From a virus (lineage: Duplodnaviria; Heunggongvirae; Uroviricota; Caudoviricetes), in the IMG/VR virus record IMGVR_UViG_3300028898_000252, positions 285,946-349,945 of that record: a stretch of DNA of 64,000 bases; one strand, 5' to 3'. This document shows, in pieces, positions 1 to 64,000 of the stretch. A model generated the notes under the pieces. The model saw only the letters and a program-made list of their open reading frames with translations. It had not been told where the DNA came from and searched no databases. The first letter of the stretch is position 1. Every line of letters starts with the position of its first letter. The translations under genes were made by a program, and so were the position numbers.

Positions 1-8
1 GCTCTTCA

Positions 9-1388
9 ATGCAAGAGATTGGAATTCAAAATAGACCAATATGGATAACTGGTTCTGTTACATCTACTGGCGGTAGCGGTGGTTCTGGTGGAACAGTTAC
101 CCAGGGAAATCAAGGAACGATTCCTCAATCTTGGTATGTTCAACTTACAAACGGTTCGACAACCATTGGAACTAGTCAGGCAACAGCATTATTCGTGACT
201 GGAAACATTACTGCTTCAATATCTGGAATTCCTACGATTACAGGCTCTGTAGCAGTTGTTTCTTTTCCTTCCTTTGGAACAAATGGTGGATCGATACCTT
301 CTGTTGGAAACTTAATTGGAGGAACATCAACAGGTACAGATTTTAGAGTTTTATCAACTGATACAACTGGAAAATTAAATGTAAATGCTACATTGTCAAA
401 TCCATCCGTTGGAGGAACAGGATCAATTGCTCCATATTCTGCCTCTTTAAATGGCTTAAAAGATCTATCTGGCAATATTCGCGCGGCTGCTGGCGACAAT
501 GATGGTTCTCAGTATGTTTCATTTCGAGAAAATACGGCAACTGGTACTTTAGGTTCTTTAAATGCCGCTATAACTATTGCACTTAGCGGCTCTACAAGCG
601 TAGGATTTCAATTGGCAGCAGGAACTTTAATAGGAACACTTACCGCAGAAATATCTTATGACGGCGGCACAACTTGGTCGAATACTGGTTTTTTCGATGT
701 CGATACCAAAGGTTTGCAAGATACAATAGTTTTTTCATCTGCAAATACAGCACAAACCAAAGTTCTTGTTGTTGCTCCTGGTGGTGGTCTCGCAAGAGTA
801 AGAGTTTCTGCTTATACTTCTGGCACAACAACTGGAACAATTCGTACATCAATTATACCACAAATAATTGTCTATAATTCACCGCTAGATGGAAGAAGAA
901 CGACTTATTCTGCCGCAACAGCAGTGTTTACGCCCGCCGCAACAGCAACAGATATCTTTACGATTATTGGGTCAGCTACTAAAACTATTAGAGTATTACA
1001 ACTACAAATTTCTGCAACTATTACAGCAGCTGCTTCAAATAACATATTTCTTATTAAAAGAAGCACGGCAAATACAGGGGGAACTTTTGTTGCTGCAACA
1101 AAAGTTCCCCATGATTCACAATCTGCCGCGGCAACAGCAACAGTTCAACACTATACGGCAAATCCAACCGCGCTAGGAACGATAGTTGGTAATGTAAGAA
1201 CATACAGAGGAATTATTCCAGCCTCTGCGACAGCAGTTTCAAATCCTATAGTCGTATGGGAATTCGGAACTAGACCAGCACAAGGAATTGTTTTAAGAGG
1301 AACTGGGGAGCAACTTGTTGTAAATTTAAATGCGGCGACATTTGCAGGTGGAAATATAAGCATTTCGGTAGAATGGACAGAAGAATAA
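9..1388 (+). CDS. Putative virion structural protein (tail-fibre/baseplate-like, G/S/T-rich)
   Basis: 459 aa, very rich in G/S/T/A beta-strand-like segments; first of three co-oriented long ORFs; could extend beyond the window edge. Confidence 0.55.
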   Translation: MQEIGIQNRPIWITGSVTSTGGSGGSGGTVTQGNQGTIPQSWYVQLTNGSTTIGTSQATALFVTGNITASISGIPTITGSVAVVSFPSFGTNGGSIPSVGNLIGGTSTGTDFRVLSTDTTGKLNVNATLSNPSVGGTGSIAPYSASLNGLKDLSGNIRAAAGDNDGSQYVSFRENTATGTLGSLNAAITIALSGSTSVGFQLAAGTLIGTLTAEISYDGGTTWSNTGFFDVDTKGLQDTIVFSSANTAQTKVLVVAPGGGLARVRVSAYTSGTTTGTIRTSIIPQIIVYNSPLDGRRTTYSAATAVFTPAATATDIFTIIGSATKTIRVLQLQISATITAAASNNIFLIKRSTANTGGTFVAATKVPHDSQSAAATATVQHYTANPTALGTIVGNVRTYRGIIPASATAVSNPIVVWEFGTRPAQGIVLRGTGEQLVVNLNAATFAGGNISISVEWTEE

Positions 1389-1401
1389 AAGGAAATAAAT
1401 T

Positions 1402-3078
1402 ATGATTGAATTTTCAGGGGCATTATCAAAACGATTTTATAAATGGAAACAGTTTTTAACTGTTGCGACTAATAGAGCAGGAAGAATTCAATATGATGAA
1501 GATTCCAACTTTTACTTAATTTATTTTTATGATGGGCCCGAAGTCTTTTGGACAAGAATTTGGAAAACTACAGTTCCTTCTGATATAGAAATTTCTGATG
1601 ACTATCTTGATAGCGAAAACACTGAAGATAAAATCGAATTTCTTTCACTTTCTTCTTTGTATAACCAGAGCAACATTCCTCGAACAACAAAAGGTGTCGT
1701 TGGTTCAGCTGCGGCAAAAGGATTAGGAGGATTTACACCCAACCCGAACAACAATCCAGAAGAACCTGACCCAGATGAAATTGTTTCACTTTATGCAGAT
1801 GGTGAAGGGTCTTTAGTTACAAGAGGATATGCTTTTACAGATGAAGGATCTTTTCGAGAAGATTTTGGTGGTAAAGAGTTAATTTCCTTAATAGAAGGAA
1901 TTGGAACATCTGTAGTTTCTTCGAGTCAAATAATAGGTTCAGGTTCCTTTTTTACTCAAGAATTTGATAGAGATTATTATATAAGAATTTCTGGATCTAC
2001 CGATTGGATGCGTGTTGTTAGAGTTCCAACAGATGAATCTGTGATAGTCGACACAGTTTTTGATTCCACTTTTAGTGGTTCGCTGCAAAAAACAAGATGG
2101 ATAAATATTTACACTGGATCGAACAGTGGACAAGTATCAGTGGATAATTCTCATGTTATTTTATCCGCAAGTTCGACAATAAGTGAATCAGTTGGAATTA
2201 AACGATTTGCTGATTATGGTCCAATGTTTTCGATTTTAAGAGGAAAGCAAAATCAAAGACTTGATGGACAAAAATCATTTTTTGGATTTAGAGATAATAT
2301 AGAAACTCCAAATGCTCAAACAATTGTCTGTTTCGAAGGAAGCGATAATACAAAAATTAAATTTATTACTTCTACAGTATCTTCTTCAAATGAAGAAAAC
2401 ACAGAAATAAGTACACTTACCTTACCAGCAAGTTTAACAACAGAGTTAGATATAACTTATAAAATTAGCGTAACCCCAGATTATTGTTCACTTACAGTGA
2501 ATGATGTTTTTTTAAGTAAGCATACTGTACATATCCCTGGCCCTTATTCCGAAATGGAACTAGTTTCAGGTATTGTCAATATCACAACTTCAAGTTCTGA
2601 CACTCATTTAATGTTTGATTCGATTTATTTTTCAAATCAAAATCAACTACAAATAGCTTCGTCTTTTACGGAACCAGTGCCGATAGTTGTAAAAGAAGAT
2701 TTGCATAATGTTACTGGGAAACTCACTACAAATTCTACAACTTCTGACCAAGTTATCATTGAATATAACGTTCCAACTGGAAAAGTTTTTTATTTAATAG
2801 GTTATTACATATCTGTTGAAGGTGGGGCAGACGCAAATCCAATGAAAATTGGAAGAAACAATATTAGTTCAGAACCGATTGTAAGTGGATCAGTTGATTC
2901 TAATATATTTAGAATTTTTAATGTTCCCGCCTCAATGGCAGTTCCACTCGATATTGATTTCGGTGGAAATCCAAGAAGATTGGCAACAGAGGGAGACACG
3001 GTTAAAGTAACAGTAACTCCTGCTTCAAGCGTTTCAACAACTTGGCGTGTTGGACTTGACTATGTTTTAAGATCATAA
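1402..3078 (+). CDS. Putative virion structural protein with beta-sandwich/lectin-like region
   Basis: 558 aa ORF, AAGGAA RBS, S/T-rich beta content. Confidence 0.5.
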   Translation: MIEFSGALSKRFYKWKQFLTVATNRAGRIQYDEDSNFYLIYFYDGPEVFWTRIWKTTVPSDIEISDDYLDSENTEDKIEFLSLSSLYNQSNIPRTTKGVVGSAAAKGLGGFTPNPNNNPEEPDPDEIVSLYADGEGSLVTRGYAFTDEGSFREDFGGKELISLIEGIGTSVVSSSQIIGSGSFFTQEFDRDYYIRISGSTDWMRVVRVPTDESVIVDTVFDSTFSGSLQKTRWINIYTGSNSGQVSVDNSHVILSASSTISESVGIKRFADYGPMFSILRGKQNQRLDGQKSFFGFRDNIETPNAQTIVCFEGSDNTKIKFITSTVSSSNEENTEISTLTLPASLTTELDITYKISVTPDYCSLTVNDVFLSKHTVHIPGPYSEMELVSGIVNITTSSSDTHLMFDSIYFSNQNQLQIASSFTEPVPIVVKEDLHNVTGKLTTNSTTSDQVIIEYNVPTGKVFYLIGYYISVEGGADANPMKIGRNNISSEPIVSGSVDSNIFRIFNVPASMAVPLDIDFGGNPRRLATEGDTVKVTVTPASSVSTTWRVGLDYVLRS

Positions 3079-3093
3079 TTTAAAAGGGGAAAA

Positions 3094-4212
3094 ATGGCTC
3101 AGCAGAAATTACAAATAATATATACAACATTTACAGAACTAGTTTCAAAAGTTCCAACCTATTATATTCCACAAGGCGAAGGTGGATATGTTTTATGCGC
3201 AGTTGCAGAAGATTTTTACGCAACTTGTAGAATACAGAGCGGATCAACAGACGCAGTTAATTTTGAATCAGCTTATAAAATAAGTGGTTCACAAGCTGCC
3301 TCGCTTGACGATGCTTTAATTCTTGGAACTATTGCAAATGGTATTCCGCTAATTAAAAAATATCAATCTGATTCTGCCATGCCTGTAACGATTGTCGGAA
3401 GAGAAGGTTCTGAAACAAATTGGTCGACACACAACTTTTGTGATGCAACAACTTGGTATGCTGATTCTGTTCGCATAGAAGAAGTTCTATTTAACGCTGG
3501 AGACAATCTTATATTTTCTGGTTCGCATCAAAAATGGATAAACATGTATGGTGGAAAAGTGTTTGACGAAGGAGCATTGGTTACAGATGTTGACCACGGT
3601 TATTTGGTAAATGTAATTGTTGGCGGGGTAACAATGTCGGCCCAAAATCAGTTTACTCAAACTGGTGGAGACTATTCAATAAACTTTAGAAGTGGATCTA
3701 TTACATTTTTTTCTCCTGTCACTTCTTCTGTTACGTGTTCGTATTCTTATGCAAATGGATCTTCATGGTATTTAACACCTGAGCCAACAAAAGCACTGGA
3801 TATTGAACAATCCGAAATTCAATTTTCTGAAAATGTTTTAATGAATGATCGAGTTAATTTTATTGTCGAAGGACCAATTGATATTTTCGCCCCACAACTT
3901 TTAATATCAAATGGAGGACCATACCCATCTGGAACACTAATTCCAGTAGAAACAACATGGTATGACACCATATATCAAATGGTTGATGAAGCACTAGGCA
4001 GCTATCCAATTATTCCAGCAATTGGAGGACCAGCAAGAGGAATAAGTTCATCAATTTTCGGGTTTCCTTTTACATATAATGCTGTAAGAAGACTTCGAAG
4101 TGTATATGGTCTTAGACTTAAAGTCAAACTCGATAATGACCTGGAATTTGGTGGGGATCGAGCAACTGCAACATTTTATTGTGTGGCAAGAAATGAATCT
4201 GATTTAGGTTAA
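3094..4212 (+). CDS. Putative virion structural protein
   Basis: 372 aa ORF, AAGGGG RBS, same operon. Confidence 0.5.
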   Translation: MAQQKLQIIYTTFTELVSKVPTYYIPQGEGGYVLCAVAEDFYATCRIQSGSTDAVNFESAYKISGSQAASLDDALILGTIANGIPLIKKYQSDSAMPVTIVGREGSETNWSTHNFCDATTWYADSVRIEEVLFNAGDNLIFSGSHQKWINMYGGKVFDEGALVTDVDHGYLVNVIVGGVTMSAQNQFTQTGGDYSINFRSGSITFFSPVTSSVTCSYSYANGSSWYLTPEPTKALDIEQSEIQFSENVLMNDRVNFIVEGPIDIFAPQLLISNGGPYPSGTLIPVETTWYDTIYQMVDEALGSYPIIPAIGGPARGISSSIFGFPFTYNAVRRLRSVYGLRLKVKLDNDLEFGGDRATATFYCVARNESDLG

Positions 4213-4214
4213 AA

Positions 4215-4763
4215 TTATTTTAAAGATTTATATTCTTTCATAAGTTTCCCAAATTTCTCTTTCTTTTCTTCAAATTCATCTGATTCCGAGTCTATTTCTT
4301 GAATTTCTTCTTTCAGTTTTAACATGGCCTCTAAAATTTGTTGTTTTGTTTTCACAGAATTTACAGAAACAGTTAGTTTTGCTGTTTGTTTTTCTTGTAA
4401 TTTTTCAGTTTTTGCACTTTCGTTTTGAAAGTTTCCAATTTTTACTTTTGGACGTTCTTTACCACGAATAAAAGTTTCAAGTGGCTCGAAAACTTGTCCG
4501 TCAATCATAACTTGTAATTTGCTTTTATAAAGTACCGATTCTTGCAAATTTGTTTTTAGCGGCGGAATTAAAACATTAAAAGATTCCGATTCTTCATTGT
4601 AAAGTGCCTCAAACATAAAAGCAATCTCCTTATCCTGTATAATAAATTTACACTCCTGAAGTTCTTCATTTCCAGAACCTTCCAAAGATAAATCAAAACT
4701 TAATTTATTATATTTTGTTAAGTCTATTTCAATTGGTTTTTCATTTTCCATTTTATTACTCAT
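4215..4763 (-). CDS. Hypothetical protein (late-type; N-terminal beta domain, charged C-terminal helices)
   Basis: 182 aa ORF; TAATTA 3 nt before ATG. Confidence 0.7.
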   Translation of the reverse strand: MSNKMENEKPIEIDLTKYNKLSFDLSLEGSGNEELQECKFIIQDKEIAFMFEALYNEESESFNVLIPPLKTNLQESVLYKSKLQVMIDGQVFEPLETFIRGKERPKVKIGNFQNESAKTEKLQEKQTAKLTVSVNSVKTKQQILEAMLKLKEEIQEIDSESDEFEEKKEKFGKLMKEYKSLK

Positions 4764-4777
4764 AACTAATTATTTTA

Positions 4778-5167
4778 CTAAATTTTTATAACTTTATTAA
4801 ATTTCACAATGAATTTTTTATCAGGATAAACAATTGTTTCTGTAATGTTTTTCACTTCTGCTACAAGAGTTTTTGCATCGCTTAAATTATCTTTTTCTAA
4901 TATCTTCATTAAAGAAATATGTTCCTTGTCGTTAACTTTTACTTTTATTTGAACTTTAATTTTTTTCTTTTTAAAAGTTTCTAACCAGTTAAGAATTTGT
5001 TCTGGTGTGAAATATGGATATGCAAGATAGCCAGTAGAGGCAGAACCGCCAGAAATTCCTATTGGAACTATTTCTGGTTCAATTACAATTTCACAGTCTG
5101 GGTGGTCATAGCAAATAACATCATCATAAAGATATAAATCAGAATCATAGTCTACTAGATCTGCCAT
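4778..5167 (-). CDS. Hypothetical protein
   Basis: 129 aa ORF; TAATTA upstream. Confidence 0.65.
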   Translation of the reverse strand: MADLVDYDSDLYLYDDVICYDHPDCEIVIEPEIVPIGISGGSASTGYLAYPYFTPEQILNWLETFKKKKIKVQIKVKVNDKEHISLMKILEKDNLSDAKTLVAEVKNITETIVYPDKKFIVKFNKVIKI

Positions 5168-5203
5168 TTGTTAGTTAATTACATTAAAGGAATTATTACG
5201 TTT

Positions 5204-6070
5204 ATGAACAAAGAGATGAAAAAAATATTGGTTTTAAGTGGTGGTGGTGCTTATGGCAGCTATCAAATTGGCGTCTTGAAAGCTCTTTTGGAAAAAAATT
5301 TAGCTGGCTGGGATATTGTTGCAGGTGTTTCTGTTGGTGCAATAAACACTTTATGGCTAAGTTCTTTTAATAAAGAAGAAATTAAAGATGCAATTACTTC
5401 ACTTGAAACTTTATGGGGAACATTAATAAAAGGAAATAAATCAATTTATAAACCTTGGTATTTTAAACCTTTAAATTATCTTGCTTCTTTTTGGAAAGGC
5501 TCATTATATAATACAAAACCACTTTTAAATTTACTTAAAACGAATTCTAATCTTGAAAAACTTAATTTTTCAAATGTGTCTTCTTATGTTGGCGCGGTTT
5601 CTTTGAATTCAGGAAACTTTTCGCTGATTGATATTAAAAATAACGATAAAGCTTTGGAATGGGTGCTGGCTTCAGCCAGTATGCCAATGCTATTCAATCC
5701 AATTGAAATCAATTCAGAAAAATGGGTTGATGGAGGTGTAAAATCAGTTACTCCTCTTAAAGAAATTATAAACGAAATTGGAATAGAAAATATTTCACAC
5801 ATTGATGTAATTCTTGCTAATCCAACAACTTTAGACAAAAATCAAAAGAAATTCACATCTGTGATAGAAGTTGCAACCTCCTGTTTAGAAGGAGCGGTAA
5901 ATGAAATTATGATCACGGATCTTGATATTGATATTGAGTCGTTTAAAGGCACATACTCAATTTATAAACCAGAATCTCATTTAGAATTCGATGCCTTTAA
6001 TTTCGATCCAAAGGAACTTAAAAAGGCAATAATCAAAGGCTATGAAGAAACACTTAAGAAATTAAAATAA
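5204..6070 (+). CDS. Patatin-like phospholipase
   Basis: Gly-rich loop LSGGGAYG, nucleophile elbow GVSVG, ASASMP, catalytic DGG; ATG at 5204 preferred over TTG 5168. Confidence 0.92.
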   Translation: MNKEMKKILVLSGGGAYGSYQIGVLKALLEKNLAGWDIVAGVSVGAINTLWLSSFNKEEIKDAITSLETLWGTLIKGNKSIYKPWYFKPLNYLASFWKGSLYNTKPLLNLLKTNSNLEKLNFSNVSSYVGAVSLNSGNFSLIDIKNNDKALEWVLASASMPMLFNPIEINSEKWVDGGVKSVTPLKEIINEIGIENISHIDVILANPTTLDKNQKKFTSVIEVATSCLEGAVNEIMITDLDIDIESFKGTYSIYKPESHLEFDAFNFDPKELKKAIIKGYEETLKKLK

Positions 6071-6406
6071 AGGTTTTGGAATTTTTATTTCACCTTGAAC
6101 TATAAGTGGAAAAGTAAAATAGTCATAAGGAAACAGAGAAGGGATTACCGCGTCTAAGGTATTCGAAATAATAAAAGTCTGCTCGGTTTCTCTTATTCTA
6201 AATTCAAAAGGTTCATAATAAATTCCATTCGTTCCCAAGCATTTAAATTTTATTATTAACCTATCAAAACTAATACTAACCTCTGGATCAACAACCAATA
6301 CAATTAGTGGCTGAATCGCTAACCATTCCAATATATCCTTAAAATAAGGTTTGAACTCCACACTATTAAGAATAAGTGATTTAAGATCTGATTTTTTTAC
6401 TCTCAT
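6062..6406 (-). CDS. Hypothetical protein
   Basis: 114 aa ORF overlapping its neighbours in operon fashion. Confidence 0.55.
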   Translation of the reverse strand: MRVKKSDLKSLILNSVEFKPYFKDILEWLAIQPLIVLVVDPEVSISFDRLIIKFKCLGTNGIYYEPFEFRIRETEQTFIISNTLDAVIPSLFPYDYFTFPLIVQGEIKIPKPLF

Positions 6407-6881
6407 TAAGCTTTCTCAATTCTTCTACATAAGAAGAGAAATTATCAATTTTTTCTCCAAATTTAAGACCCTTTCTTTTCTCACTCCAGGAATAATGTAC
6501 CAGCGAAGGAAAACTTTTTGCTCTTATAGAATAAGAAATGCTTACTTTTTCAATTTTGAAATAAAAACTAAAATGAGTATAATGTTCTTTAAGAGATTCT
6601 TCGTCGAGATAATTGAAAATTTGAACTTTTCCAAGTCCTGAAAAAGAATAACTTGAATCGAATATTTTTAATTCATTTAATGATGTTTCAACAATGAATG
6701 AATCAACGGGAACAATAATAACCTTGCTAGTCCAAAAATTATAATTTTCTTGATACTCTTCTACCGTTTTTTTATCTTCCGATAAAGTTTTGTTTATTCT
6801 TACTGCAAACTGTTTACTCAAGTCATTAAACAATTCTTTTTCTTCCTGCGTTATGAATAGTGGGATTTTCATCTGGTTCAT
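6381..6881 (-). CDS. Hypothetical protein
   Basis: 166 aa ORF, AAGGA RBS. Confidence 0.7.
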   Translation of the reverse strand: MNQMKIPLFITQEEKELFNDLSKQFAVRINKTLSEDKKTVEEYQENYNFWTSKVIIVPVDSFIVETSLNELKIFDSSYSFSGLGKVQIFNYLDEESLKEHYTHFSFYFKIEKVSISYSIRAKSFPSLVHYSWSEKRKGLKFGEKIDNFSSYVEELRKLNESKKIRS

Positions 6882-6886
6882 TTTTT

Positions 6887-7270
6887 TTATTCCTTGTTTG
6901 TGTAATACTTAAACAATTTTAATAACTCATTTTTGATTATTGGCTTGTTCAAATTCGTTTCATAAATGTTTGGCGTTACAGAAAAAACTACATTCTCTTC
7001 GTTTTCGACATAGAGAAAAATTTCACATAAACTATTTGAATATTTTTTGATAGAAACCTCGTCTAAAAATAAATCAAAAATAGAAAACTGTATCGAAATT
7101 TTTTCTTGAGAAAATGCTACAGAAACGCTTTGTGAAGGTTCCGTCCCTAAAAAAATTTTATTTTTTATATTTGGGTTATTTAGGTTGGGAGAATATATTG
7201 AACGACACAAGTCAAAAACTTGATATGTTAATTTTTCAATACTAGTTTCTGGTTTGTTGTTTATCGACAT
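6887..7270 (-). CDS. Hypothetical protein
   Basis: 127 aa ORF downstream of a sigma70-like promoter. Confidence 0.7.
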   Translation of the reverse strand: MSINNKPETSIEKLTYQVFDLCRSIYSPNLNNPNIKNKIFLGTEPSQSVSVAFSQEKISIQFSIFDLFLDEVSIKKYSNSLCEIFLYVENEENVVFSVTPNIYETNLNKPIIKNELLKLFKYYTNKE

Positions 7271-7283
7271 TGGAAACTAGTGC

Positions 7284-7312
7284 AGTTTAGTGACTGAAAA
7301 TGTTCGAGTCAA
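7284..7312 (-). promoter_or_regulatory. sigma70-like promoter
   Basis: TTGACT-N17-TAAACT. Confidence 0.6.
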
Positions 7313-7341
7313 GTACTTGTTTTCTTGAAATTTGTCGAATC

Positions 7342-8526
7342 TTAGCGCAATAAATTTTCGATTGAAATAACAGATTCTGGGGCAACTCTATACTCTTCCA
7401 TACTTTCCAGGTATTTAATATTCGGATCTTTCATGTTCACTTTACAAACTAAGATTCCAACATTTTCTACGGTTTTATTTTTAAAAACATTCATTAAATT
7501 AGAAGAATCAAAAAATACAGGATCGTACCTATCTGAATAAGCCAAATAATACCGATAATAATCAAATATTTGATTTATCGTTAATCTTTCTAAATTCTTT
7601 TCTTCCGAATAAATCGGCCAATTTAAATCAATCGTGTCTGCGACACCAGCTTGCATTGCTAAAGTTTTAAGATCATAAATATCTATTTTGCCTTGGGCAA
7701 TTAAAATTGCCTCCTTTAAACATCTTGCAATTTCTTTTGCGATATATAAATCAGCAGTGAAAGAAATAGCAAAATTGCCAGCTTTATCCCTGTTGTGCCC
7801 GCCAATACCTTCAATTTCTTGCGCTGTTACATTTTTTCTAAAGCCATTTTCAAATATTTCTTTTGCATTTGTCGAGGCATGATATAAAGTTTCTACGTCT
7901 TCAAGGTTTTTATGTTCTAAATCTTTTTCGTCATATGCTAAAATCGTTTGTTGAAGTCTTTCTAATTTAGGGATAGCAAATTCAATTATTAGTTTACCAA
8001 GTTCATTAACGGCTATTGCTAAATTTTTTATTGAGAGATAAAGGTCGTGTGGTAAAATATGGTTGTTGTCAATAATTTCTGATTCGAGCTCATTTAAATT
8101 TTCTAAAATTTTATTTGAAAATTGATAAAAATTTTCAAAATCTTCTTGAAAAAACTTAAGATCTTGAATAATATATTTTAAAAAATCTGCGCTTCTTGAA
8201 TTTGACTTAGCAAGAGAAAACAAGTTTTGTACCCTGCTTGTTAAGTGCTCATTGTTTCGATTTATATTTCTTTTAAAGTTTTTTACTTGATATTTTAAGT
8301 CATCAAAACTATATGAAGCTAAGGGGGCTAAAATGTTGTCAAGATAATATTCTTTATCTCTTCTTTCATAAGACTCATCTTCTTCTAGAAATTTATTAAT
8401 TTCTTCATAACTGGAAATAATTTCGTGTTCGTATTTTAATATTCTTTTAGATAGGTTTTCGAAAAATAACTTTACGTTTCTTGGTTTAAAAGTAAATTTT
8501 TCAAACACGAAATTATATATTTGCAT
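7342..8526 (-). CDS. Putative internal head protein with C-terminal ADP-ribosyltransferase-like domain
   Basis: Starts MQIYNFVFE; helical N-half; C-half LYHAST..IFENGF..ISFTADLYIA..EEYRV resembles ART strand order. Confidence 0.5.
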   Translation of the reverse strand: MQIYNFVFEKFTFKPRNVKLFFENLSKRILKYEHEIISSYEEINKFLEEDESYERRDKEYYLDNILAPLASYSFDDLKYQVKNFKRNINRNNEHLTSRVQNLFSLAKSNSRSADFLKYIIQDLKFFQEDFENFYQFSNKILENLNELESEIIDNNHILPHDLYLSIKNLAIAVNELGKLIIEFAIPKLERLQQTILAYDEKDLEHKNLEDVETLYHASTNAKEIFENGFRKNVTAQEIEGIGGHNRDKAGNFAISFTADLYIAKEIARCLKEAILIAQGKIDIYDLKTLAMQAGVADTIDLNWPIYSEEKNLERLTINQIFDYYRYYLAYSDRYDPVFFDSSNLMNVFKNKTVENVGILVCKVNMKDPNIKYLESMEEYRVAPESVISIENLLR

Positions 8527-8533
8527 TACTATT

Positions 8534-9823
8534 TTAACTAGTTGTATCAATTGTTGCTAATAGCAATTCTGGTGGACTAATTCCACCACTAAGATCTGGT
8601 CGATCTCTAAAATAAGAAAAGTTTTCGATAGTTCTAAAAAATGACTTGAATGCATTTAAGGATTTGAAAAGTTTTCCTAGTTTTTGGGGAAAGAGTAATT
8701 CGACATTTTCTTTTTCTTCAAGAAACTGTTTAATTGATTGTATTGCAACACTTCCCTGAATTGCCATAAGATTAGTTTTTTCTTTCGGCAAAACACTAAA
8801 ACCATACATGTGATTTTTATTAGACTTAACAAAAGATAAAAATGAATTTAATCCATTTAAAAGTTTCACAATCCATTCTGTAAGCCATCTATTTCTATTG
8901 TTTAATTTAAACTCTTCTAGATATTTTTTTATTTGGATACAAAGTTTTATAAAAGATATTTTAAAATTCTGTTCGGCGATGGTTAACTCTTCAGGAGAAC
9001 TTTCTGCTATTGATAACAAACCTTCGTATGTTTTCCACGCAGTGTATAAATTTTCATAGAGCGAGCCTGAAAAACTTCTAATTTGTTTAGAAACATCTGT
9101 TGATGATAGATCTGAGTATCTTTGTTTCAATTCTTGAAATTCAGGATTTCTATATATCATATTTCTAAAAACACTACTTATTGCGGCGTTTAAAGCTTCT
9201 GTTTCTTTGGTAATAAAACTATTATAAATATCAATTTTTTCATTAACTTTTTCTTCTATTAATTTCTCAACAAGATTTTTAATTTTCAAATCAACCAGTT
9301 TATTTGGATCATGCGAATCGTTTTCCGAGTAAATTTTTTCTATATAAGATCTAATTTCTTCATAACTCGATAATGTTTGAAGACCAAGTATTCTAAAAAG
9401 AGCTTCCTGATAATCCTCAAGAGTTTTAAATCTTAAATTTTTGGTAAATAATTTTATTGATGTTAAATCTTGTCCAAGCAGAAAAGTTAAATTTCCCATT
9501 TCTTCTAATATTCTTTTTAATTTATCCAGCAAATCAATATAGTTTGTATCAACACGAAATAAAAGTTTCAGTTTTGGATGACTTGTAAAATATTCAAGTA
9601 GAAGATCGTAATATTTTGACTCAAAATGATAAAAAATTTGTTGATTTGGAATGACATGTTTATAATTTCTAGAAAATTGATTATGTGCAAAATTTTTTAA
9701 ACTATCATGCATTTTCTCATTTGGAACAATTGTATCTATAAAGTCTTGAACAGTTGAGTTAATATCTAAATCTTCTTTTATTTCAGTTTCAAATATAAAA
9801 CTATAAAGAACTTTCTTGGTCAT
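8534..9823 (-). CDS. Hypothetical helical protein with LxxFIFE N-terminal peptide
   Basis: 429 aa; MTKKVLYSFIFE; TATTTA upstream. Confidence 0.75.
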   Translation of the reverse strand: MTKKVLYSFIFETEIKEDLDINSTVQDFIDTIVPNEKMHDSLKNFAHNQFSRNYKHVIPNQQIFYHFESKYYDLLLEYFTSHPKLKLLFRVDTNYIDLLDKLKRILEEMGNLTFLLGQDLTSIKLFTKNLRFKTLEDYQEALFRILGLQTLSSYEEIRSYIEKIYSENDSHDPNKLVDLKIKNLVEKLIEEKVNEKIDIYNSFITKETEALNAAISSVFRNMIYRNPEFQELKQRYSDLSSTDVSKQIRSFSGSLYENLYTAWKTYEGLLSIAESSPEELTIAEQNFKISFIKLCIQIKKYLEEFKLNNRNRWLTEWIVKLLNGLNSFLSFVKSNKNHMYGFSVLPKEKTNLMAIQGSVAIQSIKQFLEEKENVELLFPQKLGKLFKSLNAFKSFFRTIENFSYFRDRPDLSGGISPPELLLATIDTTS

Positions 9824-9981
9824 TTCTTTTTTTAAATAGAAAATACTGAAAATAAAAATTAAAAACTTTAATTTTATTCAAAGTTTTGAGTTTTATCGTT
9901 TTTTAAATTATATTAGCATTTTTCTACTCGGTTAAACCTCGACCTGTTGCACCAGAAATATAGAGAGGCTATCTTATCAGG

Positions 9982-10566
9982 ATGGAAGAAGAAAACAGAG
10001 GTAACGAACTTATTGTTACTGTTGATGACATTACAGCCGAAGCCGATCTTGTATTTGAAAAATACGAAACACAAAACCATACTGGAAAAATAATTGCTCG
10101 CGACAAATCTGACAGATACGTAATTTGGCATATGCAAAACGGCAAGCTACATCGCACATCGGGACCAGCCAGAATTTTTGGTTTTAGACATTCAAAAGAA
10201 TGTGATTATTTTTATGAAGGTAAAGAATACGGAACCGAAATTCGCGACGACACGGGAACTAAAATTTTAGTTTGCGACAATTTGGTATTTTTAGACAAAT
10301 ATATCATATTAAAAGAGTATGAAAAGGATGGAATTAAATTTTATGATCTTCTAGGAGAAGATAAAATCTCTTTTTCGGTTCCAAACATTAAAGGACTGAT
10401 TCAAAATTCAAAAGAAGAATATAAACAGAAAAATACCATTTATCATATGGGTGCGGAAAAGTTTTACTCTTCTTTTGATGAGTTTGAAACAGAATTTTGG
10501 AACAAGCTTATGGATGGAACACTCGATCCTAAAAATGAATTGTTTCAAATAATAGAAAACCTTTAA
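9982..10566 (+). CDS. HRxxGPA-repeat family protein (single divergent repeat)
   Basis: NHTGKII...NGKLHRTSGPA. Confidence 0.7.
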   Translation: MEEENRGNELIVTVDDITAEADLVFEKYETQNHTGKIIARDKSDRYVIWHMQNGKLHRTSGPARIFGFRHSKECDYFYEGKEYGTEIRDDTGTKILVCDNLVFLDKYIILKEYEKDGIKFYDLLGEDKISFSVPNIKGLIQNSKEEYKQKNTIYHMGAEKFYSSFDEFETEFWNKLMDGTLDPKNELFQIIENL

Positions 10567-10568
10567 TT

Positions 10569-11678
10569 TTATCTTAAATTAGACAATCCTATTTTTTTAA
10601 TAGGAAAATCTGAGTATCTGCCTAAAGCACGTATAACAAAATCAAACATGGAGTTATCCAACGTTTGAGTTTCAAATAAATTTTCAATCTCTTCTGCTGG
10701 GGCTGCATCGAAACTATCTGTATAGTATGAGGTTCCATCAGTTAAAGTAATTTTAAAGATTTCGTTATAAGTATTTCTTCCAATTCTTTCAACCGAGGCA
10801 AGCTTATTCTTTAACATTGATTTCATATTTAAAAGTTTGCTTCGATCTGATTTAATAAAATCATATTCTGCTCCTAAAACACGCTCAAGATCTAAAATAT
10901 AGTCATGATAAACATCTTTTAATTCTGTACTTGCTTGTCCTTCTGCGCTTGAAAGCCGATTTTGTGTTGGTGAGTATGTTACGATCGCCTTTGCCTGATT
11001 TTTGTTATTGAACAATACCATAAGAGTTCTAAAATCGTCGGTGGACATAAGTCCAGCAGAACCACAGTTTTTCATTTGCTTACCAATTAAATCACATTTA
11101 GCACCACCATCAATCCATCGCCAACCATTCTCATATCGTTTAACAACTTTTCCAGGATCTTTAAATAATGATTTTTTATCGAGTTTGTCTTGGGCTTCTC
11201 TAAATTCTAGATCTTTGTATGGTTTTAAATCTGTTATAGATCCATTTAAAATTCCCTTTATTAGAGATCGATTAAAAAAAGGATCTTCCGTAAGATTCTT
11301 TTCAATTTCTTCTTTATATAAGCTTTTAAGCTTTTCAAGGTTTTGAGTTTTGTAGTTTTCTGGATTATAAGAGCTGCTCTCCATTCCATATTCCTGTCTT
11401 ATTTTATGGTATTCCTCAAAAGAAGAGCGCTCAAGAGCTTCATATGCTTCAACTAATCCATAAATATTCATTTTTCCATATGGGAAAAGTTTAAACGCAA
11501 GACGCCACCATTTATTTTCGTCTTTTCCTCCGCTATATTCTTTAAACCAGCGAGCTAATAAAAAAGCTTTGTTGTCAAACTTTTCGATAAAAATCGAGGC
11601 AACAACTTCAGGGAAACCCATTCCAACTAACAGCGATTTTGACGGCATTTCAAATATAAAAGATTTAAGTTCAAACAT
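10569..11678 (-). CDS. Hypothetical protein with LKSFIFE N-terminal peptide
   Basis: 369 aa; MFELKSFIFE; internal GKQMKNCG segment; TAATTA upstream. Confidence 0.75.
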   Translation of the reverse strand: MFELKSFIFEMPSKSLLVGMGFPEVVASIFIEKFDNKAFLLARWFKEYSGGKDENKWWRLAFKLFPYGKMNIYGLVEAYEALERSSFEEYHKIRQEYGMESSSYNPENYKTQNLEKLKSLYKEEIEKNLTEDPFFNRSLIKGILNGSITDLKPYKDLEFREAQDKLDKKSLFKDPGKVVKRYENGWRWIDGGAKCDLIGKQMKNCGSAGLMSTDDFRTLMVLFNNKNQAKAIVTYSPTQNRLSSAEGQASTELKDVYHDYILDLERVLGAEYDFIKSDRSKLLNMKSMLKNKLASVERIGRNTYNEIFKITLTDGTSYYTDSFDAAPAEEIENLFETQTLDNSMFDFVIRALGRYSDFPIKKIGLSNLR

Positions 11679-11717
11679 AACAAAAATAATTACTTTAAAT
11701 TTTTATATTTATGAAAT

Positions 11718-12458
11718 ATGTTAAGCATAAAGAAACTTATATTTGAAAATAACGACCCTCCAAAGATTCTTACATTAGAAGATGTGTTTGAATCATTTCA
11801 AGTTAAATATCCAGGAATATTAGAACAAGTTTCTGAAATAGATACAAAGGTTCCTTCTGGAAAAGAACATGTAGAAGTTAAACTTATTGAGGTTGATAAA
11901 CCTTATTTGATTACTTTGTTTTATGATCAAAAACAAGGCGAGTATGTTGTTAGAATCTTGGAACTCCAAGACGCAGAAAATGATGCAGAAAATAAAGACC
12001 CTTTTAAACTGTTTCACGTTCAAAACAGTTTTTCATCATTTATTGCTCTATACGAGTCACTAGACTTTCTTAAAAACAAAATTGTTGATGATATCGCTAA
12101 TTTATTTAAAAAAGCGGCACTCAGAGCAAAACTTATTAATAAATCACAACTTGACATTGAAAAAGAAATTGAACTTCTCTATAAACCTGCTTTTGAATCG
12201 CAAGGAATTAGTGTTGTGGACTTTAAAAAAATTGGGAAAGATTACAAAACAATTGAAATTTTAGGAGTGAAAAACGAAAAAGTGTTTATTTTGGATCTTG
12301 AAATTTTTAAAGATATGATTTCACCTAGAATTATGCCAGTTTCGAGAAAATCTTCTAAACAAATAATGCTTCCTACGATCTATATTATAAATAGATTTAA
12401 TGGAAACATGGAAGATGTTGTAAACCATCTTGCCGCTTTAGTTTCTAAAAACATTTAA
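11718..12458 (+). CDS. Paralogue family A protein (IFE N-terminus)
   Basis: MLSIKKLIFE; C-terminal similarity to the ORFs at 12455, 14264, 15090, 15945. Confidence 0.75.
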   Translation: MLSIKKLIFENNDPPKILTLEDVFESFQVKYPGILEQVSEIDTKVPSGKEHVEVKLIEVDKPYLITLFYDQKQGEYVVRILELQDAENDAENKDPFKLFHVQNSFSSFIALYESLDFLKNKIVDDIANLFKKAALRAKLINKSQLDIEKEIELLYKPAFESQGISVVDFKKIGKDYKTIEILGVKNEKVFILDLEIFKDMISPRIMPVSRKSSKQIMLPTIYIINRFNGNMEDVVNHLAALVSKNI

Positions 12459-13186
12459 AAATTAGTGTTTACAAAAAAGTCATATTGACTTTCAAGATAT
12501 CCAATCGCCCAATTTAAAGCCTTTTCAAAATCATACTCATAGTTCTTTAGATAAACACTCCCAGAAGTAAGATCGTCTTCTAAAAGTTCGCTCATTAAAG
12601 TTACTGTGAATTTATCTTCGAAAATTCTAACAACAAAACTAACGTACCTGTTTTTATTGTCATTAGCATCAACAAAAAAACTATTTCTATCAACAAGTTG
12701 ATCAGCTTCTATTATTTTAAATCCATGTTTTTTAAACACTTCAGCATGAAGTTTTTCAAATTCAGAAATAAAATCATGAGTTTCGCGGCCAAGCAGTTCT
12801 GTTTTTGTATATTTTTTAAACATTGAGAAAATAAAGTTCAAAGATTGTTCTTTAAGATCTTCAACACTGTCATAAAAGAAAATTTTCTCATCTGGCATTT
12901 GTCCTATCTCGGGTTTAGCTGGTCGAACTTCAATCACACCCTGATCGCTTTCAAGATATTCTGTATCGAAAAAAATATCAAGTAAAACAGTTCCATCATT
13001 AAGTGATACCTGTAATAAATATAAATCTTTTCTGTATTCGAAAAGAGGACGAATAACTTGGAGATTTTGAGTTTTCAGCTCTATCTCCGTAACAATGTCT
13101 TCAAAAATTTCAAAAATCGAAGACTTTTCTATTTTAGGTTTCGACTCTTCGAATATAAAAGACTTTATTTTTATAGAATTGTTCAT
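12455..13186 (-). CDS. Paralogue family A protein (IFE N-terminus)
   Basis: Start reassigned to MNNSIKIKSFIFE (ATG 13186), TAATTA upstream. Confidence 0.75.
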   Translation of the reverse strand: MNNSIKIKSFIFEESKPKIEKSSIFEIFEDIVTEIELKTQNLQVIRPLFEYRKDLYLLQVSLNDGTVLLDIFFDTEYLESDQGVIEVRPAKPEIGQMPDEKIFFYDSVEDLKEQSLNFIFSMFKKYTKTELLGRETHDFISEFEKLHAEVFKKHGFKIIEADQLVDRNSFFVDANDNKNRYVSFVVRIFEDKFTVTLMSELLEDDLTSGSVYLKNYEYDFEKALNWAIGYLESQYDFFVNTNF

Positions 13187-13194
13187 CAGTATTA

Positions 13195-13544
13195 TGTTTG
13201 TAATTATATCGATAGCGGTGCGCAATGATACAGTCAAACATTTTTTTAAAGAACTCATAGAAAGTATAGTATCTTGTTCAAATGGTTTGTTAACTTATTC
13301 AAACTTGAAACAAGTCAATAAACTTGAATCTGTTGATCTTAAACAAACTATGAATGAAAATAAAATATGGTTGATTCAGTTTAAAAATGACACATCTATT
13401 GGTGGGTGTTATACAGTTATGATTTCAGAACCTGGAACTGTAAAGTTTTACTATGAAGCATTTAACTTACTTGAGTTTCAAACCGAAGAAAATGTTTTGG
13501 CGGCGGTCGTTAATTTCATTATGAATTCTATTAGTTTAACATGA
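13195..13544 (+). CDS. Hypothetical protein (start uncertain)
   Basis: 3-prime part of ORF 13095..13544 fills the gap between two minus-strand genes. Confidence 0.45.
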
Positions 13545-13565
13545 TTTATTTATCATTAACTTATG

Positions 13566-14207
13566 TTAAGGAATAAAACTAAACTCAAATACTGAGTCGC
13601 TGCTAATATAAACTTCGTTTGCTAAAACGGTTTTAGAAATAATTCTGTAGGAGTTCCCAAGCGCTAAACGACCATGCTCAGCCGCATAAGGTTTATATAC
13701 CGTAACCCAATCTCCAGGGTTTATTTTGTAGTCTTTTGTTTCTTGCGGAGCGCCACCACCACCAAGAATTTTGTCATCGAGCTTTTCTATCTTTTGAGAT
13801 ATAAAACTGTAATACGCAGAAGGAGACTGAAACCCACGAACCACAACATCTTTTGGAAACTTTCCTGTTTTTGCCATGTATCTTTTTTGCTTCATCAGTA
13901 AATCAATTTCTTCTTGATAAGAAAGTTGTTTCGGAACGGCTCTGTATATTTTAACCAACGCTTCAGGTTTTCCTTTTAAAAAAAATAACAAACTTATTAT
14001 TTCTTCTTCGCCGCCTTGTCCAAAACTATATTCTTTTACAGAACGAGATAATGAGTCGTAAAAATCTTGTGGGTATGTTCCGTTTTTTGTTACATCCCAA
14101 ATTGGAGCACCAGATTCTTTTGTTGGTGCTTTATGACTTCCTCGGTAAGAAAAATCTCCATTTCTCTTTTCTTCAAAAATTACTTGTTTCAAACTTATTG
14201 TCATCAA
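13566..14207 (-). CDS. Putative ADP-ribosyltransferase-like internal head protein
   Basis: MTISLKQVIFE; VKIYRAVP..INPGDWVT..YAAEHG..SVFEFSF resembles R-S/T-E ART strand order. Confidence 0.5.
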   Translation of the reverse strand: MMTISLKQVIFEEKRNGDFSYRGSHKAPTKESGAPIWDVTKNGTYPQDFYDSLSRSVKEYSFGQGGEEEIISLLFFLKGKPEALVKIYRAVPKQLSYQEEIDLLMKQKRYMAKTGKFPKDVVVRGFQSPSAYYSFISQKIEKLDDKILGGGGAPQETKDYKINPGDWVTVYKPYAAEHGRLALGNSYRIISKTVLANEVYISSDSVFEFSFIP

Positions 14208-14263
14208 AACCTAAATAAGTAAGTTTAACTTAAATTGTTAAAATAGTTAACAAAGAGAAATAT

Positions 14264-15076
14264 ATGAAAAAATTAAAACCATTGCTTAAAAATTTTATTT
14301 GGTTTGAGCAAAGTTTTGCTCAAACCACTGATCCTCTTGAAGAACAACTTGAGTATTTAAAAATGGCAATTGAAAGAGTTTTTCTTGAAAATGATGGACT
14401 TGAATCTCTTGATGACCTAAAACAAAGTGGTGACAAAGAGTATGAATTTTCTTTTGTTTACCACGATGATCTTATCATCCAATTTGTTTTTCATATAAGA
14501 AAAAAACTTCAGGGGTTTTTCATCTCATCTTATCCAAGTGCCAAAAACAAAAATGCAAATGATAAAATAAAGCACATTGGTTTCTATGATGACGAGGACG
14601 AAATAACACTTGAACCAGAAAAAGAAGAAGAGTATATTGAAAAGCTCGTTAGTTTTATGACTAAATCAATAAAAACCAATGTAAACATATATGAAAATCT
14701 TGAGGAAAACCAGACAAGTATTGTTGATGAGTTTGTCGAAAACTATAAAGAAGCTTTCGCGGCAAAAAACATAAAAGTAACCGAAGATGTTTATATTCCA
14801 AAAACAAAAGCAAGTGTCGGAGTGTTTCCATTCTCTTTTAGAGCCTCATACAGACAACTTAAAGACATTGAGATTTTTGGCACCATTGAAACAAAAAGTC
14901 CAAGCATCGAAATAAGTGCAACAGTTCCTGGTGTTGGACAATTTATTATAGCAAGAAAATCATACATGGCAAAGTATGAAAACATGATGAGTAAAACTTT
15001 AGAATGGGTTACGAACAGAACCCAAAACATGCTAGACCAAGCAATAGCAGAATATATACAAAGACCGCGACAATAA
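14264..15076 (+). CDS. Paralogue family A protein
   Basis: MKKLKPLLKNFIWFE; EFVENYKEAF motif shared with 15090. Confidence 0.75.
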   Translation: MKKLKPLLKNFIWFEQSFAQTTDPLEEQLEYLKMAIERVFLENDGLESLDDLKQSGDKEYEFSFVYHDDLIIQFVFHIRKKLQGFFISSYPSAKNKNANDKIKHIGFYDDEDEITLEPEKEEEYIEKLVSFMTKSIKTNVNIYENLEENQTSIVDEFVENYKEAFAAKNIKVTEDVYIPKTKASVGVFPFSFRASYRQLKDIEIFGTIETKSPSIEISATVPGVGQFIIARKSYMAKYENMMSKTLEWVTNRTQNMLDQAIAEYIQRPRQ

Positions 15077-15089
15077 AAGGTAATAGATA

Positions 15090-15911
15090 ATGAGCCAAAA
15101 CGACAAACTGTTACACAAGTTTATCTTTCGATTAAATGAAGCTGAAAACCAATCGGGGCAACCTCCTCTAGATGATTCATCTGTAGATGACATAATAGAC
15201 AGGCTAATAGAAAGAATTTCTGTTCAACTCTTAAACAAAGACATTAACTTTCTAGATGTTGAAAAAAAAGTGCATGACGAAAATGAAACCACAACATACA
15301 CAATAACCTACGAACTTAGCGAAACCGTTGATCTTAAACTGTTGCTGGGTATAAGAGCCGTATCTCCGAAATATGCTTATATTCATTCTCTGTTAGCTCA
15401 CAAAGACCCAAATAGGTTTTCTAAAGAAAATGATCATCTTGTTCGTAGCTCAAACTTAAAAAGAATATACCTAAAATTATTCAAAAACCTTGAGGAAGAC
15501 TTGTTTAAGGAAAGCATGGACTTGCTTGAGTCAAACATCAATATTTATCGGCGGCTAAACGAAAACAGAAACCTTGATAAAGAATTCGAGGCAAACTACA
15601 AAGAAGCCCTTGAGTCAATGGACATAACTCCAAAGTCAATAAAGAAAATAACCAATAATCCAAACCTTGTTGCTGAATATAACATAAGTGTCTTCTTTTA
15701 TGAAGAAGAAGTAAGTTTAACTTTTAAAATAACCAAAACAGAAGTTTCCATAAATAATCGTTATAATAATGAATTGATTGCCTCAGAACAACTCGGCAAC
15801 CATAACTTTGACATGAAAGAAACACTCAAATCCCTTGCAAAAAAAATAGATAGATGGTTCATAAACACCTCCGCACAAAACCAAGAAAACTATAACAACT
15901 ACGAAGACTAG
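15090..15911 (+). CDS. Paralogue family A protein
   Basis: LLHKFIFRLNE; EFEANYKEAL. Confidence 0.75.
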   Translation: MSQNDKLLHKFIFRLNEAENQSGQPPLDDSSVDDIIDRLIERISVQLLNKDINFLDVEKKVHDENETTTYTITYELSETVDLKLLLGIRAVSPKYAYIHSLLAHKDPNRFSKENDHLVRSSNLKRIYLKLFKNLEEDLFKESMDLLESNINIYRRLNENRNLDKEFEANYKEALESMDITPKSIKKITNNPNLVAEYNISVFFYEEEVSLTFKITKTEVSINNRYNNELIASEQLGNHNFDMKETLKSLAKKIDRWFINTSAQNQENYNNYED

Positions 15912-15944
15912 TACTGAATAGATAATAGTTACTCCTGTATAACA

Positions 15945-16788
15945 ATGCCCGCAACAAACAATAAAAAAACTATCCATATCCAGATTCATCTTCTCAAGAA
16001 CTTTAAAAGAAAGTATTGAACTAGAAGGAAAAAAAGGAGAAGAAGAAGAAACCGATGGTGGATCTGTTGCTATCCTAAATCGACTAATAGAAAAACTTAA
16101 TATTAAGTTTCAAGATGAAATCGAATTCTTATCTACCTCAACGGTAAATGAAGGAACTAACTATATAACCCATATCATATCGTTTCAACTAAACGACCGA
16201 ACAACAAACCTTGAACTAACAATAAAAGAACCAGGCGAATACGAAAAAAAAGGAAAAAACGATATCTGGTATGTCATGTGCGAACTTTCAGATGAACCAG
16301 CATTTAGTAGCCCAATACGAAAAATGGCCGTTGTTGATGAACAACAAGGAGACGATGAACAAGAAAACCTTTTTGATGTTTCTGTATCCCTCATCCAAAA
16401 TAAACTCAAACAACACCTTATGCATAAAGAAGGTGCCGAAATAAAAAGACAGTTCGAAACATTCTTCAAGTCTCATCTGCAAGAAATTGAAATCTTTCCA
16501 ACCTCTGATCTTAAACTTGTTAAAGATGACTCCTCTGGAACAAACATTGATATAATGTATGGTTTAAAGGTTAGGTATAATGCCGAACCAGCTACTCTTA
16601 ATTTCTTTTTAAGAAACAATGTTTTAACATGTTATATAGAGTACCTAATAGAATACTACGGAACAGGTTTTCAAACAAGCACTCGCACGGTCTTTCTAGA
16701 CTATGACTACAACTTTAAAAATGCCTTCAAAGCCCTCGCCGAAAAAATAAAAGAAATCATGAACACACTGTATGCTCGCGAAGGTTAA
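15945..16788 (+). pseudogene. Paralogue family A gene with +1 frameshift in A7 run (15963-15969)
   Basis: ATG 15945 frame stops after 24 codons; the next frame is open 15943-16788 and resembles 15090 (NRLIEKL vs DRLIERI). Confidence 0.7.
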
Positions 16789-16895
16789 TAACTGTTTCTT
16801 TTTTTATATCATACTTTCATCATTCATAAAAATTTCCCAAAAAAATTTTTCCCACTTAATTGTGCAACTTCGGTTTCCTATTCCTCGAAATTTGT

Positions 16896-17114
16896 TTTAT
16901 AGCTATTGGGGGTCCTTTGTAAAAAAAATTTCTCCCCAAAAAAATTTTCTCTCCCTGTAATTTGTGGGTTAAAATGAAACTATAAAAGAGTTTAAAATAG
17001 GTTTTCCCAAAAAAAATTTCCCTCCCTGAAGAACGTGGATTCATAAAAAAGAAAACTTTATAGCTATTGGGGGTCCTTTGTAAAAAAATTTCTCCCCAAA
17101 AAAATTTTTTCTCC
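16896..17114. repeat. About 58-bp direct repeat (16896-16954, 17057-17114) in A/T-tract DNA at the left island edge
   Basis: TTTATAGCTATTGGGGGTCCTTTGTA(7-8)TTTCTCCCCA7TTTT..CTCC twice. Confidence 0.9.
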
Positions 17115-17253
17115 TGGGAGAACGTGGATTAGCACGGTATATGCCAGGAATTACTTCAAAAACCCCCTAAAACCGCCCCCTAGGGGCCTCGTTTTTAACC
17201 CCTTGTTTAAGCCAGGGCCCATTTGCGGGTTGAAACCCCAGGCCCTGTATCCA

Positions 17254-17778
17254 TTATGTGGTTTCGATTTTCTTAAAGTCGTCTCCGAATCGAATGCGCT
17301 CACTTGTAACGCATTCGTCTGAATACTTCGAGAGAATCTTTTCGACGGCATCAATTCGGAGGTTGATTGCCTCGAATGTTTCTGTGTAGCGGTGAACGCG
17401 GATTCTGCGAGCCGTACAGGAATAGTTGTTAATCCCTGAATACTTCAATTCGTTTCTGTAACCAGTCACCGCTACTGGTTTACCAATGGGAGTAAGATGC
17501 TCGACATTTTGCTCGCCGTAACGTTCCCAGAACAAGTTTCGCCAGGAATAGCCTGTGCCGTTATCTCCGCTTCCGTAGAGCAAGTCGACTGCCGACATAA
17601 TGAGGTTGCCGATATCGCTGCTCATATCGTTGCAGTTTTTTGGAATTCGTTTTTCTCTATTCGAGATAGGATAGTCAGCTTCGAACAATGCGTTGTGTTT
17701 CATTGCAATTATATCGAGTGCCAACTCGACGATGGTAGAATCGTCCTCGGGAGTAACCTCCGTGAGTTTGTTTTCCAT
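17254..17778 (-). CDS. Hypothetical protein (island cassette)
   Basis: 174 aa, GGGAG RBS, follows element 17824. Confidence 0.75.
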   Translation of the reverse strand: MENKLTEVTPEDDSTIVELALDIIAMKHNALFEADYPISNREKRIPKNCNDMSSDIGNLIMSAVDLLYGSGDNGTGYSWRNLFWERYGEQNVEHLTPIGKPVAVTGYRNELKYSGINNYSCTARRIRVHRYTETFEAINLRIDAVEKILSKYSDECVTSERIRFGDDFKKIETT

Positions 17779-17865
17779 TTGAAATTGTTTCTCCCTTCTG
17801 TCTATCTCTTAGCACAATCCACGAAGGTTTATTTACCTTGCGAGAAGTATGCCAAGGGAAAGATA

Positions 17866-17900
17866 GAAAAGAAAACGACCCTGAGTGTATCAGGGTGGTT
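17866..17900 (-). terminator. Intrinsic terminator
   Basis: ACCCTGA-TACAC-TCAGGGT then CGTTTTCTTTT. Confidence 0.6.
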
Positions 17901-17928
17901 CTCTCGAAACGATCAAAGCGAGTTTGAT

Positions 17929-18168
17929 TCAGGGTGCCCGCTCGAAAACGGTTTCATCGTTGCGTCGAATTCGGAACTCTGCTGCGCTCAGGTGAGCGAA
18001 AGAACCACCGCGCCCGAATTCGGGGTGGGTTCCGTTGACGAGTTGTTTTGCGTAGCGAGCATCCTGCGCGTCGCGAATGGTTGCAAAATCCAACCATTTG
18101 CCATCGCGCTTGATTTGCGCAACGTCATATTCCTTGAAGGTGTATTCCGCGGGCTGTGTTTTGTGCAT
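17929..18168 (-). CDS. Hypothetical protein (island cassette)
   Basis: 79 aa, GAGG RBS, follows element 18214. Confidence 0.7.
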   Translation of the reverse strand: MHKTQPAEYTFKEYDVAQIKRDGKWLDFATIRDAQDARYAKQLVNGTHPEFGRGGSFAHLSAAEFRIRRNDETVFERAP

Positions 18169-18249
18169 AGTTTGAATTCCTCTCTCTGTGAATATGGTTT
18201 ACCACAATTCTTGGAGGTTTATTTACCTTTCAAGAAGTATGCCAGTCGA

Positions 18250-18684
18250 TCAGTCTTCGCTGATATCCTCCTCTGCCATATCTTTCAGATATGATTCGAA
18301 CGAGGGAGCATTCCAATCACATCCGTATTCGTAGTCGCCTCCGCCCTCGTAATCTTCTCGGTTTTCTCGCCTTTTGATGCGATCGAGACATTCGTTGAGC
18401 GTATACTTGCGAAACGACCTGTTTTTTTCTTCGGAGTAGTTCCGCTCTTCGATTTCCAGCGAACGAAAATCGAGTTCAGACTCTTCGGTTTTGAGCCACA
18501 TTTCTTGCTCGTCTTCGAGGGTTTCGTCGATTCCCTCGGCGATTGCTTGCTTCTCGGTAACACCTTGCGGGTTGCTGAATCGCAAAGTCTTTTCTCTGCG
18601 GCTGTTACCGAGAATGCGGTTAAGGGTAAACCTATCGTCAATATCGAGACGAGCAACAAAACCGCGGCGATGGTTGGTTTTCAT
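18250..18684 (-). CDS. Hypothetical protein starting MKTNHRRGF
   Basis: ATG 18684 with GGAAGG RBS, follows element 18728. Confidence 0.7.
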   Translation of the reverse strand: MKTNHRRGFVARLDIDDRFTLNRILGNSRREKTLRFSNPQGVTEKQAIAEGIDETLEDEQEMWLKTEESELDFRSLEIEERNYSEEKNRSFRKYTLNECLDRIKRRENREDYEGGGDYEYGCDWNAPSFESYLKDMAEEDISED

Positions 18685-18769
18685 TCTGTTGATCCTTCCG
18701 TGGTTATCTCTTACCACGTTTGGCTCTGAATTATTTACCTTGCAGGGACCGTGCCATCGCGGATTCTGA

Positions 18770-18816
18770 AAATAAAAAATGGGCTACTCGGGTGCTGGTT
18801 AGGCACTCGGTAGCCC
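18770..18816 (-). terminator. Intrinsic terminator
   Basis: GGGCTAC-CGAGTGC..GCACCCGA-GTAGCCC then ATTTTTTATTTT. Confidence 0.75.
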
Positions 18817-19003
18817 GTGAGCGGAAACGGAATCTCCGTTTATTTGTGGATTGAAGGGAGCACGTCGCGCGCTCAACCTCGGTTGAAGGGTAGGAAACAA
18901 CAGCAAGAGCGACGAATAGGGTTGCGATTGTTTAGCTCCTCTCTGTGTTTAGGTTTAGCACACCCTTGAAGGAATTATTTTCCTTTCAAGAGATATGCCA
19001 GTG

Positions 19004-19129
19004 TTAGCGGTTGCCGTTTTTGAGGTTGAGGGTTTCGGTTGCCTTTGCGATCATTCCACCAGCGACGAGCGCGGCGAACATCATCACGAAGGCGAAAGCT
19101 GCCCCGTTGGCGAACGTGTTAGCGATCAT
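19004..19129 (-). CDS. 41-aa single-TM peptide (not in ORF track)
   Basis: MIANTFANGAAFAFVMMFAALVAGGMIAKATETLNLKNGNR; AAGGA upstream. Confidence 0.55.
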   Translation of the reverse strand: MIANTFANGAAFAFVMMFAALVAGGMIAKATETLNLKNGNR

Positions 19130-19259
19130 GGGTTTGTGTGGTTTCCTTTCGCTGGCGACGAATCACCGCTGCAACCTCAACGATGCTGTAGGTTGTGCGC
19201 GCGATGGCGAGAATCAACAGAACGATCATAGAGAAATGGTTGTCGATGGAGGGTTCCAT
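19119..19259 (-). CDS. 46-aa hydrophobic peptide (not in ORF track)
   Basis: MEPSIDNHFSMIVLLILAIARTTYSIVEVAAVIRRQRK...; GAGG RBS after element 19300. Confidence 0.6.
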   Translation of the reverse strand: MEPSIDNHFSMIVLLILAIARTTYSIVEVAAVIRRQRKETTQTHDR

Positions 19260-19338
19260 TTGTTTTCCTCTCTGTGAGTATGTCTTAACATACCATTGAA
19301 GGATTTATTTACCTTTCAAGAGGTGTGCCAAGGTTTCG

Positions 19339-19569
19339 TCACTGGTCGGAAGGAAACCAACCCTTCACAACGGCGTTGTGGGCAATTCCAAGACGAAACA
19401 CCTGGGATCGTACTCGAATGCCGCTCGAAGCATTGAACACCTTGATTGAGGCATTCAGGGCGTTTGGGGCGGCATTCAGAGCAGCGGCGAACGCCTCGTG
19501 TTCGGTTGCTCCGAAACCGCTAGCGCTCAGTCCCGTTTGATTACGGGTCCATCGAAATTTACCTTGCAT
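19339..19569 (-). CDS. Hypothetical protein
   Basis: 76 aa; TAATG coupling with upstream ORF. Confidence 0.6.
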   Translation of the reverse strand: MQGKFRWTRNQTGLSASGFGATEHEAFAAALNAAPNALNASIKVFNASSGIRVRSQVFRLGIAHNAVVKGWFPSDQ

Positions 19570-19781
19570 TAGTTCATCACCCTTTCAGGTGCGGTTGAGG
19601 GATCGTGACCGAGGTTGAAAGCGGAGCGAAACAACTGTGCTTGCTCGCGCGTATCCGTGAAATGATCGAACACGGCCCCAGTCACGTCGGAGCGAAAACG
19701 GACCCTCCACATTTCACGCGGCGGGCGTTGGTTGCGAAGAAAAAACGCCTTCAACTTTTCGAGAAGTAACTTGTCGAGCAT
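19569..19781 (-). CDS. Hypothetical protein
   Basis: 70 aa; GGAGG RBS; follows element 19846. Confidence 0.7.
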   Translation of the reverse strand: MLDKLLLEKLKAFFLRNQRPPREMWRVRFRSDVTGAVFDHFTDTREQAQLFRSAFNLGHDPSTAPERVMN

Positions 19782-19928
19782 GACAACCTCCGTTCTGTTT
19801 GACCGTTTCGAATTCCCTTGTGAGTATGTCTTATCACACTCAGTTAAGGTTTATTTACCTTTCACAAACCATGCCAAGCACAGTTTATGAAAACTTTGTT
19901 TTCAAGACCTATGCCAGACTTTTGCCGC

Positions 19929-20312
19929 TCATGCAAACTTGCATGCCGACAAGGTTTTCATCACGGAATACATCCTGTCGATGACCGCGGGGACCTTTTT
20001 GTCGTTGTCGTGGTAAAACATGTTTGCGGCGAGAATAACATTTCTAATCGCCTTGCGCTTGTTCATTCCGACCGCGATATGCACCGCACCGCCACGAATT
20101 GCGATTGAACACCTCCAGCCGTGATCGCGTACGGCATCGAAAACAACATTGACAGGATTGACGCGATTGTTATTCAGCAGGTCGACCAATTTTTCGACCT
20201 TCGCGCCCCCGCTGTAAACCTCGATAACGGCGGCTTCGAGCAAGGTATTGAACCTTTGCTCTCTTGCTTCGATGGCTCGAAAGAATGCCTTGAATGATTC
20301 GAATTGTTCCAT
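19929..20312 (-). CDS. Hypothetical protein
   Basis: Start reassigned to MEQFESF with AAAGGG RBS. Confidence 0.65.
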   Translation of the reverse strand: MEQFESFKAFFRAIEAREQRFNTLLEAAVIEVYSGGAKVEKLVDLLNNNRVNPVNVVFDAVRDHGWRCSIAIRGGAVHIAVGMNKRKAIRNVILAANMFYHDNDKKVPAVIDRMYSVMKTLSACKFA

Positions 20313-20494
20313 TGTGAAACCCTTTCGTTGGAGAATGACAGCCGCAGAAATAGGATTTGCACCTACAGTTTCCTCTGTTTTGCAGAGGTTTTGGCCACGA
20401 TTCGGCACGGGACCTATTCCCGTTCTGCGGTATAGACTTGTTAACACAACCTCGAAGGTTTTATTTACCTTTCAAGAGGTGTGCCAACGAAGGT

Positions 20495-20707
20495 TTAGTC
20501 GTGATACCAAACATCCTCGCCGTGAATGTTTTTCGACGGAAAAACAACCGTATCCGTGTCCTCGTTGTGCTTCGTGACAGCGAACATCACCTTTCGCTGA
20601 GCGTTGCGCAGCACCTTGCGAGCAAAGCGCTTGAAACCATTGTGAAAGTGGCGATGGTGGGAGTCCTCGCTGCGAGCGGTGAATCCTCGACGGTGGTTCG
20701 TTTTCAA
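20495..20707 (-). CDS. Basic peptide starting MKTNHRRGF
   Basis: 70 aa, TTG start, GGGAG RBS, follows element 20750. Confidence 0.65.
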   Translation of the reverse strand: MKTNHRRGFTARSEDSHHRHFHNGFKRFARKVLRNAQRKVMFAVTKHNEDTDTVVFPSKNIHGEDVWYHD

Positions 20708-20844
20708 TTCCGTTCTCCCTTCTGTCTAGGTCTTAACACACTCTATCGTGAATTATTTTCCTTTCACGAATCGTGCCAAGGTTGACCAAGAGGCTGTCTC
20801 GGTGGGTTGAGGCATTCAGAATTAATTTCAAAATCTGTGCCGCG

Positions 20845-20874
20845 AAAATAAAAAAGCCCCGATTCGCTCGGGGC
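20845..20874 (-). terminator. Intrinsic terminator
   Basis: GCCCCGA-GCGAA-TCGGGGC then TTTTTTATTTT. Confidence 0.8.
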
Positions 20875-20912
20875 GTGGCGGGTTTGGTTATGTATCCAAA
20901 CCAATTGGTTTC

Positions 20913-21287
20913 TCAATCCTCGTTTTCCGACGAGAACGCGATCGAACGAATTCCGATCTCATGGTAGTTTTTCCATGAGAATGTCAGCCGCTTCGAATCG
21001 TCATCGCAGCCTTTCAAAACGACGTGCGTGCAATCCCCCGATTGCGTGACGACCGAAGCGACCTCCCACAATTGCGAGCCGTGCGCTCGCTTTCCCTTCA
21101 CTTCGAGAATGTCACCAACCTTGACGCGCGAAAGGATGATCCACACGGGATCGCGTCGCGTTCGGTCCGAAACTTGAAATTTTCGTTCGGTCAAGTCATC
21201 GTAGAGGCGGCGAGCCTTCGTGTTTTCATTCGCCCACGCGCGAAACGAACCGATGATTGCCGAGAGGATATCCTTGTTGTTGCTCAT
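20913..21287 (-). CDS. Hypothetical protein (possible SH3-like C-terminus)
   Basis: 124 aa; VKVGDILEV. Confidence 0.65.
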   Translation of the reverse strand: MSNNKDILSAIIGSFRAWANENTKARRLYDDLTERKFQVSDRTRRDPVWIILSRVKVGDILEVKGKRAHGSQLWEVASVVTQSGDCTHVVLKGCDDDSKRLTFSWKNYHEIGIRSIAFSSENED

Positions 21288-21335
21288 GTTTCTTTTCTCT
21301 TTTCTTTTCGTTGAAGTTGATTGAAGGGTTGGTTT

Positions 21336-21710
21336 TCAGAGAGAGAGGGCGAAAGCGATATCGAGAGCAACAGGGGTTTTGTTTTCCTCCGTTACTCCGT
21401 TGTACTTGATCGCGTGTTCCGCGAGGTTGTAGTGGTCAATCAATTCGACCTCGCAAGGTAGGGGAGTGTTGCAGGCGAGCCGCGTAATCGGAGGCATTTT
21501 TTTGTCTCCGAAAAGTTTTACCAACAAAAACTCTGTTCCGTATTGACCAGTGGAGGCGGAACTTGCGGTCAATTGGTAGACCGCAGAAACCTCTTTGCGG
21601 CCTTTCCGAAATGACAGCAAGAAAAACCTTGCAACCTTGACAAACACCGTAATCGAACAACCGAGTGTTTCGGTGTTGATTCGATCACCAACCTTGAAAA
21701 GATGGTTCAT
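21336..21710 (-). CDS. Hypothetical protein
   Basis: Start reassigned to MNHLFKVGD with AAGGGA RBS. Confidence 0.65.
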   Translation of the reverse strand: MNHLFKVGDRINTETLGCSITVFVKVARFFLLSFRKGRKEVSAVYQLTASSASTGQYGTEFLLVKLFGDKKMPPITRLACNTPLPCEVELIDHYNLAEHAIKYNGVTEENKTPVALDIAFALSL

Positions 21711-21866
21711 TCGTTTTTTCCCTTGTTGCTTGACGAAAACCTTGTCGGCGACTGGCTTATCGACAATAATTTTCTTGGGGTTGCGAGACAGGGTGATTCC
21801 TGGCCAGTTTCTATCTCTTATCACAGCTTTCAGCATTGAATTTTCCTTTCAAGCGCTATGCCAAGA

Positions 21867-22049
21867 TTACCTTTTCCGTTGTTTGATTTTCGAACCAGAG
21901 GGCACCACGAGAAACCATTCGAACCTGTTGACAATTGCATTCCAAACCTTGTATCTCCGAATCACTCTCGTGTAGAGAGCACCTTGACGCAGGGTTTCGA
22001 GGTATGAGTCGAACGGACCCAGGTGGTTTTCTGAATAACAGTCGCCCAT
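21867..22049 (-). CDS. Hypothetical protein
   Basis: 60 aa; AAGGTGA RBS; follows element 22101. Confidence 0.65.
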   Translation of the reverse strand: MGDCYSENHLGPFDSYLETLRQGALYTRVIRRYKVWNAIVNRFEWFLVVPSGSKIKQRKR

Positions 22050-22136
22050 TCGTTCACCTTCCCTTGCTGGCGTGTCTACCTCATATCACGATTGATTCTG
22101 TTTTATTTTCCTTGCAGGGATCATGCCAGCAGTGGA

Positions 22137-22355
22137 CTACTTCGAAACCTCAACTCCAATAATCAAAACCATCGGAGGCTCGCCTACAGAAGTCTCGAAA
22201 CCAGAAACTTTCGTCTGGAAAACTTCATCCTTCTCTGGATTATCCATGAGAGCTTCATTCAGTCGGAGGATCAACCTTTGCGCTTCATCACGCGAAAGGC
22301 CGATAACCAAACGATTTTTGAAAATCTCGTCTGCGGTTTTTTCCCAGTGCGCCAT
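22137..22355 (-). CDS. Hypothetical protein
   Basis: MAHWEK start, AAGGA RBS; follows element 22399. Confidence 0.65.
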   Translation of the reverse strand: MAHWEKTADEIFKNRLVIGLSRDEAQRLILRLNEALMDNPEKDEVFQTKVSGFETSVGEPPMVLIIGVEVSK

Positions 22356-22490
22356 GATCTTTTCCTTTCCGTGGTTATGATCTAACACATTCAGCTCTGA
22401 ATTATTTACCTTGCAGGGATCATGCCAACCACGGGAGATTGAGAATTATTTTCAAATTGCTGCGGCACAAAAAATGCAGGGCCAAAAACG

Positions 22491-22530
22491 ATAAAAGGGC
22501 AACCCGCTTGTTAAAGCGAAGTTGCCCCTT
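22491..22530 (-). terminator. Hairpin/terminator after the tRNA-ncRNA operon
   Basis: GGGCAAC-TTCGCTT..AAGCGG-GTTGCCC then TTTTAT. Confidence 0.65.
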
Positions 22531-22569
22531 TGGGTTTATTTACTTTGCAAACCGTGTGCCAACGTTTAG

Positions 22570-22644
22570 CGTCTCTGATAGGACTTGAACCTATGACCTA
22601 CCGCTTAGAAGGCGGTCGCTACTATCCAACTGAGCTACAGAGAC
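22570..22644 (-). tRNA. tRNA-Arg(UCU)
   Basis: GTCTCTG/CAGAGAC acceptor, TAGCTCAGTTGGATAG D arm, ACCGC-CTTCTAA-GCGGT, GGTTCAAGTCC; CCA not encoded. Confidence 0.92.
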
Positions 22645-22649
22645 AAAGC

Positions 22650-22732
22650 GTCTCGTAACGTTACTGTGCGCCGCTTACACTACGGTTTTGAGGCCGCGGA
22701 GAGTCGAACTCCGTCTGCAACGTTTCCGAGAC
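22650..22732 (-). ncRNA. Circularly permuted tRNA-like RNA (YrlA/Y-RNA-like)
   Basis: Order stem - T arm (CGGAG-TTCGACT-CTCCG) - closed acceptor hairpin - TA - D arm (GTGT-AAGCGGC-GCAC) - stem. Confidence 0.7.
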
Positions 22733-22919
22733 TGAAACAGTCTACAGGAGCACTGTTTCGATGTGCAGTCGATACGCAATCCGTCTCGTAACGTCATCGC
22801 GACGTTGGATTGTCCACTATTGGCAATCAACCTTTCGAGGTTGACTCTCGCTCTCGCCGCGAGAAGGCTAGTGGTGCTGAGAGCATATAATACCGACATA
22901 TCCCCTCGGTTAACGGGTT

Positions 22920-22988
22920 GACTGAGCGGTTTAACTGTTTAACCTAACAGGTTACCCTGTGCAGGATTCGCACCCGCATATCTCAGTC
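22920..22988 (-). ncRNA. Circularly permuted tRNA-like RNA (YrlA/Y-RNA-like)
   Basis: GACTGAG-ATAT-GCGGG TGCGAAT CCTGC-ACAGG GTAA CCTGT-TA-GGTT AAACAGTTA AACC-G-CTCAGTC. Confidence 0.72.
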
Positions 22989-23197
22989 GGTGTGATGGTG
23001 GTTTGTATTGTTTCACTAGCATTCAGTAACCATCGGTACCGAATGCCAGCGGCCACGATTTATTTAACCCAACACCGAGCATTGTGGCTTGTTTGGTATT
23101 GGACCACGGAATTATTCTCCGTGGATTTGCTTTCCTTAAATGGTGGAAAGCACGACAGCGTTTACGACTCCATACTATATGTCGCCTCTAGCATGAA

Positions 23198-23262
23198 TGG
23201 TGCTCTCATATGGACTCGAACCAATGCCTAGCAGCGCGGTTAAGCGCTCTAGGTATGAGAAC
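23198..23262 (-). ncRNA. D-armless tRNA-like RNA with encoded ACCA
   Basis: GTTCTCAT/ATGAGAGC-ACCA, CCTAG-AGCGC-TTAACC-GCGCT-G-CTAGG, TGG-TTCGAGT-CCA. Confidence 0.7.
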
Positions 23263-23387
23263 ATGTTTTATGTTAAGGAATCTATCGTTTTGACGTTGTT
23301 GCCCCGATCGCCTCGCTCTCTCTGTCTACATTCTAGCGCGACCGAGCAAGGTTTATTTACCTTTCAAGTATCGTGCCAGGGAAAAGG

Positions 23388-23516
23388 GTACCGCCGCGGG
23401 AATCGAACCCGCTTTAGACGTTCTAGCCAACGTCTAAATCTCCAAGGTAGAACCCCATAGTTTTATCGGTGCTTGACTAGAGCGCCCGCTATGTTGTCTA
23501 ACTTTAGGTAGCGGTA
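23388..23516 (-). ncRNA. 129-nt tRNA-like RNA (acceptor + T arm + two long hairpins)
   Basis: TACCGCT/GGCGGTA, GCGGG-TTCGATT-CCCGC, TTTAGACGTT/AACGTCTAAA. Confidence 0.65.
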
Positions 23517-23519
23517 TAG

Positions 23520-23602
23520 TGCCAGCAACGGGACTTGAACCCGTATGCCCTTGCGGACGGCGGATTTTGAATCCGCTGCGTATTCCATTCCGCCACGCTG
23601 GC
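23520..23602 (-). tRNA. tRNA-Leu(CAA)
   Basis: GCCAGCG/TGCTGGC-A, GCGGA-TTCAAAA-TCCGC, long variable arm GTCC-GCAA-GGGC, GGTTCAAGTCC. Confidence 0.93.
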
Positions 23603-23949
23603 ATTTGTTCTGCAATCTCGTTTGCAGAGGACGATACCGAGACACATTCTAATATGCGGCTCGATATTAACACGCTGGGATGACACAATGATCATCCGTG
23701 TGGTACAGCTTAGTTTGATATGTGTACCTAGTTCACAGCCCGCGGTTTTCATTGGCTGCAAAACAAGTTGTGCCAGTCACTTAGCCCGTGTTTGCAGGAT
23801 ACGCGCACGCCGACTAGCTTACGCTCGCGTTTCCGACGTATGGGATATATTACCGTTCACTCGCTTTCCTTTTCGTTGCTGCCCGCCCCATGAATCTCTC
23901 TTACCACACCCGAGCAAGGTTTATTTCCCTTGCAAGCGCTATGCCAGGG

Positions 23950-24189
23950 TCAGAGCGCGACCACCGCGAGGGTTTCGCGACCGTTTTCCCACGGGCAGAG
24001 CCACGCTTTCGCGTAGCCGTTGGGTGCTTGCACGATCACGGGATTACGGGGCGACGCCCGTTTCGCGCGGCAAGCGCGGACGATTTTGTCCACCCCAGAA
24101 TCGATAGAATAGTGAGTCACGAATGTAGCTGCCGTTTCGTTGAACTCGAACACCACTGCTTTCGAATCGTTCACTTTTGCATCCTCCAT
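23950..24189 (-). CDS. Hypothetical protein
   Basis: 79 aa between elements 24221 and 23916. Confidence 0.6.
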   Translation of the reverse strand: MEDAKVNDSKAVVFEFNETAATFVTHYSIDSGVDKIVRACRAKRASPRNPVIVQAPNGYAKAWLCPWENGRETLAVVAL

Positions 24190-24254
24190 CCCCCATAATC
24201 TTATGTTAGTACAACCGAGCAGGGTTTATTTACCTTGCACAAGCCATGCCAGAG

Positions 24255-24617
24255 TTAGACCTTGGCGGAATCCTCCGCTCGACGAATAACCCACCATTCG
24301 GTTCCCGCGCCGTCGCGGTCGATTTCACCCACAAGGATGAATTCATTGCTGAGCATATCCATAAACACGCCCTCCCATGCCCCGCGGGTTGTTCGAACGG
24401 ACACACCGAGGATTCTGGAAAACTCAGCCGCAGCCGCAGATTTTCTGACTACGGACGAAAGATTTGTCTTCCGAACGTCGATCTTTCCGCCGCCGCTCAA
24501 TTCGAGCTCGAAACCCTCTTGGGTTTGCTCGATCGCAGTCACGGGAATGAATTCGAGATTCAACCGTTGACGAGCGACGATATTCAAATCGAGACCATCC
24601 GACACAATGCAGTCCAT
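24255..24617 (-). CDS. Hypothetical protein
   Basis: 120 aa, AAGGG RBS, follows element 24669. Confidence 0.7.
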   Translation of the reverse strand: MDCIVSDGLDLNIVARQRLNLEFIPVTAIEQTQEGFELELSGGGKIDVRKTNLSSVVRKSAAAAEFSRILGVSVRTTRGAWEGVFMDMLSNEFILVGEIDRDGAGTEWWVIRRAEDSAKV

Positions 24618-24710
24618 TGTTTGAAACCCTTTCTTCGTTGGTGTGTTCTCTGTATAGCAGACCCTAGCAAGGTTTATTTACCTTGCAATCGGTATGCCAA
24701 GGATGATTAG

Positions 24711-24781
24711 TAGGTCCAGAAGGAATCGAACCTTCGTTAACTGGTTAAAAGCCAGCTACTCTACCATTGAGTTATGGACCC
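24711..24781 (-). tRNA. tRNA-Lys(UUU)
   Basis: GGGTCCA/TGGACCT-A, GCTGG-CTTTTAA-CCAGT, GAAGG-TTCGATT-CCTTC. Confidence 0.93.
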
Positions 24782-25130
24782 TTAGAGCGCCGCTGTTTAC
24801 CAACGATTCCCCGTATGCGGGGCAACCTCGGGACAGCGGGCGGTTTTGCACCATTCTTTTATTCGTTTTAGGCCGAATCACACCCGTTAGGTAGCTATCG
24901 GCCTATCGTTTACGACGATACATCAGCGTTTCCTCTTCGCTATATTATTAGAACCTACGCATGCGCGCGGTAGGCTTATGGGTTCGAGGTAGTGAATGCG
25001 GAATGACCCGCGCCCGTATCGTGTTGGCAGCGTGCGGTTTCGCTCGGTATCCGCTGCTAGTTTTACCGATCGACTAGCAACCGCTCAGTGGAGCGGCTGA
25101 CAAGGTGTGTGTAGCACGACTCGGCAGGGT

Positions 25131-25469
25131 TTATTTACCTTGCACCGTCTGTGCCAGCGGGACGCCGCCCGACCACGGGGCATCGTCGATCATTTCGAAA
25201 ATGGTTTGAATTTCCTCGACTGAAAGAGTGGTGTCGTGATACCACTCCGTCAACCTTCGGTCGAAAGCGTCGGCAAGGTCGCGGGTTTCAGCGAATTCGA
25301 ATTCGACCTCTTCGAACATCGAATTGTAAAACCTCGGAGGTTGCTCGCCATTTGCCGCGCGGTGTTCGATGATCGCCTGCTCGCATTCTCCCACGAATTC
25401 GGCGAGTTGTTCTCGCGAATAACCGCGGAGTTTCAGCGTTTGCAATTCTGAGAGATTCTTCGTCGACAT
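25131..25469 (-). CDS. Hypothetical acidic protein; stop codon supplied by the next element
   Basis: MSTKNL start; ends LAQTVQGK-TAA, the translation of element 25126-25156. Confidence 0.65.
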   Translation of the reverse strand: MSTKNLSELQTLKLRGYSREQLAEFVGECEQAIIEHRAANGEQPPRFYNSMFEEVEFEFAETRDLADAFDRRLTEWYHDTTLSVEEIQTIFEMIDDAPWSGGVPLAQTVQGK

Positions 25470-25546
25470 TTTCTTTCGTTGCTCCTCTCTGTGGGTATGT
25501 CTTACCACACCCTTGAAGGAATTATTTACCTTGCAAGCGGTGTGCC

Positions 25547-25579
25547 AAAAAAAATAGGCTTGGAATAGATCCGAAGCCT
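25547..25579 (-). terminator. Intrinsic terminator
   Basis: AGGCTT..AAGCCT then ATTTTTTTT. Confidence 0.65.
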
Positions 25580-25769
25580 CTCACCATTCGTTATATCGCC
25601 TTCAACCGCAAGTTAACTTAATAACTCGCTGAATGGCCGCACTCCCAGGCATCGCGCTATGGACTAGCCTTATGGTTGCGCTTTGTTATGGCCGCTTGCA
25701 CGGTTTGGTTGAAGCAATGCCGTTATCCAACGGCGGTATTGGCTTGACAGAGAATCCTGTTCTCTGTCA
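25580..25769 (-). ncRNA. Candidate structured ncRNA downstream of tRNA-Ile
   Basis: No minus-strand ORF; long-range pairing TTGCTTCAACC/GGTTGAAGGCGA plus two hairpins. Confidence 0.45.
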
Positions 25770-25846
25770 TGGTAGGCGTAAATGGACTCGAACCATTGAC
25801 CCCACGGTTATAAGCCGTGTGCTCTAACCGACTGAGCTATACGCCC
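25770..25846 (-). tRNA. tRNA-Ile(UAU)
   Basis: GGGCGTA/TACGCCT-ACCA, CACGG-CTTATAA-CCGTG, AATGG-TTCGAGT-CCATT. Confidence 0.9.
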
Positions 25847-26037
25847 AACGAATGCGGCCTCGCCTTATTCAGCGCCCGCGGTGAATGCTAACCAGCTTGT
25901 CACGGCCAGTGCATTATTTTACCTGCTTTCCGTATCGTTGCGGGTTGAGGTTTTGAGGCAACCTTGCTCGTTGCCCCGTGAGTATGTCTTAGCACGACTC
26001 GGCAGGGTTTATTTGCCTTGCACCGTTCGTGCCAGGG

Positions 26038-26346
26038 TTACGCCAGCTTCGACCACGCCAGCGCGAACAAACGCACGGCGAAAGCCAGGGCGAAAACCGC
26101 AGCGCTCACCCTTGCAATCCCCAGCGCGTTTTTTGACGTTCCGTAACCGTACTCGGACGCAAGAAAACTGTTTGTCAGCCTCTCAGCGATCATGGAAACC
26201 ACGAAAAGCGATCCAAACAACAACAGGTGTTGTCCTGCGGAGAGCGAGAGAAACATCCCGAAAAACGTTCCGATCGCGCCCGAAGCGATGGCGAGCACAA
26301 GCAACACAGCCGCCGCGACTGCGGCGAAAACCTTACCAAAGGTCAA
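26038..26346 (-). CDS. Small multi-pass membrane protein
   Basis: About 3 hydrophobic segments; TTG start just after the upstream stop (start uncertain). Confidence 0.6.
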   Translation of the reverse strand: MTFGKVFAAVAAAVLLVLAIASGAIGTFFGMFLSLSAGQHLLLFGSLFVVSMIAERLTNSFLASEYGYGTSKNALGIARVSAAVFALAFAVRLFALAWSKLA

Positions 26347-26348
26347 GG

Positions 26349-26729
26349 TTACGACCTTCGCGAGTGTGACGCGCGCTGGAGAATCGGAAGACCAAGAACA
26401 CCACTCGGTCCAACCTTTGCAAACGCATCGGTTTGCTCGTTGCCGCGTTCGCCAGGGACGAAAAGCGTCACCTCGGCATAGCGGTTGCTGTGCCCCGCGC
26501 AGCACTTGGTTTCACTCGAAACCGTTGCGCGCCAGTCAGAAGCGGAAAAAAACTTTTCCGTTTCCTTTCCCGCAGCGTCGTGTCGGATCACTTCGACCGC
26601 GTAGCGCTCCAATTGGAGCCGTTCGCGGAGTTCATCGGCGTGCATTTCCGCCGCTGTGCGTGTGTCGAGCTCCATTCCTTCATCGAAGGAAACATCGCCA
26701 CTGTCTGAACCATTCACTTCGATCGTCAT
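26349..26729 (-). CDS. Hypothetical protein
   Basis: 126 aa, GGAGGT RBS, follows element 26797. Confidence 0.7.
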   Translation of the reverse strand: MTIEVNGSDSGDVSFDEGMELDTRTAAEMHADELRERLQLERYAVEVIRHDAAGKETEKFFSASDWRATVSSETKCCAGHSNRYAEVTLFVPGERGNEQTDAFAKVGPSGVLGLPILQRASHSRRS

Positions 26730-26831
26730 TGCCTACCTCCATGTAGGGTTGCTAGAGGTTATCTCCAGCAACAACTTTTGAATAACACAACCCTCGAAGG
26801 TTTATTTACCTTGCAGGGATCATGCCATTCT

Positions 26832-26892
26832 TGGAGGGCTTGGGAGAATCAAACTCCCCGCAAAGTTTTTGCTTTGCGAACCATTAAGCCCT
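26832..26892 (-). ncRNA. Minimal tRNA-like RNA (acceptor + T arm + one hairpin, TCCA end)
   Basis: GGGCTT/AAGCCC-TCCA, GGGAG-TTTGATT-CTCCC, GCAAAG-CAAAAA-CTTTGC. Confidence 0.55.
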
Positions 26893-26897
26893 TGCGG

Positions 26898-27380
26898 TCA
26901 CTCCGCTAGTGCCGCCTGAATCTCGGAAAGTTTCTTCTCGAAGGTGAAACGAGTTTCGAAACGCTCGCACACTTCGCGCAATTCCTCGAAACCACTCGCG
27001 ATTTGTTCGAGCGAATCGGGGTCAACCTCGTTGGGCGCGGTGCGGTCGACCAGCTTCGCATACTCGGTCAACTCGATTCCGAATTGAGCGCCGCGCCAAT
27101 CTCCGTTAGCGTCGCGGTAGTTGAGCACACGCTTTTCGAGCGCGTACATGATCGCGCCGTCCACATCACCCGCCTTTTGCGCGGTGCGCAGCTCGACCAG
27201 CTTCCGATACGACGCGCGCAGGTTTTCCACACCCGCGACGATCATATCAAACTTCTCGTCGACATTCGCGTTTCGAAACGCCGCCAAGTTTTCGAGCGGC
27301 TTGTGCTTGCACGCGTCGAACGAGCGCGTGGCTTCGAGAAGAGCCGCCTTATCTGCAACAACAACAACGTTCGTTCCCAT
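26898..27380 (-). CDS. Hypothetical helical protein
   Basis: MGTNVV start; GC3-rich codons; follows element 27467. Confidence 0.7.
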   Translation of the reverse strand: MGTNVVVVADKAALLEATRSFDACKHKPLENLAAFRNANVDEKFDMIVAGVENLRASYRKLVELRTAQKAGDVDGAIMYALEKRVLNYRDANGDWRGAQFGIELTEYAKLVDRTAPNEVDPDSLEQIASGFEELREVCERFETRFTFEKKLSEIQAALAE

Positions 27381-27612
27381 TTTTTTCTTTTGCTCCAATG
27401 TTTGAAAAACCGTTCACTTGCTGTGTGAGCACCGTTGCTCACACTCTCTACTTAGCACAACTCGACAAGGTTTATTTACCTTGCAGGGTTCATGCCAAGC
27501 GTGGCACTTCCGCCGAGGGTTGCACTCGGCATAGCTATTGCTTGTTAGCTTTAGCTATCGTGTCCTGGTGACACCGAAAGTGTTTTGTTCTGCCCCTTTC
27601 GGGGCGAGGGTT

Positions 27613-28236
27613 TCAACCCTCGGCGGTTTCGTCGTCGGTCGCAGCGTCGAGCGCTTCGAGCGCGGGCGAATTGCTCAGGTCGGTTGCAGCCGCGCCAGCA
27701 AACCGCGACGGAGGCGCGGAAAGCGCGACGACACGCGCCGTGCGCGCAGGCTTCGCGGGCTTGGGAGCCTCGGGAGCCTTGGGTTTGATTCCGAGCATCG
27801 CAGCGACCGAGGTTTGCGGCGCGTTGGGATTGATTCGCGCGATTCCCGCGCACTCCATTGCAGCGCGGAAGGTTTCGATCAGTGACAGCGCCTCGATCGC
27901 GCAACCCGCGCTATCGCGCGAGTGGAGCACGAAAACGTTGTCGCGACCGATGACCTCACTGCCGTACACGACCTCGCCGCGAACGATGCGAAGCAACAGC
28001 GTCGAGCCCGCCGTGTCCGAGTTTGGCCCGCCGCGCGCGGCGCGCACGCCTTCGAGCAGCGCGAGCGCCGAGCCGCCTTCGTCATCGGTCAAGCGGAACA
28101 TCACGGGCTCTTGTGGCTCGATCCACAGATCAGACTTCGACGCGTCGCCGCCCTCGCCGCACTGCTCGCGAACGTGCGCAACGAGCGCCGCGAGAACCAT
28201 TCCAGCGACAACCGAACGAACAGAATTCTTGCTCAT
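27613..28236 (-). CDS. Hypothetical protein with A/P-rich disordered C-terminus
   Basis: MSKNSV start; follows element 28332. Confidence 0.7.
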   Translation of the reverse strand: MSKNSVRSVVAGMVLAALVAHVREQCGEGGDASKSDLWIEPQEPVMFRLTDDEGGSALALLEGVRAARGGPNSDTAGSTLLLRIVRGEVVYGSEVIGRDNVFVLHSRDSAGCAIEALSLIETFRAAMECAGIARINPNAPQTSVAAMLGIKPKAPEAPKPAKPARTARVVALSAPPSRFAGAAATDLSNSPALEALDAATDDETAEG

Positions 28237-28331
28237 GTTTTTTTCTCTCTTTTCTTTCGTTTTGTGAACTCGCGAGCACCGCAACCGTGCGGTGCATCAT
28301 CTCTTGTGAATCTCTCTTAGCACGACTCGGC

Positions 28332-28362
28332 AAGGTTTATTTACCTTGCACCGTCTGTGCCA
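28332..28362 (-). promoter_or_regulatory. Representative sigma54-type -24/-12 promoter
   Basis: TGGCACAGACGGTGCAAGGTAAATAAACCTT; GG-N10-GC; upstream of the ORF starting at 28236. Confidence 0.75.
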
Positions 28363-28532
28363 ACCTAACAACCATCGAAACTCACGTTCGCAGGTTAGGT
28401 GGGATGGTACGAATGTTGTTTGTTCGTGCCGTCCCGTCTACTCTGCAACCGATACCCTGTCATGTGCTCTGTCTAGCACACTCTCGGAAGGTTTATTTAC
28501 CTTTCAAGTATCGTGCCAGGACAGTTTCAGGC

Positions 28533-29054
28533 TCAGTCGTCATCGGCAGCATCGAAAAACTTGCCGATCGCGAGGAATTCACCGCGAGTGCAAGCGGCGT
28601 GCCACTCAGGATTCGAGCCCGTCCCGTTTGGAATCGGGCTGAAATTCAATTTCTGTACCATCGTGCGGCGTGCTTTGAATTCGGCGAATCCTGGGAATTC
28701 AACCGAAGCAAGCACCGCGCCGTTGTTTTTCGACCAGTCGTAAAAGTACCGTTGTTTTCCGACGGCACCGTCGTCGGCCAGTGGGGCAACAACGAGACAG
28801 CTTGTTCCTCGCGCCCCGCGTGAGGAATGATTCCCCAGCAAAATGAATCGCCGCTTGTTGATTCGCACAGTTGAATACTTTGGCGCTGCTTTTGCAGCAA
28901 GCACCGTATCCCGCTGAAACTCGCTGAATTCATCGTAGTCAGGCGAATCCCGCTTGATTCGCCCCTGGCGAGCACCTTCGCCTGCGGTACAGTCAAGGTC
29001 GAGCCTTTCAGGCTCGACAACATTGTCATTGTCATTGTCGTTTTCGTTTGCCAC
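28533..29054 (-). CDS. Hypothetical protein
   Basis: GTG start with GAGGAG RBS; NDNDND microrepeat; follows element 29098. Confidence 0.7.
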   Translation of the reverse strand: MANENDNDNDNVVEPERLDLDCTAGEGARQGRIKRDSPDYDEFSEFQRDTVLAAKAAPKYSTVRINKRRFILLGNHSSRGARGTSCLVVAPLADDGAVGKQRYFYDWSKNNGAVLASVEFPGFAEFKARRTMVQKLNFSPIPNGTGSNPEWHAACTRGEFLAIGKFFDAADDD

Positions 29055-29296
29055 TCGCTGTGCTCCTCTCTGTGAATCTCTCTTAGCACGACCGACCAAG
29101 GTTTATTTACCTTGCAGGGTTTGTGCCAACAACCTTGGTCGTTGGAGTTTCGAGCGAAACGCGGCGATCGTCCGTCCCGCCCTGTGTTCTCTGTCTAGCA
29201 CAACCCAAGGTGCTTTATTTACCTTGCAAGCATCATACCAGGGTTGGGCGTTTGGCGCGGTGCGAGCCTCTATCGACCGCGCGTACACGCGTGCGT

Positions 29297-29370
29297 AGCA
29301 TAAACCATGCCAGGTAAGACTACCTAAAAAAACCGTTGGCATGATACTTGCAAGTGGCATGGTTTATGCC
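29297..29370. promoter_or_regulatory. Divergent cluster of three GG-N10-GC boxes at the right island edge
   Basis: Minus 29297-29312; plus 29337-29352 and 29355-29370; perfect 15-bp inverted repeat 29298-29312/29355-29369. Confidence 0.75.
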
Positions 29371-29485
29371 TTCGCGGGGCAACCCTCAACCGTTACCATA
29401 TATGGCAGTATGAAACACCTAAACATTTAGTGAAATGAAATTTAATGAAACTAGGTATGAATTTTATTTGTACTAAGGTTTAGAG

Positions 29486-29959
29486 TTAAACTTTGTATTT
29501 TATAAAAAGAGTTTCGAGTTTTGTTTTAAGTTCTGGATAATGATAAAGGAAACTTTTATTCTTTTTTGGATCAAGGAGTCTTTCGTAAATTTGTTTGTAT
29601 GAGTTTCTCTCAAGCCACGAGAGATAAGCTGAAATAAACTTATCATCTTCGAGATAGTCAAACAAAGTGACTTCAACCATTTCAAAAAATGTTTCTTTGT
29701 CGAGTTTAATTGTTTTGGAGCATATTAGAGCATAATATGCACAAAGTTTTTTGATAAGAAACTCATCATTTTCAAAATCAAGAACTTGTGGTTTTTGGGC
29801 TTTGGGAGAGGAAGTATTCCAGTTTTGGGAAACAATTATTGTCGATTGTGATTCATGTGCGGTAATTGTGTTATAAGAAGGGTCAAACAAAATGGCACGG
29901 TAATCACAACCTGTAAATGTTTTAACAAAGGTTTTGAGTTCTTTGTTTTCAAGTTTCAT
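29486..29959 (-). CDS. Hypothetical protein
   Basis: MKLENK start with AAGGAGG RBS. Confidence 0.75.
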   Translation of the reverse strand: MKLENKELKTFVKTFTGCDYRAILFDPSYNTITAHESQSTIIVSQNWNTSSPKAQKPQVLDFENDEFLIKKLCAYYALICSKTIKLDKETFFEMVEVTLFDYLEDDKFISAYLSWLERNSYKQIYERLLDPKKNKSFLYHYPELKTKLETLFIKYKV

Positions 29960-30121
29960 TGTTTTGTTGCCTCCTTTTTTTGATTGTTTTGTTTCAACCC
30001 AAACTCTTATTGTTTTGGGTTGATTTATCTTAGCCGCAAACCTTATAAAAGGTTTGGGATTTAAGCTTTGAATTAATATGATAAACATTTAGTATTTTGA
30101 CCCTCCCCTCCCCTTAAAAGA

Positions 30122-31300
30122 TTAATTCTTTTTAGAGTTAAGCTGCGAAAGGTTTTCTTCAAGGGCTTGGTCAATAACTTGCAAAGTATCTCTAAACTGT
30201 TGAGTAAAACTATCAGTAAGGGCTTTGAATTCTTTCTTGAGATTCACATTATCGTTTTCGGCGGAATACCATTCGATTCTGAATCTATCAATAACTTCTG
30301 AATACTGGGAAAGGAATTCAAGTCCTTCGCAGATTGATTTATCAAACACTTCAATTGGATAGTTTCTCAGGTCGAGGCCGTTTGCCTTGAACAAGTTTTC
30401 GTAGGCAAACTTTGCAAGAAACTTTCCAATGAAGCCGAATTGATCTGTAACCTCTTCTTCGTTGTTTATTTCAATAGAAGGAATATAAACAGTCCATTTA
30501 TCAAGTGGAGAAATAAGAGTTTTGTTATCGTCTCTTGCCGATGATCCTGCGTCGGCGAATCGCATAATAACAAATGGTCCATATTGACCATCCCCAGAAT
30601 AAACTTGATAACCAACCATTCCTTTCGGAAAAGGATTCTTTCCTCGCTTTGCCGCGACAGAATAGTTGATTCCAAGGTTCATGTTTCGATAATCAGACCT
30701 TCTTTTCGATTCTTTCCATTCTGCCTTTTTAATATTGTTTTCAATTTCGATTTGCTGAAGGTGTTTGTTGTACAGATTCATAATCTCTTCATCGGCATCA
30801 ACTTCAACAAAAAGACCATCCTTTTTAAAGGATTTTCCTTTGTAGAAAACAGGAGGCAAATAAACATTACTTGTTTGAATGTGTTCAGCTGCAAACTTTT
30901 TTTCTTCTTTAAGATAGTAGGTGATAACAAGACTGTCATTATTCAAACCATCATAGTAATATGAATTCATTTCAACATTCACAATTGGATTTGATGGGTC
31001 GATAATATATTTCTCTGTGACTGAAATCCAGCCATATTTGTTGACGATTGGTTCTTGTGCCTGAAACATTTCAAGATACTTTTTTTGGATTGCCTCGAAT
31101 TCTTCTTTCTCGTGCAAGTAATACACAGGGGAATTTGAACATGTTTCATAGTTTTTCAATTCCTCTTCGGTCATTTCGTTTCTGCGGCGAACTCTCTTTT
31201 CGACAAGTTCGCTGTAATTCAGTTTTTTTCTCAATTCCTCGTGAGCTTTGTATGCAGGGTTTTCATCCGTTCGGAACACACTCAACGACTTTGCGACCAT
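30122..31300 (-). CDS. Hypothetical protein under the outlying element 31407
   Basis: 392 aa, GGGAG RBS. Confidence 0.8.
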   Translation of the reverse strand: MVAKSLSVFRTDENPAYKAHEELRKKLNYSELVEKRVRRRNEMTEEELKNYETCSNSPVYYLHEKEEFEAIQKKYLEMFQAQEPIVNKYGWISVTEKYIIDPSNPIVNVEMNSYYYDGLNNDSLVITYYLKEEKKFAAEHIQTSNVYLPPVFYKGKSFKKDGLFVEVDADEEIMNLYNKHLQQIEIENNIKKAEWKESKRRSDYRNMNLGINYSVAAKRGKNPFPKGMVGYQVYSGDGQYGPFVIMRFADAGSSARDDNKTLISPLDKWTVYIPSIEINNEEEVTDQFGFIGKFLAKFAYENLFKANGLDLRNYPIEVFDKSICEGLEFLSQYSEVIDRFRIEWYSAENDNVNLKKEFKALTDSFTQQFRDTLQVIDQALEENLSQLNSKKN

Positions 31301-31572
31301 GTTTTTATTTCTCCCGAGTGAATTGGTTTTTGTTGCCCCGATTATCGCTGCGGTGAGCCTCTATCACTCGCGCGATCACGAGCACACGCATAGCACAATC
31401 CCCCGCGGATTATTTACCTTGCAACGACCGTGCCAGCTACCGAGGGCAAGAGGATTCGACCCCGCAAAGTTTGCAGGTTTCGCGAGCCTTTCAGTGTAAC
31501 GGTTACCCGAAACAAACGATCAAACAAGAAAAACAAAAGTGTAATGAAATTAAATCATATTAATTTCAATAG

Positions 31573-34500
31573 TTAATTGTTTTTAAAAAGATAAGAATTA
31601 AAATTAGAAAGATTTACAGTTTCTTCAAAGTTTTCTTGAAGAGATTTGGTTTGGTTCATTTCATTTTCTATTTCAATTCGAATTCTTTCTTTTGTTTCTA
31701 AGTGGAAACTAGAATTGGCGATAAAAGAATTAATTACCTTGTCTAGAATCTCTGTAACAAACTCTGTTTCACCTTGAATTCTAAACTCTTGAGAAACCTC
31801 ATCAAGAATTTCTCCATATTTTGGAAGCATGTGTTGTTTTAGAATTGGTATGATTCCTGCAATCATAAGTTTGAATAGTATTCTGCCGTTAGAAGAATCA
31901 AGAAAAAGTTTAAGTTTGTTTTCTTTAATTGAGTTTGATACCAACAACTGTACAAATTTTGTTATTTCATTTACTGCAACTCTTTTTGCAACTTCTCTTG
32001 CATCTGATTTAGCTATTTGAATCAGTTTTGGTTCTTTTAAAAACTGTTTGCGAAAACTTTCTTCGGAATATTCTTTTCCTTCAATCCACCATTCTTTTGT
32101 TCCATTTGAGAATTCACGAGCTGGACTATCTATTCTATGAAGTTTCCCTTCAACCCACCATTCTTTATTTCCACTTGAATATTCAACAGCAGGACCATCC
32201 AATCTGTGAAGTTTTCCTTCTTTAAACCAATATTTGGTTCCATCTGCCCATTCAACCGCGGGGCCATCTTCTCGGTGGAATTTATCCTCTTTATACCAAA
32301 GCTTATCTCCATTTACTCTCTCGATAGCTGGACCATCTATTCTATGCCGCTTGTCTTCAATATACCATTCTTTTGATCCGTCTACCCATTCAATAGCAGG
32401 ACCATCATCCCTATGACGTTTTCCTTCTCTAAGCCAAATTTTTATTCCAAATGAATTTTCGACTATTCCTGTATAGTTTTTTGGGGCAACTTCATTAATT
32501 TTTAGTTTTAATACAGGAATGTGATTTTTTATCATCTCATAAAGTTTTGAATATTCCCCGCGATCAACTGTAAGAACTTCTCCAGTGATAAGATTAAAAC
32601 CTTTGCAGTAGGTTTCTGTTCGTAAACGAATCCAATTTGGATCTATACTAGAAGAATATTGATTTGTTATTACATCAGAACCTTTTATAGTATCTTGGGC
32701 AAACAAAAACTCTCCTTCTTTATTAAAAGAGACATGGTTTGCTCCCAGCGAAACAGAAACTTGAGAAATGTTCTTTCCTCGATATTCCCAAGAGTTATCA
32801 GGATGTAATCCTGCCAATACCCAACCTGTCCCCGTTTCTTTATTATATTCTTCCCCTATTTCTTTAATGAAAGAAATAAACTCTTTTTCGGTTTTAACCT
32901 TTGGATAGATTTCTTTTATCCATTCTATGTTCAATTCTTTTTTGGGTTTTGAAACTTCTTGTTTTTCTTTATTTGTTTTGTTCGCCTTTTTTTCTTCTTG
33001 GAAGGCTTTTACAGCTTCGATAATATGACTGTCGTAAACACTTCCGCAATGAATTACTTCCTTTGTTTTTGAGTTATAAACTTCGATTTTTCTTATATCT
33101 TCATGGCGACAAAAATAAAGGTCAGAAATGTTTTCAATACCATCAAGCAAGGATTTATTCAAAAATGAATCTAAAGGTCTAACATAAAGAAAGTCTTTTT
33201 CATCTTTTGTTATTTTATTTTCTGAAATCAAAAACTTATTGTCTTTATCTTTGTTGTCAAACACAACATAGTCCGCTCCAAGGGAAGACAAAACTTTTTT
33301 TTCTACTCCATCTACCAAAAATTTACAAACAATAATCTTCGAGTATTCTGTAATCTGCCACCCTGATTTAGTTTCTTCGTTATATTCTTCTCCGCGAGCT
33401 TTAATCAAACTCTTGAAATTTTCCAGTGTCGAAATTTGTGGCAACATTTCGTTTAGAAACTCGCTATTGAGCTTATAGTCTTTTTGATTTGTAATTCTGA
33501 TAGCTTGCTCGGTCGATTCTGCTTTGAAAAAGCTTTTCTTTTTTATGCTGTAATATTCATTTTTAGATGTTTTTGTATAGTTTTTATCATTTGTAGCTAT
33601 TCTTAGTAAATTTCCGTTACCATAAAATGAAATATACCTTACTTGTTCTTTATTAGGGTCCGAAATTAGCGAAGCCTCATGTTCAATATAAAACAAATCT
33701 AGGTTATCATTAAAACAAATAAATGAACCACCAAGTGTATCGCACAGTGTTAATTTGTCATTTACATAGTAGCGATACTTGTTATGTCCATATTTTTCCC
33801 ACCCTGTTTTCGTTTCTTTGTTATATTCCAATCCATTTGCTTTAATAAATTCCTTAAATTTATTTAAGTTGGCAACGCTTGGAAAATATTTTTCGACCCA
33901 AGTCCTATCAAGTCCTGTTAATTTATTCACTTTTTCTTCTTTCTTGTTTGTTTCCTCAGAAGAAGGTTTCAAATCTCTTTTGTTTTCTTCAAGATAGGTT
34001 TTGATTATTTTGATCTGATCTGTGGCATAAATTGTTTCACATGGAATCATTTTTTTTGCTTTAGTATCATAAAATGACGACTTGGATATATCATGCGTGC
34101 GGCAAAAATAAAAGTTTTTAAACTCTTCTTGATTGTTTTTTACAAAGTCATTATAATAGGAACTATAGTCAGGCACTGTAATATATGCAATACCATTAAT
34201 ATTGTTAACGTTCTGCGTTACACACGATAGTGTTTTTTTACTATTAAACTTAACGGTATTACATCCAAGAGAAGAAACCGCAGGAGCACCTTTTTCAAAA
34301 TATTCATAAGATGACATATGCTCTAGCCATCCTGTTTTAGTTTTTTCATCATATTCTTCGCCGCGGTCTTTTATAAGAGTTAAAAAACCATCCAGCGAAG
34401 AAATTCTTGGAATTACTTCATCAATAAATTCTGTACCTAACTTATATTCTTTTTGACTTGCAATACTATCCGCATGAATGAGGTTATTAGCTTTAAACCA

Positions 34501-35823
34501 TTTCTTTTTGTTTAGGTTGAAAAATTCATACTCATAAACAGCATTTTGATATTTGTTATTAGTTGCAAGTTCCAAAACATTAGGTTGGTTGTTTTTATCA
34601 AAACGTTGTCGGATATACATCACCTGTTTTGAATGTTTATCTTCAATTGTAGATTCGTGATGTTTTATATAATCAAATTTTGATCCTTGAAACAGATAAG
34701 AGATTCCAGATCCGCCTAATGTATTGCAGTCGGCAATGGTATGATTTTTGTAATAGCTATAAGAAGAACCTTCTTCTTTCCAACCAAATCCTGTTTTAGT
34801 ATCATACTCTAATCCATTTATCTTAATAAACTCTTTAAACTTTTCCAAAGTCGAAACATGTGGATAAATGTTCTCAACCCAAGTGCCATCCAAGTTTTGT
34901 TTTTTGGTTTTCTTTTCTAGAACTTCATTTTCACTTTTACCTCCAACAGTTGATTTTTCAACCGTGTTATAAACCTTATAATGAAGTGTATTATCTCGAC
35001 AAATAAGCAAATAATCGTCTTTTGAAGGAAGTTCTTTTTTGTAAAGATTTGTATAAATTGTATCCACAAAATCTTTCCCACCTGCTTTATCAGCAAAGTT
35101 TTCAACAAAGCGAACCTTTCCAGTTTTTTTATCAAAACTAATTCTGGACAATCCAAGCTTTGAACTATCATTACTTTCGAACCAAAAAGTTTTTATTTCG
35201 CCTATATAGTCAGAGTCGAACACCCAGCACTCTGCTTTAGAAGTTTTACCAACAATATCTTTTGTTCCAACAACCGATTCACCTTTTTCTTTAATGAAAT
35301 TTAAAAATTTATCGAGTGTATCGATTTGCGGATAAATGGTTTCTAGCCATTCGGTCCCAAGAAGAATTTTCTTTTCTTCCATCTTTTCTTCTTTTTTTGG
35401 AGGAGAAATTGTGATGTGTTCATCTTTTGAATCCAAGTCATAGTGCATATCGCAATGAGTTATTCTAAATTTTAGACCAAGGTTATCTTCGGAATAGACG
35501 CAAACAGGTTGAATTTTAGTGGAATTACTTGGATACTCGTTCAAGTTACCGTTAATTTCGGCAAACATAAACTTGTCTCGACCGTCAAATTGAAATTTGG
35601 AAACACCAAGATTTTCATCAATCACAAGATTCCCATCTTTTCTGTAACGAAACTCTCCAATAGTTTTAGATTCCTGCCATCCTGTTTTAGTTTTTTTGTT
35701 ATATTCCCACCCATTGAGTTTAATAAACTCTTTGAATTTATCATAGTTGGAAACCAGCGGATAAAGATCATCTATCCATTTTTTGCCAAGTTTATAACTT
35801 GTTTTGCTGGCGGGTGCGTTCAT
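31573..35823 (-). CDS. 1416-aa modular protein: 7 tandem unknown domains + about 6 HRxDGPA repeats + helical C-terminal domain
   Basis: Recurrent LxxxWxExxYPxVxTLxxFxxFIKxxGxEYxxxTKTGW; HRDDGPAIEW repeats; IAKSDAREVAKRVAV tail. Confidence 0.9.
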   Translation of the reverse strand: MNAPASKTSYKLGKKWIDDLYPLVSNYDKFKEFIKLNGWEYNKKTKTGWQESKTIGEFRYRKDGNLVIDENLGVSKFQFDGRDKFMFAEINGNLNEYPSNSTKIQPVCVYSEDNLGLKFRITHCDMHYDLDSKDEHITISPPKKEEKMEEKKILLGTEWLETIYPQIDTLDKFLNFIKEKGESVVGTKDIVGKTSKAECWVFDSDYIGEIKTFWFESNDSSKLGLSRISFDKKTGKVRFVENFADKAGGKDFVDTIYTNLYKKELPSKDDYLLICRDNTLHYKVYNTVEKSTVGGKSENEVLEKKTKKQNLDGTWVENIYPHVSTLEKFKEFIKINGLEYDTKTGFGWKEEGSSYSYYKNHTIADCNTLGGSGISYLFQGSKFDYIKHHESTIEDKHSKQVMYIRQRFDKNNQPNVLELATNNKYQNAVYEYEFFNLNKKKWFKANNLIHADSIASQKEYKLGTEFIDEVIPRISSLDGFLTLIKDRGEEYDEKTKTGWLEHMSSYEYFEKGAPAVSSLGCNTVKFNSKKTLSCVTQNVNNINGIAYITVPDYSSYYNDFVKNNQEEFKNFYFCRTHDISKSSFYDTKAKKMIPCETIYATDQIKIIKTYLEENKRDLKPSSEETNKKEEKVNKLTGLDRTWVEKYFPSVANLNKFKEFIKANGLEYNKETKTGWEKYGHNKYRYYVNDKLTLCDTLGGSFICFNDNLDLFYIEHEASLISDPNKEQVRYISFYGNGNLLRIATNDKNYTKTSKNEYYSIKKKSFFKAESTEQAIRITNQKDYKLNSEFLNEMLPQISTLENFKSLIKARGEEYNEETKSGWQITEYSKIIVCKFLVDGVEKKVLSSLGADYVVFDNKDKDNKFLISENKITKDEKDFLYVRPLDSFLNKSLLDGIENISDLYFCRHEDIRKIEVYNSKTKEVIHCGSVYDSHIIEAVKAFQEEKKANKTNKEKQEVSKPKKELNIEWIKEIYPKVKTEKEFISFIKEIGEEYNKETGTGWVLAGLHPDNSWEYRGKNISQVSVSLGANHVSFNKEGEFLFAQDTIKGSDVITNQYSSSIDPNWIRLRTETYCKGFNLITGEVLTVDRGEYSKLYEMIKNHIPVLKLKINEVAPKNYTGIVENSFGIKIWLREGKRHRDDGPAIEWVDGSKEWYIEDKRHRIDGPAIERVNGDKLWYKEDKFHREDGPAVEWADGTKYWFKEGKLHRLDGPAVEYSSGNKEWWVEGKLHRIDSPAREFSNGTKEWWIEGKEYSEESFRKQFLKEPKLIQIAKSDAREVAKRVAVNEITKFVQLLVSNSIKENKLKLFLDSSNGRILFKLMIAGIIPILKQHMLPKYGEILDEVSQEFRIQGETEFVTEILDKVINSFIANSSFHLETKERIRIEIENEMNQTKSLQENFEETVNLSNFNSYLFKNN

Positions 35824-35947
35824 TTCTATGTTCTCTTTGATTCTGCCGTTTTCAATAATATGAACCGTTCCAACAAACTCTTTTGGAATTCTTTCTTTTG
35901 ATGTTAAAAACAGCGTCTTTTCATTTTCTGGGTATCCTCTTAAACTA

Positions 35948-36379
35948 TCACCAAAAAAACAACGTTTTGGATTTGTCTAATATTGAAATGTAGCGTGTAA
36001 CAGGTGATTTAGAGCGACCAGGTTCTTTTAAATTGAATTTTGTGGTTACAAAGTCTGGTTTAATTTGATAATCATATTCTTCATATTCAAAGTCATTTTT
36101 TGAATTTGGTTCAAGCGAACCGAGTTTTATTTCGGTAATTTTATCTGTGGAACCAAGAAGTATCATTTTAATATTTGTGTCAGGATCGGGTTCACAATGT
36201 CCATTGCTGAAATAAATCATTTTTGCTGTGTTGTCGCGCGGAATGCTCCATCCAGTATTTGTTTTTGGATTATACTCTTTTTCGGGATGTTTAAGAATCC
36301 AATTTATAAAATCTTGTCTTGTATTAAACTCCCTAACAAAATCAACAACATCTTCGTCTGTTTTGATGAACTTATTCAT
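35948..36379 (-). CDS. Stand-alone copy of the EYNxxTxTGW domain
   Basis: DFINWILKHPEKEYNPKTNTGW. Confidence 0.7.
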   Translation of the reverse strand: MNKFIKTDEDVVDFVREFNTRQDFINWILKHPEKEYNPKTNTGWSIPRDNTAKMIYFSNGHCEPDPDTNIKMILLGSTDKITEIKLGSLEPNSKNDFEYEEYDYQIKPDFVTTKFNLKEPGRSKSPVTRYISILDKSKTLFFW

Positions 36380-37437
36380 TGGATGATTCCTCCTCCGACA
36401 ACATGTTTATCATGTTTGTAAAACACGATCGATTGCCCTTTTGACACACCATAAACAGGTGTTTCGAATTCAACAAGGAAAGTACCATCTTCATTCTTTA
36501 CAAGAGATTTAACTCTCACCGCGTCGGTTTGATACCTACAAACCGCATAAAGATCCTCGATCCGAAAGTCTGTATCGTGAAATTCAACGTTTTTAATTTG
36601 AAATGAATTGAAATAAATATCATTGTGATCGCCCGCAACAACCGTATTAGAATCAGAAAGAACCTTGAGAGCATATTTTGGTTTTCCATCTTTCGAGGAA
36701 ATGGGCAACCTCTGCCCAACAACAACCCTAGATAGCCCGCCGTGGTTTCCTAGTTTATTTCCGCTTTGATCCACGATCGCGCCTGCGGCGATCCCCACGC
36801 CACGAGCAGAGAGATAATCGCTTGCCCGTTTACCTTCGAGGAAACAAAGATCAACGCTGTCAGGCTTTTTGGCAATATGAATTCCCATCTCTTCTGCAAG
36901 TTTTCTTACTTCAGGTTTTGTCATCTTTCCAAGAGGGAACAAAAGTCTTGAAAGAATATTTTTGGGAATATCCCAAAGAAAATAACTTTGATCTTTTGAT
37001 CGATCATCTCCTCTTGTAAGCAATCCATTTTCAATGTTTGCATAATGTCCAGTGGACACATAATCTGCTTTATATTGAATTGCCGCTTGAACCAGCGAAG
37101 GAATTTTAATAAGGTTATTACAGGTTACACAAGGATTAACAACTTCTCCATTCTTATGTCCTTCGATATATTTATTGATAACTTCCGAAGCAAAAGATTT
37201 TCTTCTCGAAAACACAAGGTGTTCGATTCCAAGAAGATCGCAAACTTGTGTTGCGTCAATTGTATCGGAGAAGGAACAACATCCTTTTCCGTCTTCAGAC
37301 GCATATGCAAACAAGGACAAAGTTACCCCGATTACTTCGTATCCCTGTTGTTTTAATAGTGCCGCTGCAACAGCGGAATCAATCCCACCCGACAAACCAA
37401 CAATTACTTTGCCCTTGTTTTGTCCTGCGGATCGCAT
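36376..37437 (-). CDS. mnmA: tRNA U34 2-thiouridylase MnmA
   Basis: SGGIDS PP-loop, GCCS, NPCVTCN, TGHYA, KDQSYFL, KPDSVDLCF, GQSIVFY; start reassigned to ATG 37437. Confidence 0.96.
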   Translation of the reverse strand: MRSAGQNKGKVIVGLSGGIDSAVAAALLKQQGYEVIGVTLSLFAYASEDGKGCCSFSDTIDATQVCDLLGIEHLVFSRRKSFASEVINKYIEGHKNGEVVNPCVTCNNLIKIPSLVQAAIQYKADYVSTGHYANIENGLLTRGDDRSKDQSYFLWDIPKNILSRLLFPLGKMTKPEVRKLAEEMGIHIAKKPDSVDLCFLEGKRASDYLSARGVGIAAGAIVDQSGNKLGNHGGLSRVVVGQRLPISSKDGKPKYALKVLSDSNTVVAGDHNDIYFNSFQIKNVEFHDTDFRIEDLYAVCRYQTDAVRVKSLVKNEDGTFLVEFETPVYGVSKGQSIVFYKHDKHVVGGGIIQ

Positions 37438-37443
37438 ATTACC

Positions 37444-37472
37444 GTGATAAGCCCCGCGAGCGGGGCTGTCAA
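37444..37472 (-). promoter_or_regulatory. sigma70-like promoter with palindromic spacer; probable leaderless mnmA mRNA
   Basis: TTGACA-GCCCCGCTCGCGGGGCT-TATCAC-6 nt-ATG. Confidence 0.7.
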
Positions 37473-37490
37473 CGACAAGAGTCAAATATT

Positions 37491-37982
37491 TTATTCTTGA
37501 AACAATTCATCTTTAAAATTTATTCGAAAGTTTTTTGGAAATTCTTGAACTCCAAAAGTTTCACATAATTCTTTTTGATAAAAAATACCCGTGGCGCAAT
37601 ACTGATCTGAATTTACAGTTCTTGAATTAAAGATAAAAACATGATATTCTTTTATTCCCCTATCAACTGTTAAAAACTTTGATAATATGTTTAAGTCTGC
37701 CCTTTTTATATCTGTTCTTGATAAAAAGGCAAGAGCGTCAACGTAAAAATAAACACGATAGTAAGAATCATATAATATATCAACCGACATAGCTTTGAAT
37801 ATTTTGTTTTGAATTAAATCATAGTTTCTTGAAACAAGAGATTCTTTTGACTCAAGGCAAATACCATCTTTCTCTAAGATGGTAATAGATTTTTCAATGT
37901 TTAGGTTAAGAAACTTTGATTTTGTTCCAAGTTTTAAGTCTGCAAGGACCTTTTCTTTCACTTCTTCGTTTTTAAGATTCAT
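37491..37982 (-). CDS. Hypothetical protein (paralogue of 37991)
   Basis: DLKLGTKSKFLN vs DLELKENSKLIN. Confidence 0.75.
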   Translation of the reverse strand: MNLKNEEVKEKVLADLKLGTKSKFLNLNIEKSITILEKDGICLESKESLVSRNYDLIQNKIFKAMSVDILYDSYYRVYFYVDALAFLSRTDIKRADLNILSKFLTVDRGIKEYHVFIFNSRTVNSDQYCATGIFYQKELCETFGVQEFPKNFRINFKDELFQE

Positions 37983-37990
37983 GGTCTTTC

Positions 37991-38464
37991 TTATTCTCGA
38001 TATGGATAAACGGTTACAGACTTTGGATAAGCAAACCTATTGTTAAACACAGCTGAAATTTCACTTTCAAGAACATTTGTTCTTGCACTATAAAAATTTG
38101 CAGAAATGTTATATGAACGAAATTCTAGTATTAGAACCTCCATTATTTTAGTTTCCATCAAACAAGGAATTGTTCCAAATTCTTTTTCCTTTTCAAAAGA
38201 AAAACTTTTTGGTTCAAAACCAAAAGAAACACGAACAACGGGGTTATACATCATTCCACCTATTTTTATTTCGCATAAATTGTTAATCTTCAACATTTCT
38301 AAGAAATTATTCAATATATTTTCTTTTGTATTTAAAACAATAAACTTCTTTTCTATTTCTTTAAGTTTGTTGTCAATAAGAAAGTTAATAAGTTTTGAAT
38401 TTTCTTTCAATTCAAGGTCTTTTTTAATTTTTTGCTCTAAGCTCATTAACTCATCACTATACAT
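37991..38464 (-). CDS. Hypothetical protein (paralogue of 37491)
   Basis: 157 aa ORF. Confidence 0.75.
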   Translation of the reverse strand: MYSDELMSLEQKIKKDLELKENSKLINFLIDNKLKEIEKKFIVLNTKENILNNFLEMLKINNLCEIKIGGMMYNPVVRVSFGFEPKSFSFEKEKEFGTIPCLMETKIMEVLILEFRSYNISANFYSARTNVLESEISAVFNNRFAYPKSVTVYPYRE

Positions 38465-38615
38465 TTTAGAATTACCTACAGTCGACGTTTGCTTTCTGGC
38501 GTGAGTTTGTCGGTTTCCTATTCAGGAATAAACTGGAAAAGCTTGTGGGGAATCTGAAAAGGTATCCTCGAAGGGATTGATGCTCAAGTCTTTGGTTTTG
38601 TTGCCCCGAAAACCC

Positions 38616-38644
38616 TCTATTGGTTCTTTAACCACAACCGTCAA
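38616..38644 (-). promoter_or_regulatory. Possible sigma70-like promoter
   Basis: TTGACG-N17-AATAGA in a 320-bp intergenic gap. Confidence 0.4.
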
Positions 38645-38785
38645 GTAGACATTACTTTTTGCCTGTCGCTTTCTTTGTGGTCACTACACTAAGAGGGTCT
38701 GGGAGAGAAAGGTTAGTTTAGAGCTAATAGAAAAGAAGTATTCAATACTTTCTTCTGTTTTCAAGACTTAACCAAGGAGATAACC

Positions 38786-38974
38786 TTATGAGGTCTTCCT
38801 CTTATCTCTTTTCAAGAGAAAGAACCAGATACAAAGCAATAGAATACCTCCAGTAAACAAAGAAAAGTTATCATTTAAATAACCAAACACTAAAAACAAA
38901 ACCGTAAACAAGAAATACAAACCGAGAACAATTATCATTCCCATAATAACCATTAGAGCGAAGAGTCTTTCCAT
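38786..38974 (-). CDS. Small 2-TM membrane protein
   Basis: 62 aa, two hydrophobic stretches, basic tail. Confidence 0.7.
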   Translation of the reverse strand: MERLFALMVIMGMIIVLGLYFLFTVLFLVFGYLNDNFSLFTGGILLLCIWFFLLKRDKRKTS

Positions 38975-38980
38975 TTTCTT

Positions 38981-39355
38981 TTATTCTCCTTTTTTGAGTT
39001 CTATTTCTTCTTCTTTTATTCCGAGTTTGTCTTTGATTTGACAAAGAGTTTTGTGCGAGGCAGAAAGATTAAAATTAATCTTTGATTCAAAAACAACAAT
39101 GTCTGGATCGCTATCGTATGGTTTGACAGAGCTATTATAAAGCCTAAGAACTTCAGGATAGTTTTGCTTGTCATATTCTTGAATGAGTTTTAGAAGAGAT
39201 TCTTTCTTATTCTCATTTGCGAGAATGATTTCAATATCTGAATTTATCATTTCAAGAGAAAATCCTGCGGCATGACAAAAAGCATCTTCTTTTGTGAAAT
39301 AAGAACTTATAACTTCTTTGTTTACTAATCCGATTAGGGATACAACAAATGACAT
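38981..39355 (-). CDS. Hypothetical protein
   Basis: 124 aa ORF in operon. Confidence 0.7.
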   Translation of the reverse strand: MSFVVSLIGLVNKEVISSYFTKEDAFCHAAGFSLEMINSDIEIILANENKKESLLKLIQEYDKQNYPEVLRLYNSSVKPYDSDPDIVVFESKINFNLSASHKTLCQIKDKLGIKEEEIELKKGE

Positions 39356-39356
39356 T

Positions 39357-39629
39357 TTAGTTTCTCATTCTTTCTCTTATCCAAGTTGCAAGCGCGAGTT
39401 TTGTGTTTTTAATACATAAAACATGGCCGTTAAGAACGGCAACTAATACTTGTTTATCATTTTCATAAAGATCAATTTTTTTGACAGGTTTTCCTTCTGC
39501 AATATAAACACTCATGAGTCGGTCATAAAGACCTTTAAGATTTTCGTGTTGAGCAGAGATGGAATTCTTTTCAACAGACTTGAACCCAAACTCATCCTTT
39601 GTTTCTACTTCGAACTTCATTGTCCACAT
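39357..39629 (-). CDS. Hypothetical protein
   Basis: 90 aa, AAGGAG RBS. Confidence 0.7.
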   Translation of the reverse strand: MWTMKFEVETKDEFGFKSVEKNSISAQHENLKGLYDRLMSVYIAEGKPVKKIDLYENDKQVLVAVLNGHVLCIKNTKLALATWIRERMRN

Positions 39630-39650
39630 TGTTTTATTTCTCCTTGACTG

Positions 39651-40025
39651 TTAGCCGATCTCTTCATTGTATTTTATCTTTATTAGCTTAAACAAGCGAC
39701 TAAAAAGATTATTATGTACCATCCCAGAAATAATAGGAAATTCTTGAATTCCTTGGTTTTCTGTAAGGAACTTAAGCCAATATAAGTTATGTTTGCCTTT
39801 TTCTTTTCCAAGAAACAAAGCTTCGTCGACTAACGATCCTAATATTTCTTGGTCAAAACAAATTCCTTCTATATACCAATACTCAAGATTTATTCTCAGT
39901 TTTGTTTTATCTGAAAAAACTATTGCAGGACCATCTATTCGATGGAGTTTGCCTTCTTTATACCATCTTTCGGTCCCATCTAATGCTTTATAATATCCGT
40001 TGTAGCCTTTTTTATCATTTCCCAT
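39651..40025 (-). CDS. HRxDGPA-repeat protein with FLGKEKGK cap
   Basis: KLHRIDGPA; FLGKEKGKHNLYWLKFLT..EFPII. Confidence 0.85.
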   Translation of the reverse strand: MGNDKKGYNGYYKALDGTERWYKEGKLHRIDGPAIVFSDKTKLRINLEYWYIEGICFDQEILGSLVDEALFLGKEKGKHNLYWLKFLTENQGIQEFPIISGMVHNNLFSRLFKLIKIKYNEEIG

Positions 40026-40042
40026 TTGGGTTTGTTTCTTTT

Positions 40043-40426
40043 CTACTTGTTTAATACATCGCAGCCATGTTCTTTTTTAAGAAGAAGAAATGCCTCAATA
40101 AAATAAGGATCTTGAGTCATCCCAGGAATAATAGGGAATTCGTAAATTCCATCTTCTTTTAGAAACTTTAACCATTCAAGATCGAATTTTCCCTTTTCTT
40201 TTCCAAGAAATACTGACTCTCCAATTACTTGTCTGAGATAACCAAAAGAGATATATTTGCCTTCAAGGTGCCAACACAAATCATTCTCTGAATATATTTC
40301 AGCTGGTCCATTTGTTCGATGAAGTTCACCATTTTTATACCATTTTTTAACTTGATTAGGATATTCTACTATTCCTGTGAAGTCTTCTGGTAAAAGTTCT
40401 AATTTTTTTAGTTTTAGAATTTTCAT
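40043..40426 (-). CDS. HRxDGPA-repeat protein with FLGKEKGK cap
   Basis: ELHRTNGPA; same cap. Confidence 0.85.
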   Translation of the reverse strand: MKILKLKKLELLPEDFTGIVEYPNQVKKWYKNGELHRTNGPAEIYSENDLCWHLEGKYISFGYLRQVIGESVFLGKEKGKFDLEWLKFLKEDGIYEFPIIPGMTQDPYFIEAFLLLKKEHGCDVLNK

Positions 40427-40432
40427 TTTAGT

Positions 40433-40939
40433 TTATCTTATAAACCCCTTTAAAACAAAAGAAAGTTTCGCATATGTGTCCATTCCAGGAATAATAGGAA
40501 ATTCTTGAATTCCTTGGTTTTCTGTAAGGAACTTAAGCCAATATAAGTCATACTTACCTTTCTCTTTTCCAAGAAAAAGATTTTCTTCTCTTAACCTTAA
40601 TAAGATTGTTGAATTATAATTTTTTCCATCAATCCACCAATGATTTCTTCCATCTGAAGACTCAACCGCTGGTCCATCTATTCGGTGTAGTAATCCACTA
40701 ACCCACCATTCTTTATGACCATTTATGTCTTCAAAAGCTGGCCCGTCTAGTCTATGGAGAACTCCATCAATTCTCCATTCTTTATATCCGTTTAATGATT
40801 CAACAGCGGGTCCGTCTTCTCGGTGCTTTATTCCCTCTTTAAAAAAAATAATGCGGTTATTAAATTCAACAACTCCACTAAACTTTGCGATGAGTAAAGG
40901 CCAAAATTCTTTTTCATCTTTACAATGAATTATTTCCAT
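40433..40939 (-). CDS. HRxDGPA-repeat protein (3 repeats) with FLGKEKGK cap
   Basis: HREDGPA, HRLDGPA, HRIDGPA. Confidence 0.85.
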   Translation of the reverse strand: MEIIHCKDEKEFWPLLIAKFSGVVEFNNRIIFFKEGIKHREDGPAVESLNGYKEWRIDGVLHRLDGPAFEDINGHKEWWVSGLLHRIDGPAVESSDGRNHWWIDGKNYNSTILLRLREENLFLGKEKGKYDLYWLKFLTENQGIQEFPIIPGMDTYAKLSFVLKGFIR

Positions 40940-41697
40940 TTATTTTTTTCATAAACTCCTTTTTCAAGATTTTGCTCTTTCACAAAGTTAATTGCATCTC
41001 TATTCGGGAGACCCAAAACAATATTTTCTTCCAAAACCTGGAACTTGTTTACATAAACAAAAATTGATTCAAAGAAGTCCCATATCGCATTAATTTTCGA
41101 TTCACAAACCTCTTGCAAGAACTTTTCTTTCTCTCCTGGGAAATAATGCTCTCGAAAAGATCCGTTATATTTTCCTTCTTTTTCGATCCATACTTCTCCT
41201 CCTCTTCTTTTCCAAGAAGACAAAAGGAAATCATTTTCATATTCAGTATGAATACCTTTCCTTTCGGGAAAAGTTTCCAAAACAGTTCTTCTATCTTTCT
41301 CTTGTACTTGACGACCAAACAGATAAATAACCCACCCAGTTTTTGAACGAAAAGAAACATTTTCATTTCCATATTTGTTGGCGAGGAATATATACCAATC
41401 AGGTTTGTGTTCATCTCTAAGTTGAAAAAAACAATCTTCAACATCTTGATGAGTTCTTCCATTATATTTAGAATCAATTTTCGTAAGAGACATAATATGT
41501 CTTTCTTTTACCCAAAATTTTTCTCCGCTAGGAGATTTAAGAAAATATGTTTCATCAATTCCATATTCCGTTTTGTGATCCAAAACCACAAATGTATCGC
41601 AAATATCTTTATAGTCCGCCGTTCCATTTGCAAAATACTTCCAGGCTCGGTATTTGATAACATAGCTACAGTTTTTTTCGAAGATAGATTTAGACAT
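40930..41697 (-). CDS. Hypothetical protein (paralogue of 49917)
   Basis: KPDWYIFLANKYG / KINAIW / NIVLGLP matched by similar segments in 49917. Confidence 0.75.
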   Translation of the reverse strand: MSKSIFEKNCSYVIKYRAWKYFANGTADYKDICDTFVVLDHKTEYGIDETYFLKSPSGEKFWVKERHIMSLTKIDSKYNGRTHQDVEDCFFQLRDEHKPDWYIFLANKYGNENVSFRSKTGWVIYLFGRQVQEKDRRTVLETFPERKGIHTEYENDFLLSSWKRRGGEVWIEKEGKYNGSFREHYFPGEKEKFLQEVCESKINAIWDFFESIFVYVNKFQVLEENIVLGLPNRDAINFVKEQNLEKGVYEKNKWK

Positions 41698-41721
41698 TTC
41701 AAATGTCTTTCTTGATTAGAG

Positions 41722-42000
41722 TTATGATTGTTTTTCTATTGCGAGAATATCTCCGTTTATGTTTTGAACGGCAACAAAACCTTGCATCGGAATAATAACA
41801 TCTTCGAGAGAGATAAGTTCATTTTTAAGAAACCACTTTGATTCATAGTTTTGAATATCGTTTAGTAATATCCAACTAGAATAAGACCATCTTTTATGAT
41901 CTTTGTCTATTGCATAATTTGTTTGAAGAGCATAAACAATTCTTTTGTGTTCTTCTCTATTCGCCAAGATTACCTCCACACGGAGACCATTTCCATTCAC
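41722..42000 (-). CDS. Hypothetical protein
   Basis: 92 aa ORF. Confidence 0.6.
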   Translation of the reverse strand: MNGNGLRVEVILANREEHKRIVYALQTNYAIDKDHKRWSYSSWILLNDIQNYESKWFLKNELISLEDVIIPMQGFVAVQNINGDILAIEKQS

Positions 42001-42292
42001 CCAAATAAGACTTTAAACAAATTCTTATCATTGTGCCGCCCTTAAATTCAGCTGCGTGCATCAAGTTTCCATCGGGGCTATAAGCATACATAATATAGTT
42101 TCCGTCATCTTCAATACAATACTTTTCTGTATTAACAACATCCCCAGAAAACTGAACAAGGAAAGGAATCGAAACATCATTTACTTTTCTAAAATAGAAA
42201 GATTCTTTTGGGTATCCTTTCAACTCATGTTCTTTACAAGAATATCTCTTGTCTTTTGACATTTCTTTTTTTGTGAACTTTGGAGTATTCAT
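41957..42292 (-). CDS. Hypothetical protein (start uncertain)
   Basis: MNTPKF start, coupled to the upstream stop. Confidence 0.55.
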   Translation of the reverse strand: MNTPKFTKKEMSKDKRYSCKEHELKGYPKESFYFRKVNDVSIPFLVQFSGDVVNTEKYCIEDDGNYIMYAYSPDGNLMHAAEFKGGTMIRICLKSYLGEWKWSPCGGNLGE

Positions 42293-42433
42293 ACATTTAT
42301 TCCTTGAAACCAAGGTGCCATTATCAAAAGATAAAACAGAAACCAACAAGTAAATACCAGCCAAACATAGTTGTAAACACTCTCGCAAACTTTATCAAAC
42401 AGCGAATAGGTTTCGAGTTCTTTCATGGCGGTT

Positions 42434-42988
42434 TTACTCGATTGATGAGGGAAGTTCTTGATCAGAAGAAAATTTATCAACAACAACTTCTTTTATTTCA
42501 AGAACAAATGCGTCATATTCATGTGTTTCACTGAAATCATCATAAAACACACAAAAAAACGGAGAGAAATAAGAACTATCATTTCGCCTATAATAGTCAT
42601 CAACATCAAAATTCTCAGTTTCTTGCAGTGTTTCAGAAATATTCTGAATAATTTCATTTACTTTTTTAACATCAAAGTTATCACTAAAAGAATTATTGTA
42701 TGTTTCCTTCAAAAACTTAACAACAACTTCAATACTTTCTGTTATAAAAATTTGTTCTCCAGACAGAAAGAAATCATTTTCTTTTCTATCGTTAAGTTCT
42801 TCAATGAAAATTTTATAAAGATTATAAATACCTTCTTTAATTTTCAAAACCGCGGCATCAATAGCAAATGTCTCTTTTGAAAAAAGACCAAGATCAATAA
42901 CTTCCGATTGATAGAAATCAGCAATGTAAGATACTGCAACTAATTTTGCTTCGAAATTATAGGTTGTTTGCAAGTCGTTATTTGCCAT
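42434..42988 (-). CDS. Paralogue family B protein
   Basis: DLGLFSKETFA..LKETYN..SPFF..LEIKEVVVD. Confidence 0.75.
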   Translation of the reverse strand: MANNDLQTTYNFEAKLVAVSYIADFYQSEVIDLGLFSKETFAIDAAVLKIKEGIYNLYKIFIEELNDRKENDFFLSGEQIFITESIEVVVKFLKETYNNSFSDNFDVKKVNEIIQNISETLQETENFDVDDYYRRNDSSYFSPFFCVFYDDFSETHEYDAFVLEIKEVVVDKFSSDQELPSSIE

Positions 42989-43088
42989 TACAAGCTCCTT
43001 TTAGGGAATTGGTGGTGCTTCGGCGGTTCAATGCACATAAACCCGCCGCGGAGACTTGTAAAGGTAGAATCGGAATTTATTTAAACTT

Positions 43089-43604
43089 TTAAAGTTTATC
43101 TGGAAGTTCTTCTCCTGAATTTTCTTCAGGAACTTGATCAATAAGTTTTTCTTCTATAACAAGAACAAATTTTTCGGGGCTAAAATAATTTTCTCTTACA
43201 TCAAAGAGATGTAGAAAAGGAGTCCATTTTTCGACAGAAAAATAGCTAAATTCTTTTGTTGCTATTTTTTGTTTAATCTCTGTCGAAACTTTATAGATGA
43301 TATCATTAATTTCTTCATGAGACATATCTTCTTTAAGAGAATTATAGGTTTCTTTTAAAAAATTCTTTAATTCTTTTACTTTGCTATATCCTTGATAGGA
43401 AGGATCGTTATATTTAGTAAAAATTGGAAGCTCTTTGTGGATACGAACAATTGATTTTTTTAGTTTGTTCGCGGCAAATTCTAAAGCAAAAGACTTTTTT
43501 GAAAAAGTTCCAACATCGATTTTATAAGACTGACCCATGTATGAATGTAATTTTGACATAAAATAAGTTTCATAAACTGCTGTTGGGATTAGGAGATCAC
43601 TCAT
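43089..43604 (-). CDS. Paralogue family B protein
   Basis: DVGTFSKKSFA..LKETYN..TPFL..LVIEEKLID. Confidence 0.75.
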   Translation of the reverse strand: MSDLLIPTAVYETYFMSKLHSYMGQSYKIDVGTFSKKSFALEFAANKLKKSIVRIHKELPIFTKYNDPSYQGYSKVKELKNFLKETYNSLKEDMSHEEINDIIYKVSTEIKQKIATKEFSYFSVEKWTPFLHLFDVRENYFSPEKFVLVIEEKLIDQVPEENSGEELPDKL

Positions 43605-43614
43605 TTTGTTTTCC

Positions 43615-44274
43615 TTACCAAAGGTATTTTCTGGCCTTCATTAGTTTAACGAGCATTTCTTCATCTTTTTTGTCAATTTTTTCTTCCAGTTCATCTGCGA
43701 TTTTTCGTAACCTTGTTTCTTCTGGATCTCTTGGTTTTGGAGTTGTTCCATCATTTTCAATGATTTTATCTGTAAAATACTTATGCCAAGCATTATCGGC
43801 ATCATCTAATTCTTTTTTAGCTTTTGGTCTTTCAACCATAAACCATTCATAAACATCAACAATGTTTCTTCTTTCATCTCGGTCGGTTTCGAGATGAAGC
43901 TCTTGAACCTCGACAAAGCGTTTAAAGTTTTCAATTCCTCCGTGGCGAACTTCAACAAACAACTTTAAGATATTAATACACGCATATAAGAGTTTTGAAT
44001 CTTCGCTAAAAAGAATGCCTCCGTTATCTTCGTGAGTTAAATCAAGTAAATGATCCTTTTTTATGTGTTTTGAAACAAAGTCATATTTCATGTTCGAAAC
44101 TTTTCTTTTAATAAAATCAACCTTTGATGGAAGTATTTCCGACAAGAAATATCTGACAGGATATGCCTGTTTAGCATCTCTTTCCCAATCTTCCCATGTA
44201 TAATCATCTTTTTTACAAAAGGGTTTCATTGGAAGAGCAGCAGGTTTTCCTGGGACTTTAAACGGGTTTTTCAT
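43615..44274 (-). CDS. Hypothetical phage protein
   Basis: MKNPFK start; C-terminal DEEMLVKLMKARKYLW. Confidence 0.75.
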   Translation of the reverse strand: MKNPFKVPGKPAALPMKPFCKKDDYTWEDWERDAKQAYPVRYFLSEILPSKVDFIKRKVSNMKYDFVSKHIKKDHLLDLTHEDNGGILFSEDSKLLYACINILKLFVEVRHGGIENFKRFVEVQELHLETDRDERRNIVDVYEWFMVERPKAKKELDDADNAWHKYFTDKIIENDGTTPKPRDPEETRLRKIADELEEKIDKKDEEMLVKLMKARKYLW

Positions 44275-44290
44275 GTTATTGTCTTTGTTG

Positions 44291-44803
44291 TTATGTCCAC
44301 GTTTCACAGCTGCGACGAGATTTAATATCCAGAATACTTTTTATTTCTTCGACCCACTCTGAAATAAGCATTGAATCCAAAACAGATCCTTCTTCTAGTT
44401 CTTCAAGAAAATTATCTAACCTACACCGCCACATTGAACTTGGCCTTGTTTTTCTTTCAAGAAAAATATCGCCGAAAGTATTCTTTTCTGGATCTAGTCC
44501 CAAATAAAAAAGATCGTGATAAGATTCGTTTGCACTTTCGAAGTAACCCAACATTCTTGGAATATCACTTAAACAAGGAAAACCTGGAAGGTCCGTTCCA
44601 TATATGGAAAGCAAATATTCTGGTGCACAAATCTCGGGATTTTCTTCGCACCAATCATCGTGGCAATGAGAATTATAAGAGGCACAAACATCAATTAGTT
44701 CCTCATAAGTTCGAATGTTAAATGGCTCCAAAAGATCCAACAACCTGCTATATTCAGCAGGTTTTTTTAGTTTCATCCACTCAACACCACCGTCGGCACC
44801 CAT
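44291..44803 (-). CDS. Hypothetical protein
   Basis: 170 aa, AAGGA RBS. Confidence 0.75.
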   Translation of the reverse strand: MGADGGVEWMKLKKPAEYSRLLDLLEPFNIRTYEELIDVCASYNSHCHDDWCEENPEICAPEYLLSIYGTDLPGFPCLSDIPRMLGYFESANESYHDLFYLGLDPEKNTFGDIFLERKTRPSSMWRCRLDNFLEELEEGSVLDSMLISEWVEEIKSILDIKSRRSCETWT

Positions 44804-45178
44804 TTTTTATTTCCTTTTTTGTTTGAGGTTTCGTAGTTCATAGATCACAGAATTGGCATATCGATAATTTGAACTTCAAATTCATCTACTGTTTTATAAT
44901 TTTCATTTTGAGCAACCAATTTGATTATATTAGTTGGCAATCCTCTGTTAACAACTAAGTTTCGTTCTAAAAACTGACCAACGTTTTCTATTGGCTCAAT
45001 CTTTCCTGGGGCAACTACTTTATTTGCTTGAAGCATTGGCACCTTAAAACCCGAAGTGACTTTCAAATAGTCTGCGGCATAAAGTCCACACTCAATTTTC
45101 GAACAATAATATCCAGAAGACTTCTCCAATTGATTTAATGCATCTTTAATTGTTTCAACGAGGTTTCATACCAAAGTC

Positions 45179-45391
45179 TTACTGTTTCAGTGAATTTAAT
45201 TGGATTAGTTGGGTTTGGAAGGCTAACTTCTTCATAAACTCTTTAATTAATTTTTCTGTTTGACCTTCAGCGACAAACTCTTTAATTAAATTTTCTGTTT
45301 TAAGAGCATATTCGTTTCCAGTATACTTATTAACAATTTTACCAGGACAACGACTCCAGTAATATTTCTTTTGTGTTTCTTTTGTTTCCAT
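45179..45391 (-). CDS. Hypothetical protein with internal TE(N/K)LIKEF duplication
   Basis: 70 aa. Confidence 0.6.
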   Translation of the reverse strand: METKETQKKYYWSRCPGKIVNKYTGNEYALKTENLIKEFVAEGQTEKLIKEFMKKLAFQTQLIQLNSLKQ

Positions 45392-45404
45392 ATTTTTTTA
45401 TATA

Positions 45405-45929
45405 TTATAGTACTTTAATGAAATTGTTTAAAACTTCAGGAATCATCTCAAGGGATTCTTTCTCCGTTGAGTCTCCAAGACTGTCTACAACAACTTCGGT
45501 AATATTATATTCGTATTGCCCGTATACGGGCTCTCCAAAATAATTTTGAAGTTGGTCTATAACCAGACTTTCCGAACGATTGGCGGTAATAAATTCATTT
45601 AGTTTAAGATAAACATTGGCAATAAATCGATTTCCATCTGATAGGGAAAGTGGAATATCTTTATTGATATTAACAATATATTCTTGAAATATTGGTGCAA
45701 AAATTTTAACAAAATAAGTTTTAATTTTGCGCGCTTTAAATGCGTTAATACAAATTTTTGCTGCTTTGAGCAAAGCTTCTCTAATACGTTCTTTCATTGC
45801 TTCAAGTGCGGTTGATTCAGTATCAAAAACAAATATATCTTCGGGCAAAATAATATCTTTGCCATCTGATTTGAAAAAGCTATATCCCCAAGTCAAAACA
45901 TAAACTTTTTTCACTTGTTCGTCTGACAT
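45405..45929 (-). CDS. Paralogue family B protein
   Basis: YVLTWG..IFVFD..ITEVVVD. Confidence 0.75.
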   Translation of the reverse strand: MSDEQVKKVYVLTWGYSFFKSDGKDIILPEDIFVFDTESTALEAMKERIREALLKAAKICINAFKARKIKTYFVKIFAPIFQEYIVNINKDIPLSLSDGNRFIANVYLKLNEFITANRSESLVIDQLQNYFGEPVYGQYEYNITEVVVDSLGDSTEKESLEMIPEVLNNFIKVL

Positions 45930-45947
45930 TTTGGTTTTCCTTTCGTG

Positions 45948-46484
45948 TCAAAGGTTTGCAAACAAGAATTGATCAAAGCGAGAAAGAATATCTTTCTCAT
46001 CTTTTGGAATGCTAATAGTATCAACAACTTTTTCAACAATTCTATATTCTCCTGGGGAGACTATTCCTAGTCCAGAGTCATAAATTGTAAGAAAATCAAT
46101 AAGATTATCAAAAAATTGTATGGTGGTTTCCGTATCTTCTCCTTCGTAAAGTTTTTGCAAAGATTCAACAATTGAATCAATAATCTGATTAGCTTTATCA
46201 ATGGAAATTTTTGATCCGATTGAATTAAAATTTTTTTCCAAAATACACGCAACAGAAACAAGTTTTTCCATAGAAATTTGTTTGGAGGTCTTGGCAGCAA
46301 CAAGAACAAGATTCATCATTCCCAACAATTTAGATTTCAAGTCCTCTTGCATTCCTTCAAACGCTGTTGGTCTATTCTCAAAAATAAAAATCTTAGTTTC
46401 AACATCAATCGAATAATGGCCTGTGTATTCATTATAAGAACCCCAAGTCAAAACAAAGCACTTCTGAGTTTGTTCTGTCGACAT
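45948..46484 (-). CDS. Paralogue family B protein
   Basis: MSTEQT start, AGGAG RBS; FVLTWG..IFIFE..IVEKVVD. Confidence 0.75.
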   Translation of the reverse strand: MSTEQTQKCFVLTWGSYNEYTGHYSIDVETKIFIFENRPTAFEGMQEDLKSKLLGMMNLVLVAAKTSKQISMEKLVSVACILEKNFNSIGSKISIDKANQIIDSIVESLQKLYEGEDTETTIQFFDNLIDFLTIYDSGLGIVSPGEYRIVEKVVDTISIPKDEKDILSRFDQFLFANL

Positions 46485-46528
46485 TTTATTCTCCTTTGGG
46501 GGAATTGAGAGCAGCGCGGTGTATCGTG

Positions 46529-46557
46529 CCTGTAAGGCTTGCGACAACACACGTCAA
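46529..46557 (-). promoter_or_regulatory. sigma70-like promoter
   Basis: TTGACG-N17-TACAGG. Confidence 0.5.
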
Positions 46558-46621
46558 CCCCTCTATGGTTTTCTGCCCAAACCAAAAATATGAAATGAAA
46601 TTTAAAGAACCGATAAATAAT

Positions 46622-47098
46622 TTATGTTGGTTTTTTAACCATCAAAACAATAAATTCTGTTCTGTTTTTCGAATTTATAACATTATTAATTTGTTGAACT
46701 TCAAATCCTCTTTTTGCATAGTTGTTAATATCTATTGTCAAATGTCTTAGATTTTCCATTTGGAAAATTAGATATTCTGGAGAATTCTCAATAGAGGCAT
46801 CAAGTTTGTTTTTCAACAAATCGTTTTGAAGCTTCAGAGATTCAATCTCTTTTTCCAAAGTCTTTTTTTCTTCTTCAAATTTTTTTGTTTTAAGATCGAG
46901 AATTGCTTTCATTCCGTCATTATTTTGTGAGTTTCTGTTAAGTTCTTCAGTTAGATCTTTAACTTTTTTTGCAAGAGAAAGAAAAGTTTGGTTTTTCTCT
47001 TTCTCTTTAAGAAAAGAAATTTCTTGTTTGAGTTCAGAATTTTTCTTTTGAAGTTCTTCGAAGGCTTCTTTCGTTGGAGCGAAGTTCCTGAAAATCAT
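46622..47098 (-). CDS. Coiled-coil protein
   Basis: MIFRNF start; heptad E/K/L pattern. Confidence 0.7.
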   Translation of the reverse strand: MIFRNFAPTKEAFEELQKKNSELKQEISFLKEKEKNQTFLSLAKKVKDLTEELNRNSQNNDGMKAILDLKTKKFEEEKKTLEKEIESLKLQNDLLKNKLDASIENSPEYLIFQMENLRHLTIDINNYAKRGFEVQQINNVINSKNRTEFIVLMVKKPT

Positions 47099-47102
47099 CG
47101 AT

Positions 47103-47381
47103 TTATTCCTTTTGTTCGGGTTTTTGACGAGGACGAAGAGCAATCAAATACAAACAACTATCTCTTGATGTACGGGAAAATTCAACAATAACATAGTTTG
47201 TGGAACCTTCTTTGTAAAAAGAAGCGATTTCGTCAATATCATAATCCAAAAAGATTTCATTTTTAAGGTAATCTTTTGGATTCCATTCAAGAAGAATAAT
47301 AGTTTCTCCAAAGGAGTTTTTATACTTTGACCTTTCAACAGCATAGAGAAAGGTTTGTATTGGTTGTTTTTTTAGTTGCAC
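47103..47381 (-). CDS. Hypothetical protein
   Basis: 92 aa, GTG start, AAGGA RBS. Confidence 0.65.
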   Translation of the reverse strand: MQLKKQPIQTFLYAVERSKYKNSFGETIILLEWNPKDYLKNEIFLDYDIDEIASFYKEGSTNYVIVEFSRTSRDSCLYLIALRPRQKPEQKE

Positions 47382-47396
47382 GGTTTTATTTCCTTT

Positions 47397-47930
47397 TCAC
47401 ACCAAAAAATTTGGAATCCATTCTTCTGGATATGGATATGATTGCATCTCGTTTACTTCAAATGTTTCTACGTCAATTTGAATAGGACTCAATTGATCAC
47501 TTTCTCCAACAAGAAAAAACGGCGAAAAAAACGTTGGCTCTCTATGTAATAGATCTATTCTAGTAATATCTGTAATAAATCCTTTTTTGTTTTGGTCCAA
47601 AAACTCAACAGTATCTTTAATTTCGGTATTAAGATTTTTAACACTCATTGTTTCATTAATTTTATTATAGAAAGTTTTAAGAACATCAGATAAGTCATAA
47701 GCCTCTCTTGGGTTGTTTGTGCTAACTGACTTTAGGTCTCTATGAAACAAGAAAACTTGAATTTTAATCCTGTTAATGAGAATAGGCATAAAGAATGTTT
47801 CGCTTGTAAAAACTCCAAGGCTTTCACGAAACATTTTTACCGTTGGCTTCATATTATCAAAGTTAGATAACAAACATTTGCCAACAAACGCAGGCAAAAA
47901 CACTTGGTCGAGAACTTTGTTGTCCGTCAT
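47397..47930 (-). CDS. Paralogue family B protein (tandem duplicate)
   Basis: MTDNKVLDQVFL. Confidence 0.8.
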   Translation of the reverse strand: MTDNKVLDQVFLPAFVGKCLLSNFDNMKPTVKMFRESLGVFTSETFFMPILINRIKIQVFLFHRDLKSVSTNNPREAYDLSDVLKTFYNKINETMSVKNLNTEIKDTVEFLDQNKKGFITDITRIDLLHREPTFFSPFFLVGESDQLSPIQIDVETFEVNEMQSYPYPEEWIPNFLV

Positions 47931-48017
47931 TTGATTTTTCTTTCTGGTTTATGAGGTTTTGGCATAGAGAAAAGATTGTATTGGTTGGTTTTTAGTCGCA
48001 TAGTTTTATTTCTTTTT

Positions 48018-48521
48018 TCACTCCAGGAAGTCGGGAATTGAATCTGTGATTTGAGCTTCGTTCGCCTCGAAAGATTTGATCTTAATTTGAAAAGGAATAA
48101 TATATCCAGAGTCATCTACCATAAAAAACGGCGAATAGTTCCAGGATTTTGTACGATCCATCGACATGTTTCGAAGATATCCTCTGTTTGAGTCTATTTT
48201 TTTAACAATCTCTCTAATTTTTTGATTAATAGTTTGAATTTTCATTGTTTCATTAATCAATGAGTAAAAGGTCTTAAGATCATCAAACAGCCCATTAGTT
48301 TCCTTAACGCTTATTTTCATGTTTTTCAAATAATTGTTTAAATCTTTGTTGAAATTAAAAACTTGGACCTTAAGTTGATTAACTATTACAGGCATAAAAA
48401 ATGTTTCTCTTGCAAAAATTCCAAGTATTTTGTGTGTATCCTCATACGAATATCTTTCAAGAGTTCCATCACAAATAAACATAAGCAAAAACACTTGATC
48501 GAGAACCTTGTTGTCCGCCAT
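48018..48521 (-). CDS. Paralogue family B protein (tandem duplicate)
   Basis: MADNKVLDQVFL. Confidence 0.8.
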   Translation of the reverse strand: MADNKVLDQVFLLMFICDGTLERYSYEDTHKILGIFARETFFMPVIVNQLKVQVFNFNKDLNNYLKNMKISVKETNGLFDDLKTFYSLINETMKIQTINQKIREIVKKIDSNRGYLRNMSMDRTKSWNYSPFFMVDDSGYIIPFQIKIKSFEANEAQITDSIPDFLE

Positions 48522-48573
48522 TTGATTTTTCTTTCTGGTTTATGAGGTTTTGGCGAGCGAAACTGTCACAAGC

Positions 48574-48602
48574 TCTATAACGAGCACTGTGCTTGCCGTC
48601 AA
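48574..48602 (-). promoter_or_regulatory. sigma70-like promoter
   Basis: TTGACG-N17-TATAGA. Confidence 0.65.
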
Positions 48603-48621
48603 CCCTCTTGTTAAACACATT

Positions 48622-49431
48622 TCACTCTCTAATAATCGGCTCTTTATTTTCAAAAAGAGTTTCTGGAAGATTCTGGATAGAAGACAGTTTAGGAAACTCT
48701 ACTTCCATATATCTTGATCTTGTGATTATTAAGTTTGGATTCTTGTGCGCCTCGTGTTTTGGAGACAACTCAGAAAGCTCTTCTTTTGAGAAAGGAGTTG
48801 ACAAAGTTACTTTTTTAATATAAGTGCCGCGTTTAAATCTACTTGGATAATCATCCCAGTTAATTCCTTTTTCTTTAAAAAGTTTTTCTTGTTTTTGTTT
48901 GCCGTCTAAACCATGAAGAGACTTATGAGAAAAGTTACACTGCGCAGCCATTGAAATTGAATTCTTTGTTGCGTCAAGTTCTCTCCAAAGAATTGTGTTT
49001 GCTGCCTCTGCTAAAGTTGGAACATTCCAAACGCGGCAATCAAAACTTGGAAACTTACCTTTCTTCTCAGGTAAAAACTCTTCGAGTCTTGAATAAAAAT
49101 ACACAGAGCAAATTGCAGAAAGTGTTGAGCATATTTTTTGAATCCTGCCTCCAAAATAAGGTTCCTCTTTTTGTTTCGGAAGCATCACAAGAGAAATCTC
49201 ATCACTTTGAGTGTATCCTAATACAGAGTTAGTTTCTTTTGTTAGGTGTAAAGTTGTTTCAAACATGAGTTGTTGAAATCTTGTGTCAAAAGGTCTTTCA
49301 AGTCCTTTTGTGAAAGTATGAAAACTTCTTCCATCGAGGCGAACCATAATTGGAAGTAATGGCATGAGTTTCCTCATTGCTTCCATTCCTTCATATTCTT
49401 TCATTCTGTTTCCGAGAGCGTCATTGTCCAT
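48622..49431 (-). CDS. thg1: Thg1-like 3-prime-5-prime polymerase / tRNA-His guanylyltransferase
   Basis: RMKEYE, VRLDGRSFH, YTQSDEIS, FGGRIQK, FDCRV, WRELDATKNSI, FKRG. Confidence 0.95.
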   Translation of the reverse strand: MDNDALGNRMKEYEGMEAMRKLMPLLPIMVRLDGRSFHTFTKGLERPFDTRFQQLMFETTLHLTKETNSVLGYTQSDEISLVMLPKQKEEPYFGGRIQKICSTLSAICSVYFYSRLEEFLPEKKGKFPSFDCRVWNVPTLAEAANTILWRELDATKNSISMAAQCNFSHKSLHGLDGKQKQEKLFKEKGINWDDYPSRFKRGTYIKKVTLSTPFSKEELSELSPKHEAHKNPNLIITRSRYMEVEFPKLSSIQNLPETLFENKEPIIRE

Positions 49432-49913
49432 TTTTTATATCCTTCTACTTTATCGAGATCCATTCCAGGCATAATAGGAAATTCTTCAATCCCATCTTTT
49501 GTTAAAATTTTTAACCATTCAAGACCATATTTTCCTTTTTCTTTTTTAAGAAAGATTGATGAATCTTGTATTAAAAACCATAAGATAGTTGGGGCATATA
49601 GATGACCATCTACATACCAACGTTGTAATCCAGTTTCTAGTTCAACTGCTGGACCATCTACCCTATGACGTTTTCCTTCTTTGTACCAGAATTCATCTCC
49701 GTTTGAATGTTCAACCGCAGGACCATCTTCTCGATGAAGTTTGCCCTCTTTATACCAAGATTTGTATTCGCCAGATTCTTCAACCGCAGGACCATTTTCT
49801 CTGTGAAGTTTACCCTCTTTAAAATAAGAAACTTTGGTTCCGTTTTTCTGTTCAACAATTCCTGTATAATTTATTGGAAGTTCATCGGAACTATTCAATT
49901 TTATAGTTATCAT
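49401..49913 (-). CDS. HRxDGPA-repeat protein (3 repeats) with cap
   Basis: NYTGIVE lead; FLKKEKGKYGLEWLK cap. Confidence 0.85.
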   Translation of the reverse strand: MITIKLNSSDELPINYTGIVEQKNGTKVSYFKEGKLHRENGPAVEESGEYKSWYKEGKLHREDGPAVEHSNGDEFWYKEGKRHRVDGPAVELETGLQRWYVDGHLYAPTILWFLIQDSSIFLKKEKGKYGLEWLKILTKDGIEEFPIMPGMDLDKVEGYKKWTMTLSETE

Positions 49914-49916
49914 AGC

Positions 49917-50795
49917 TTACCTTTCATATTTGCCAATAGGTAATTTCAATATTTTAACCTCTTGAATCATTTCTCCATCAGGAAGTCCTTTAATAATATT
50001 TGACTTAAGGACTTCAAAGTTGTATATGTGTCTAATCAAAAGCTTATTACAATATTCACTTATAATTTTCCATGCTAGATTAATTTTGTTTTTCAGTATT
50101 TCTTCTTCAAGTTCTGTTTGCCACATTGGATTATAATGTTTATATAACTTAAGATTATACTTTCCAAACCTTGGTAAATCTATCATAGATTCAGTCCACC
50201 AAGAATTTGAAGGATGCCTCTTGAAGTTATCAAAATACCAATAGTCCGAACCAAAAACTTCAACTCTAGGAATAACGCTTTGAATAAATAAACTTGGAAA
50301 TCTTCTCGTTCTGTTAAAGGTTTCGTCGACTTCTGTATGGCAAAACCTTGGATCACCCAATGGTTCAAACTCTATTTGGTCTTCTCTGTTGAAACCATAA
50401 AACCTTGTTTTCCCTTTTTGAATAACTTTATATGGTCCATATTTTTGAGTAAAAAATGCTAGCCAGTTTGGTTTTTGATTATCTAACATATTTGGAAATG
50501 TCATATCTATTACATCTGATAAATTTCGCCTATAAAGAATTTCGATTTGGTCAAATTCTTCTATTTTGTATTCAACTGCTGAATCAAGATCCATTATTTT
50601 GATTTTGAAAGTTCCATCATAAATAAATTTTTCTGATTCATTGCCACCAGACTCAAAATATCCATAGTCTTTGTTTGGTTTGCCGACAGAAACCACTCTC
50701 CCAACAAATGAGGCACCAGATGTTAAAGTAAACCTATAAGTTTGATTTGTTGAAAGATGAGTTTCGTCATATTTTTTTGAGTTTTGATTTGACAT
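49917..50795 (-). CDS. Hypothetical protein (paralogue of 40930)
   Basis: MSNQNS start. Confidence 0.75.
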   Translation of the reverse strand: MSNQNSKKYDETHLSTNQTYRFTLTSGASFVGRVVSVGKPNKDYGYFESGGNESEKFIYDGTFKIKIMDLDSAVEYKIEEFDQIEILYRRNLSDVIDMTFPNMLDNQKPNWLAFFTQKYGPYKVIQKGKTRFYGFNREDQIEFEPLGDPRFCHTEVDETFNRTRRFPSLFIQSVIPRVEVFGSDYWYFDNFKRHPSNSWWTESMIDLPRFGKYNLKLYKHYNPMWQTELEEEILKNKINLAWKIISEYCNKLLIRHIYNFEVLKSNIIKGLPDGEMIQEVKILKLPIGKYER

Positions 50796-50897
50796 ATAGC
50801 TCAACCTTCGCAAGAGGCAAAACAAACAAAGCATAAAAGGCAACAACCAAACAAATGGCAGCTGCCGCAAAAATCTCTTTAACTATTATTCTAAGTT

Positions 50898-51194
50898 TCA
50901 TTCTTCTCCACAAGCAAGAGAACGGTCCATCCAATAAAGTTCATTAGACCTAGTTCTAACTCTAACAAATGTTTTGTCTTCAATTGTTTGGATTCCAACA
51001 ATCTCAAGTTCTGAAGTAGGATCTTTTTCTTCTTCGAGTTCTGGAAACAAACTATCGAAGTAATAAATTGCATCAATCTTTTCAAAAACTCGATAAATTT
51101 TATTGTCGTGTTCTATCAACTCTGAATATGCAATTGCCGTTAAAAGCTTATGAAAGAAAACGGATTCTCGATTTACTTTGACGGTTTCCATCAT
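50898..51194 (-). CDS. Hypothetical protein
   Basis: 98 aa, coupled to the ligase stop. Confidence 0.65.
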   Translation of the reverse strand: MMETVKVNRESVFFHKLLTAIAYSELIEHDNKIYRVFEKIDAIYYFDSLFPELEEEKDPTSELEIVGIQTIEDKTFVRVRTRSNELYWMDRSLACGEE

Positions 51195-52288
51195 GACCTC
51201 ATTAGATAGTTTCTGGAGACGTATTTGAGAGCAACCCTTCCGATCTTATAGTCAGTCTTTTCAACTTCTGTTTTAATAACAATGCCTTCTCTAATATGAT
51301 CCTTTCCACAACCTTCCAAACTTGTTTCTGATTCTTCAGCAAGAGTTTCAAGAAGTTGAGGATTGTGTTTTCCGTGATAAAGGACAGGAACGGTTTTTAG
51401 TCCTTCATATTCTTTTGAAGACACAAGTTCTCCAAACGGAACCCATTGATTGTTTTTAAGAACATCAAAAATACGAACTCCATATTCTCCTTTTTTAATT
51501 CCATAATGGAATTTATCTCCTTGAACGTTGCCGCCAAAAAGTTCTCCATAAATAATAATTCCTGGGTTTGCCTTGCACCATTCCTCAATCCAAGGATTGA
51601 ATTTCAAGGCTTCCCACCAAGAACATTCGGGAGCATCCTTTTCAATTAATTCACCTGTGAGGGGATGAACGAAAGAGATTTTTTCTCCCTCGGTTTTCTT
51701 TTTCCATGTAGTTCTCGAACCACAGTGCATCTCGCCATCCCAAAAAACATATCGAGCAGAACTTCCGTGCAATTTGCATGTGTAAAAAACCACATCTTCC
51801 TCAGAAATAAGCTTGCCATACTTGCGTATGTTTTCTAAGTCATACTTAGGAATTCTTGAGATTCCTGGGATGGAAGGTTCTTTTGTTTGAAGTCCCGATT
51901 TAAGCGCGGCACCTTCCGCTCCCCAAGCATTTTTAACAGGAGGCGGTTCCCACCTTGTAATTCCATATTCCTCCATAACATCATCACCAACTTTGTGATG
52001 TGACTGTGCTTTAATCAAAAGTCCTTCCGACCAAACACCTCGAAGTCTTCGGCAAGTGATTCTTTGTTTTTCTTTTGTTCCTTTTTGGAGGAAAGCAAAT
52101 TCAGAGCGAGCAGTAGGAACCATATAGTCAGGTTCAACAAAGATTCCAAGGTCTCCTACTTTGAACTCTCCAATTTTTGAAATGATTGAGTAGTCATACC
52201 CCTTTACTTTAATAATTTCTAGAGCATCTGCCCCAGGATGCTTTACAACAGTTTCGATTTCAACAACGAGAACTTCGTGCTCAGACAT
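51191..52288 (-). CDS. RNA ligase, DRB0094/Rnl5 family
   Basis: N-terminal OB fold HPGADALE..RLRGVWSEGLL; motif I KLHGSS, YGELFG, FDV, VPVL, REGIVIK, LKYVS. Confidence 0.92.
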   Translation of the reverse strand: MSEHEVLVVEIETVVKHPGADALEIIKVKGYDYSIISKIGEFKVGDLGIFVEPDYMVPTARSEFAFLQKGTKEKQRITCRRLRGVWSEGLLIKAQSHHKVGDDVMEEYGITRWEPPPVKNAWGAEGAALKSGLQTKEPSIPGISRIPKYDLENIRKYGKLISEEDVVFYTCKLHGSSARYVFWDGEMHCGSRTTWKKKTEGEKISFVHPLTGELIEKDAPECSWWEALKFNPWIEEWCKANPGIIIYGELFGGNVQGDKFHYGIKKGEYGVRIFDVLKNNQWVPFGELVSSKEYEGLKTVPVLYHGKHNPQLLETLAEESETSLEGCGKDHIREGIVIKTEVEKTDYKIGRVALKYVSRNYLMRS

Positions 52289-52309
52289 TTGATTGGTTTC
52301 CTTTCAGGA

Positions 52310-52642
52310 TTATGAGAGTTTGATTGAAGAAACAATTTGATCAATCTCTTTTTGAGAGACCTTCCATGTTGTTGCCCCTTTTTCTTTAATGAGAAAAATA
52401 CTTTGTTCTAAAGAATCTCGAAGAAGTTTTGAGTGAACAGATCCAAAAACTGCTGCTCTAACAGTTGGAAGAAATATTTGTTTTGGAACCTTGTTGAACA
52501 ACTTGTTTAGGTTTAAAACAATTTCGGCAACATCACCGTATTTTCCTTTTGAGAAGGAACTACTAATATAAATTGACAGAAGTCTCGCCGACTTGGTTTG
52601 ATCCGAGGAGTTTAGAACTTCAATCAGTTGATTTGTTTTCAT
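52310..52642 (-). CDS. Hypothetical protein
   Basis: 110 aa. Confidence 0.65.
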   Translation of the reverse strand: MKTNQLIEVLNSSDQTKSARLLSIYISSSFSKGKYGDVAEIVLNLNKLFNKVPKQIFLPTVRAAVFGSVHSKLLRDSLEQSIFLIKEKGATTWKVSQKEIDQIVSSIKLS

Positions 52643-52935
52643 GGCCAGCTTGTTTCTTTTTTGTTGAAAGCGAAAACAGTCAAACCTAAATCAATAGTTT
52701 GATAGACCGCTGGAAATATAAAACAAAGAGAAATCGTTTTTGAAGCGACAGTAAAAAGAATTATCATTGATATAACAAATAACCAAATCTTGAAATTGTC
52801 AACAACATCAGCAAAAGAAATTCTAATCTTGTTCTCTTTAATGAGTTTTATTACTTTACCAAGAGTAGGAATCCATACCGCATTAATAAACAAACAGTAC
52901 ATTATTACTGCTGAGTCAATTGGTTCGAATTTCAT
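52639..52935 (-). CDS. Small membrane protein
   Basis: 3 hydrophobic segments; MKFEPID like its neighbour MITFQPID. Confidence 0.7.
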   Translation of the reverse strand: MKFEPIDSAVIMYCLFINAVWIPTLGKVIKLIKENKIRISFADVVDNFKIWLFVISMIILFTVASKTISLCFIFPAVYQTIDLGLTVFAFNKKETSWP

Positions 52936-53234
52936 TTTGTTTTATCTCGATTCTTTAAGTGATTCCAAATCATCCAACCAAACATTGCTGTGTGAAAACA
53001 CAAGAAAACTATAATTGCAAGCGAAATCTGACCTTGAAAATAACAAAAACCAGTTAATAAAAAGAATACAAAAAGAAATCCAATCAAAGATGTAGTCAAG
53101 TAAAGTTTACTACCAATAGTTTTAGGACTTTTTTTGATAAAGTCATTTTGCTGATAGGTAATAAATAAAACATAAAGACATATTGAAATCAGCAAAAGAA
53201 TTTGATTTTTGTCGATTGGTTGAAAAGTTATCAT
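52932..53234 (-). CDS. Small membrane protein
   Basis: 3 hydrophobic segments. Confidence 0.7.
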   Translation of the reverse strand: MITFQPIDKNQILLLISICLYVLFITYQQNDFIKKSPKTIGSKLYLTTSLIGFLFVFFLLTGFCYFQGQISLAIIVFLCFHTAMFGWMIWNHLKNRDKTK

Positions 53235-53383
53235 AGCGGAATTCCATCGTCGAAGTCTTCAAATTCTTCTCTTTCCTCGAAAGGTTCTTCTTTTGTTTTA
53301 ATTTTATCTACTTTAGAGGTGTCCAACTCAGCTTTATAGTTCTGAAGTCCTTCTAATCGTTTTTCTTTTCTTTGTGTTTTCAT
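53231..53383 (-). CDS. 50-aa peptide with acidic tail ending DFDDGIPL (not in ORF track)
   Basis: AAGGA RBS, ATGA coupling. Confidence 0.6.
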   Translation of the reverse strand: MKTQRKEKRLEGLQNYKAELDTSKVDKIKTKEEPFEEREEFEDFDDGIPL

Positions 53384-53424
53384 GTGAATTACTTTCCTTT
53401 CCTTTGTTTCGAAAACAAGAAAAC

Positions 53425-53964
53425 TTATCCTTCTCCATCATCATAAAACAATTCTATTTCCGAGCCGTCGGGGTGACATTGATTATATTTTTCAACAACT
53501 TGTTCTAGCTCTCTGTTAATATAATGTTTTCGATGGGAAGCATCAGCAGAAAACTCTCCAACATTATTGTAGTCTTCTTTAAGTTTTTCAGAAAGCTCTC
53601 GAAGTTGTTTGTTTGTCATGTTTGCGTCATAGCGATTCACTCGTTCTGGATAATACCTATAAGTTTCTTTTTGGTAAGCATAGACACACTCACCTGAAGG
53701 TTTTTGATTGTTGTATGGTTTTCCATCTCTAAACCATTCTGTTGCTCCGTCTGCCCATTCAACAGCGGGACCGTCATCCCGATGAAGCAATCCATTTCTG
53801 TACCAAAATTTGGTACCATCTTTCATAATCAATGCAGGGCCATCTTCTCGATGATGCAAACCATTTTTGTACCAAGCGGTTGATTGATTCGTGCGAATCA
53901 AAATACCCGTAAAACGGGGAGGCAGAGGACTAATATCAGTCGGAGACATTTCTAGAGTTTGCAT
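53425..53964 (-). CDS. HRxDGPA-repeat protein (2 repeats) with unique C-terminus
   Basis: HHREDGPA, LHRDDGPA. Confidence 0.85.
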   Translation of the reverse strand: MQTLEMSPTDISPLPPRFTGILIRTNQSTAWYKNGLHHREDGPALIMKDGTKFWYRNGLLHRDDGPAVEWADGATEWFRDGKPYNNQKPSGECVYAYQKETYRYYPERVNRYDANMTNKQLRELSEKLKEDYNNVGEFSADASHRKHYINRELEQVVEKYNQCHPDGSEIELFYDDGEG

Positions 53965-53970
53965 TTAGCA

Positions 53971-54321
53971 TTATCCTTTTTTTGCACTACCCTTGTTTCT
54001 TCTTTCAATTTCTTCGTTAAATTCTTTTTCTGAATAATATCTTTCTCCTTCAATCCACCATTCTTTGTGACGAACTCCCCACTCAACCGCGGGACCATTG
54101 GTTCTATGTCGTTTACCTTCTTTAAACCATTCTTTGTAGCCGTTTTTGTTTTCAACAGCGGGACCATCTTCTCGATGTAATTCGCCACCTTTGTACCATC
54201 TGTTTCCTATAGATTCAACTATAGCAATTCCTGTAAAATTAGATGGTCGAGTATCCAAATCCCCCAACTTAATTACTGTTTGTGAATTTCCAGCAGAAGG
54301 ATTCTCTTTTGTAGTTTTCAT
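53971..54321 (-). CDS. HRxDGPA-repeat protein (2 repeats)
   Basis: NFTGIA lead; YSEKEF cap. Confidence 0.85.
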   Translation of the reverse strand: MKTTKENPSAGNSQTVIKLGDLDTRPSNFTGIAIVESIGNRWYKGGELHREDGPAVENKNGYKEWFKEGKRHRTNGPAVEWGVRHKEWWIEGERYYSEKEFNEEIERRNKGSAKKG

Positions 54322-54984
54322 TTATGAATCCTTTTGTTCGAGTTTTATTATTAGTGTTTTGTCTTCCAATTTTATTTCTCTTAGATCAATCTTAATTTCT
54401 GTTGGGAAATTCTTCGGCAGCAATATGCTCAAAACAATGGTTCCGTTTTCCATATTGATTATTTCAACTTTGTTTTCAGAAACGATTTCAATAGGCTTAT
54501 CTTTAGTTTCTTGGTTTCTTCTTTTAATTTCTTTCTTGAAATCTTCTTCGGAATAATATTTTCCTTCAATCCACCATTCTTTTGTTCCATCTGCCCATTC
54601 ACAAGCAGGACCATCAATTCGGTGTCGTTTATCTTCTACATACCATTCTTTATCTCCATTTGAATATTCAAATGCTGGACCGTCTTCTCGGTGGAGTTTT
54701 CCATTAACCCACCATTCTTTTGATCTATCTCTCCGTTCAACAGCGGGACCATCAAGCCGATGATGAAATCCTTTGCTAAACCAATATTTATCTCCATTTT
54801 CTAATTCAATAATTCCTGTAAAGTTGTCAGGAACAAACTCTGATTTTTTTATTTTAAGAATTTCTAACCCATCAGAAGATTTTGTTTCGACTGACGGTTT
54901 CTTTGTTTCTGTTTTAGAAACTTTCTTTGTATTCTTCTTTGTTTTGGTTTTCGCCGTTTTCATCATTTCCTCCTGTTGATTCAA
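54322..54984 (-). CDS. HRxDGPA-repeat protein (3 repeats)
   Basis: DNFTGIIE lead; YSEEDFKKEI cap. Confidence 0.85.
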   Translation of the reverse strand: MNQQEEMMKTAKTKTKKNTKKVSKTETKKPSVETKSSDGLEILKIKKSEFVPDNFTGIIELENGDKYWFSKGFHHRLDGPAVERRDRSKEWWVNGKLHREDGPAFEYSNGDKEWYVEDKRHRIDGPACEWADGTKEWWIEGKYYSEEDFKKEIKRRNQETKDKPIEIVSENKVEIINMENGTIVLSILLPKNFPTEIKIDLREIKLEDKTLIIKLEQKDS

Positions 54985-56828
54985 CCCATCGCGGTTTTCA
55001 AGGCAACCGCAGAAGAACCAACAGTTTCCTCGTGTGTTGAATTGGATTCAACACCAGAATCAAGAGCAACCCTAACAGGTTCAACGGTTTCCTCGAAAGA
55101 GGAAAACAAACTTCCAAACTGAGAAGTCATCCCCGATGTAAGCATCGAGAGCATTGGCGTTACCATATCAATAACATGAAGGGTTGCGTCTGTTTCCCCC
55201 TGAATTCTCATTTCCTCCGAAAGAACTTGAACAATCATAACATGTTGAGGTTTCAACATTCCATAATTGGCGGCGTACGTCGCCAATTGCGGCAACATCA
55301 AACCCGAGGCAAACTTTACCATTGCCCGACCAGCCTCCGAAGAAAAGAATTCTTCGAGGTTAGACTTCAAAGCAGTTTTTTGCTTCCCTTTCTTTCCAGA
55401 AGAAATCAATTCAATCAACAAATCTTGTATGATGTTGCTGATTTGTTGAACCGCAACACGCTTTGCGACTTCAACCGCATCGGACTTTGCAATCTCAAAA
55501 ACCTTTTCCTTCGTGCTTTTTGTCATTTTCTTTTCCTCGCTTGCTGGTGTACCTTCACTCTTGAGGCTTGCCGCGGAGGCTGTCAAGGGAGCAGCAATTT
55601 CGGTTTTGATGTTTGTTTCTGAGTTAATGTTTTTCTGGTTTCTTCTTTCAATTTCTTTCTTGAAATCTTCTTCGAAATAATATTTTCCTTCAATATACCA
55701 TTCTTTATCTCCATTTGAATATTCAACTGCTGGACCATCTATTCTATGCCGCTTGTCTTCAACCCACCATTCTTTTTTTTCATTTACCCATTCAATTGCA
55801 GGTCCATCTAATCTATGACGGTTTCCTTCTTTAAACCATTCTTTTAATCCGTCTGGATATTCAATTGCTGGACCATCTTCTCTATGACGGTTTCCTTCTT
55901 TAAACCATGCTTTATATCCGTTTGCATACTCAATAGCAGGACCATCCAGTCTATGATAGATTCCTTCTTTACTCCAATATTTATTTCCTGATTCGTATTC
56001 CGCAAGACCAGTAAAGTTTTTAGGAATATTTTCATATGACTTCAGTTTGATTGTTTTCATCATATTTTCTCCTTGTGGTTTGGGCTGTTTTGATTGATTT
56101 CTTTTTTCAACCTCTTTTTTGAAATTTTCTTCGGAATAATATTTTCCATTAAGCCACCATGCTTTATTTCCATTTGGATATTCAGCCGCAGGACCATCAA
56201 TTCGGTGCCGTTCATTTTCTACATACCATTCTTTTGATCCATCTGCCCATTCAACCGCGGGGCCATCTTCTCGATGTTGTTTTCCATCTTTGTACCATAG
56301 TTTAGTTCCATCTTCCCATTCAATAATTCCTGTATAGTTTTCTTCTGGTAGCGGGAGTCCCTCTCTTTGCTTTATGACCTTCATGGTGTTCTCCATTTGG
56401 TTGGATGAAGTTTGATTTCTTTTTTCAATTTCTTTCTTAAAATCTTCTTCGGAATATCCTTTATTATCTAAAAACCATAATTTTTCTCCATCTTCACATT
56501 CAATAGCTGGGCCATCTTCTCGGTGAAGATTTCCATTAATCCACCATTCTTTTGTTCCATCTGCCCATTCAATAGCAGGTCCATCTATTCGGTGGCGTTT
56601 TCCTTCGGTATACCAATGTTTGGTTCCATTCCAATATTCAACCGCTGGTCCATCATTCCGATGAAGCGATCCATTTTTTCGCCATTCTTTAGTTCCTGAT
56701 TCAAATTCAATAATTCCTGTAAACCTCGGTGGAATTAATTCCAGTGGTTTAAGTTTCAAGGTTTCCATTTCTTTGGTCAACCTCGTTGGCATTTCAGCTG
56801 GCTCGAATGTGTCGGTTTTGTATTCCAT
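54981..56828 (-). CDS. Three-block HRxDGPA-repeat protein with helical C-terminal domain
   Basis: Three lead-repeat-cap blocks (3+2+4 repeats); IAKSDAVEVAKRVAV tail; start 56828 or 56768. Confidence 0.88.
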   Translation of the reverse strand: MEYKTDTFEPAEMPTRLTKEMETLKLKPLELIPPRFTGIIEFESGTKEWRKNGSLHRNDGPAVEYWNGTKHWYTEGKRHRIDGPAIEWADGTKEWWINGNLHREDGPAIECEDGEKLWFLDNKGYSEEDFKKEIEKRNQTSSNQMENTMKVIKQREGLPLPEENYTGIIEWEDGTKLWYKDGKQHREDGPAVEWADGSKEWYVENERHRIDGPAAEYPNGNKAWWLNGKYYSEENFKKEVEKRNQSKQPKPQGENMMKTIKLKSYENIPKNFTGLAEYESGNKYWSKEGIYHRLDGPAIEYANGYKAWFKEGNRHREDGPAIEYPDGLKEWFKEGNRHRLDGPAIEWVNEKKEWWVEDKRHRIDGPAVEYSNGDKEWYIEGKYYFEEDFKKEIERRNQKNINSETNIKTEIAAPLTASAASLKSEGTPASEEKKMTKSTKEKVFEIAKSDAVEVAKRVAVQQISNIIQDLLIELISSGKKGKQKTALKSNLEEFFSSEAGRAMVKFASGLMLPQLATYAANYGMLKPQHVMIVQVLSEEMRIQGETDATLHVIDMVTPMLSMLTSGMTSQFGSLFSSFEETVEPVRVALDSGVESNSTHEETVGSSAVALKTAMG

Positions 56829-56894
56829 AGCTTCAACGAAAGCCCTTCTTTTTATTGGTTGAACAGAGAAAAGTTTCACCACGTTCTCCGTTTT

Positions 56895-57059
56895 TCAATT
56901 TCCTGGTTTTGCCACCTGAATTCCATTATCCTTAATATAATCTTCTGCGCACTTCTTTGAAGTGAACGAAGAAATCCTGTAAGATTCGCCGACTAGTGGC
57001 TGAATCTCAATATAAAACCACCGATCCCCTTCGACGATTTTGAATTGCTTGACTTGCAT
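56895..57059 (-). CDS. 54-aa hypothetical protein (not in ORF track)
   Basis: MQVKQFKIVEGDRWFYIE...; GGAG RBS. Confidence 0.6.
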   Translation of the reverse strand: MQVKQFKIVEGDRWFYIEIQPLVGESYRISSFTSKKCAEDYIKDNGIQVAKPGN

Positions 57060-57105
57060 TTATGGACTCCGTTGTTATTGGGAAAAGACAACGAGCTACC
57101 ATGCC

Positions 57106-57133
57106 TCTATAAGCACGCACGGCACCCTGTCAA
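57106..57133 (-). promoter_or_regulatory. sigma70-like promoter
   Basis: TTGACA-N16-TATAGA. Confidence 0.6.
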
Positions 57134-57163
57134 GAGCACCCAAAACAGGCTGTTCTTAAATGT

Positions 57164-57562
57164 TTATTCTTCGGATGGAATTGTCATTCCTGGAAAGAAA
57201 GGAATTTCTTCAATTCCTTTTTTTGTTAAAAACTTATACCACACAAGTCCATATTTTCCTATTTCCCTGTTTAAGAAAATATTATATTTAAAATAACTAA
57301 GTAGAGAGTACATATGATACTCTTCTCCTTCAATAGACCATATTTTTGATTTATCAAAATATTCAATAGCTGGGCCGTTTTCTCGGTGAAGCAAACCTTC
57401 TATATACCAATATTTTGTTCCGTTTGAGAATTCAACAGCAGGTCCATCTTCTCGATGAAGGTTGCCATTTTTATACCATTCTTTGATTCCATTTCCCCAT
57501 TTAACAATTCCTGTATAGTTGTCGGGAATGTATTCATTAAGTTTTAGTTTTAAGACTTGCAT
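57164..57562 (-). CDS. HRxDGPA-repeat protein (2 repeats) with cap
   Basis: PDNYTGIVK; FLNREIGKYGLVWYKFLT. Confidence 0.85.
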   Translation of the reverse strand: MQVLKLKLNEYIPDNYTGIVKWGNGIKEWYKNGNLHREDGPAVEFSNGTKYWYIEGLLHRENGPAIEYFDKSKIWSIEGEEYHMYSLLSYFKYNIFLNREIGKYGLVWYKFLTKKGIEEIPFFPGMTIPSEE

Positions 57563-58035
57563 TTACTGTTTAACACCTCTATTGCTTTATCAACATCTAC
57601 TTGTCTTATACCACAAAGAGGATTTGTTTTAACAAGTTTATCTGTTAAGTGCCCCATGTCGGTTGAATCATCTAAAATCACAAATCCATCAACTTCAAAC
57701 TTTATGGAATTGTTATCTAGCCACTCTTGAATTTGCATGCCCCTTTGGCAGTGTCGGTATTTCTTTGCTTTAAAATGAGTTTGAGGAGTTGAGTCGATAA
57801 CCTCTCCAATACACCCCATGTCTTTAAGAATTTCAATCAGAATATCATAATAAAGAATCCTCCAGGTTGAAGAAACAACTATTTTTGCATTTGTTGCCTC
57901 GATAATTTTATTAAGTAAAGGAATCGAAGCAGGATCAATTTGATCCCTTTGTCTTTGAGTCCATTTACCTGAATCATAGTGATAAGAATCAGAATTTAAT
58001 ACTCCATCAACATCAAGAAAGATTATGTTTGTCAT
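57550..58035 (-). CDS. HAD phosphatase, Swiss-Army-knife RNA-repair type
   Basis: IIFLDVDGVLN, IVVSSTWR, RGMQIQEWL, FVILDD. Confidence 0.88.
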   Translation of the reverse strand: MTNIIFLDVDGVLNSDSYHYDSGKWTQRQRDQIDPASIPLLNKIIEATNAKIVVSSTWRILYYDILIEILKDMGCIGEVIDSTPQTHFKAKKYRHCQRGMQIQEWLDNNSIKFEVDGFVILDDSTDMGHLTDKLVKTNPLCGIRQVDVDKAIEVLNSKCKS

Positions 58036-58532
58036 GGATTACTTCCGTAGATTTGTCTATATCCTTCGTAAATTTTCTCAACAACAGTCCTTTGTCGAAG
58101 ACAAGCATTTGGAAGCAAACACCCAGTATCATCTTCTTCCCAGAAATTAACACCTGAACTAAAGAATTCAAACTCTTCAGTTTTTGGTTGAAACCTTCTG
58201 TAAGCTTTTTCAACAACCTCTCTTGCTTCCGAGAGAGAAAGAACAGAATCCTCTTCTTTCATTCCCCATCTTCCATCAAGCAAAACAATTTCCATTGCTT
58301 TTTTAAAAATTTCTTCTGTTACTTCTGCCGCTAAGGCAAGTTGATAGTTTGCATCGTCAAATTCTGACTGTATAGTTTCATCATCTACATTTTTAACAAA
58401 CTCATCAAAACTTACCTCGGCGAGATATTTCTTATTCACTTTGTTTCTCTCCTGTGAGAATTGAAAAACGGAATCCGCTAGAGCTAGCATAAGGTCGCAA
58501 GCTAGCCAGTCAACCCCTTGCAGGCTATTCAC
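58032..58532 (-). CDS. Hypothetical acidic protein
   Basis: 166 aa; start uncertain. Confidence 0.65.
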   Translation of the reverse strand: MNSLQGVDWLACDLMLALADSVFQFSQERNKVNKKYLAEVSFDEFVKNVDDETIQSEFDDANYQLALAAEVTEEIFKKAMEIVLLDGRWGMKEEDSVLSLSEAREVVEKAYRRFQPKTEEFEFFSSGVNFWEEDDTGCLLPNACLRQRTVVEKIYEGYRQIYGSNP

Positions 58533-58594
58533 AATTAATTCTAGATTGTTGCCGCGCTAGCTGCGGCGAGTCCTCTATCCGTCCCCATAGAGGC

Positions 58595-59167
58595 TTATTT
58601 TTCTTTTTTGGCTAAACTATATGCTCTTGCTAAAATTTGATCGGCTGGAAGCTTGTCTCCTCCGATTTGTTGAGCAAGGTCTTTTAACACAACCGCAGCA
58701 TCGCCTTTTTGTTTTACTGCCCCAATTATTTGTTCTAAACCAGGAACTTTATCCATTTTTGTTTGAAGTTTTTTCCCCGCTGAACCTTGTACTTGTGAAG
58801 TTTGTTGGCTAAAGTTTTCGGAAATAGCTTTTGCCGCAGAGGTTGGTTGAGCATCAGGAAGTTTGCTAAACATTGAATCTGTGCGTTGTTTGCCAGCATC
58901 GGATTTTAATTTAACGTCTTTTTGTAAAAGAGCAAGATATTCTCTTTTCTCTTGATCAGACAAAGATCCAGCTTTCTTTTTATTTTTCAATTCTTCAAAT
59001 CTTTTTCTTTCTGGTGGGATAAGTGTTGGAACAACTTCATCTAAATCCAAACCAATTTGTCCCGAACCTTCTGATTCGTCAGAAAGCTCTTCAATTCCTT
59101 CATTAAGGGCCATAAGCATGAGTTGTTTAAACTCTTTTAAATTCATTCTATAAATTTTTTTGGGCAT
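58595..59167 (-). CDS. Late-type protein with MNLKEFKQLMLMALNE leader
   Basis: TATTTA upstream; leader ends in L-x-E. Confidence 0.7.
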   Translation of the reverse strand: MPKKIYRMNLKEFKQLMLMALNEGIEELSDESEGSGQIGLDLDEVVPTLIPPERKRFEELKNKKKAGSLSDQEKREYLALLQKDVKLKSDAGKQRTDSMFSKLPDAQPTSAAKAISENFSQQTSQVQGSAGKKLQTKMDKVPGLEQIIGAVKQKGDAAVVLKDLAQQIGGDKLPADQILARAYSLAKKEK

Positions 59168-59180
59168 TTACTTTACCTTC

Positions 59181-59639
59181 TCAACTAAATATAAGTTTTT
59201 TGGCGGACTTTGAAGTAACCTTTACAATTTCTTTTATTTGATTTAAATTTTGTTTAATTGTTTGATTTGGATGCCAGTTTTCATTAATATATTTTGTTGC
59301 CCTTCCATCTTTTAAGTCTTCAAGATAATCTTCACAAGGCAATTTAGGAATATAAACTCTGTGTTTGATTCCAAACTGTGTAGCAGTAATATCAATAATG
59401 GATTGGTCATATTCGACCCAACAATGAAAGCTTTTCGAGTTCGAAACTGAATCATAATAAAATCCAGTAACAAAACTAGAATCTAGTTTAAGAGCTTTAA
59501 AAGTTTTGTTTAAGGAATAACTCGCTATAGCACAATAACATTCAAGAGTTACTGGATTGCCTATTGAGTTATTCTTTAGGGCAAACTTTTCTATTTCGGT
59601 CCTCACCAAGAGGGATGTTTCAATAATTTTGCCGTCCAA
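59181..59639 (-). CDS. Transglutaminase-like (Cys-His-Asp) protein
   Basis: YCAIAS..FHCWVE..IIDITATQF. Confidence 0.65.
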   Translation of the reverse strand: MDGKIIETSLLVRTEIEKFALKNNSIGNPVTLECYCAIASYSLNKTFKALKLDSSFVTGFYYDSVSNSKSFHCWVEYDQSIIDITATQFGIKHRVYIPKLPCEDYLEDLKDGRATKYINENWHPNQTIKQNLNQIKEIVKVTSKSAKKLIFS

Positions 59640-60441
59640 AAGCTTTATGCCTCCTATTTCTTTCTTGAGCTTTTTTATATGTTTCTATTAGAGAATCTAT
59701 TGATTTAAACTCTGCGTGAAATTTTTCAGCAATATACCACGCAGGGCGAATAAATGCAATTTTTCCATTTCTGTTTATGCAACAATCTCTTTGAGAAAAA
59801 GAGGGAGGAAACAAAACCTTTTCTTTATAAAAGGTTCTATTCGTATCTACTATTCCAAAATGAAGTGAGCCATCTATAATCGCAACAAAATCAATGTCAG
59901 GATTTTCTTCAAAGAAGATACTTGTAGAGTTTATGAGGCACTCCAAATAAAATTTATATTTTGTTAAATCCATCTCATAAACTTTATCCAAGTGAGATTC
60001 AAGGTCTGATAAAACATGTTCTTGATTAAGAGAATCGGTTATTATTTCAATTTTTGTTTTTTGCTTGTCAACAGGTATTTTTCCTGTTTTAGTAAATGTG
60101 TATTCTAAGTTTTCGGAAAGATTTTTAATCTTGCAAACAAGGTCTTCATAATAGTTTTCGCCGCTATTTTTTTTATTGTAGTCTTTAGCTATTATTCTTT
60201 TAATAAAAGAGTTAATTTGAGATTGGATTATTAACGCTTTAGTTTTTTCCGATGTTGGAGTTTTTTCTATATTTTTATAATAAGGAAATCTACTTGACCT
60301 ATCAAGGTCTTTTCCTTCTTGTTTAAGAGATTTTGCAAAGAGAGTAACTTCAAATTCACCTCCTTTATCAAAAAAGGCTATTTGATTAGCAATTTCAGTT
60401 GTGAAAAATTCTAGTTTTGGTGGGTTTGCCGCCGAAATCAT
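59620..60441 (-). CDS. Hypothetical protein (paralogue of 61517)
   Basis: PDIDFV..RNGKIAF..LIET. Confidence 0.75.
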   Translation of the reverse strand: MISAANPPKLEFFTTEIANQIAFFDKGGEFEVTLFAKSLKQEGKDLDRSSRFPYYKNIEKTPTSEKTKALIIQSQINSFIKRIIAKDYNKKNSGENYYEDLVCKIKNLSENLEYTFTKTGKIPVDKQKTKIEIITDSLNQEHVLSDLESHLDKVYEMDLTKYKFYLECLINSTSIFFEENPDIDFVAIIDGSLHFGIVDTNRTFYKEKVLFPPSFSQRDCCINRNGKIAFIRPAWYIAEKFHAEFKSIDSLIETYKKAQERNRRHKAFGRQNY

Positions 60442-60451
60442 TTATAGTTTA

Positions 60452-60622
60452 TTATCCAATTTTTTCGAGGATTTTAAGAGCAACGAAAACAACCGCGGCA
60501 ATAATAGCAAAAACAATTAAAAGGTTAACAAGCAAAGTCAAAAGATAAATTTTTCCAAAAGATCGCTGTGATGATTCAAACGAGTTTCTCATATCATTTC
60601 TATTTTTTTCGAAGTTGAACAT
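60452..60622 (-). CDS. 56-aa single-TM peptide (not in ORF track)
   Basis: MFNFEKNR...LLVNLLIVFAIIAAVVFVALK. Confidence 0.6.
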   Translation of the reverse strand: MFNFEKNRNDMRNSFESSQRSFGKIYLLTLLVNLLIVFAIIAAVVFVALKILEKIG

Positions 60623-60623
60623 T

Positions 60624-60993
60624 TTATTTTCCTTTTTGTTTAGCTTCTCTTGTTTCTTGTTCTTGAACTATTTTCTGTTTGAAGTTTTCAATCTCCAAAA
60701 GTTTGGAGGTCTTTCGGTAATCGGGTAAATCTGAAACATCAATTTCGGCATCCATGTCTTCTCTGATAATTTCTTCTAATCCTAAATATTTTATTTCCGT
60801 GTACAACAAACCTAAGACCTTTAACATCATAATATGGTTCTTTTGAAGGATCTCTTAACAAAACTTGTAAAGTTCCATCCCAATAAGCGGGATTAAGAGA
60901 AACGGAAAAGATATCATGGTTATCAATACAAACATGAATCTCTCCAGTTGGGTCAAGTTTCTGAAGTTTTTCGATTAGGTCTTTTGTTTTCAT
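60624..60993 (-). pseudogene. Apparently frameshifted gene (60739..60993 + 60624..60830)
   Basis: Two overlapping frames switch around GGAAATAAAATATTTAGG (about 60781-60798). Confidence 0.5.
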
Positions 60994-61019
60994 TTTGTTT
61001 TCTTTCTAAGAAAATTAAA

Positions 61020-61523
61020 CTATATGAATCCTCTGTAAGAACCATAATCTTCATATCCATACTCTTCGTGGTATTCTGTAAGAGAATCATCTCTCGTATA
61101 TTGTTCCATACCAAGAAGTTTCAAAACAAGATGATTTGGAGCAATCATTCTTTTTGCCTCAAGTTCTGTGTACCTAGCTGGAATTCCAAACTTAAGTTCC
61201 GCAAACTTTCCAATCGCAGACGAACGAGAAATCCCCGCCATACAATTCACAACAAGGATAAACTCTTGAGAGTTGTTTATATGATGATTAAAAATAAAGT
61301 TCTTTACTTTTCTTGCAAGATTTTTTGTAAATGCTTTCCGACTTGTTTTGTCTGTGATATCATCAAAAAACAAAGGCAAAGTATGTTTGTTACCACCAGA
61401 AACAAGTCGTTTCTTTTGATCGTTTGCAATGGTAATCCAAGCAACTTTTTCCCCAAGCTTTTTTAACTGAGGAACTATTACCTTTGCAGTTTCTCGATCT
61501 GTCACAATGATTTGCTTTACCAT
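61020..61523 (-). CDS. Protein-tyrosine/dual-specificity phosphatase-like protein
   Basis: CX5R loop VNCMAGISRS, upstream FDD, downstream PN. Confidence 0.85.
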   Translation of the reverse strand: MVKQIIVTDRETAKVIVPQLKKLGEKVAWITIANDQKKRLVSGGNKHTLPLFFDDITDKTSRKAFTKNLARKVKNFIFNHHINNSQEFILVVNCMAGISRSSAIGKFAELKFGIPARYTELEAKRMIAPNHLVLKLLGMEQYTRDDSLTEYHEEYGYEDYGSYRGFI

Positions 61524-62389
61524 TTAGGCTCCTCATTCCTAATTTGAAAATATGCCTTTTCAGCCGAAATAATTGTTTCAATTAGAACTTTTCTCGTCGA
61601 CAAACATTTTGTTTCAATATATTTGTTGTAGTTTTGAGAAAGTTGAAAAACTATATCGTCTGTTTTACCATAAGCCATTTTTCCATTTCGAAACCAAAAC
61701 AAATTATACGACAGTGCAAGAAAAGACATAAAGGTCTCATTGGCAATTCCATTAGCAATTTTATAGCCTTCTTTTTTTAGTTTTGCTGCCCCATTGGGAA
61801 ATTCATATTCAATGGAATAGAGATATACAGTGTCGAGGAATCTAGAAAAAACAACAAAATCAATTTCAGGAGAATCGTCAAGCAATTTTTTTGTGAGATT
61901 TTCCAAGTGAACAATATACATTTCAAACATAGCAGATTGAAAATTGCTTATTTCCTCTGTAATAAACTTAACAGTATCAGAAGAAACAATTTCTTTTTCG
62001 TTTGAAACAAGTTTTGCTTCGGCGAGCATCGGATGTTTACACACAATTAATTTATCAAGCTGCCCAGGAACCTCGACTCTAATATATAGAGTTTCGTTGT
62101 AATCATTTTTTGTGTCGTTTGATGTTTTAAGTTTTGAGAAACATTCAGCAATAAGATTGCTAATTTGTTTAATCAGAAATGGTTTAATGTTTTTAATTGC
62201 GTTTTCGTGTAAATTGCCCCGATTGATCACTTTTGATTTTCTGTAAATAAACTTTGATCCATCAAAGTAGTTAGAAAGAACACCAAATTCAATAGATTCA
62301 AAACTATCTCCATCTGGAAGATTTAGGAATTTATCAAGTTCTTCGGCGGAAGGGACAACACCAGGATTCGGAGTATAGTTTTCTTGCAT
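61517..62389 (-). CDS. Hypothetical protein (paralogue of 59620)
   Basis: PEIDFV..RNGKMAY..LIET. Confidence 0.75.
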   Translation of the reverse strand: MQENYTPNPGVVPSAEELDKFLNLPDGDSFESIEFGVLSNYFDGSKFIYRKSKVINRGNLHENAIKNIKPFLIKQISNLIAECFSKLKTSNDTKNDYNETLYIRVEVPGQLDKLIVCKHPMLAEAKLVSNEKEIVSSDTVKFITEEISNFQSAMFEMYIVHLENLTKKLLDDSPEIDFVVFSRFLDTVYLYSIEYEFPNGAAKLKKEGYKIANGIANETFMSFLALSYNLFWFRNGKMAYGKTDDIVFQLSQNYNKYIETKCLSTRKVLIETIISAEKAYFQIRNEEPKW

Positions 62390-62407
62390 TTAAGCGTATT
62401 CCTTTCG

Positions 62408-62761
62408 TCAGAGAACCATGACGCCGTATTCATCTTTACCAATTGAGTAATAAACCTTTTCGACCCCTTTTCTTTTCATGCAGCGCATACAACCGCCACA
62501 AGGTTTCGAAGGCATCCAAATACCTTTGTCTCCAATCCTGACAACAGCAACAATTGCCCCAACATCAATTTTGCGACAAATTCTTGCTTCTGCGTGAACT
62601 TTCCATGTTGGAGCCTGTGCCTTTTCGTTGTATGAGGTAACAAATTTACCATCGGCTCTTAGAGCTGCGGCTCCGTGTTTGAAATTAAGTTCTCTTGTTT
62701 GCGCGCGCCAAACAGCAATGCCTGTTGCCATATCGAGCAGTCTTTCGCCGTTGCATCGCAT
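62408..62761 (-). CDS. Zn-dependent cytidine/dCMP deaminase-fold protein
   Basis: KHGA, HAE, SKPCGGC, VYYS. Confidence 0.88.
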   Translation of the reverse strand: MRCNGERLLDMATGIAVWRAQTRELNFKHGAAALRADGKFVTSYNEKAQAPTWKVHAEARICRKIDVGAIVAVVRIGDKGIWMPSKPCGGCMRCMKRKGVEKVYYSIGKDEYGVMVL

Positions 62762-62777
62762 GAATTACCTCTCTCCC

Positions 62778-62805
62778 TCAATAACCACAACCGAGAGACT
62801 GTCAA
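62778..62805 (-). promoter_or_regulatory. sigma70-like promoter
   Basis: TTGACA-N16-TATTGA. Confidence 0.5.
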
Positions 62806-62827
62806 GAGGCAGTAAAACCGCAAAGTT

Positions 62828-63958
62828 CTATTCTTTTCCTAGAAGAAGTTTTTCTTTTTCCTGGGTTGCCTCGATTGAAACACCCAGAGTTTCCGAGATT
62901 GGAGATTCCAGCACCAACGGATTTGCTCTTATACCTGTTGATTCAGTCTTTTGATTATCTAAAAACTGAAATGAAACGAAACTATCAGTGTTTATATTTT
63001 CAATAACAAGATCAATAAATCCATCTGTTAAATCAACTTTTGATTGTATGTCAAACTCTTCTACAATAGATTGATAAACATCTTGATATTTTTCAGGTAG
63101 TTGCGGTTTGAGAAGTGGCAACAACTGAGATGTTAATACCTTGATAATACTTATTCCAATATCTGTTTTGAAGAAGTCTTTTATCTTTTGATGTTCTGTC
63201 TTTTTAAGGTTGCCAAAAATGTGTTGAACAACAAGCGCGGCAACAATGTTTGCTATTCTTTTAACAGCAACACGTTTGGCAATCTCTTTTGCTTTGGCCG
63301 AAACATCTGGAAATATTTGTTGTTGTGGCGGTGGATTATCTATTTCCTTTCGTGCTGTAATATACAGCTCTTTATGACTTATATTAAATTCAGGAATTAA
63401 TTCTCCTATTTCTTTAAGAAATTCTTCTTCGTTTAAGTTATGATCTTTAACAAGACACTTGAATTCAAATGTTTCAGATAGATTTTTTTTAAGGTCTCCA
63501 AAATGGACATGCGACATGTTTTGTTTTGGAAAACTAAAATAATAAAGAAAGCTATTATTAGTAGTTTGTGTTTTCGTAATATTAAATTCATCTTTATAAG
63601 AAAAGACCTTTGTCGTTAAAGCTGCTTCTTTTTTAAGAAAACTTTCTAAGTCCATTTTTAGATTAGGCCCAGAACGAAATTCTTCGTTGCCAATTTTCAA
63701 TCTAAAGTCTTTCGTTTTTGTGTCAAACAAGCATTGAAGAATCTCTCCTGTTTCTTTTTGTTTGAGTCTCGCTAAACAATTTCCACCACAAAAATATTCT
63801 GGTGGATTAATTTGCTCATATCCGTGTCTCTTTATTATTTTGATTTCTTTATCAAAAAGAGCAGAAGCAAGTGTTTCGGTTTGGTTTCGCAAATTTATAT
63901 GATCCAAATATGAAATTTTTTTACTAAAGGTATGGTCTTCGTAGTATGTTTGAGACAA
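62828..63958 (-). CDS. Hypothetical protein with the AKRVAV helical C-terminal domain
   Basis: AKEIAKRVAVKRI..FFKTDIG..IVEEFDIQ, similar to the tails of 31573 and 54981. Confidence 0.8.
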   Translation of the reverse strand: MSQTYYEDHTFSKKISYLDHINLRNQTETLASALFDKEIKIIKRHGYEQINPPEYFCGGNCLARLKQKETGEILQCLFDTKTKDFRLKIGNEEFRSGPNLKMDLESFLKKEAALTTKVFSYKDEFNITKTQTTNNSFLYYFSFPKQNMSHVHFGDLKKNLSETFEFKCLVKDHNLNEEEFLKEIGELIPEFNISHKELYITARKEIDNPPPQQQIFPDVSAKAKEIAKRVAVKRIANIVAALVVQHIFGNLKKTEHQKIKDFFKTDIGISIIKVLTSQLLPLLKPQLPEKYQDVYQSIVEEFDIQSKVDLTDGFIDLVIENINTDSFVSFQFLDNQKTESTGIRANPLVLESPISETLGVSIEATQEKEKLLLGKE

Positions 63959-64000
63959 TAATTTTCCTGTTAAGTCAAAATCATAAATTTTGTTGTCTTG

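Follow-up and report, generated by a model that had tools for sequence, protein, structure and literature searches.

Several RNAs that imitate tRNA have established regulatory roles, including tmRNA, the Y RNAs, and viral tRNA-like structures. Phages, for their part, use the tRNA genes they carry to counter tRNA-cleaving defences. The RNA considered here, designated tl1, is a 65-nt D-armless tRNA-like RNA encoded in the genome of a jumbo phage. Its closest counterpart in topology is the tRNA-like domain of tmRNA, and its closest counterparts in theme are the YrlA/Y RNAs. The tmRNA domain shares with tl1 a 7-9 bp acceptor, the lack of a D stem, a long helix at the place of the anticodon stem, a T arm with its loop, and a 3' ACCA, and tmRNA is processed by RNase P. 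However, tmRNA is a molecule of ~360 nt, whereas tl1 has 65 nt, carries U3-A70 rather than G3:U70, and contains neither an mRNA-like reading frame nor pseudoknots. ARAGORN reports no tmRNA, and the only Rfam tmRNA match, of 13.6 bits, is to a T-arm fragment on the neighbouring RNA tl2.

The YrlA/Y RNAs (RF02553) are, like tl1, non-coding tRNA mimics. RNase P cuts the tRNA-like module of M. smegmatis YrlA, whose acceptor has 7 bp, and CCA is added to it (PMC4201824). The YrlA modules are circularly permuted, keep the D arm, and sit on a Ro60-binding stem, whereas tl1 is not permuted and has no D arm. A search with RF02553 gave no match to tl1, and no Ro60/TROVE protein (PF05731) was found in the 391-kb phage.

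Other small RNAs resemble tl1 in single respects. The "species 1 and 2" RNAs of phage T4 (rnaC, rnaD) are small stable RNAs of unknown function that are transcribed together with the tRNAs of the phage and depend on tRNA-processing enzymes for maturation; they exceed tl1 in length and are likened to it by description only. The mascRNA of MALAT1 and the tRNA-like RNAs of gammaherpesvirus 68 are ~60 nt long, are not known to be aminoacylated, are excised by RNase P or RNase Z, and receive an added CCA. These are eukaryotic or animal-virus RNAs that form cloverleafs with a D arm, which tl1 lacks, and no homology is implied. The D-armless mitochondrial tRNAs of nematodes and other metazoans share the missing D arm with tl1. 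In these decoding tRNAs, however, a D-replacement loop, a 5-bp anticodon stem, and a 7-nt loop are present, as opposed to the 0-2 nt linker, 10-bp stem, and 6-nt loop of tl1. The 8/4 and 9/3 non-canonical tRNAs reportedly have both a D arm and an anticodon loop of 7 nt and function in decoding; tl1 differs from them in lacking the D arm, the anticodon, and the full cloverleaf. These tRNAs are described as cloverleafs from certain bacteria and their phages that emerged from a search for selenocysteine tRNAs, and the 9/3 type has a 12-bp acceptor/T stack split 9/3, as in the MFE fold of tl1 (Mukai et al. 2017, PMC5389517). Thus, tl1 departs in a defining feature from each of these families: canonical tRNA, tmRNA, YrlA, 8/4 and 9/3 tRNAs, and mitochondrial D-armless tRNAs. 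Full-text literature searches returned no description of D-armless tRNA-like RNAs in phages, and as far as the databases searched show, tl1 is known from one jumbo-phage lineage.

Structure and recognition of tl1

The gene for tl1 occupies positions 23198-23262, on the minus strand, of the analysed window. The window is the whole 64,000-nt stretch of DNA under analysis, and it covers bases 285946-349945 of a phage genome in IMG/VR, which is 390,884 bp long, has direct terminal repeats, and contains 33% G+C. Positions given below are those of the window unless the genome is named. Read 5' to 3' on the minus strand, the RNA is GUUCUCAUA-CCUAGAGCGC-UUAACC-GCGCU(G)CUAGG-CAU-UGG-UUCGAGU-CCA-UAUGAGAGC-ACCA. 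Its parts, all on the minus strand, were delimited from the sequence, the fold, and the natural variants. The 5' strand of the acceptor, GUUCUCAUA (nt 1-9, 23254-23262), pairs with 23202-23210 over 9 bp in both the MFE and the RNAalifold structures. It is followed by the 5' strand of the long stem, CCUAGAGCGC (nt 10-19, 23244-23253), the 6-nt distal loop UUAACC (nt 20-25, 23238-23243), which is the same in five of five variants, and the 3' strand GCGCU-G-CUAGG (nt 26-36, 23227-23237), in which G31, at 23232, is bulged. The linker CAU and the T arm UGG-UUCGAGU-CCA (nt 37-52) lie at 23211-23226. The RNA ends with the 3' strand of the acceptor, UAUGAGAGC, together with the discriminator A and the encoded CCA (nt 53-65, 23198-23210), all of which are unchanged in relatives.

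In the MFE fold, a 9-bp acceptor is followed directly by a 10-bp stem that contains the bulged G and ends in the 6-nt loop; a linker of 3 nt then leads to a T stem of 3 bp, and the ACCA is single-stranded. Its energy is -26.8 kcal/mol, compared with -14.8 +/- 3.0 for 200 dinucleotide shuffles (z = -4.05), among which no sequence was as stable (0/200). An identical fold was obtained independently from RNAalifold, applied to a 356-nt context in five sequences. The tRNA-type elements are the acceptor GUUCUCA(UA)/(UA)UGAGAGC, the T arm GG-UUCGAGU-CC, and an NCCA end in the form of ACCA. The T loop fits the canonical UUCRANY, with G53-C61 as its closing pair, while the T stem has only three Watson-Crick pairs, its two outer pairs being mismatched. 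The acceptor and T stem together form a stack of 12 layers, the number found in a tRNA, but split 9/3 in both the MFE and RNAalifold structures. Pair 3-70 is U3-A70 in tl1 and also in its paralogue tl0; G3:U70 is absent from both. The D arm is absent, with 0-2 nt linking the 5' strand of the acceptor to the long stem. The anticodon-type 5-bp stem and 7-nt loop are absent as well, the corresponding stem having 10 bp and a bulge and the loop 6 nt. Judged by standard tRNA geometry, this long stem would have about the length that the D and anticodon helices reach when stacked in a tRNA. Every part listed in the initial annotation is present, including the 8-bp acceptor (9 bp in the MFE fold), the ACCA, the TTCGAGT loop, the CCTAG-AGCGC stem, and the 6-nt loop TTAACC, and the D arm is missing as stated there.

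The same annotation had predicted that tRNA finders would fail or report a pseudogene at this position, and standard ARAGORN is indeed silent on tl1. Rfam RF00005 gave no match to tl1 even at E <= 10 in a 15.5-kb search. In its relaxed mitochondrial mode, ARAGORN does make a call with the exact bounds of these 65 nt, a "D-loop mtRNA" whose 2-base anticodon lies in the 6-nt loop. A loose descriptor, comprising a G[TG]TCRANNC loop and a 7-bp acceptor, has 9-25 chance matches per shuffled genome, and adding CCA to it would bring the expectation to ~0.2 per genome by rough arithmetic outside the shuffle scoring. Beyond this descriptor, tl1 has a G+C-containing acceptor, a 10-bp stem, and real tRNAs around it. 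An origin of tl1 by chance or artefact is ruled out by the fold z-score, the descriptor scan, and conservation across independent assemblies. Genes of this kind in the tRNA clusters of jumbo phages thus escape standard tRNA finders, as both tl0 and tl1 went uncalled.

Genomic setting

ARAGORN finds 21 tRNAs in the phage, 17 of them at 12-61 kb (a CUA suppressor among them) and the other four in the window, with the identities Arg-UCU, Leu-CAA, Lys-UUU, and Ile-UAU. All four, together with tl1, lie inside one island of 12 kb (~17.1-29.4 kb) with sharp borders and 45-63% G+C. An assembly chimera is ruled out as the source of this island, because independent contigs cross both borders into the AT-rich flank: the left border is spanned at 100% identity (contig L047) and the right border at 88.8% (L019). 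MnmA and an RNA ligase are encoded nearby. Five island ORFs tested against Pfam gave no match, and 19 tested against PHROGs gave a single marginal one (E = 0.0012).

The island contains 25 co-oriented copies of a 49-nt element, TGGCAY-N5-yTGmA-AGGTAAATAA-N17-TGTGCTAAGA, the first part of which has the -24/-12 form of a sigma-54 promoter. The element occurs nowhere in the phage genome outside the island. The promoter pattern had no matches in IMG/VR and only 13 unrelated single matches in prokaryote (GTDB) genomes, and the phage has no sigma-54 gene. Whole cassettes differ among relatives: 26828-28486 is missing from one contig (L019) and 22700-23050 from another (L030), while L044, L045, and L051 have an extra gene. 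These differences fit recombination between the repeats.

The tl1 cassette extends from one copy of this promoter-like repeat, TGGCAC-N5-TTGAA-AGGTAAATAAACC...GCGCTAGAAT (23330-23378, minus strand), to the next element at ~22560. As the initial annotation had noted, tl1 is the first structured RNA downstream of the heading element. The two are separated by a 67-nt leader (23263-23329, minus), which ends ...AAAACAU before G1 and is kept in relatives, where its indels are confined to the A-run just 5' of G1. Directly 3' of the ACCA lies a hairpin, UUCAUGCUA...UAGUAUGGA (23169-23197, minus), predicted by RNAalifold, in which one pair changes from U-A to C-G in L044. The remainder of the RNA cassette (22570-23168, minus) is free of ORFs and contains hairpins, a YrlA-like match, a possible permuted mimic, and tRNA-Arg(UCU). 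The ACCA-adjacent hairpin is followed by ~180 nt of conserved hairpins, and further hairpins lie beyond the YrlA-like match. This weak match, at 22918-22990 and 210 nt downstream of tl1, scores 25.1 bits against RF02553 (E = 0.12), for which the gathering score is 69. The possible permuted mimic, the second of its kind, is at 22650-22732 (fold z = -2.2), and tRNA-Arg(UCU), at 22570-22644 on the minus strand, forms the 3' end of the cassette. No convincing ORF is present in the tl1 cassette, and the overlapping ORFs are not called as genes in a public protein collection.

Two further tRNA-like RNAs are encoded nearby. The 131-nt tl2 (23386-23516, minus) lies directly after tRNA-Leu, at the end of the cassette upstream of that of tl1. 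It combines a tRNA-like acceptor of 7 bp and a T arm of 5 bp with a 10-bp stem that ends in the 6-nt loop GGCUAG, and in L018 both the acceptor and the T stem have compensatory changes. The 61-nt D-armless tl3 (26832-26892, minus) has a 7-bp acceptor, a 7-nt linker, a 7-bp stem with a 6-nt loop, a T arm, and CCA (z = -3.3). It directly follows an ORF stop and is found in L038 and L039, while the cassette that contains it is missing in L019. These siblings make tl1 one of several candidate tRNA mimics that would be transcribed along with tRNAs.

Conservation in relatives and the paralogue tl0

Relatives were collected by scanning metagenomes for the promoter pattern and by adding contigs that encode the neighbouring small proteins. 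This gave ~20 contigs from activated-sludge and other unlabelled samples, ~85-100% identical to the island where aligned. The full tl1 is present in 11 further contigs, from relatives with ~88-100% identity in their island sequences, and its 3' part in one more, amounting to five distinct sequences including the window copy, and the short D-armless form is kept in all five. The four substitutions that separate them fall within the five upper pairs of the long stem, and each leaves pairing intact (4/4). In L018, G16-C29 becomes C-G and C27 becomes U, giving G.U; in L037, L044, and L045, C17 becomes U (U.G); and in L049, C29 becomes U (G.U). L044 also has a 1-nt insertion adjoining the bulge. 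The acceptor, the T arm, both loops, and the ACCA are unchanged across the variants.

Within tl1 alone, covariation is not significant, because all variants are at least 95% identical: 100% of the cells are paired and one pair is compensatory, and 100 of 500 shuffles do as well. L037 is only ~88% identical over the surrounding 1.7 kb, yet it differs at a single one of the 65 tl1 positions, and the tRNA-Arg next door has more changed positions than tl1. This pattern agrees with purifying selection. It does not isolate tl1 as the functional unit, since the leader and the downstream 200 nt are equally conserved.

More distant relatives were sought by several routes. The neighbouring protein P0011 falls into only two clusters, so this route leads to no deeper relatives. 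The core pattern of the tl family had no matches in IMG/VR, and its gapped form had one chance match inside a coding region. Distant jumbo-phage relatives were traced through a 1416-aa flanking protein; their loci around its gene contain no GC-rich island, and the promoter repeat is absent from the four distant-relative records searched whole. A covariance model (R1) was built from the five tl1 variants and scores 100.5 bits on tl1; its sole match in these four records was an ordinary tRNA-Ile(UAU) in the record of 322 kb.

In the phage itself, the same model finds a paralogue, tl0, at genome 35187-35262 on the minus strand (35.7 bits, E = 2e-6). Its neighbours, in the main tRNA cluster of the phage, which is AT-rich, are tRNA-Asn and tRNA-Gly, and ARAGORN makes no call at this site in any mode. 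Its sequence is GCUGUUU UC UCUAG-AAUAAAAGA-AAUAAACCC-UCUUUUGUU-(G)-CUAGA CAUUGGUUCAAGCUCAUG AAACAGC GCCG. tl0 stands alone in an ORF-free cassette that has a second repeat family, ATAnAGAAACTTCCTTCTA...CTAGTTTCTTTGCTCTC, at its borders, and it is identical in Logan relatives despite a different upstream cassette. Another mini tRNA-like remnant is located at genome 37705-37766.

The two paralogues have in common the D-armless plan, the base of the long stem (CUAGA / U(G)CUAG, including the bulged G), and CAUUGGUUCRAG; the shared core CUAGA...U(G)CUAGR-CAUUGGUUCRAG is identical at 16 of 18 positions. The rest has diverged. Four of the seven acceptor pairs differ, three of them changed on both sides, and all are still paired. 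The distal hairpin is replaced outright, with 9 bp and 9 nt in tl0 versus 5 bp and 6 nt in tl1. The acceptor/T stack of tl0 is 8 + 3, as the ninth acceptor pair fails, and its T loop UUCAAGC, closed by a G.U pair, is less canonical than that of tl1. The 3' ends differ as well, with ACCA and discriminator A73 in tl1 versus GCCG and G73 in tl0, and a target directed at the CCA end is therefore not clearly conserved. When tl0 is added to the alignment, 99.2% of the cells are paired and seven pairs are changed on both sides, a result that none of 500 shuffles reaches by any measure; the alignment was fitted to the model, and the one tl0 sequence carries most of the signal.

From the plan shared by tl0 and tl1 and its compensated changes it follows that the D-armless form is old and has been maintained twice. 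According to the initial annotation, the idea of a mini-tRNA would fall if relatives had a full tRNA here with a recent D-arm deletion. They have instead the short form with structure-preserving substitutions, alongside a D-armless paralogue, and a recent deletion is ruled out by the relatives together with tl0 and its compensated changes. After tl0, the next-best matches of the covariance model are tRNA-Ile(UAU) genes, in this phage and in a distant relative, and the T arm of tl1 resembles that of the island tRNA-Ile(UAU). Judging from these sequence likenesses, the tl0/tl1 family probably descends from a tRNA-Ile-like gene.

Function and rival explanations

The preferred explanation is that tl1 is a functional, processed, non-decoding tRNA mimic and forms, together with tl0, a small phage-specific family. 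It is adopted tentatively, with a confidence that stops a little short of even. From the observed fold, conservation, covariation, paralogy, and genomic context, we infer its expression, processing, and target. The promoter-like element at 23330-23378 would drive transcription of an ORF-free precursor of ~800 nt, with tl1 as its first module and tRNA-Arg as its last. RNase P of the host may then cut the 5' end of tl1, guided by the 12-layer stack (9 + 3 bp), the canonical T loop, the U at -1, and the encoded ACCA. The same features could direct 3' trimming and CCA repair and thereby the release of a stable 65-nt RNA. On its anatomy (stack, T loop, U at -1, and ACCA), it is plausible that tl1 can be processed by tRNA enzymes. 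In the mature RNA, the 10-bp stem would take the place of the stacked D and anticodon helices, resulting in tRNA-like dimensions with no elbow contact and no anticodon. Because both are lacking, such a product could not decode.

Selection would then act on the helix geometry and on the core at the junction and T arm, CUAGA...U(G)CUAGR-CAUUGGUUCRAG. A role in trans as a decoy or sponge that mimics shape is favoured, because it is the geometry and this core that selection appears to keep. In this role, tl1 might occupy a protein or RNP for which the acceptor/T minihelix and the junction are the features by which it reads the shape of a tRNA. Candidate partners would be a host tRNA-directed defence effector or an enzyme of tRNA processing or modification. 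The decoy role is plausible as a model, and it is the least secure part of the processed, non-decoding mimic reading. Genes for the possible partners Ro60, RtcB, and a CCA-adding enzyme were sought in the phage, and none is present.

The initial annotation had described tl1 as a mini-tRNA that might be charged, for example as a decoy for anticodon nucleases. The real, conserved, D-armless tRNA-like gene has held up, while chargeability finds no support. Aminoacylation by AlaRS is ruled out by the absence of G3:U70. Nor do the paralogues reveal a common identity set for a synthetase, since they differ in discriminator (A73 versus G73) and in acceptor sequence. For these two reasons, aminoacylation is unlikely as a conserved function. 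The distal loops, of 6 nt in tl1 and 9 nt in tl0, are neither anticodon-like nor conserved, in contrast to the junction and T-arm core, and this speaks against a decoy aimed at anticodon nucleases.

A broader version of the preferred explanation would include tl0, tl1, perhaps tl2 and tl3, and two possible permuted mimics in one family of anticodon-less, D-armless mimics. Matured by the host, they would act on a host factor involved in sensing or attacking tRNA, either as its decoys or as its inhibitors. This version is a possibility on the unlikely side. If true, the island of shuffling cassettes, equipped with sigma-54-like promoters of its own, would encode an RNA-based arsenal for counter-defence or translation control. 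Reduced to the acceptor/T half of a tRNA plus a second helix of tRNA length, a conserved phage RNA of this sort would be a minimal tRNA mimic, and no phage case of such an RNA acting on the host as a decoy, inhibitor, or scaffold was found in the literature searched. The system lends itself to experiment, as it offers two paralogues that share an 18-nt core, together with natural variants in metagenomes, some with compensatory changes and others with lost cassettes.

The most serious rival, although an unlikely one, is that tl1 is a cis-acting element for processing or stability, comparable to "tRNA punctuation". The 65-mer itself would be functionless, and its RNase P or 3'-end signal would serve to cut the precursor, to set the ends of neighbouring RNAs, or to protect 3' ends. 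Precedents for such elements exist in MALAT1/mascRNA and in the tRNA-miRNA units of MHV68. In the island, tl2, tl3, tRNA-Arg, and tRNA-Lys all end 4-11 nt from the next promoter repeat and so mark the 3' ends of their cassettes, tl3 directly follows an ORF stop, and the conservation of tl1 is matched by that of the leader and of the downstream RNAs. However, tl1 is on the 5' side of its cassette rather than at its 3' end, where tRNA-Arg could already do this job, and tl0 stands in a cassette of its own that has no ORF. Moreover, a mere cleavage signal would need neither a conserved junction with a bulged G nor a 10-bp stem, and both are kept in two diverged paralogues.

The distal loop could also be the active part of the molecule. 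In this explanation, which is improbable, tl1 would use a tRNA scaffold for antisense or kissing-loop regulation, similar to the RNase P-processed C4 RNA of P1/P7, and its loop (UUAACC, or AAUAAACCC in tl0) would pair with a target or display a motif. The constancy of the tl1 loop above a stem that varies is in agreement with this, as are the occurrence of UAA(A)CC in the loops of both paralogues and the presence in the tl0 loop of AAATAAACC, the core of the island promoter repeat. By reading the sequences, five of six pairs are possible between the loop of tl1 and the GGCUAG loop of tl2. Nevertheless, a complementarity of six nucleotides is far too short for significance, with TTAACC occurring 188 times in the genome, and AAATAAACC occurs eight times on that strand outside the island against ~4 expected. 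The loop observations are post hoc, and no target was identified.

It is decidedly improbable that tl1 is a decaying tRNA-Ile-like pseudogene that has lost its D arm and is carried along in a hyperplastic region. The closeness of its T arm to that of the island tRNA-Ile(UAU), the ranking of tRNA-Ile genes next after tl0 among the matches of the covariance model, and the two mismatched outer pairs of its T stem would be expected of such a remnant. Degenerate tRNAs do occur in phage tRNA clusters, the mini remnant at 37705-37766 being an example in this genome. Decay is contradicted by the relatives, every one of which keeps the short form with changes that are all structure-preserving, by the long-diverged tl0, which keeps the same unusual plan with compensatory changes, and by the slower evolution of tl1 compared with the functional tRNA-Arg beside it.

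Finally, it is extremely improbable that tl1 is a non-canonical decoding or chargeable tRNA, used for frameshift or doublet decoding through its 6-nt loop or to supply an amino acid for non-ribosomal purposes: in its favour are the encoded ACCA, A73 and C4-G69 (IleRS identity elements that tRNA-Ile has as well), the D-loop tRNA form that ARAGORN returns with -mt, and the CUA suppressor tRNA that the phage also has, but tl1 lacks a D arm, a 7-nt loop, a U33/R37 frame, and G3:U70 and has a stem of 10 bp, and the 9-nt loop, G73, and different acceptor of tl0 indicate that neither anticodon nor identity is conserved.

Organization of the GC-rich island

The cassette that carries tl1, the 65-nt D-armless tRNA-like RNA, belongs to a 12-kb island (window 17100-29400) with a G+C content of 45-63%, compared with 33% for the jumbo phage. 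The island comprises 25 co-oriented cassettes, each headed by a promoter-like repeat with the consensus TGGCAY-N5-yTGmA-AGGTAAATAA-N17-TGTGCTAAGA, the last copy of which is found at window 31435. The first part of this repeat has the form of a sigma-54 -24/-12 promoter, and no sigma-54 gene is present in the phage. Several copies show covariation between the spacer and the sequence that follows TAAATAA, and the two form a hairpin. The differences between the window and its metagenome relatives involve whole cassettes, which suggests that recombination takes place between the promoter repeats. These differences were found by comparing metagenome contigs (L019, L030, L044, L045, and L051) with window 21800-30200: L019 lacks 26828-28486, L030 lacks 22700-23050, and L044, L045, and L051 contain an extra gene of 79-80 aa.

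Two further phage genes lie near the island, both on the minus strand. One (window 36376-37485) encodes an MnmA-like tRNA 2-thiouridylase (PF03054, E = 5.5e-65), the other (window 51191-52288) an RNA ligase (PF09414 and the PHA02142 OB fold).

Other structured and possibly structured RNAs of the island

Two siblings of tl1 are found in the island, also on the minus strand. The first, tl2, is a 131-nt structured RNA located directly after tRNA-Leu (window 23386-23516). Its acceptor has 7 bp and its T arm 5 bp, and a 6-nt loop, GGCUAG, caps a stem of 10 bp. The copy in the relative L018 shows compensatory changes in the acceptor and the T stem, and its T loop is non-canonical. The second, tl3 (window 26832-26892), is a 61-nt D-armless tRNA-like RNA flanked by an ORF stop on one side and the next promoter repeat on the other. 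In the relative L039, its T loop reads UUCAAUU instead of UUUGAUU.

Further minus-strand regions include two possible circularly permuted tRNA mimics. One (window 22918-22990) gives a weak YrlA match of 25.1 bits (E = 0.12), which does not reach the gathering score of 69; its closing stem in the window carries a 25-nt insertion, from which the copies in L018, L037, L044, and L045 are free. The other (window 22650-22732) is proposed from its fold (z = -2.2). The ORF-free leaders of approximately 300 nt that precede tRNA-Lys and tRNA-Leu (window 24790-25100 and 23603-23895, respectively) match no Rfam family and could represent additional structured RNAs.

The paralogue tl0 and the main tRNA cluster

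Outside the window, the AT-rich main tRNA cluster contains tl0, a 76-nt D-armless paralogue of tl1 (genome 35187-35262, minus strand; L059:7188-7263), which is not called by ARAGORN and is identical in sequence in Logan relatives. In this cluster, the tl0 cassette and single tRNA cassettes are headed by a different repeat, ATAnAGAAACTTCCTTCTA-N15-22-CTAGTTTCTTTGCTCTC; at least five copies of this second family lie on the minus strand in L059 (genome 34973-37419). The 9-mer AAATAAACC in the distal loop of tl0 (genome 35240) equals the island repeat core AAGGTAAATAAACC, a match that was observed post hoc; that strand has 8 occurrences of this 9-mer outside the island, against approximately 4 expected.

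A mini tRNA-like element was also observed near tRNA-Asp (genome 37705-37766, minus strand). It combines a 7-bp acceptor (CUCCAAG/CUUGGAG), a 6-bp T stem with the loop UUCAAGU, and an unstructured middle of 27 nt, and may be a degenerate tRNA. Finally, a plus-strand suppressor tRNA with the anticodon CUA, labelled "Pyl" by ARAGORN, is located at genome 61455-61527, likewise outside the window, and may be a sign that part of the phage recodes TAG.

What the first reader, a model, noticed from the sequence alone, without database searches (positions are those of the whole stretch)
23388..23516. 129-nt tRNA-like RNA with tmRNA-like top half but no tag ORF
Seen: begins 3 nt after tRNA-Leu; 7-bp acceptor TACCGCT/GGCGGTA, perfect T arm, a 10-bp arm TTTAGACGTT/AACGTCTAAA in the variable position and a long interrupted hairpin (CATAG/CTATG, CGG..CCG) replacing the D and anticodon arms. 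It is far shorter than tmRNA and has no G3-U70 pair. Inference: an undescribed tRNA-derived ncRNA or an insertion-expanded tRNA.
Basis: partly seen in the sequence, partly recalled or inferred. Interest (0 to 1): 0.7.

Follow-up and report, generated by a model that had tools for sequence, protein, structure and literature searches.

The report
Phage tRNA-like RNA with kissing loops
This is a real gene for a small folded RNA in a giant phage: it keeps the top half of a tRNA but cannot read codons, and it has the same design as phage T4's 'species 1' RNA, whose job has been unknown for 50 years.

Summary
On the minus strand, 23516-23388 folds into a 7-bp acceptor stem, a long interrupted arm, a 10-bp arm with a 6-nt loop, and a canonical T arm. 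It starts 3 nt after tRNA-Leu(CAA). ARAGORN and Rfam call nothing there.

Five homologues from metagenome and Logan contigs keep every helix: 14 of 49 pairs show compensatory double changes.

Two 6-nt loops, CUAGUC on the long arm and GGCUAG on the 10-bp arm, are invariant and fully complementary.

The element is not without precedent. T4 rnaC (species 1 RNA, function unknown) has the same four-helix plan in the same tRNA-operon position, including two complementary 6-nt loops. Those loops co-vary among T4-like phages: UUGACG/CGUCAA, UUGAUG/CAUCAA, UUGGCG/CGCCAA.

Covariance models built from either family do not detect the other. I therefore claim a shared design, not shown homology.

It is not a tmRNA (no tag ORF, no SmpB gene in the phage), not tRNA-Sec, and not a decaying tRNA.

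Most likely it is cut out of the tRNA-Leu transcript like a tRNA and persists as a non-decoding tRNA mimic locked by a loop-loop contact. Its target is unknown.

This scan has noted similar RNA C-like RNAs in other phages. I reached the T4 link independently, before reading those notes.

The parts
23388..23516 (-). Whole tRNA-like RNA, 129 nt including discriminator C at 23388. The next two bases (23387-23386) are CC, a partial CCA.
   Evidence: Sequence; fold; own-family covariance model R2 scores 110 bits and finds a single copy in the 391-kb genome.
23510..23516 (-). P1 5' strand (UACCGCU), the acceptor-like stem.
   Evidence: Pairs with 23389-23395. Positions 2 and 6 change on both sides in homologues: A-U / G.U / G-C and C-G / U-A.
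23389..23395 (-). P1 3' strand (GGCGGUA).
   Evidence: No alternative internal 5' partner is conserved in the diverged homologues.
23439..23508 (-). P2, the long interrupted arm that takes the place of the D and anticodon arms (sub-helices P2a-P2d).
   Evidence: eight pairs in P2c and P2d show compensatory changes between variants. The P2d register is hand-fitted.
23475..23480 (-). L2, apical loop CUAGUC of the long arm.
   Evidence: Invariant in all 5 homologues while its stem changes. Complementary 6/6 to L3. Chance of such a match is 0.003.
23413..23438 (-). P3, a 10-bp arm in the variable-arm position, with the 6-nt loop L3 GGCUAG at 23423-23428.
   Evidence: four pairs change on both sides; the loop is invariant.
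23396..23412 (-). P4, the T arm GCGGG-UUCGAUU-CCCGC.
   Evidence: The stem co-varies (G-C to A-U). The loop is a canonical T loop in the window and in L021/L022, but is GGCGGU(U/A) in L008/L023/L024.
23520..23602 (-). tRNA-Leu(CAA), upstream in the same unit.
   Evidence: ARAGORN and Rfam, 54 bits. In L021/L022 its encoded CCA abuts the first base of the element.
23349..23378 (-). Next promoter-like repeat (TGGCAC-N5-TTGA-AGGTAAATAA). It starts 10 nt after the element, so the element closes its unit.
23917..23946 (-). Promoter-like repeat heading the unit: about 290 nt of leader without a real ORF, then tRNA-Leu, then the element.
   Evidence: reading of the sequence (only a 13-codon frame follows the ATG).

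Best explanation
This is a gene for a stable, non-decoding tRNA-like RNA of the same design as phage T4 RNA C (species 1 RNA).

Shown:
- A 7-bp acceptor stem and a 5-bp T stem form a tRNA-type minihelix.
- The D and anticodon arms are replaced by one long arm (P2). A 9-10-bp arm (P3) sits where a class II variable arm would.
- All helices are kept by compensatory mutation.
- The 6-nt loops of P2 and P3 are invariant and fully complementary.

Inferred:
- The RNA is co-transcribed with tRNA-Leu.
- RNase P cutting at its 5' end frees it and, in the same cut, makes the 3' end of tRNA-Leu.
- Its 3' N-CC tail is trimmed and completed like a tRNA's.
- The loop-loop pairing locks the body into a compact particle.
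- The particle offers the tRNA top half without an anticodon, so it acts as a mimic or decoy for some factor that binds the acceptor/T part of tRNA. That target is unknown.
For: Anatomy.

No tRNA, tmRNA or Rfam call.

Homologues: L021/L022 are about 96% identical to the window element. L008/L023/L024 are much diverged, at 140 nt.

Pair table over the five sequences: 49 pairs, of which 27 are invariant, 14 have compensatory double changes, 3 have wobble changes only, and 5 have a mismatch in some sequence. L2 and L3 are invariant and 6/6 complementary; the chance of that is 0.0032.

T4 rnaC:
- It follows tRNA-Arg and rnaD at the end of the T4 tRNA operon.
- It has a 7-bp closing stem, a long arm ending in loop UUGACG, a 10-bp arm with loop CGUCAA placed 1 nt before a canonical T arm, and then the 3' acceptor strand.

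On nine T4-like members, 91% of cells are paired and 26 pairs change on both sides. The loop-loop helix is 100% paired, with two compensatory pairs. Four further members also keep L2 equal to the reverse complement of L3.

Both RNAs give the same weak Rfam tRNA-Sec match, 19.5 and 17.5 bits.

In L021/L022 the element starts directly after the encoded CCA of tRNA-Leu, as in tRNA dimers matured by RNase P.

The T4 operon is transcribed as one precursor that ends after species I RNA (PMC2330249). RNA C accumulates late in infection and its role is unknown (PMC9697503, PMC3014915).
Against: - There are no expression data for this uncultured phage. Transcription, processing and stability are all inferred.
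- Covariance models do not link the two families. The T4 model R1 gives only 18.9 bits on the P3 + T-arm part, with filters off, and nothing with default filters. Our model R2 gives 8-14 bits on rnaC and scores tRNA-Ser higher at 20.8 bits. The shared design may therefore be convergence.
- The three diverged homologues have lost the T-loop sequence (GGCGGUU/A). Recognition that depends on the T loop cannot be essential in them.
- The loops of the window family never vary, so their pairing is supported here only by complementarity, not by covariation.
- My pair table is hand-aligned, P2d especially, and so leans towards the structure.
- Simple helix-length bookkeeping does not obviously let the two loops meet within one molecule.
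Confidence: 0.65

Rival explanations
1. It is a purely cis-acting processing and 3'-end module. A tRNA-shaped punctuation mark lets RNase P define the 3' end of tRNA-Leu (or of the endonuclease mRNA in relatives) and protects the transcript end. It has no role of its own after release.
For: It always sits at the 3' end of its unit, 10 nt before the next promoter-like repeat. In L021/L022 it abuts the CCA of tRNA-Leu. In L008/L023/L024 it follows a homing-endonuclease ORF instead, and there the T loop is not kept.
Against: A punctuation mark needs only the acceptor/T minihelix. Here about 95 nt of extra body are held by compensatory changes, and two invariant complementary loops are kept. The T4 counterpart accumulates as a stable late RNA (PMC9697503). 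No intrinsic terminator is found on this strand.
Confidence: 0.15
2. It is a self-assembling RNA. Phi29 packaging RNA does this with its two loops.
For: Complementarity and covariation cannot tell cis pairing from trans pairing. In the window RNA, P2, P3 and P4 join with no linker. P2 (about 19 bp plus loops) and P3 (10 bp) are of unequal length, so a cis contact is not obviously easy (my inference). Phage pRNAs multimerise by intermolecular loop-loop kissing (PMC4201828).
Against: There is no evidence of multimers for T4 RNA C in the papers I could read. There is no structural model. Bent arms with internal loops, such as the A-rich 6-nt bulge at 23466-23461, could allow a cis contact.
Confidence: 0.12
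3. It is a degenerate or insertion-expanded tRNA, that is, a pseudogene or a tRNA carrying an insertion that must be removed.
For: It has a canonical acceptor and T arm, lies next to a tRNA, and sits in an island with several odd tRNA-like stretches.
Against: ARAGORN with introns allowed finds nothing. No D arm and no 7-nt anticodon loop with U33 can be drawn. The supposed insert is conserved by 8 or more compensatory pairs and by invariant loops across contigs that are 78-89% identical in their flanks. Independent T4-like phages have the same plan.
Confidence: 0.04
4. It is a miniature tmRNA-like ribosome-rescue RNA.
For: It has an acceptor/T minihelix plus a long helix, as in the tRNA-like domain of tmRNA.
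Against: ARAGORN calls no tmRNA and Rfam gives no tmRNA match. There is no tag reading frame and no G3.U70 pair. The phage has no SmpB gene.
Confidence: 0.02

Closest known systems
Phage T4 RNA C (rnaC, species 1 RNA; NC_000866 70908-71046) and its homologues in Tevenvirinae
   Same: - Size is similar: 129-140 nt against 137-140 nt.
- Position is the same: directly after or between tRNA genes in a tRNA operon that also holds a homing endonuclease.
- The helix plan is the same: a 7-bp acceptor-like closing stem; one long interrupted arm ending in a 6-nt loop; a 9-10-bp arm with a 6-nt loop placed 0-1 nt before a canonical T arm; and the two 6-nt loops fully complementary.
- The 3' tail is a near-CCA in both.
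- Both give the same weak Rfam tRNA-Sec match.

   Different: - No sequence or covariance-model similarity is detectable.
- T4 has a roughly 10-nt A/U-rich linker before P3 and a tandem U.U in the acceptor stem. The window RNA has no linkers and a fully paired stem.
- The loop sequences are unrelated.
- The host phage is an unrelated 391-kb uncultured phage.
- Some relatives of the window RNA have lost the T-loop sequence.
Class II tRNAs (Leu, Ser, Tyr) and tRNA-Sec
   Same: Acceptor stem, T arm, and a long extra arm between the anticodon-arm position and the T arm. The own-family model R2 scores phage tRNA-Ser at 20.8 bits. Rfam tRNA-Sec gives 19.5 bits.
   Different: There is no D arm and no anticodon loop. 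The extra arm is 10 bp with a 6-nt loop. The scores are far below the family cut-offs.
tRNA-like domain of tmRNA (SsrA)
   Same: An acceptor/T minihelix joined to a long helix that replaces the anticodon arm.
   Different: It is 129 nt against about 360 nt. It has no tag ORF, no pseudoknot ring, no G3.U70 pair and no SmpB partner in the phage.
Phi29-type packaging RNA (pRNA)
   Same: A phage RNA of about 120 nt with two loops complementary to each other (PMC4201828).
   Different: pRNA has no tRNA-like end. Its loops pair in trans, by experiment. No multimer is known here, and there is no link to a packaging motor.
YrlA / bacterial Y RNAs
   Same: A non-decoding RNA with a tRNA-like module, also found in phages.
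   Different: In YrlA the RNA ends form the Ro-binding stem, and the tRNA-like part is internal and permuted. Here the ends form the acceptor stem. Rfam gives no match in the E-value scan.

Membership tests
T4 RNA C (species 1 RNA) type | 7-bp acceptor-like stem formed by the 5' and 3' ends | tested here: met
   UACCGCU/GGCGGUA, with two compensatory positions. In T4 it is CGAUUCG/CGUUUCG, fully paired in phage TG1.
T4 RNA C (species 1 RNA) type | 9-10-bp arm with a 6-nt loop, placed 0-1 nt before a T arm that runs straight into the 3' acceptor strand | tested here: met
   The T-loop sequence is canonical in the window and L021/L022 but not in L008/L023/L024.
T4 RNA C (species 1 RNA) type | Long arm whose 6-nt apical loop is the complement of the 6-nt loop of the shorter arm | tested here: met
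   CUAGUC/GGCUAG, 6/6 with one G.U. T4-likes show UUGACG/CGUCAA, UUGAUG/CAUCAA and UUGGCG/CGCCAA.
T4 RNA C (species 1 RNA) type | Lies inside a phage tRNA operon, a few nt from a tRNA gene | tested here: met
   It lies 3 nt after tRNA-Leu. In T4-likes it lies 1-8 nt from tRNAs.
T4 RNA C (species 1 RNA) type | Detectable homology by sequence or covariance model | tested here: not met
   R1 finds nothing with filters on and a partial 18.9 bits with filters off. R2 gives 8-14 bits on rnaC, below tRNA-Ser. BLAST finds only the tRNA-Leu part.
T4 RNA C (species 1 RNA) type | Accumulates as a stable RNA cut from the tRNA precursor | not testable with these tools
   Known for T4 (PMC2330249, PMC9697503). 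There are no expression data for this uncultured phage.
tRNA (RF00005) | Cloverleaf with a D arm and a 7-nt anticodon loop | tested here: not met
   No ARAGORN call, even with introns allowed, and no Rfam tRNA match over the element.
tRNA-Sec (RF01852) | Score at or above the gathering cut-off of 47 bits | tested here: not met
   19.5 bits over the 3' 85 nt only.
tmRNA | Tag reading frame, G3.U70 pair, SmpB partner | tested here: not met
   No ARAGORN tmRNA call. Pair 3-70 is C-G. No SmpB gene in the phage.

The most novel reading that the evidence does not exclude
RNA C-type RNAs are a widespread but uncatalogued class of phage RNA. These would display several tRNA top halves and would bind or sequester a host factor that handles tRNA, or a host defence factor that targets it. 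If so, this phage and T4 reached, or kept, the same device.
Probability: 0.12. Interest if true: 0.85.

Novelty: new variant of a known kind. Interest (0 to 1): 0.6.

Why it matters
T4 RNA C has been known since the 1970s and still has no function (PMC3014915, PMC9697503, PMC12685909). It is not in Rfam.

An unrelated giant phage carries an RNA with the same detailed plan, including a loop-loop contact that co-varies in the T4 family. This shows that the design itself is under selection, not only the T4 sequence.

It also gives concrete handles for experiments in T4, which is tractable: the two loops, the acceptor/T minihelix, and the dispensable T loop. It argues for a structure-based search model so that these genes stop being annotated as 'hypothetical protein' in phage genomes.

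Tried and rejected
Searches that found nothing useful:
- Exact-pattern scans of IMG/VR for the T arm plus acceptor, for the promoter repeat and for the tRNA-Leu 3' half found nothing.
- A protein-anchored scan with the 392-aa neighbour found nothing.
- A two-loop pattern gave only chance hits in IMG/VR and in genomes.
- BLAST against GenBank phages matched only tRNAs.
- The zinc-ribbon ORF upstream in L008 had no homologues in the protein collection.

What worked: a metagenome scan with the promoter repeat, and homologues of the upstream 79-aa ORF traced to Logan contigs.

Other negative results:
- The T4 model R1 found no real rnaC in KVP40, Aeh1, RB49, RB43 or Acinetobacter phage 133.
- A loose home-made descriptor gave many false hits in the AT-rich genome. 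With a T loop, a full acceptor stem and a perfect P3 all required, only this element remains.

Readings rejected:
Its short acceptor pairing is not conserved in the diverged homologues, whereas the 7-bp stem with the far 5' strand co-varies.
- Reading CUA in either loop as an amber anticodon is rejected. The loops have 6 nt, and U33 is lacking in one of them.
- An intrinsic-terminator role is rejected: no terminator-like site lies on this strand.

Literature searches for a described function or a described class found only statements that RNA C is of unknown function.

Full report
**Setting**

The window lies in a 390,884-bp virus record with direct terminal repeats. The genome is about 32% G+C. 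One 12-kb island, window 17.8-29.4 kb, is about 50% G+C; nothing else like it exists in the genome.

The island carries about 25 co-oriented repeats of the form TGGCA-N6-TTGCAAGGTAAATAA on the minus strand. Each heads a small ORF or an RNA.

The island also holds four tRNA genes (Arg-UCU, Leu-CAA, Lys-UUU, Ile-UAU). Two of them duplicate tRNAs found in the phage's main tRNA cluster at genome 12-37 kb.

**The observation**

- a 7-bp acceptor stem, UACCGCU/GGCGGUA;
- a single A;
- a long interrupted arm (P2, 23508-23439);
- a 10-bp arm with the loop GGCUAG (P3, 23438-23413);
- joined directly to it, a T arm GCGGG-UUCGAUU-CCCGC (P4, 23412-23396);
- the 3' acceptor strand, discriminator C, then CC.

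tRNA-Leu ends 3 nt upstream. The minimum-free-energy fold gives this four-helix plan, with z = -3.3.

ARAGORN, with or without introns, calls nothing here, and Rfam has no family for it. The best Rfam match is tRNA-Sec at 19.5 bits against a cut-off of 47.

The unit reads: promoter-like repeat at 23946, about 290 nt of leader with only a 13-codon frame, tRNA-Leu, the element, and then 10 nt later the next promoter-like repeat. No terminator-like site lies on this strand.

**Relatives**

GenBank phages and IMG/VR gave nothing beyond tRNA matches. Two routes did find relatives:
- A metagenome scan with the promoter repeat found contigs 88-95% identical to parts of the island. One of them, L008, holds a diverged copy of the element.
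- Homologues of the 79-aa ORF upstream of the unit led to Logan contigs.

The homologues fall into two groups:
- L021 and L022 have tRNA-Leu plus an element about 96% identical to the window's. Here the encoded CCA of tRNA-Leu abuts the first base of the element.
- L023 and L024 (with L008) have a 140-nt form that is strongly diverged.

**Structure is under selection**

I made a helix-by-helix table over the five distinct sequences. Of 49 pairs:
- 27 are invariant;
- 14 have compensatory double changes;
- 3 have wobble changes only;
- 5 have a mismatch in some sequence.

The compensatory changes fall in all helices: acceptor positions 2 and 6, the T stem, four pairs in P3, and eight in P2. The table is hand-aligned, P2d most of all, so it leans towards the structure. 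The P1, P2c, P3 and P4 registers are unambiguous.

The alternative shorter reading, a 70-nt D-armless RNA at 23456-23386, is not supported. Its acceptor pairing is absent from the diverged forms.

The T-loop sequence is canonical in the window and in L021/L022. It is GGCGGU(U/A) in the diverged group, while the stem is kept.

**The two loops**

The apical loop of P2 (CUAGUC, 23480-23475) and the loop of P3 (GGCUAG, 23428-23423) are invariant in all five sequences, while the stems beneath them change. They are complementary at all six positions, one of them a G.U pair. Two random 6-mers from this island match that way with probability 0.003.

**Comparison with T4**

I recalled that T4 has two stable RNAs in its tRNA cluster, so I fetched that region. 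rnaC (species 1 RNA, 139 nt) follows tRNA-Arg and rnaD at the end of the operon. The operon also holds the homing endonuclease segB.

The rnaC fold shows the same plan as the window element: a 7-bp closing stem, a long interrupted arm, a 10-bp arm with a 6-nt loop placed 1 nt before a canonical T arm, and then the 3' acceptor strand. Rfam gives it the same weak tRNA-Sec match, 17.5 bits.

Its two loops, UUGACG and CGUCAA, are perfect complements.

On nine diverse T4-like members (alignment A2):
- 91% of cells are paired;
- 26 pairs change on both sides;
- no shuffle of 500 reaches the observed values, and the slid controls fall to 36-49% paired.

The loop-loop helix is 100% paired and has two compensatory pairs:
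- Yersinia phage TG1 has UUGAUG/CAUCAA.
- Klebsiella phages R3_1 and EI have UUGGCG/CGCCAA.

Four further members keep L2 equal to the reverse complement of L3. So the loop-loop contact is supported by covariation in the T4 family, and by complementarity with wholly different letters in the window family.

**Homology or design?**

The covariance models do not link the two families.
- The T4-family model R1 finds nothing in the window with default filters. With filters off it aligns only P3 plus the T arm, at 18.9 bits.
- The window-family model R2 gives rnaC only 8-14 bits and scores a phage tRNA-Ser higher, at 20.8 bits.
- R2 finds one copy in the phage's own genome, at 110 bits.
- R1 finds no real rnaC in KVP40, Aeh1, RB49, RB43 or Acinetobacter phage 133.

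I therefore file the element as sharing the design of RNA C. Common descent is not shown. The cross-hits to class II tRNAs suggest that both derive from tRNAs with a long variable arm.

**How it most likely works**

Shown: the fold, its conservation, the complementary loops, and the position at the 3' end of a tRNA unit.

Inferred:
- Co-transcription with tRNA-Leu.
- RNase P cleavage at the 5' end, which would also make the 3' end of tRNA-Leu. The direct CCA/element junction in L021/L022 fits this.
- Trimming and completion of the conserved N-CC tail by host enzymes. The phage has no CCA-adding enzyme, no SmpB and no RtcB.
- A compact body locked by the loop contact.

Without an anticodon loop it cannot decode. 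The best guess is a mimic of the tRNA top half that engages some tRNA-binding factor. This guess is weak.

For T4, published work says only three things: the operon is one precursor ending after species I RNA (PMC2330249); RNA C is a late RNA seen on Northern blots (PMC9697503); and its role is unknown (PMC3014915, PMC12685909).

**Cis or trans**

Covariation cannot say whether the loops pair within one molecule or between molecules. In the window RNA, P2, P3 and P4 meet without linkers, and the two arms differ in length. By my own helix counting a cis contact is not obviously easy, although the A-rich bulge in P2 could act as a hinge. Trans pairing, as in phi29 pRNA (PMC4201828), remains open and is my 'novel case'.

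**Homing endonuclease in relatives**

In L008, L023 and L024 a roughly 400-nt AT-rich insert sits exactly between tRNA-Leu and the element. The insert is flanked by CACTA on both sides.

Its two reading frames match PHROG HNH-endonuclease families at E = 3e-5 to 4e-6, so it is a frameshifted or decayed HNH homing endonuclease gene.

L008 is a mosaic. The insert and the first 90 nt of the element are 100% identical to L024, the rest of the element is about 95% identical, and the sequence further downstream is about 100% identical to the window. The endonuclease and the diverged allele of the element therefore move together, as segB does with the T4 tRNA region (PMC2330249).

**Earlier notes of this scan**

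Notes on this window describe the promoter island and several other tRNA-like RNAs. One of them read the 3' 70 nt of my element as a separate D-armless RNA. My data contradict that reading.

After I had reached the T4 link, a word search showed that other agents have reported RNA C-like kissing-loop RNAs in other phages. I did not test those reports. They agree with mine, but they are not independent evidence.

**Verdict**

This is a real, conserved, non-decoding tRNA-like RNA gene. It is a new variant of the kind represented by T4 RNA C, and it is uncatalogued in Rfam. Its function is unknown.

Noticed in passing
L024:1350-1757 (also L023:2143-2550 and L008:1672-1881, minus strand): Relatives carry an AT-rich insert of about 400 nt between tRNA-Leu and the element, flanked by CACTA. 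Two different frames match PHROG HNH-endonuclease families, so it looks like a frameshifted or decayed homing endonuclease gene.
   Followed up: partly
L008 compared with L024 and window 22950-23530: L008 is a mosaic. The endonuclease insert and the first 90 nt of the element are 100% identical to L024 (the rest of the element about 95%), while from about 250 nt downstream it is about 100% identical to the window. This suggests co-conversion or cassette exchange around the element.
   Followed up: partly
window 17800-31435, minus strand: About 25 co-oriented repeats TGGCA-N6-TTGCAAGGTAAATAA, with sigma-54-like -24/-12 spacing, each head a small ORF or RNA. They occur only in the single GC-rich island of the genome. 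The same repeats occur in the metagenome contigs L008-L015.
   Followed up: partly
window 23198-23262 and 26832-26892, minus strand: Two shorter tRNA-like RNAs share the 3' module of this element: an arm with a 6-nt loop abutting a T arm, closed by an acceptor stem with an encoded CCA. They lack the long arm. The loop UUAACC of the first has its complement GGUUAA twice in the same unit (near 23069 and 22944), which is not significant by itself.
   Followed up: partly
own genome 61455-61527, plus strand (outside the window): ARAGORN calls a tRNA with anticodon CUA (labelled Pyl), that is, an amber suppressor. The phage may read TAG as a sense codon in some genes.
   Followed up: no
window 22569-25846 compared with own genome 12-37 kb: The island's tRNA-Ile(UAU) and tRNA-Lys(UUU) duplicate tRNAs of the phage's main cluster. 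Together with the composition jump, this suggests the island was acquired from another phage.
   Followed up: no
L046 (Klebsiella phage EI, MN106245) 46-183; also L033, L032, L044: In several GenBank phage records the rnaC homologue is annotated as a 'hypothetical protein' CDS, with a ribosome-binding site, rather than as an RNA gene.
   Followed up: no
window 23603-23890, minus strand: The roughly 290-nt leader between the promoter-like repeat and tRNA-Leu has only a 13-codon frame. It may hold further structured RNA.
   Followed up: no
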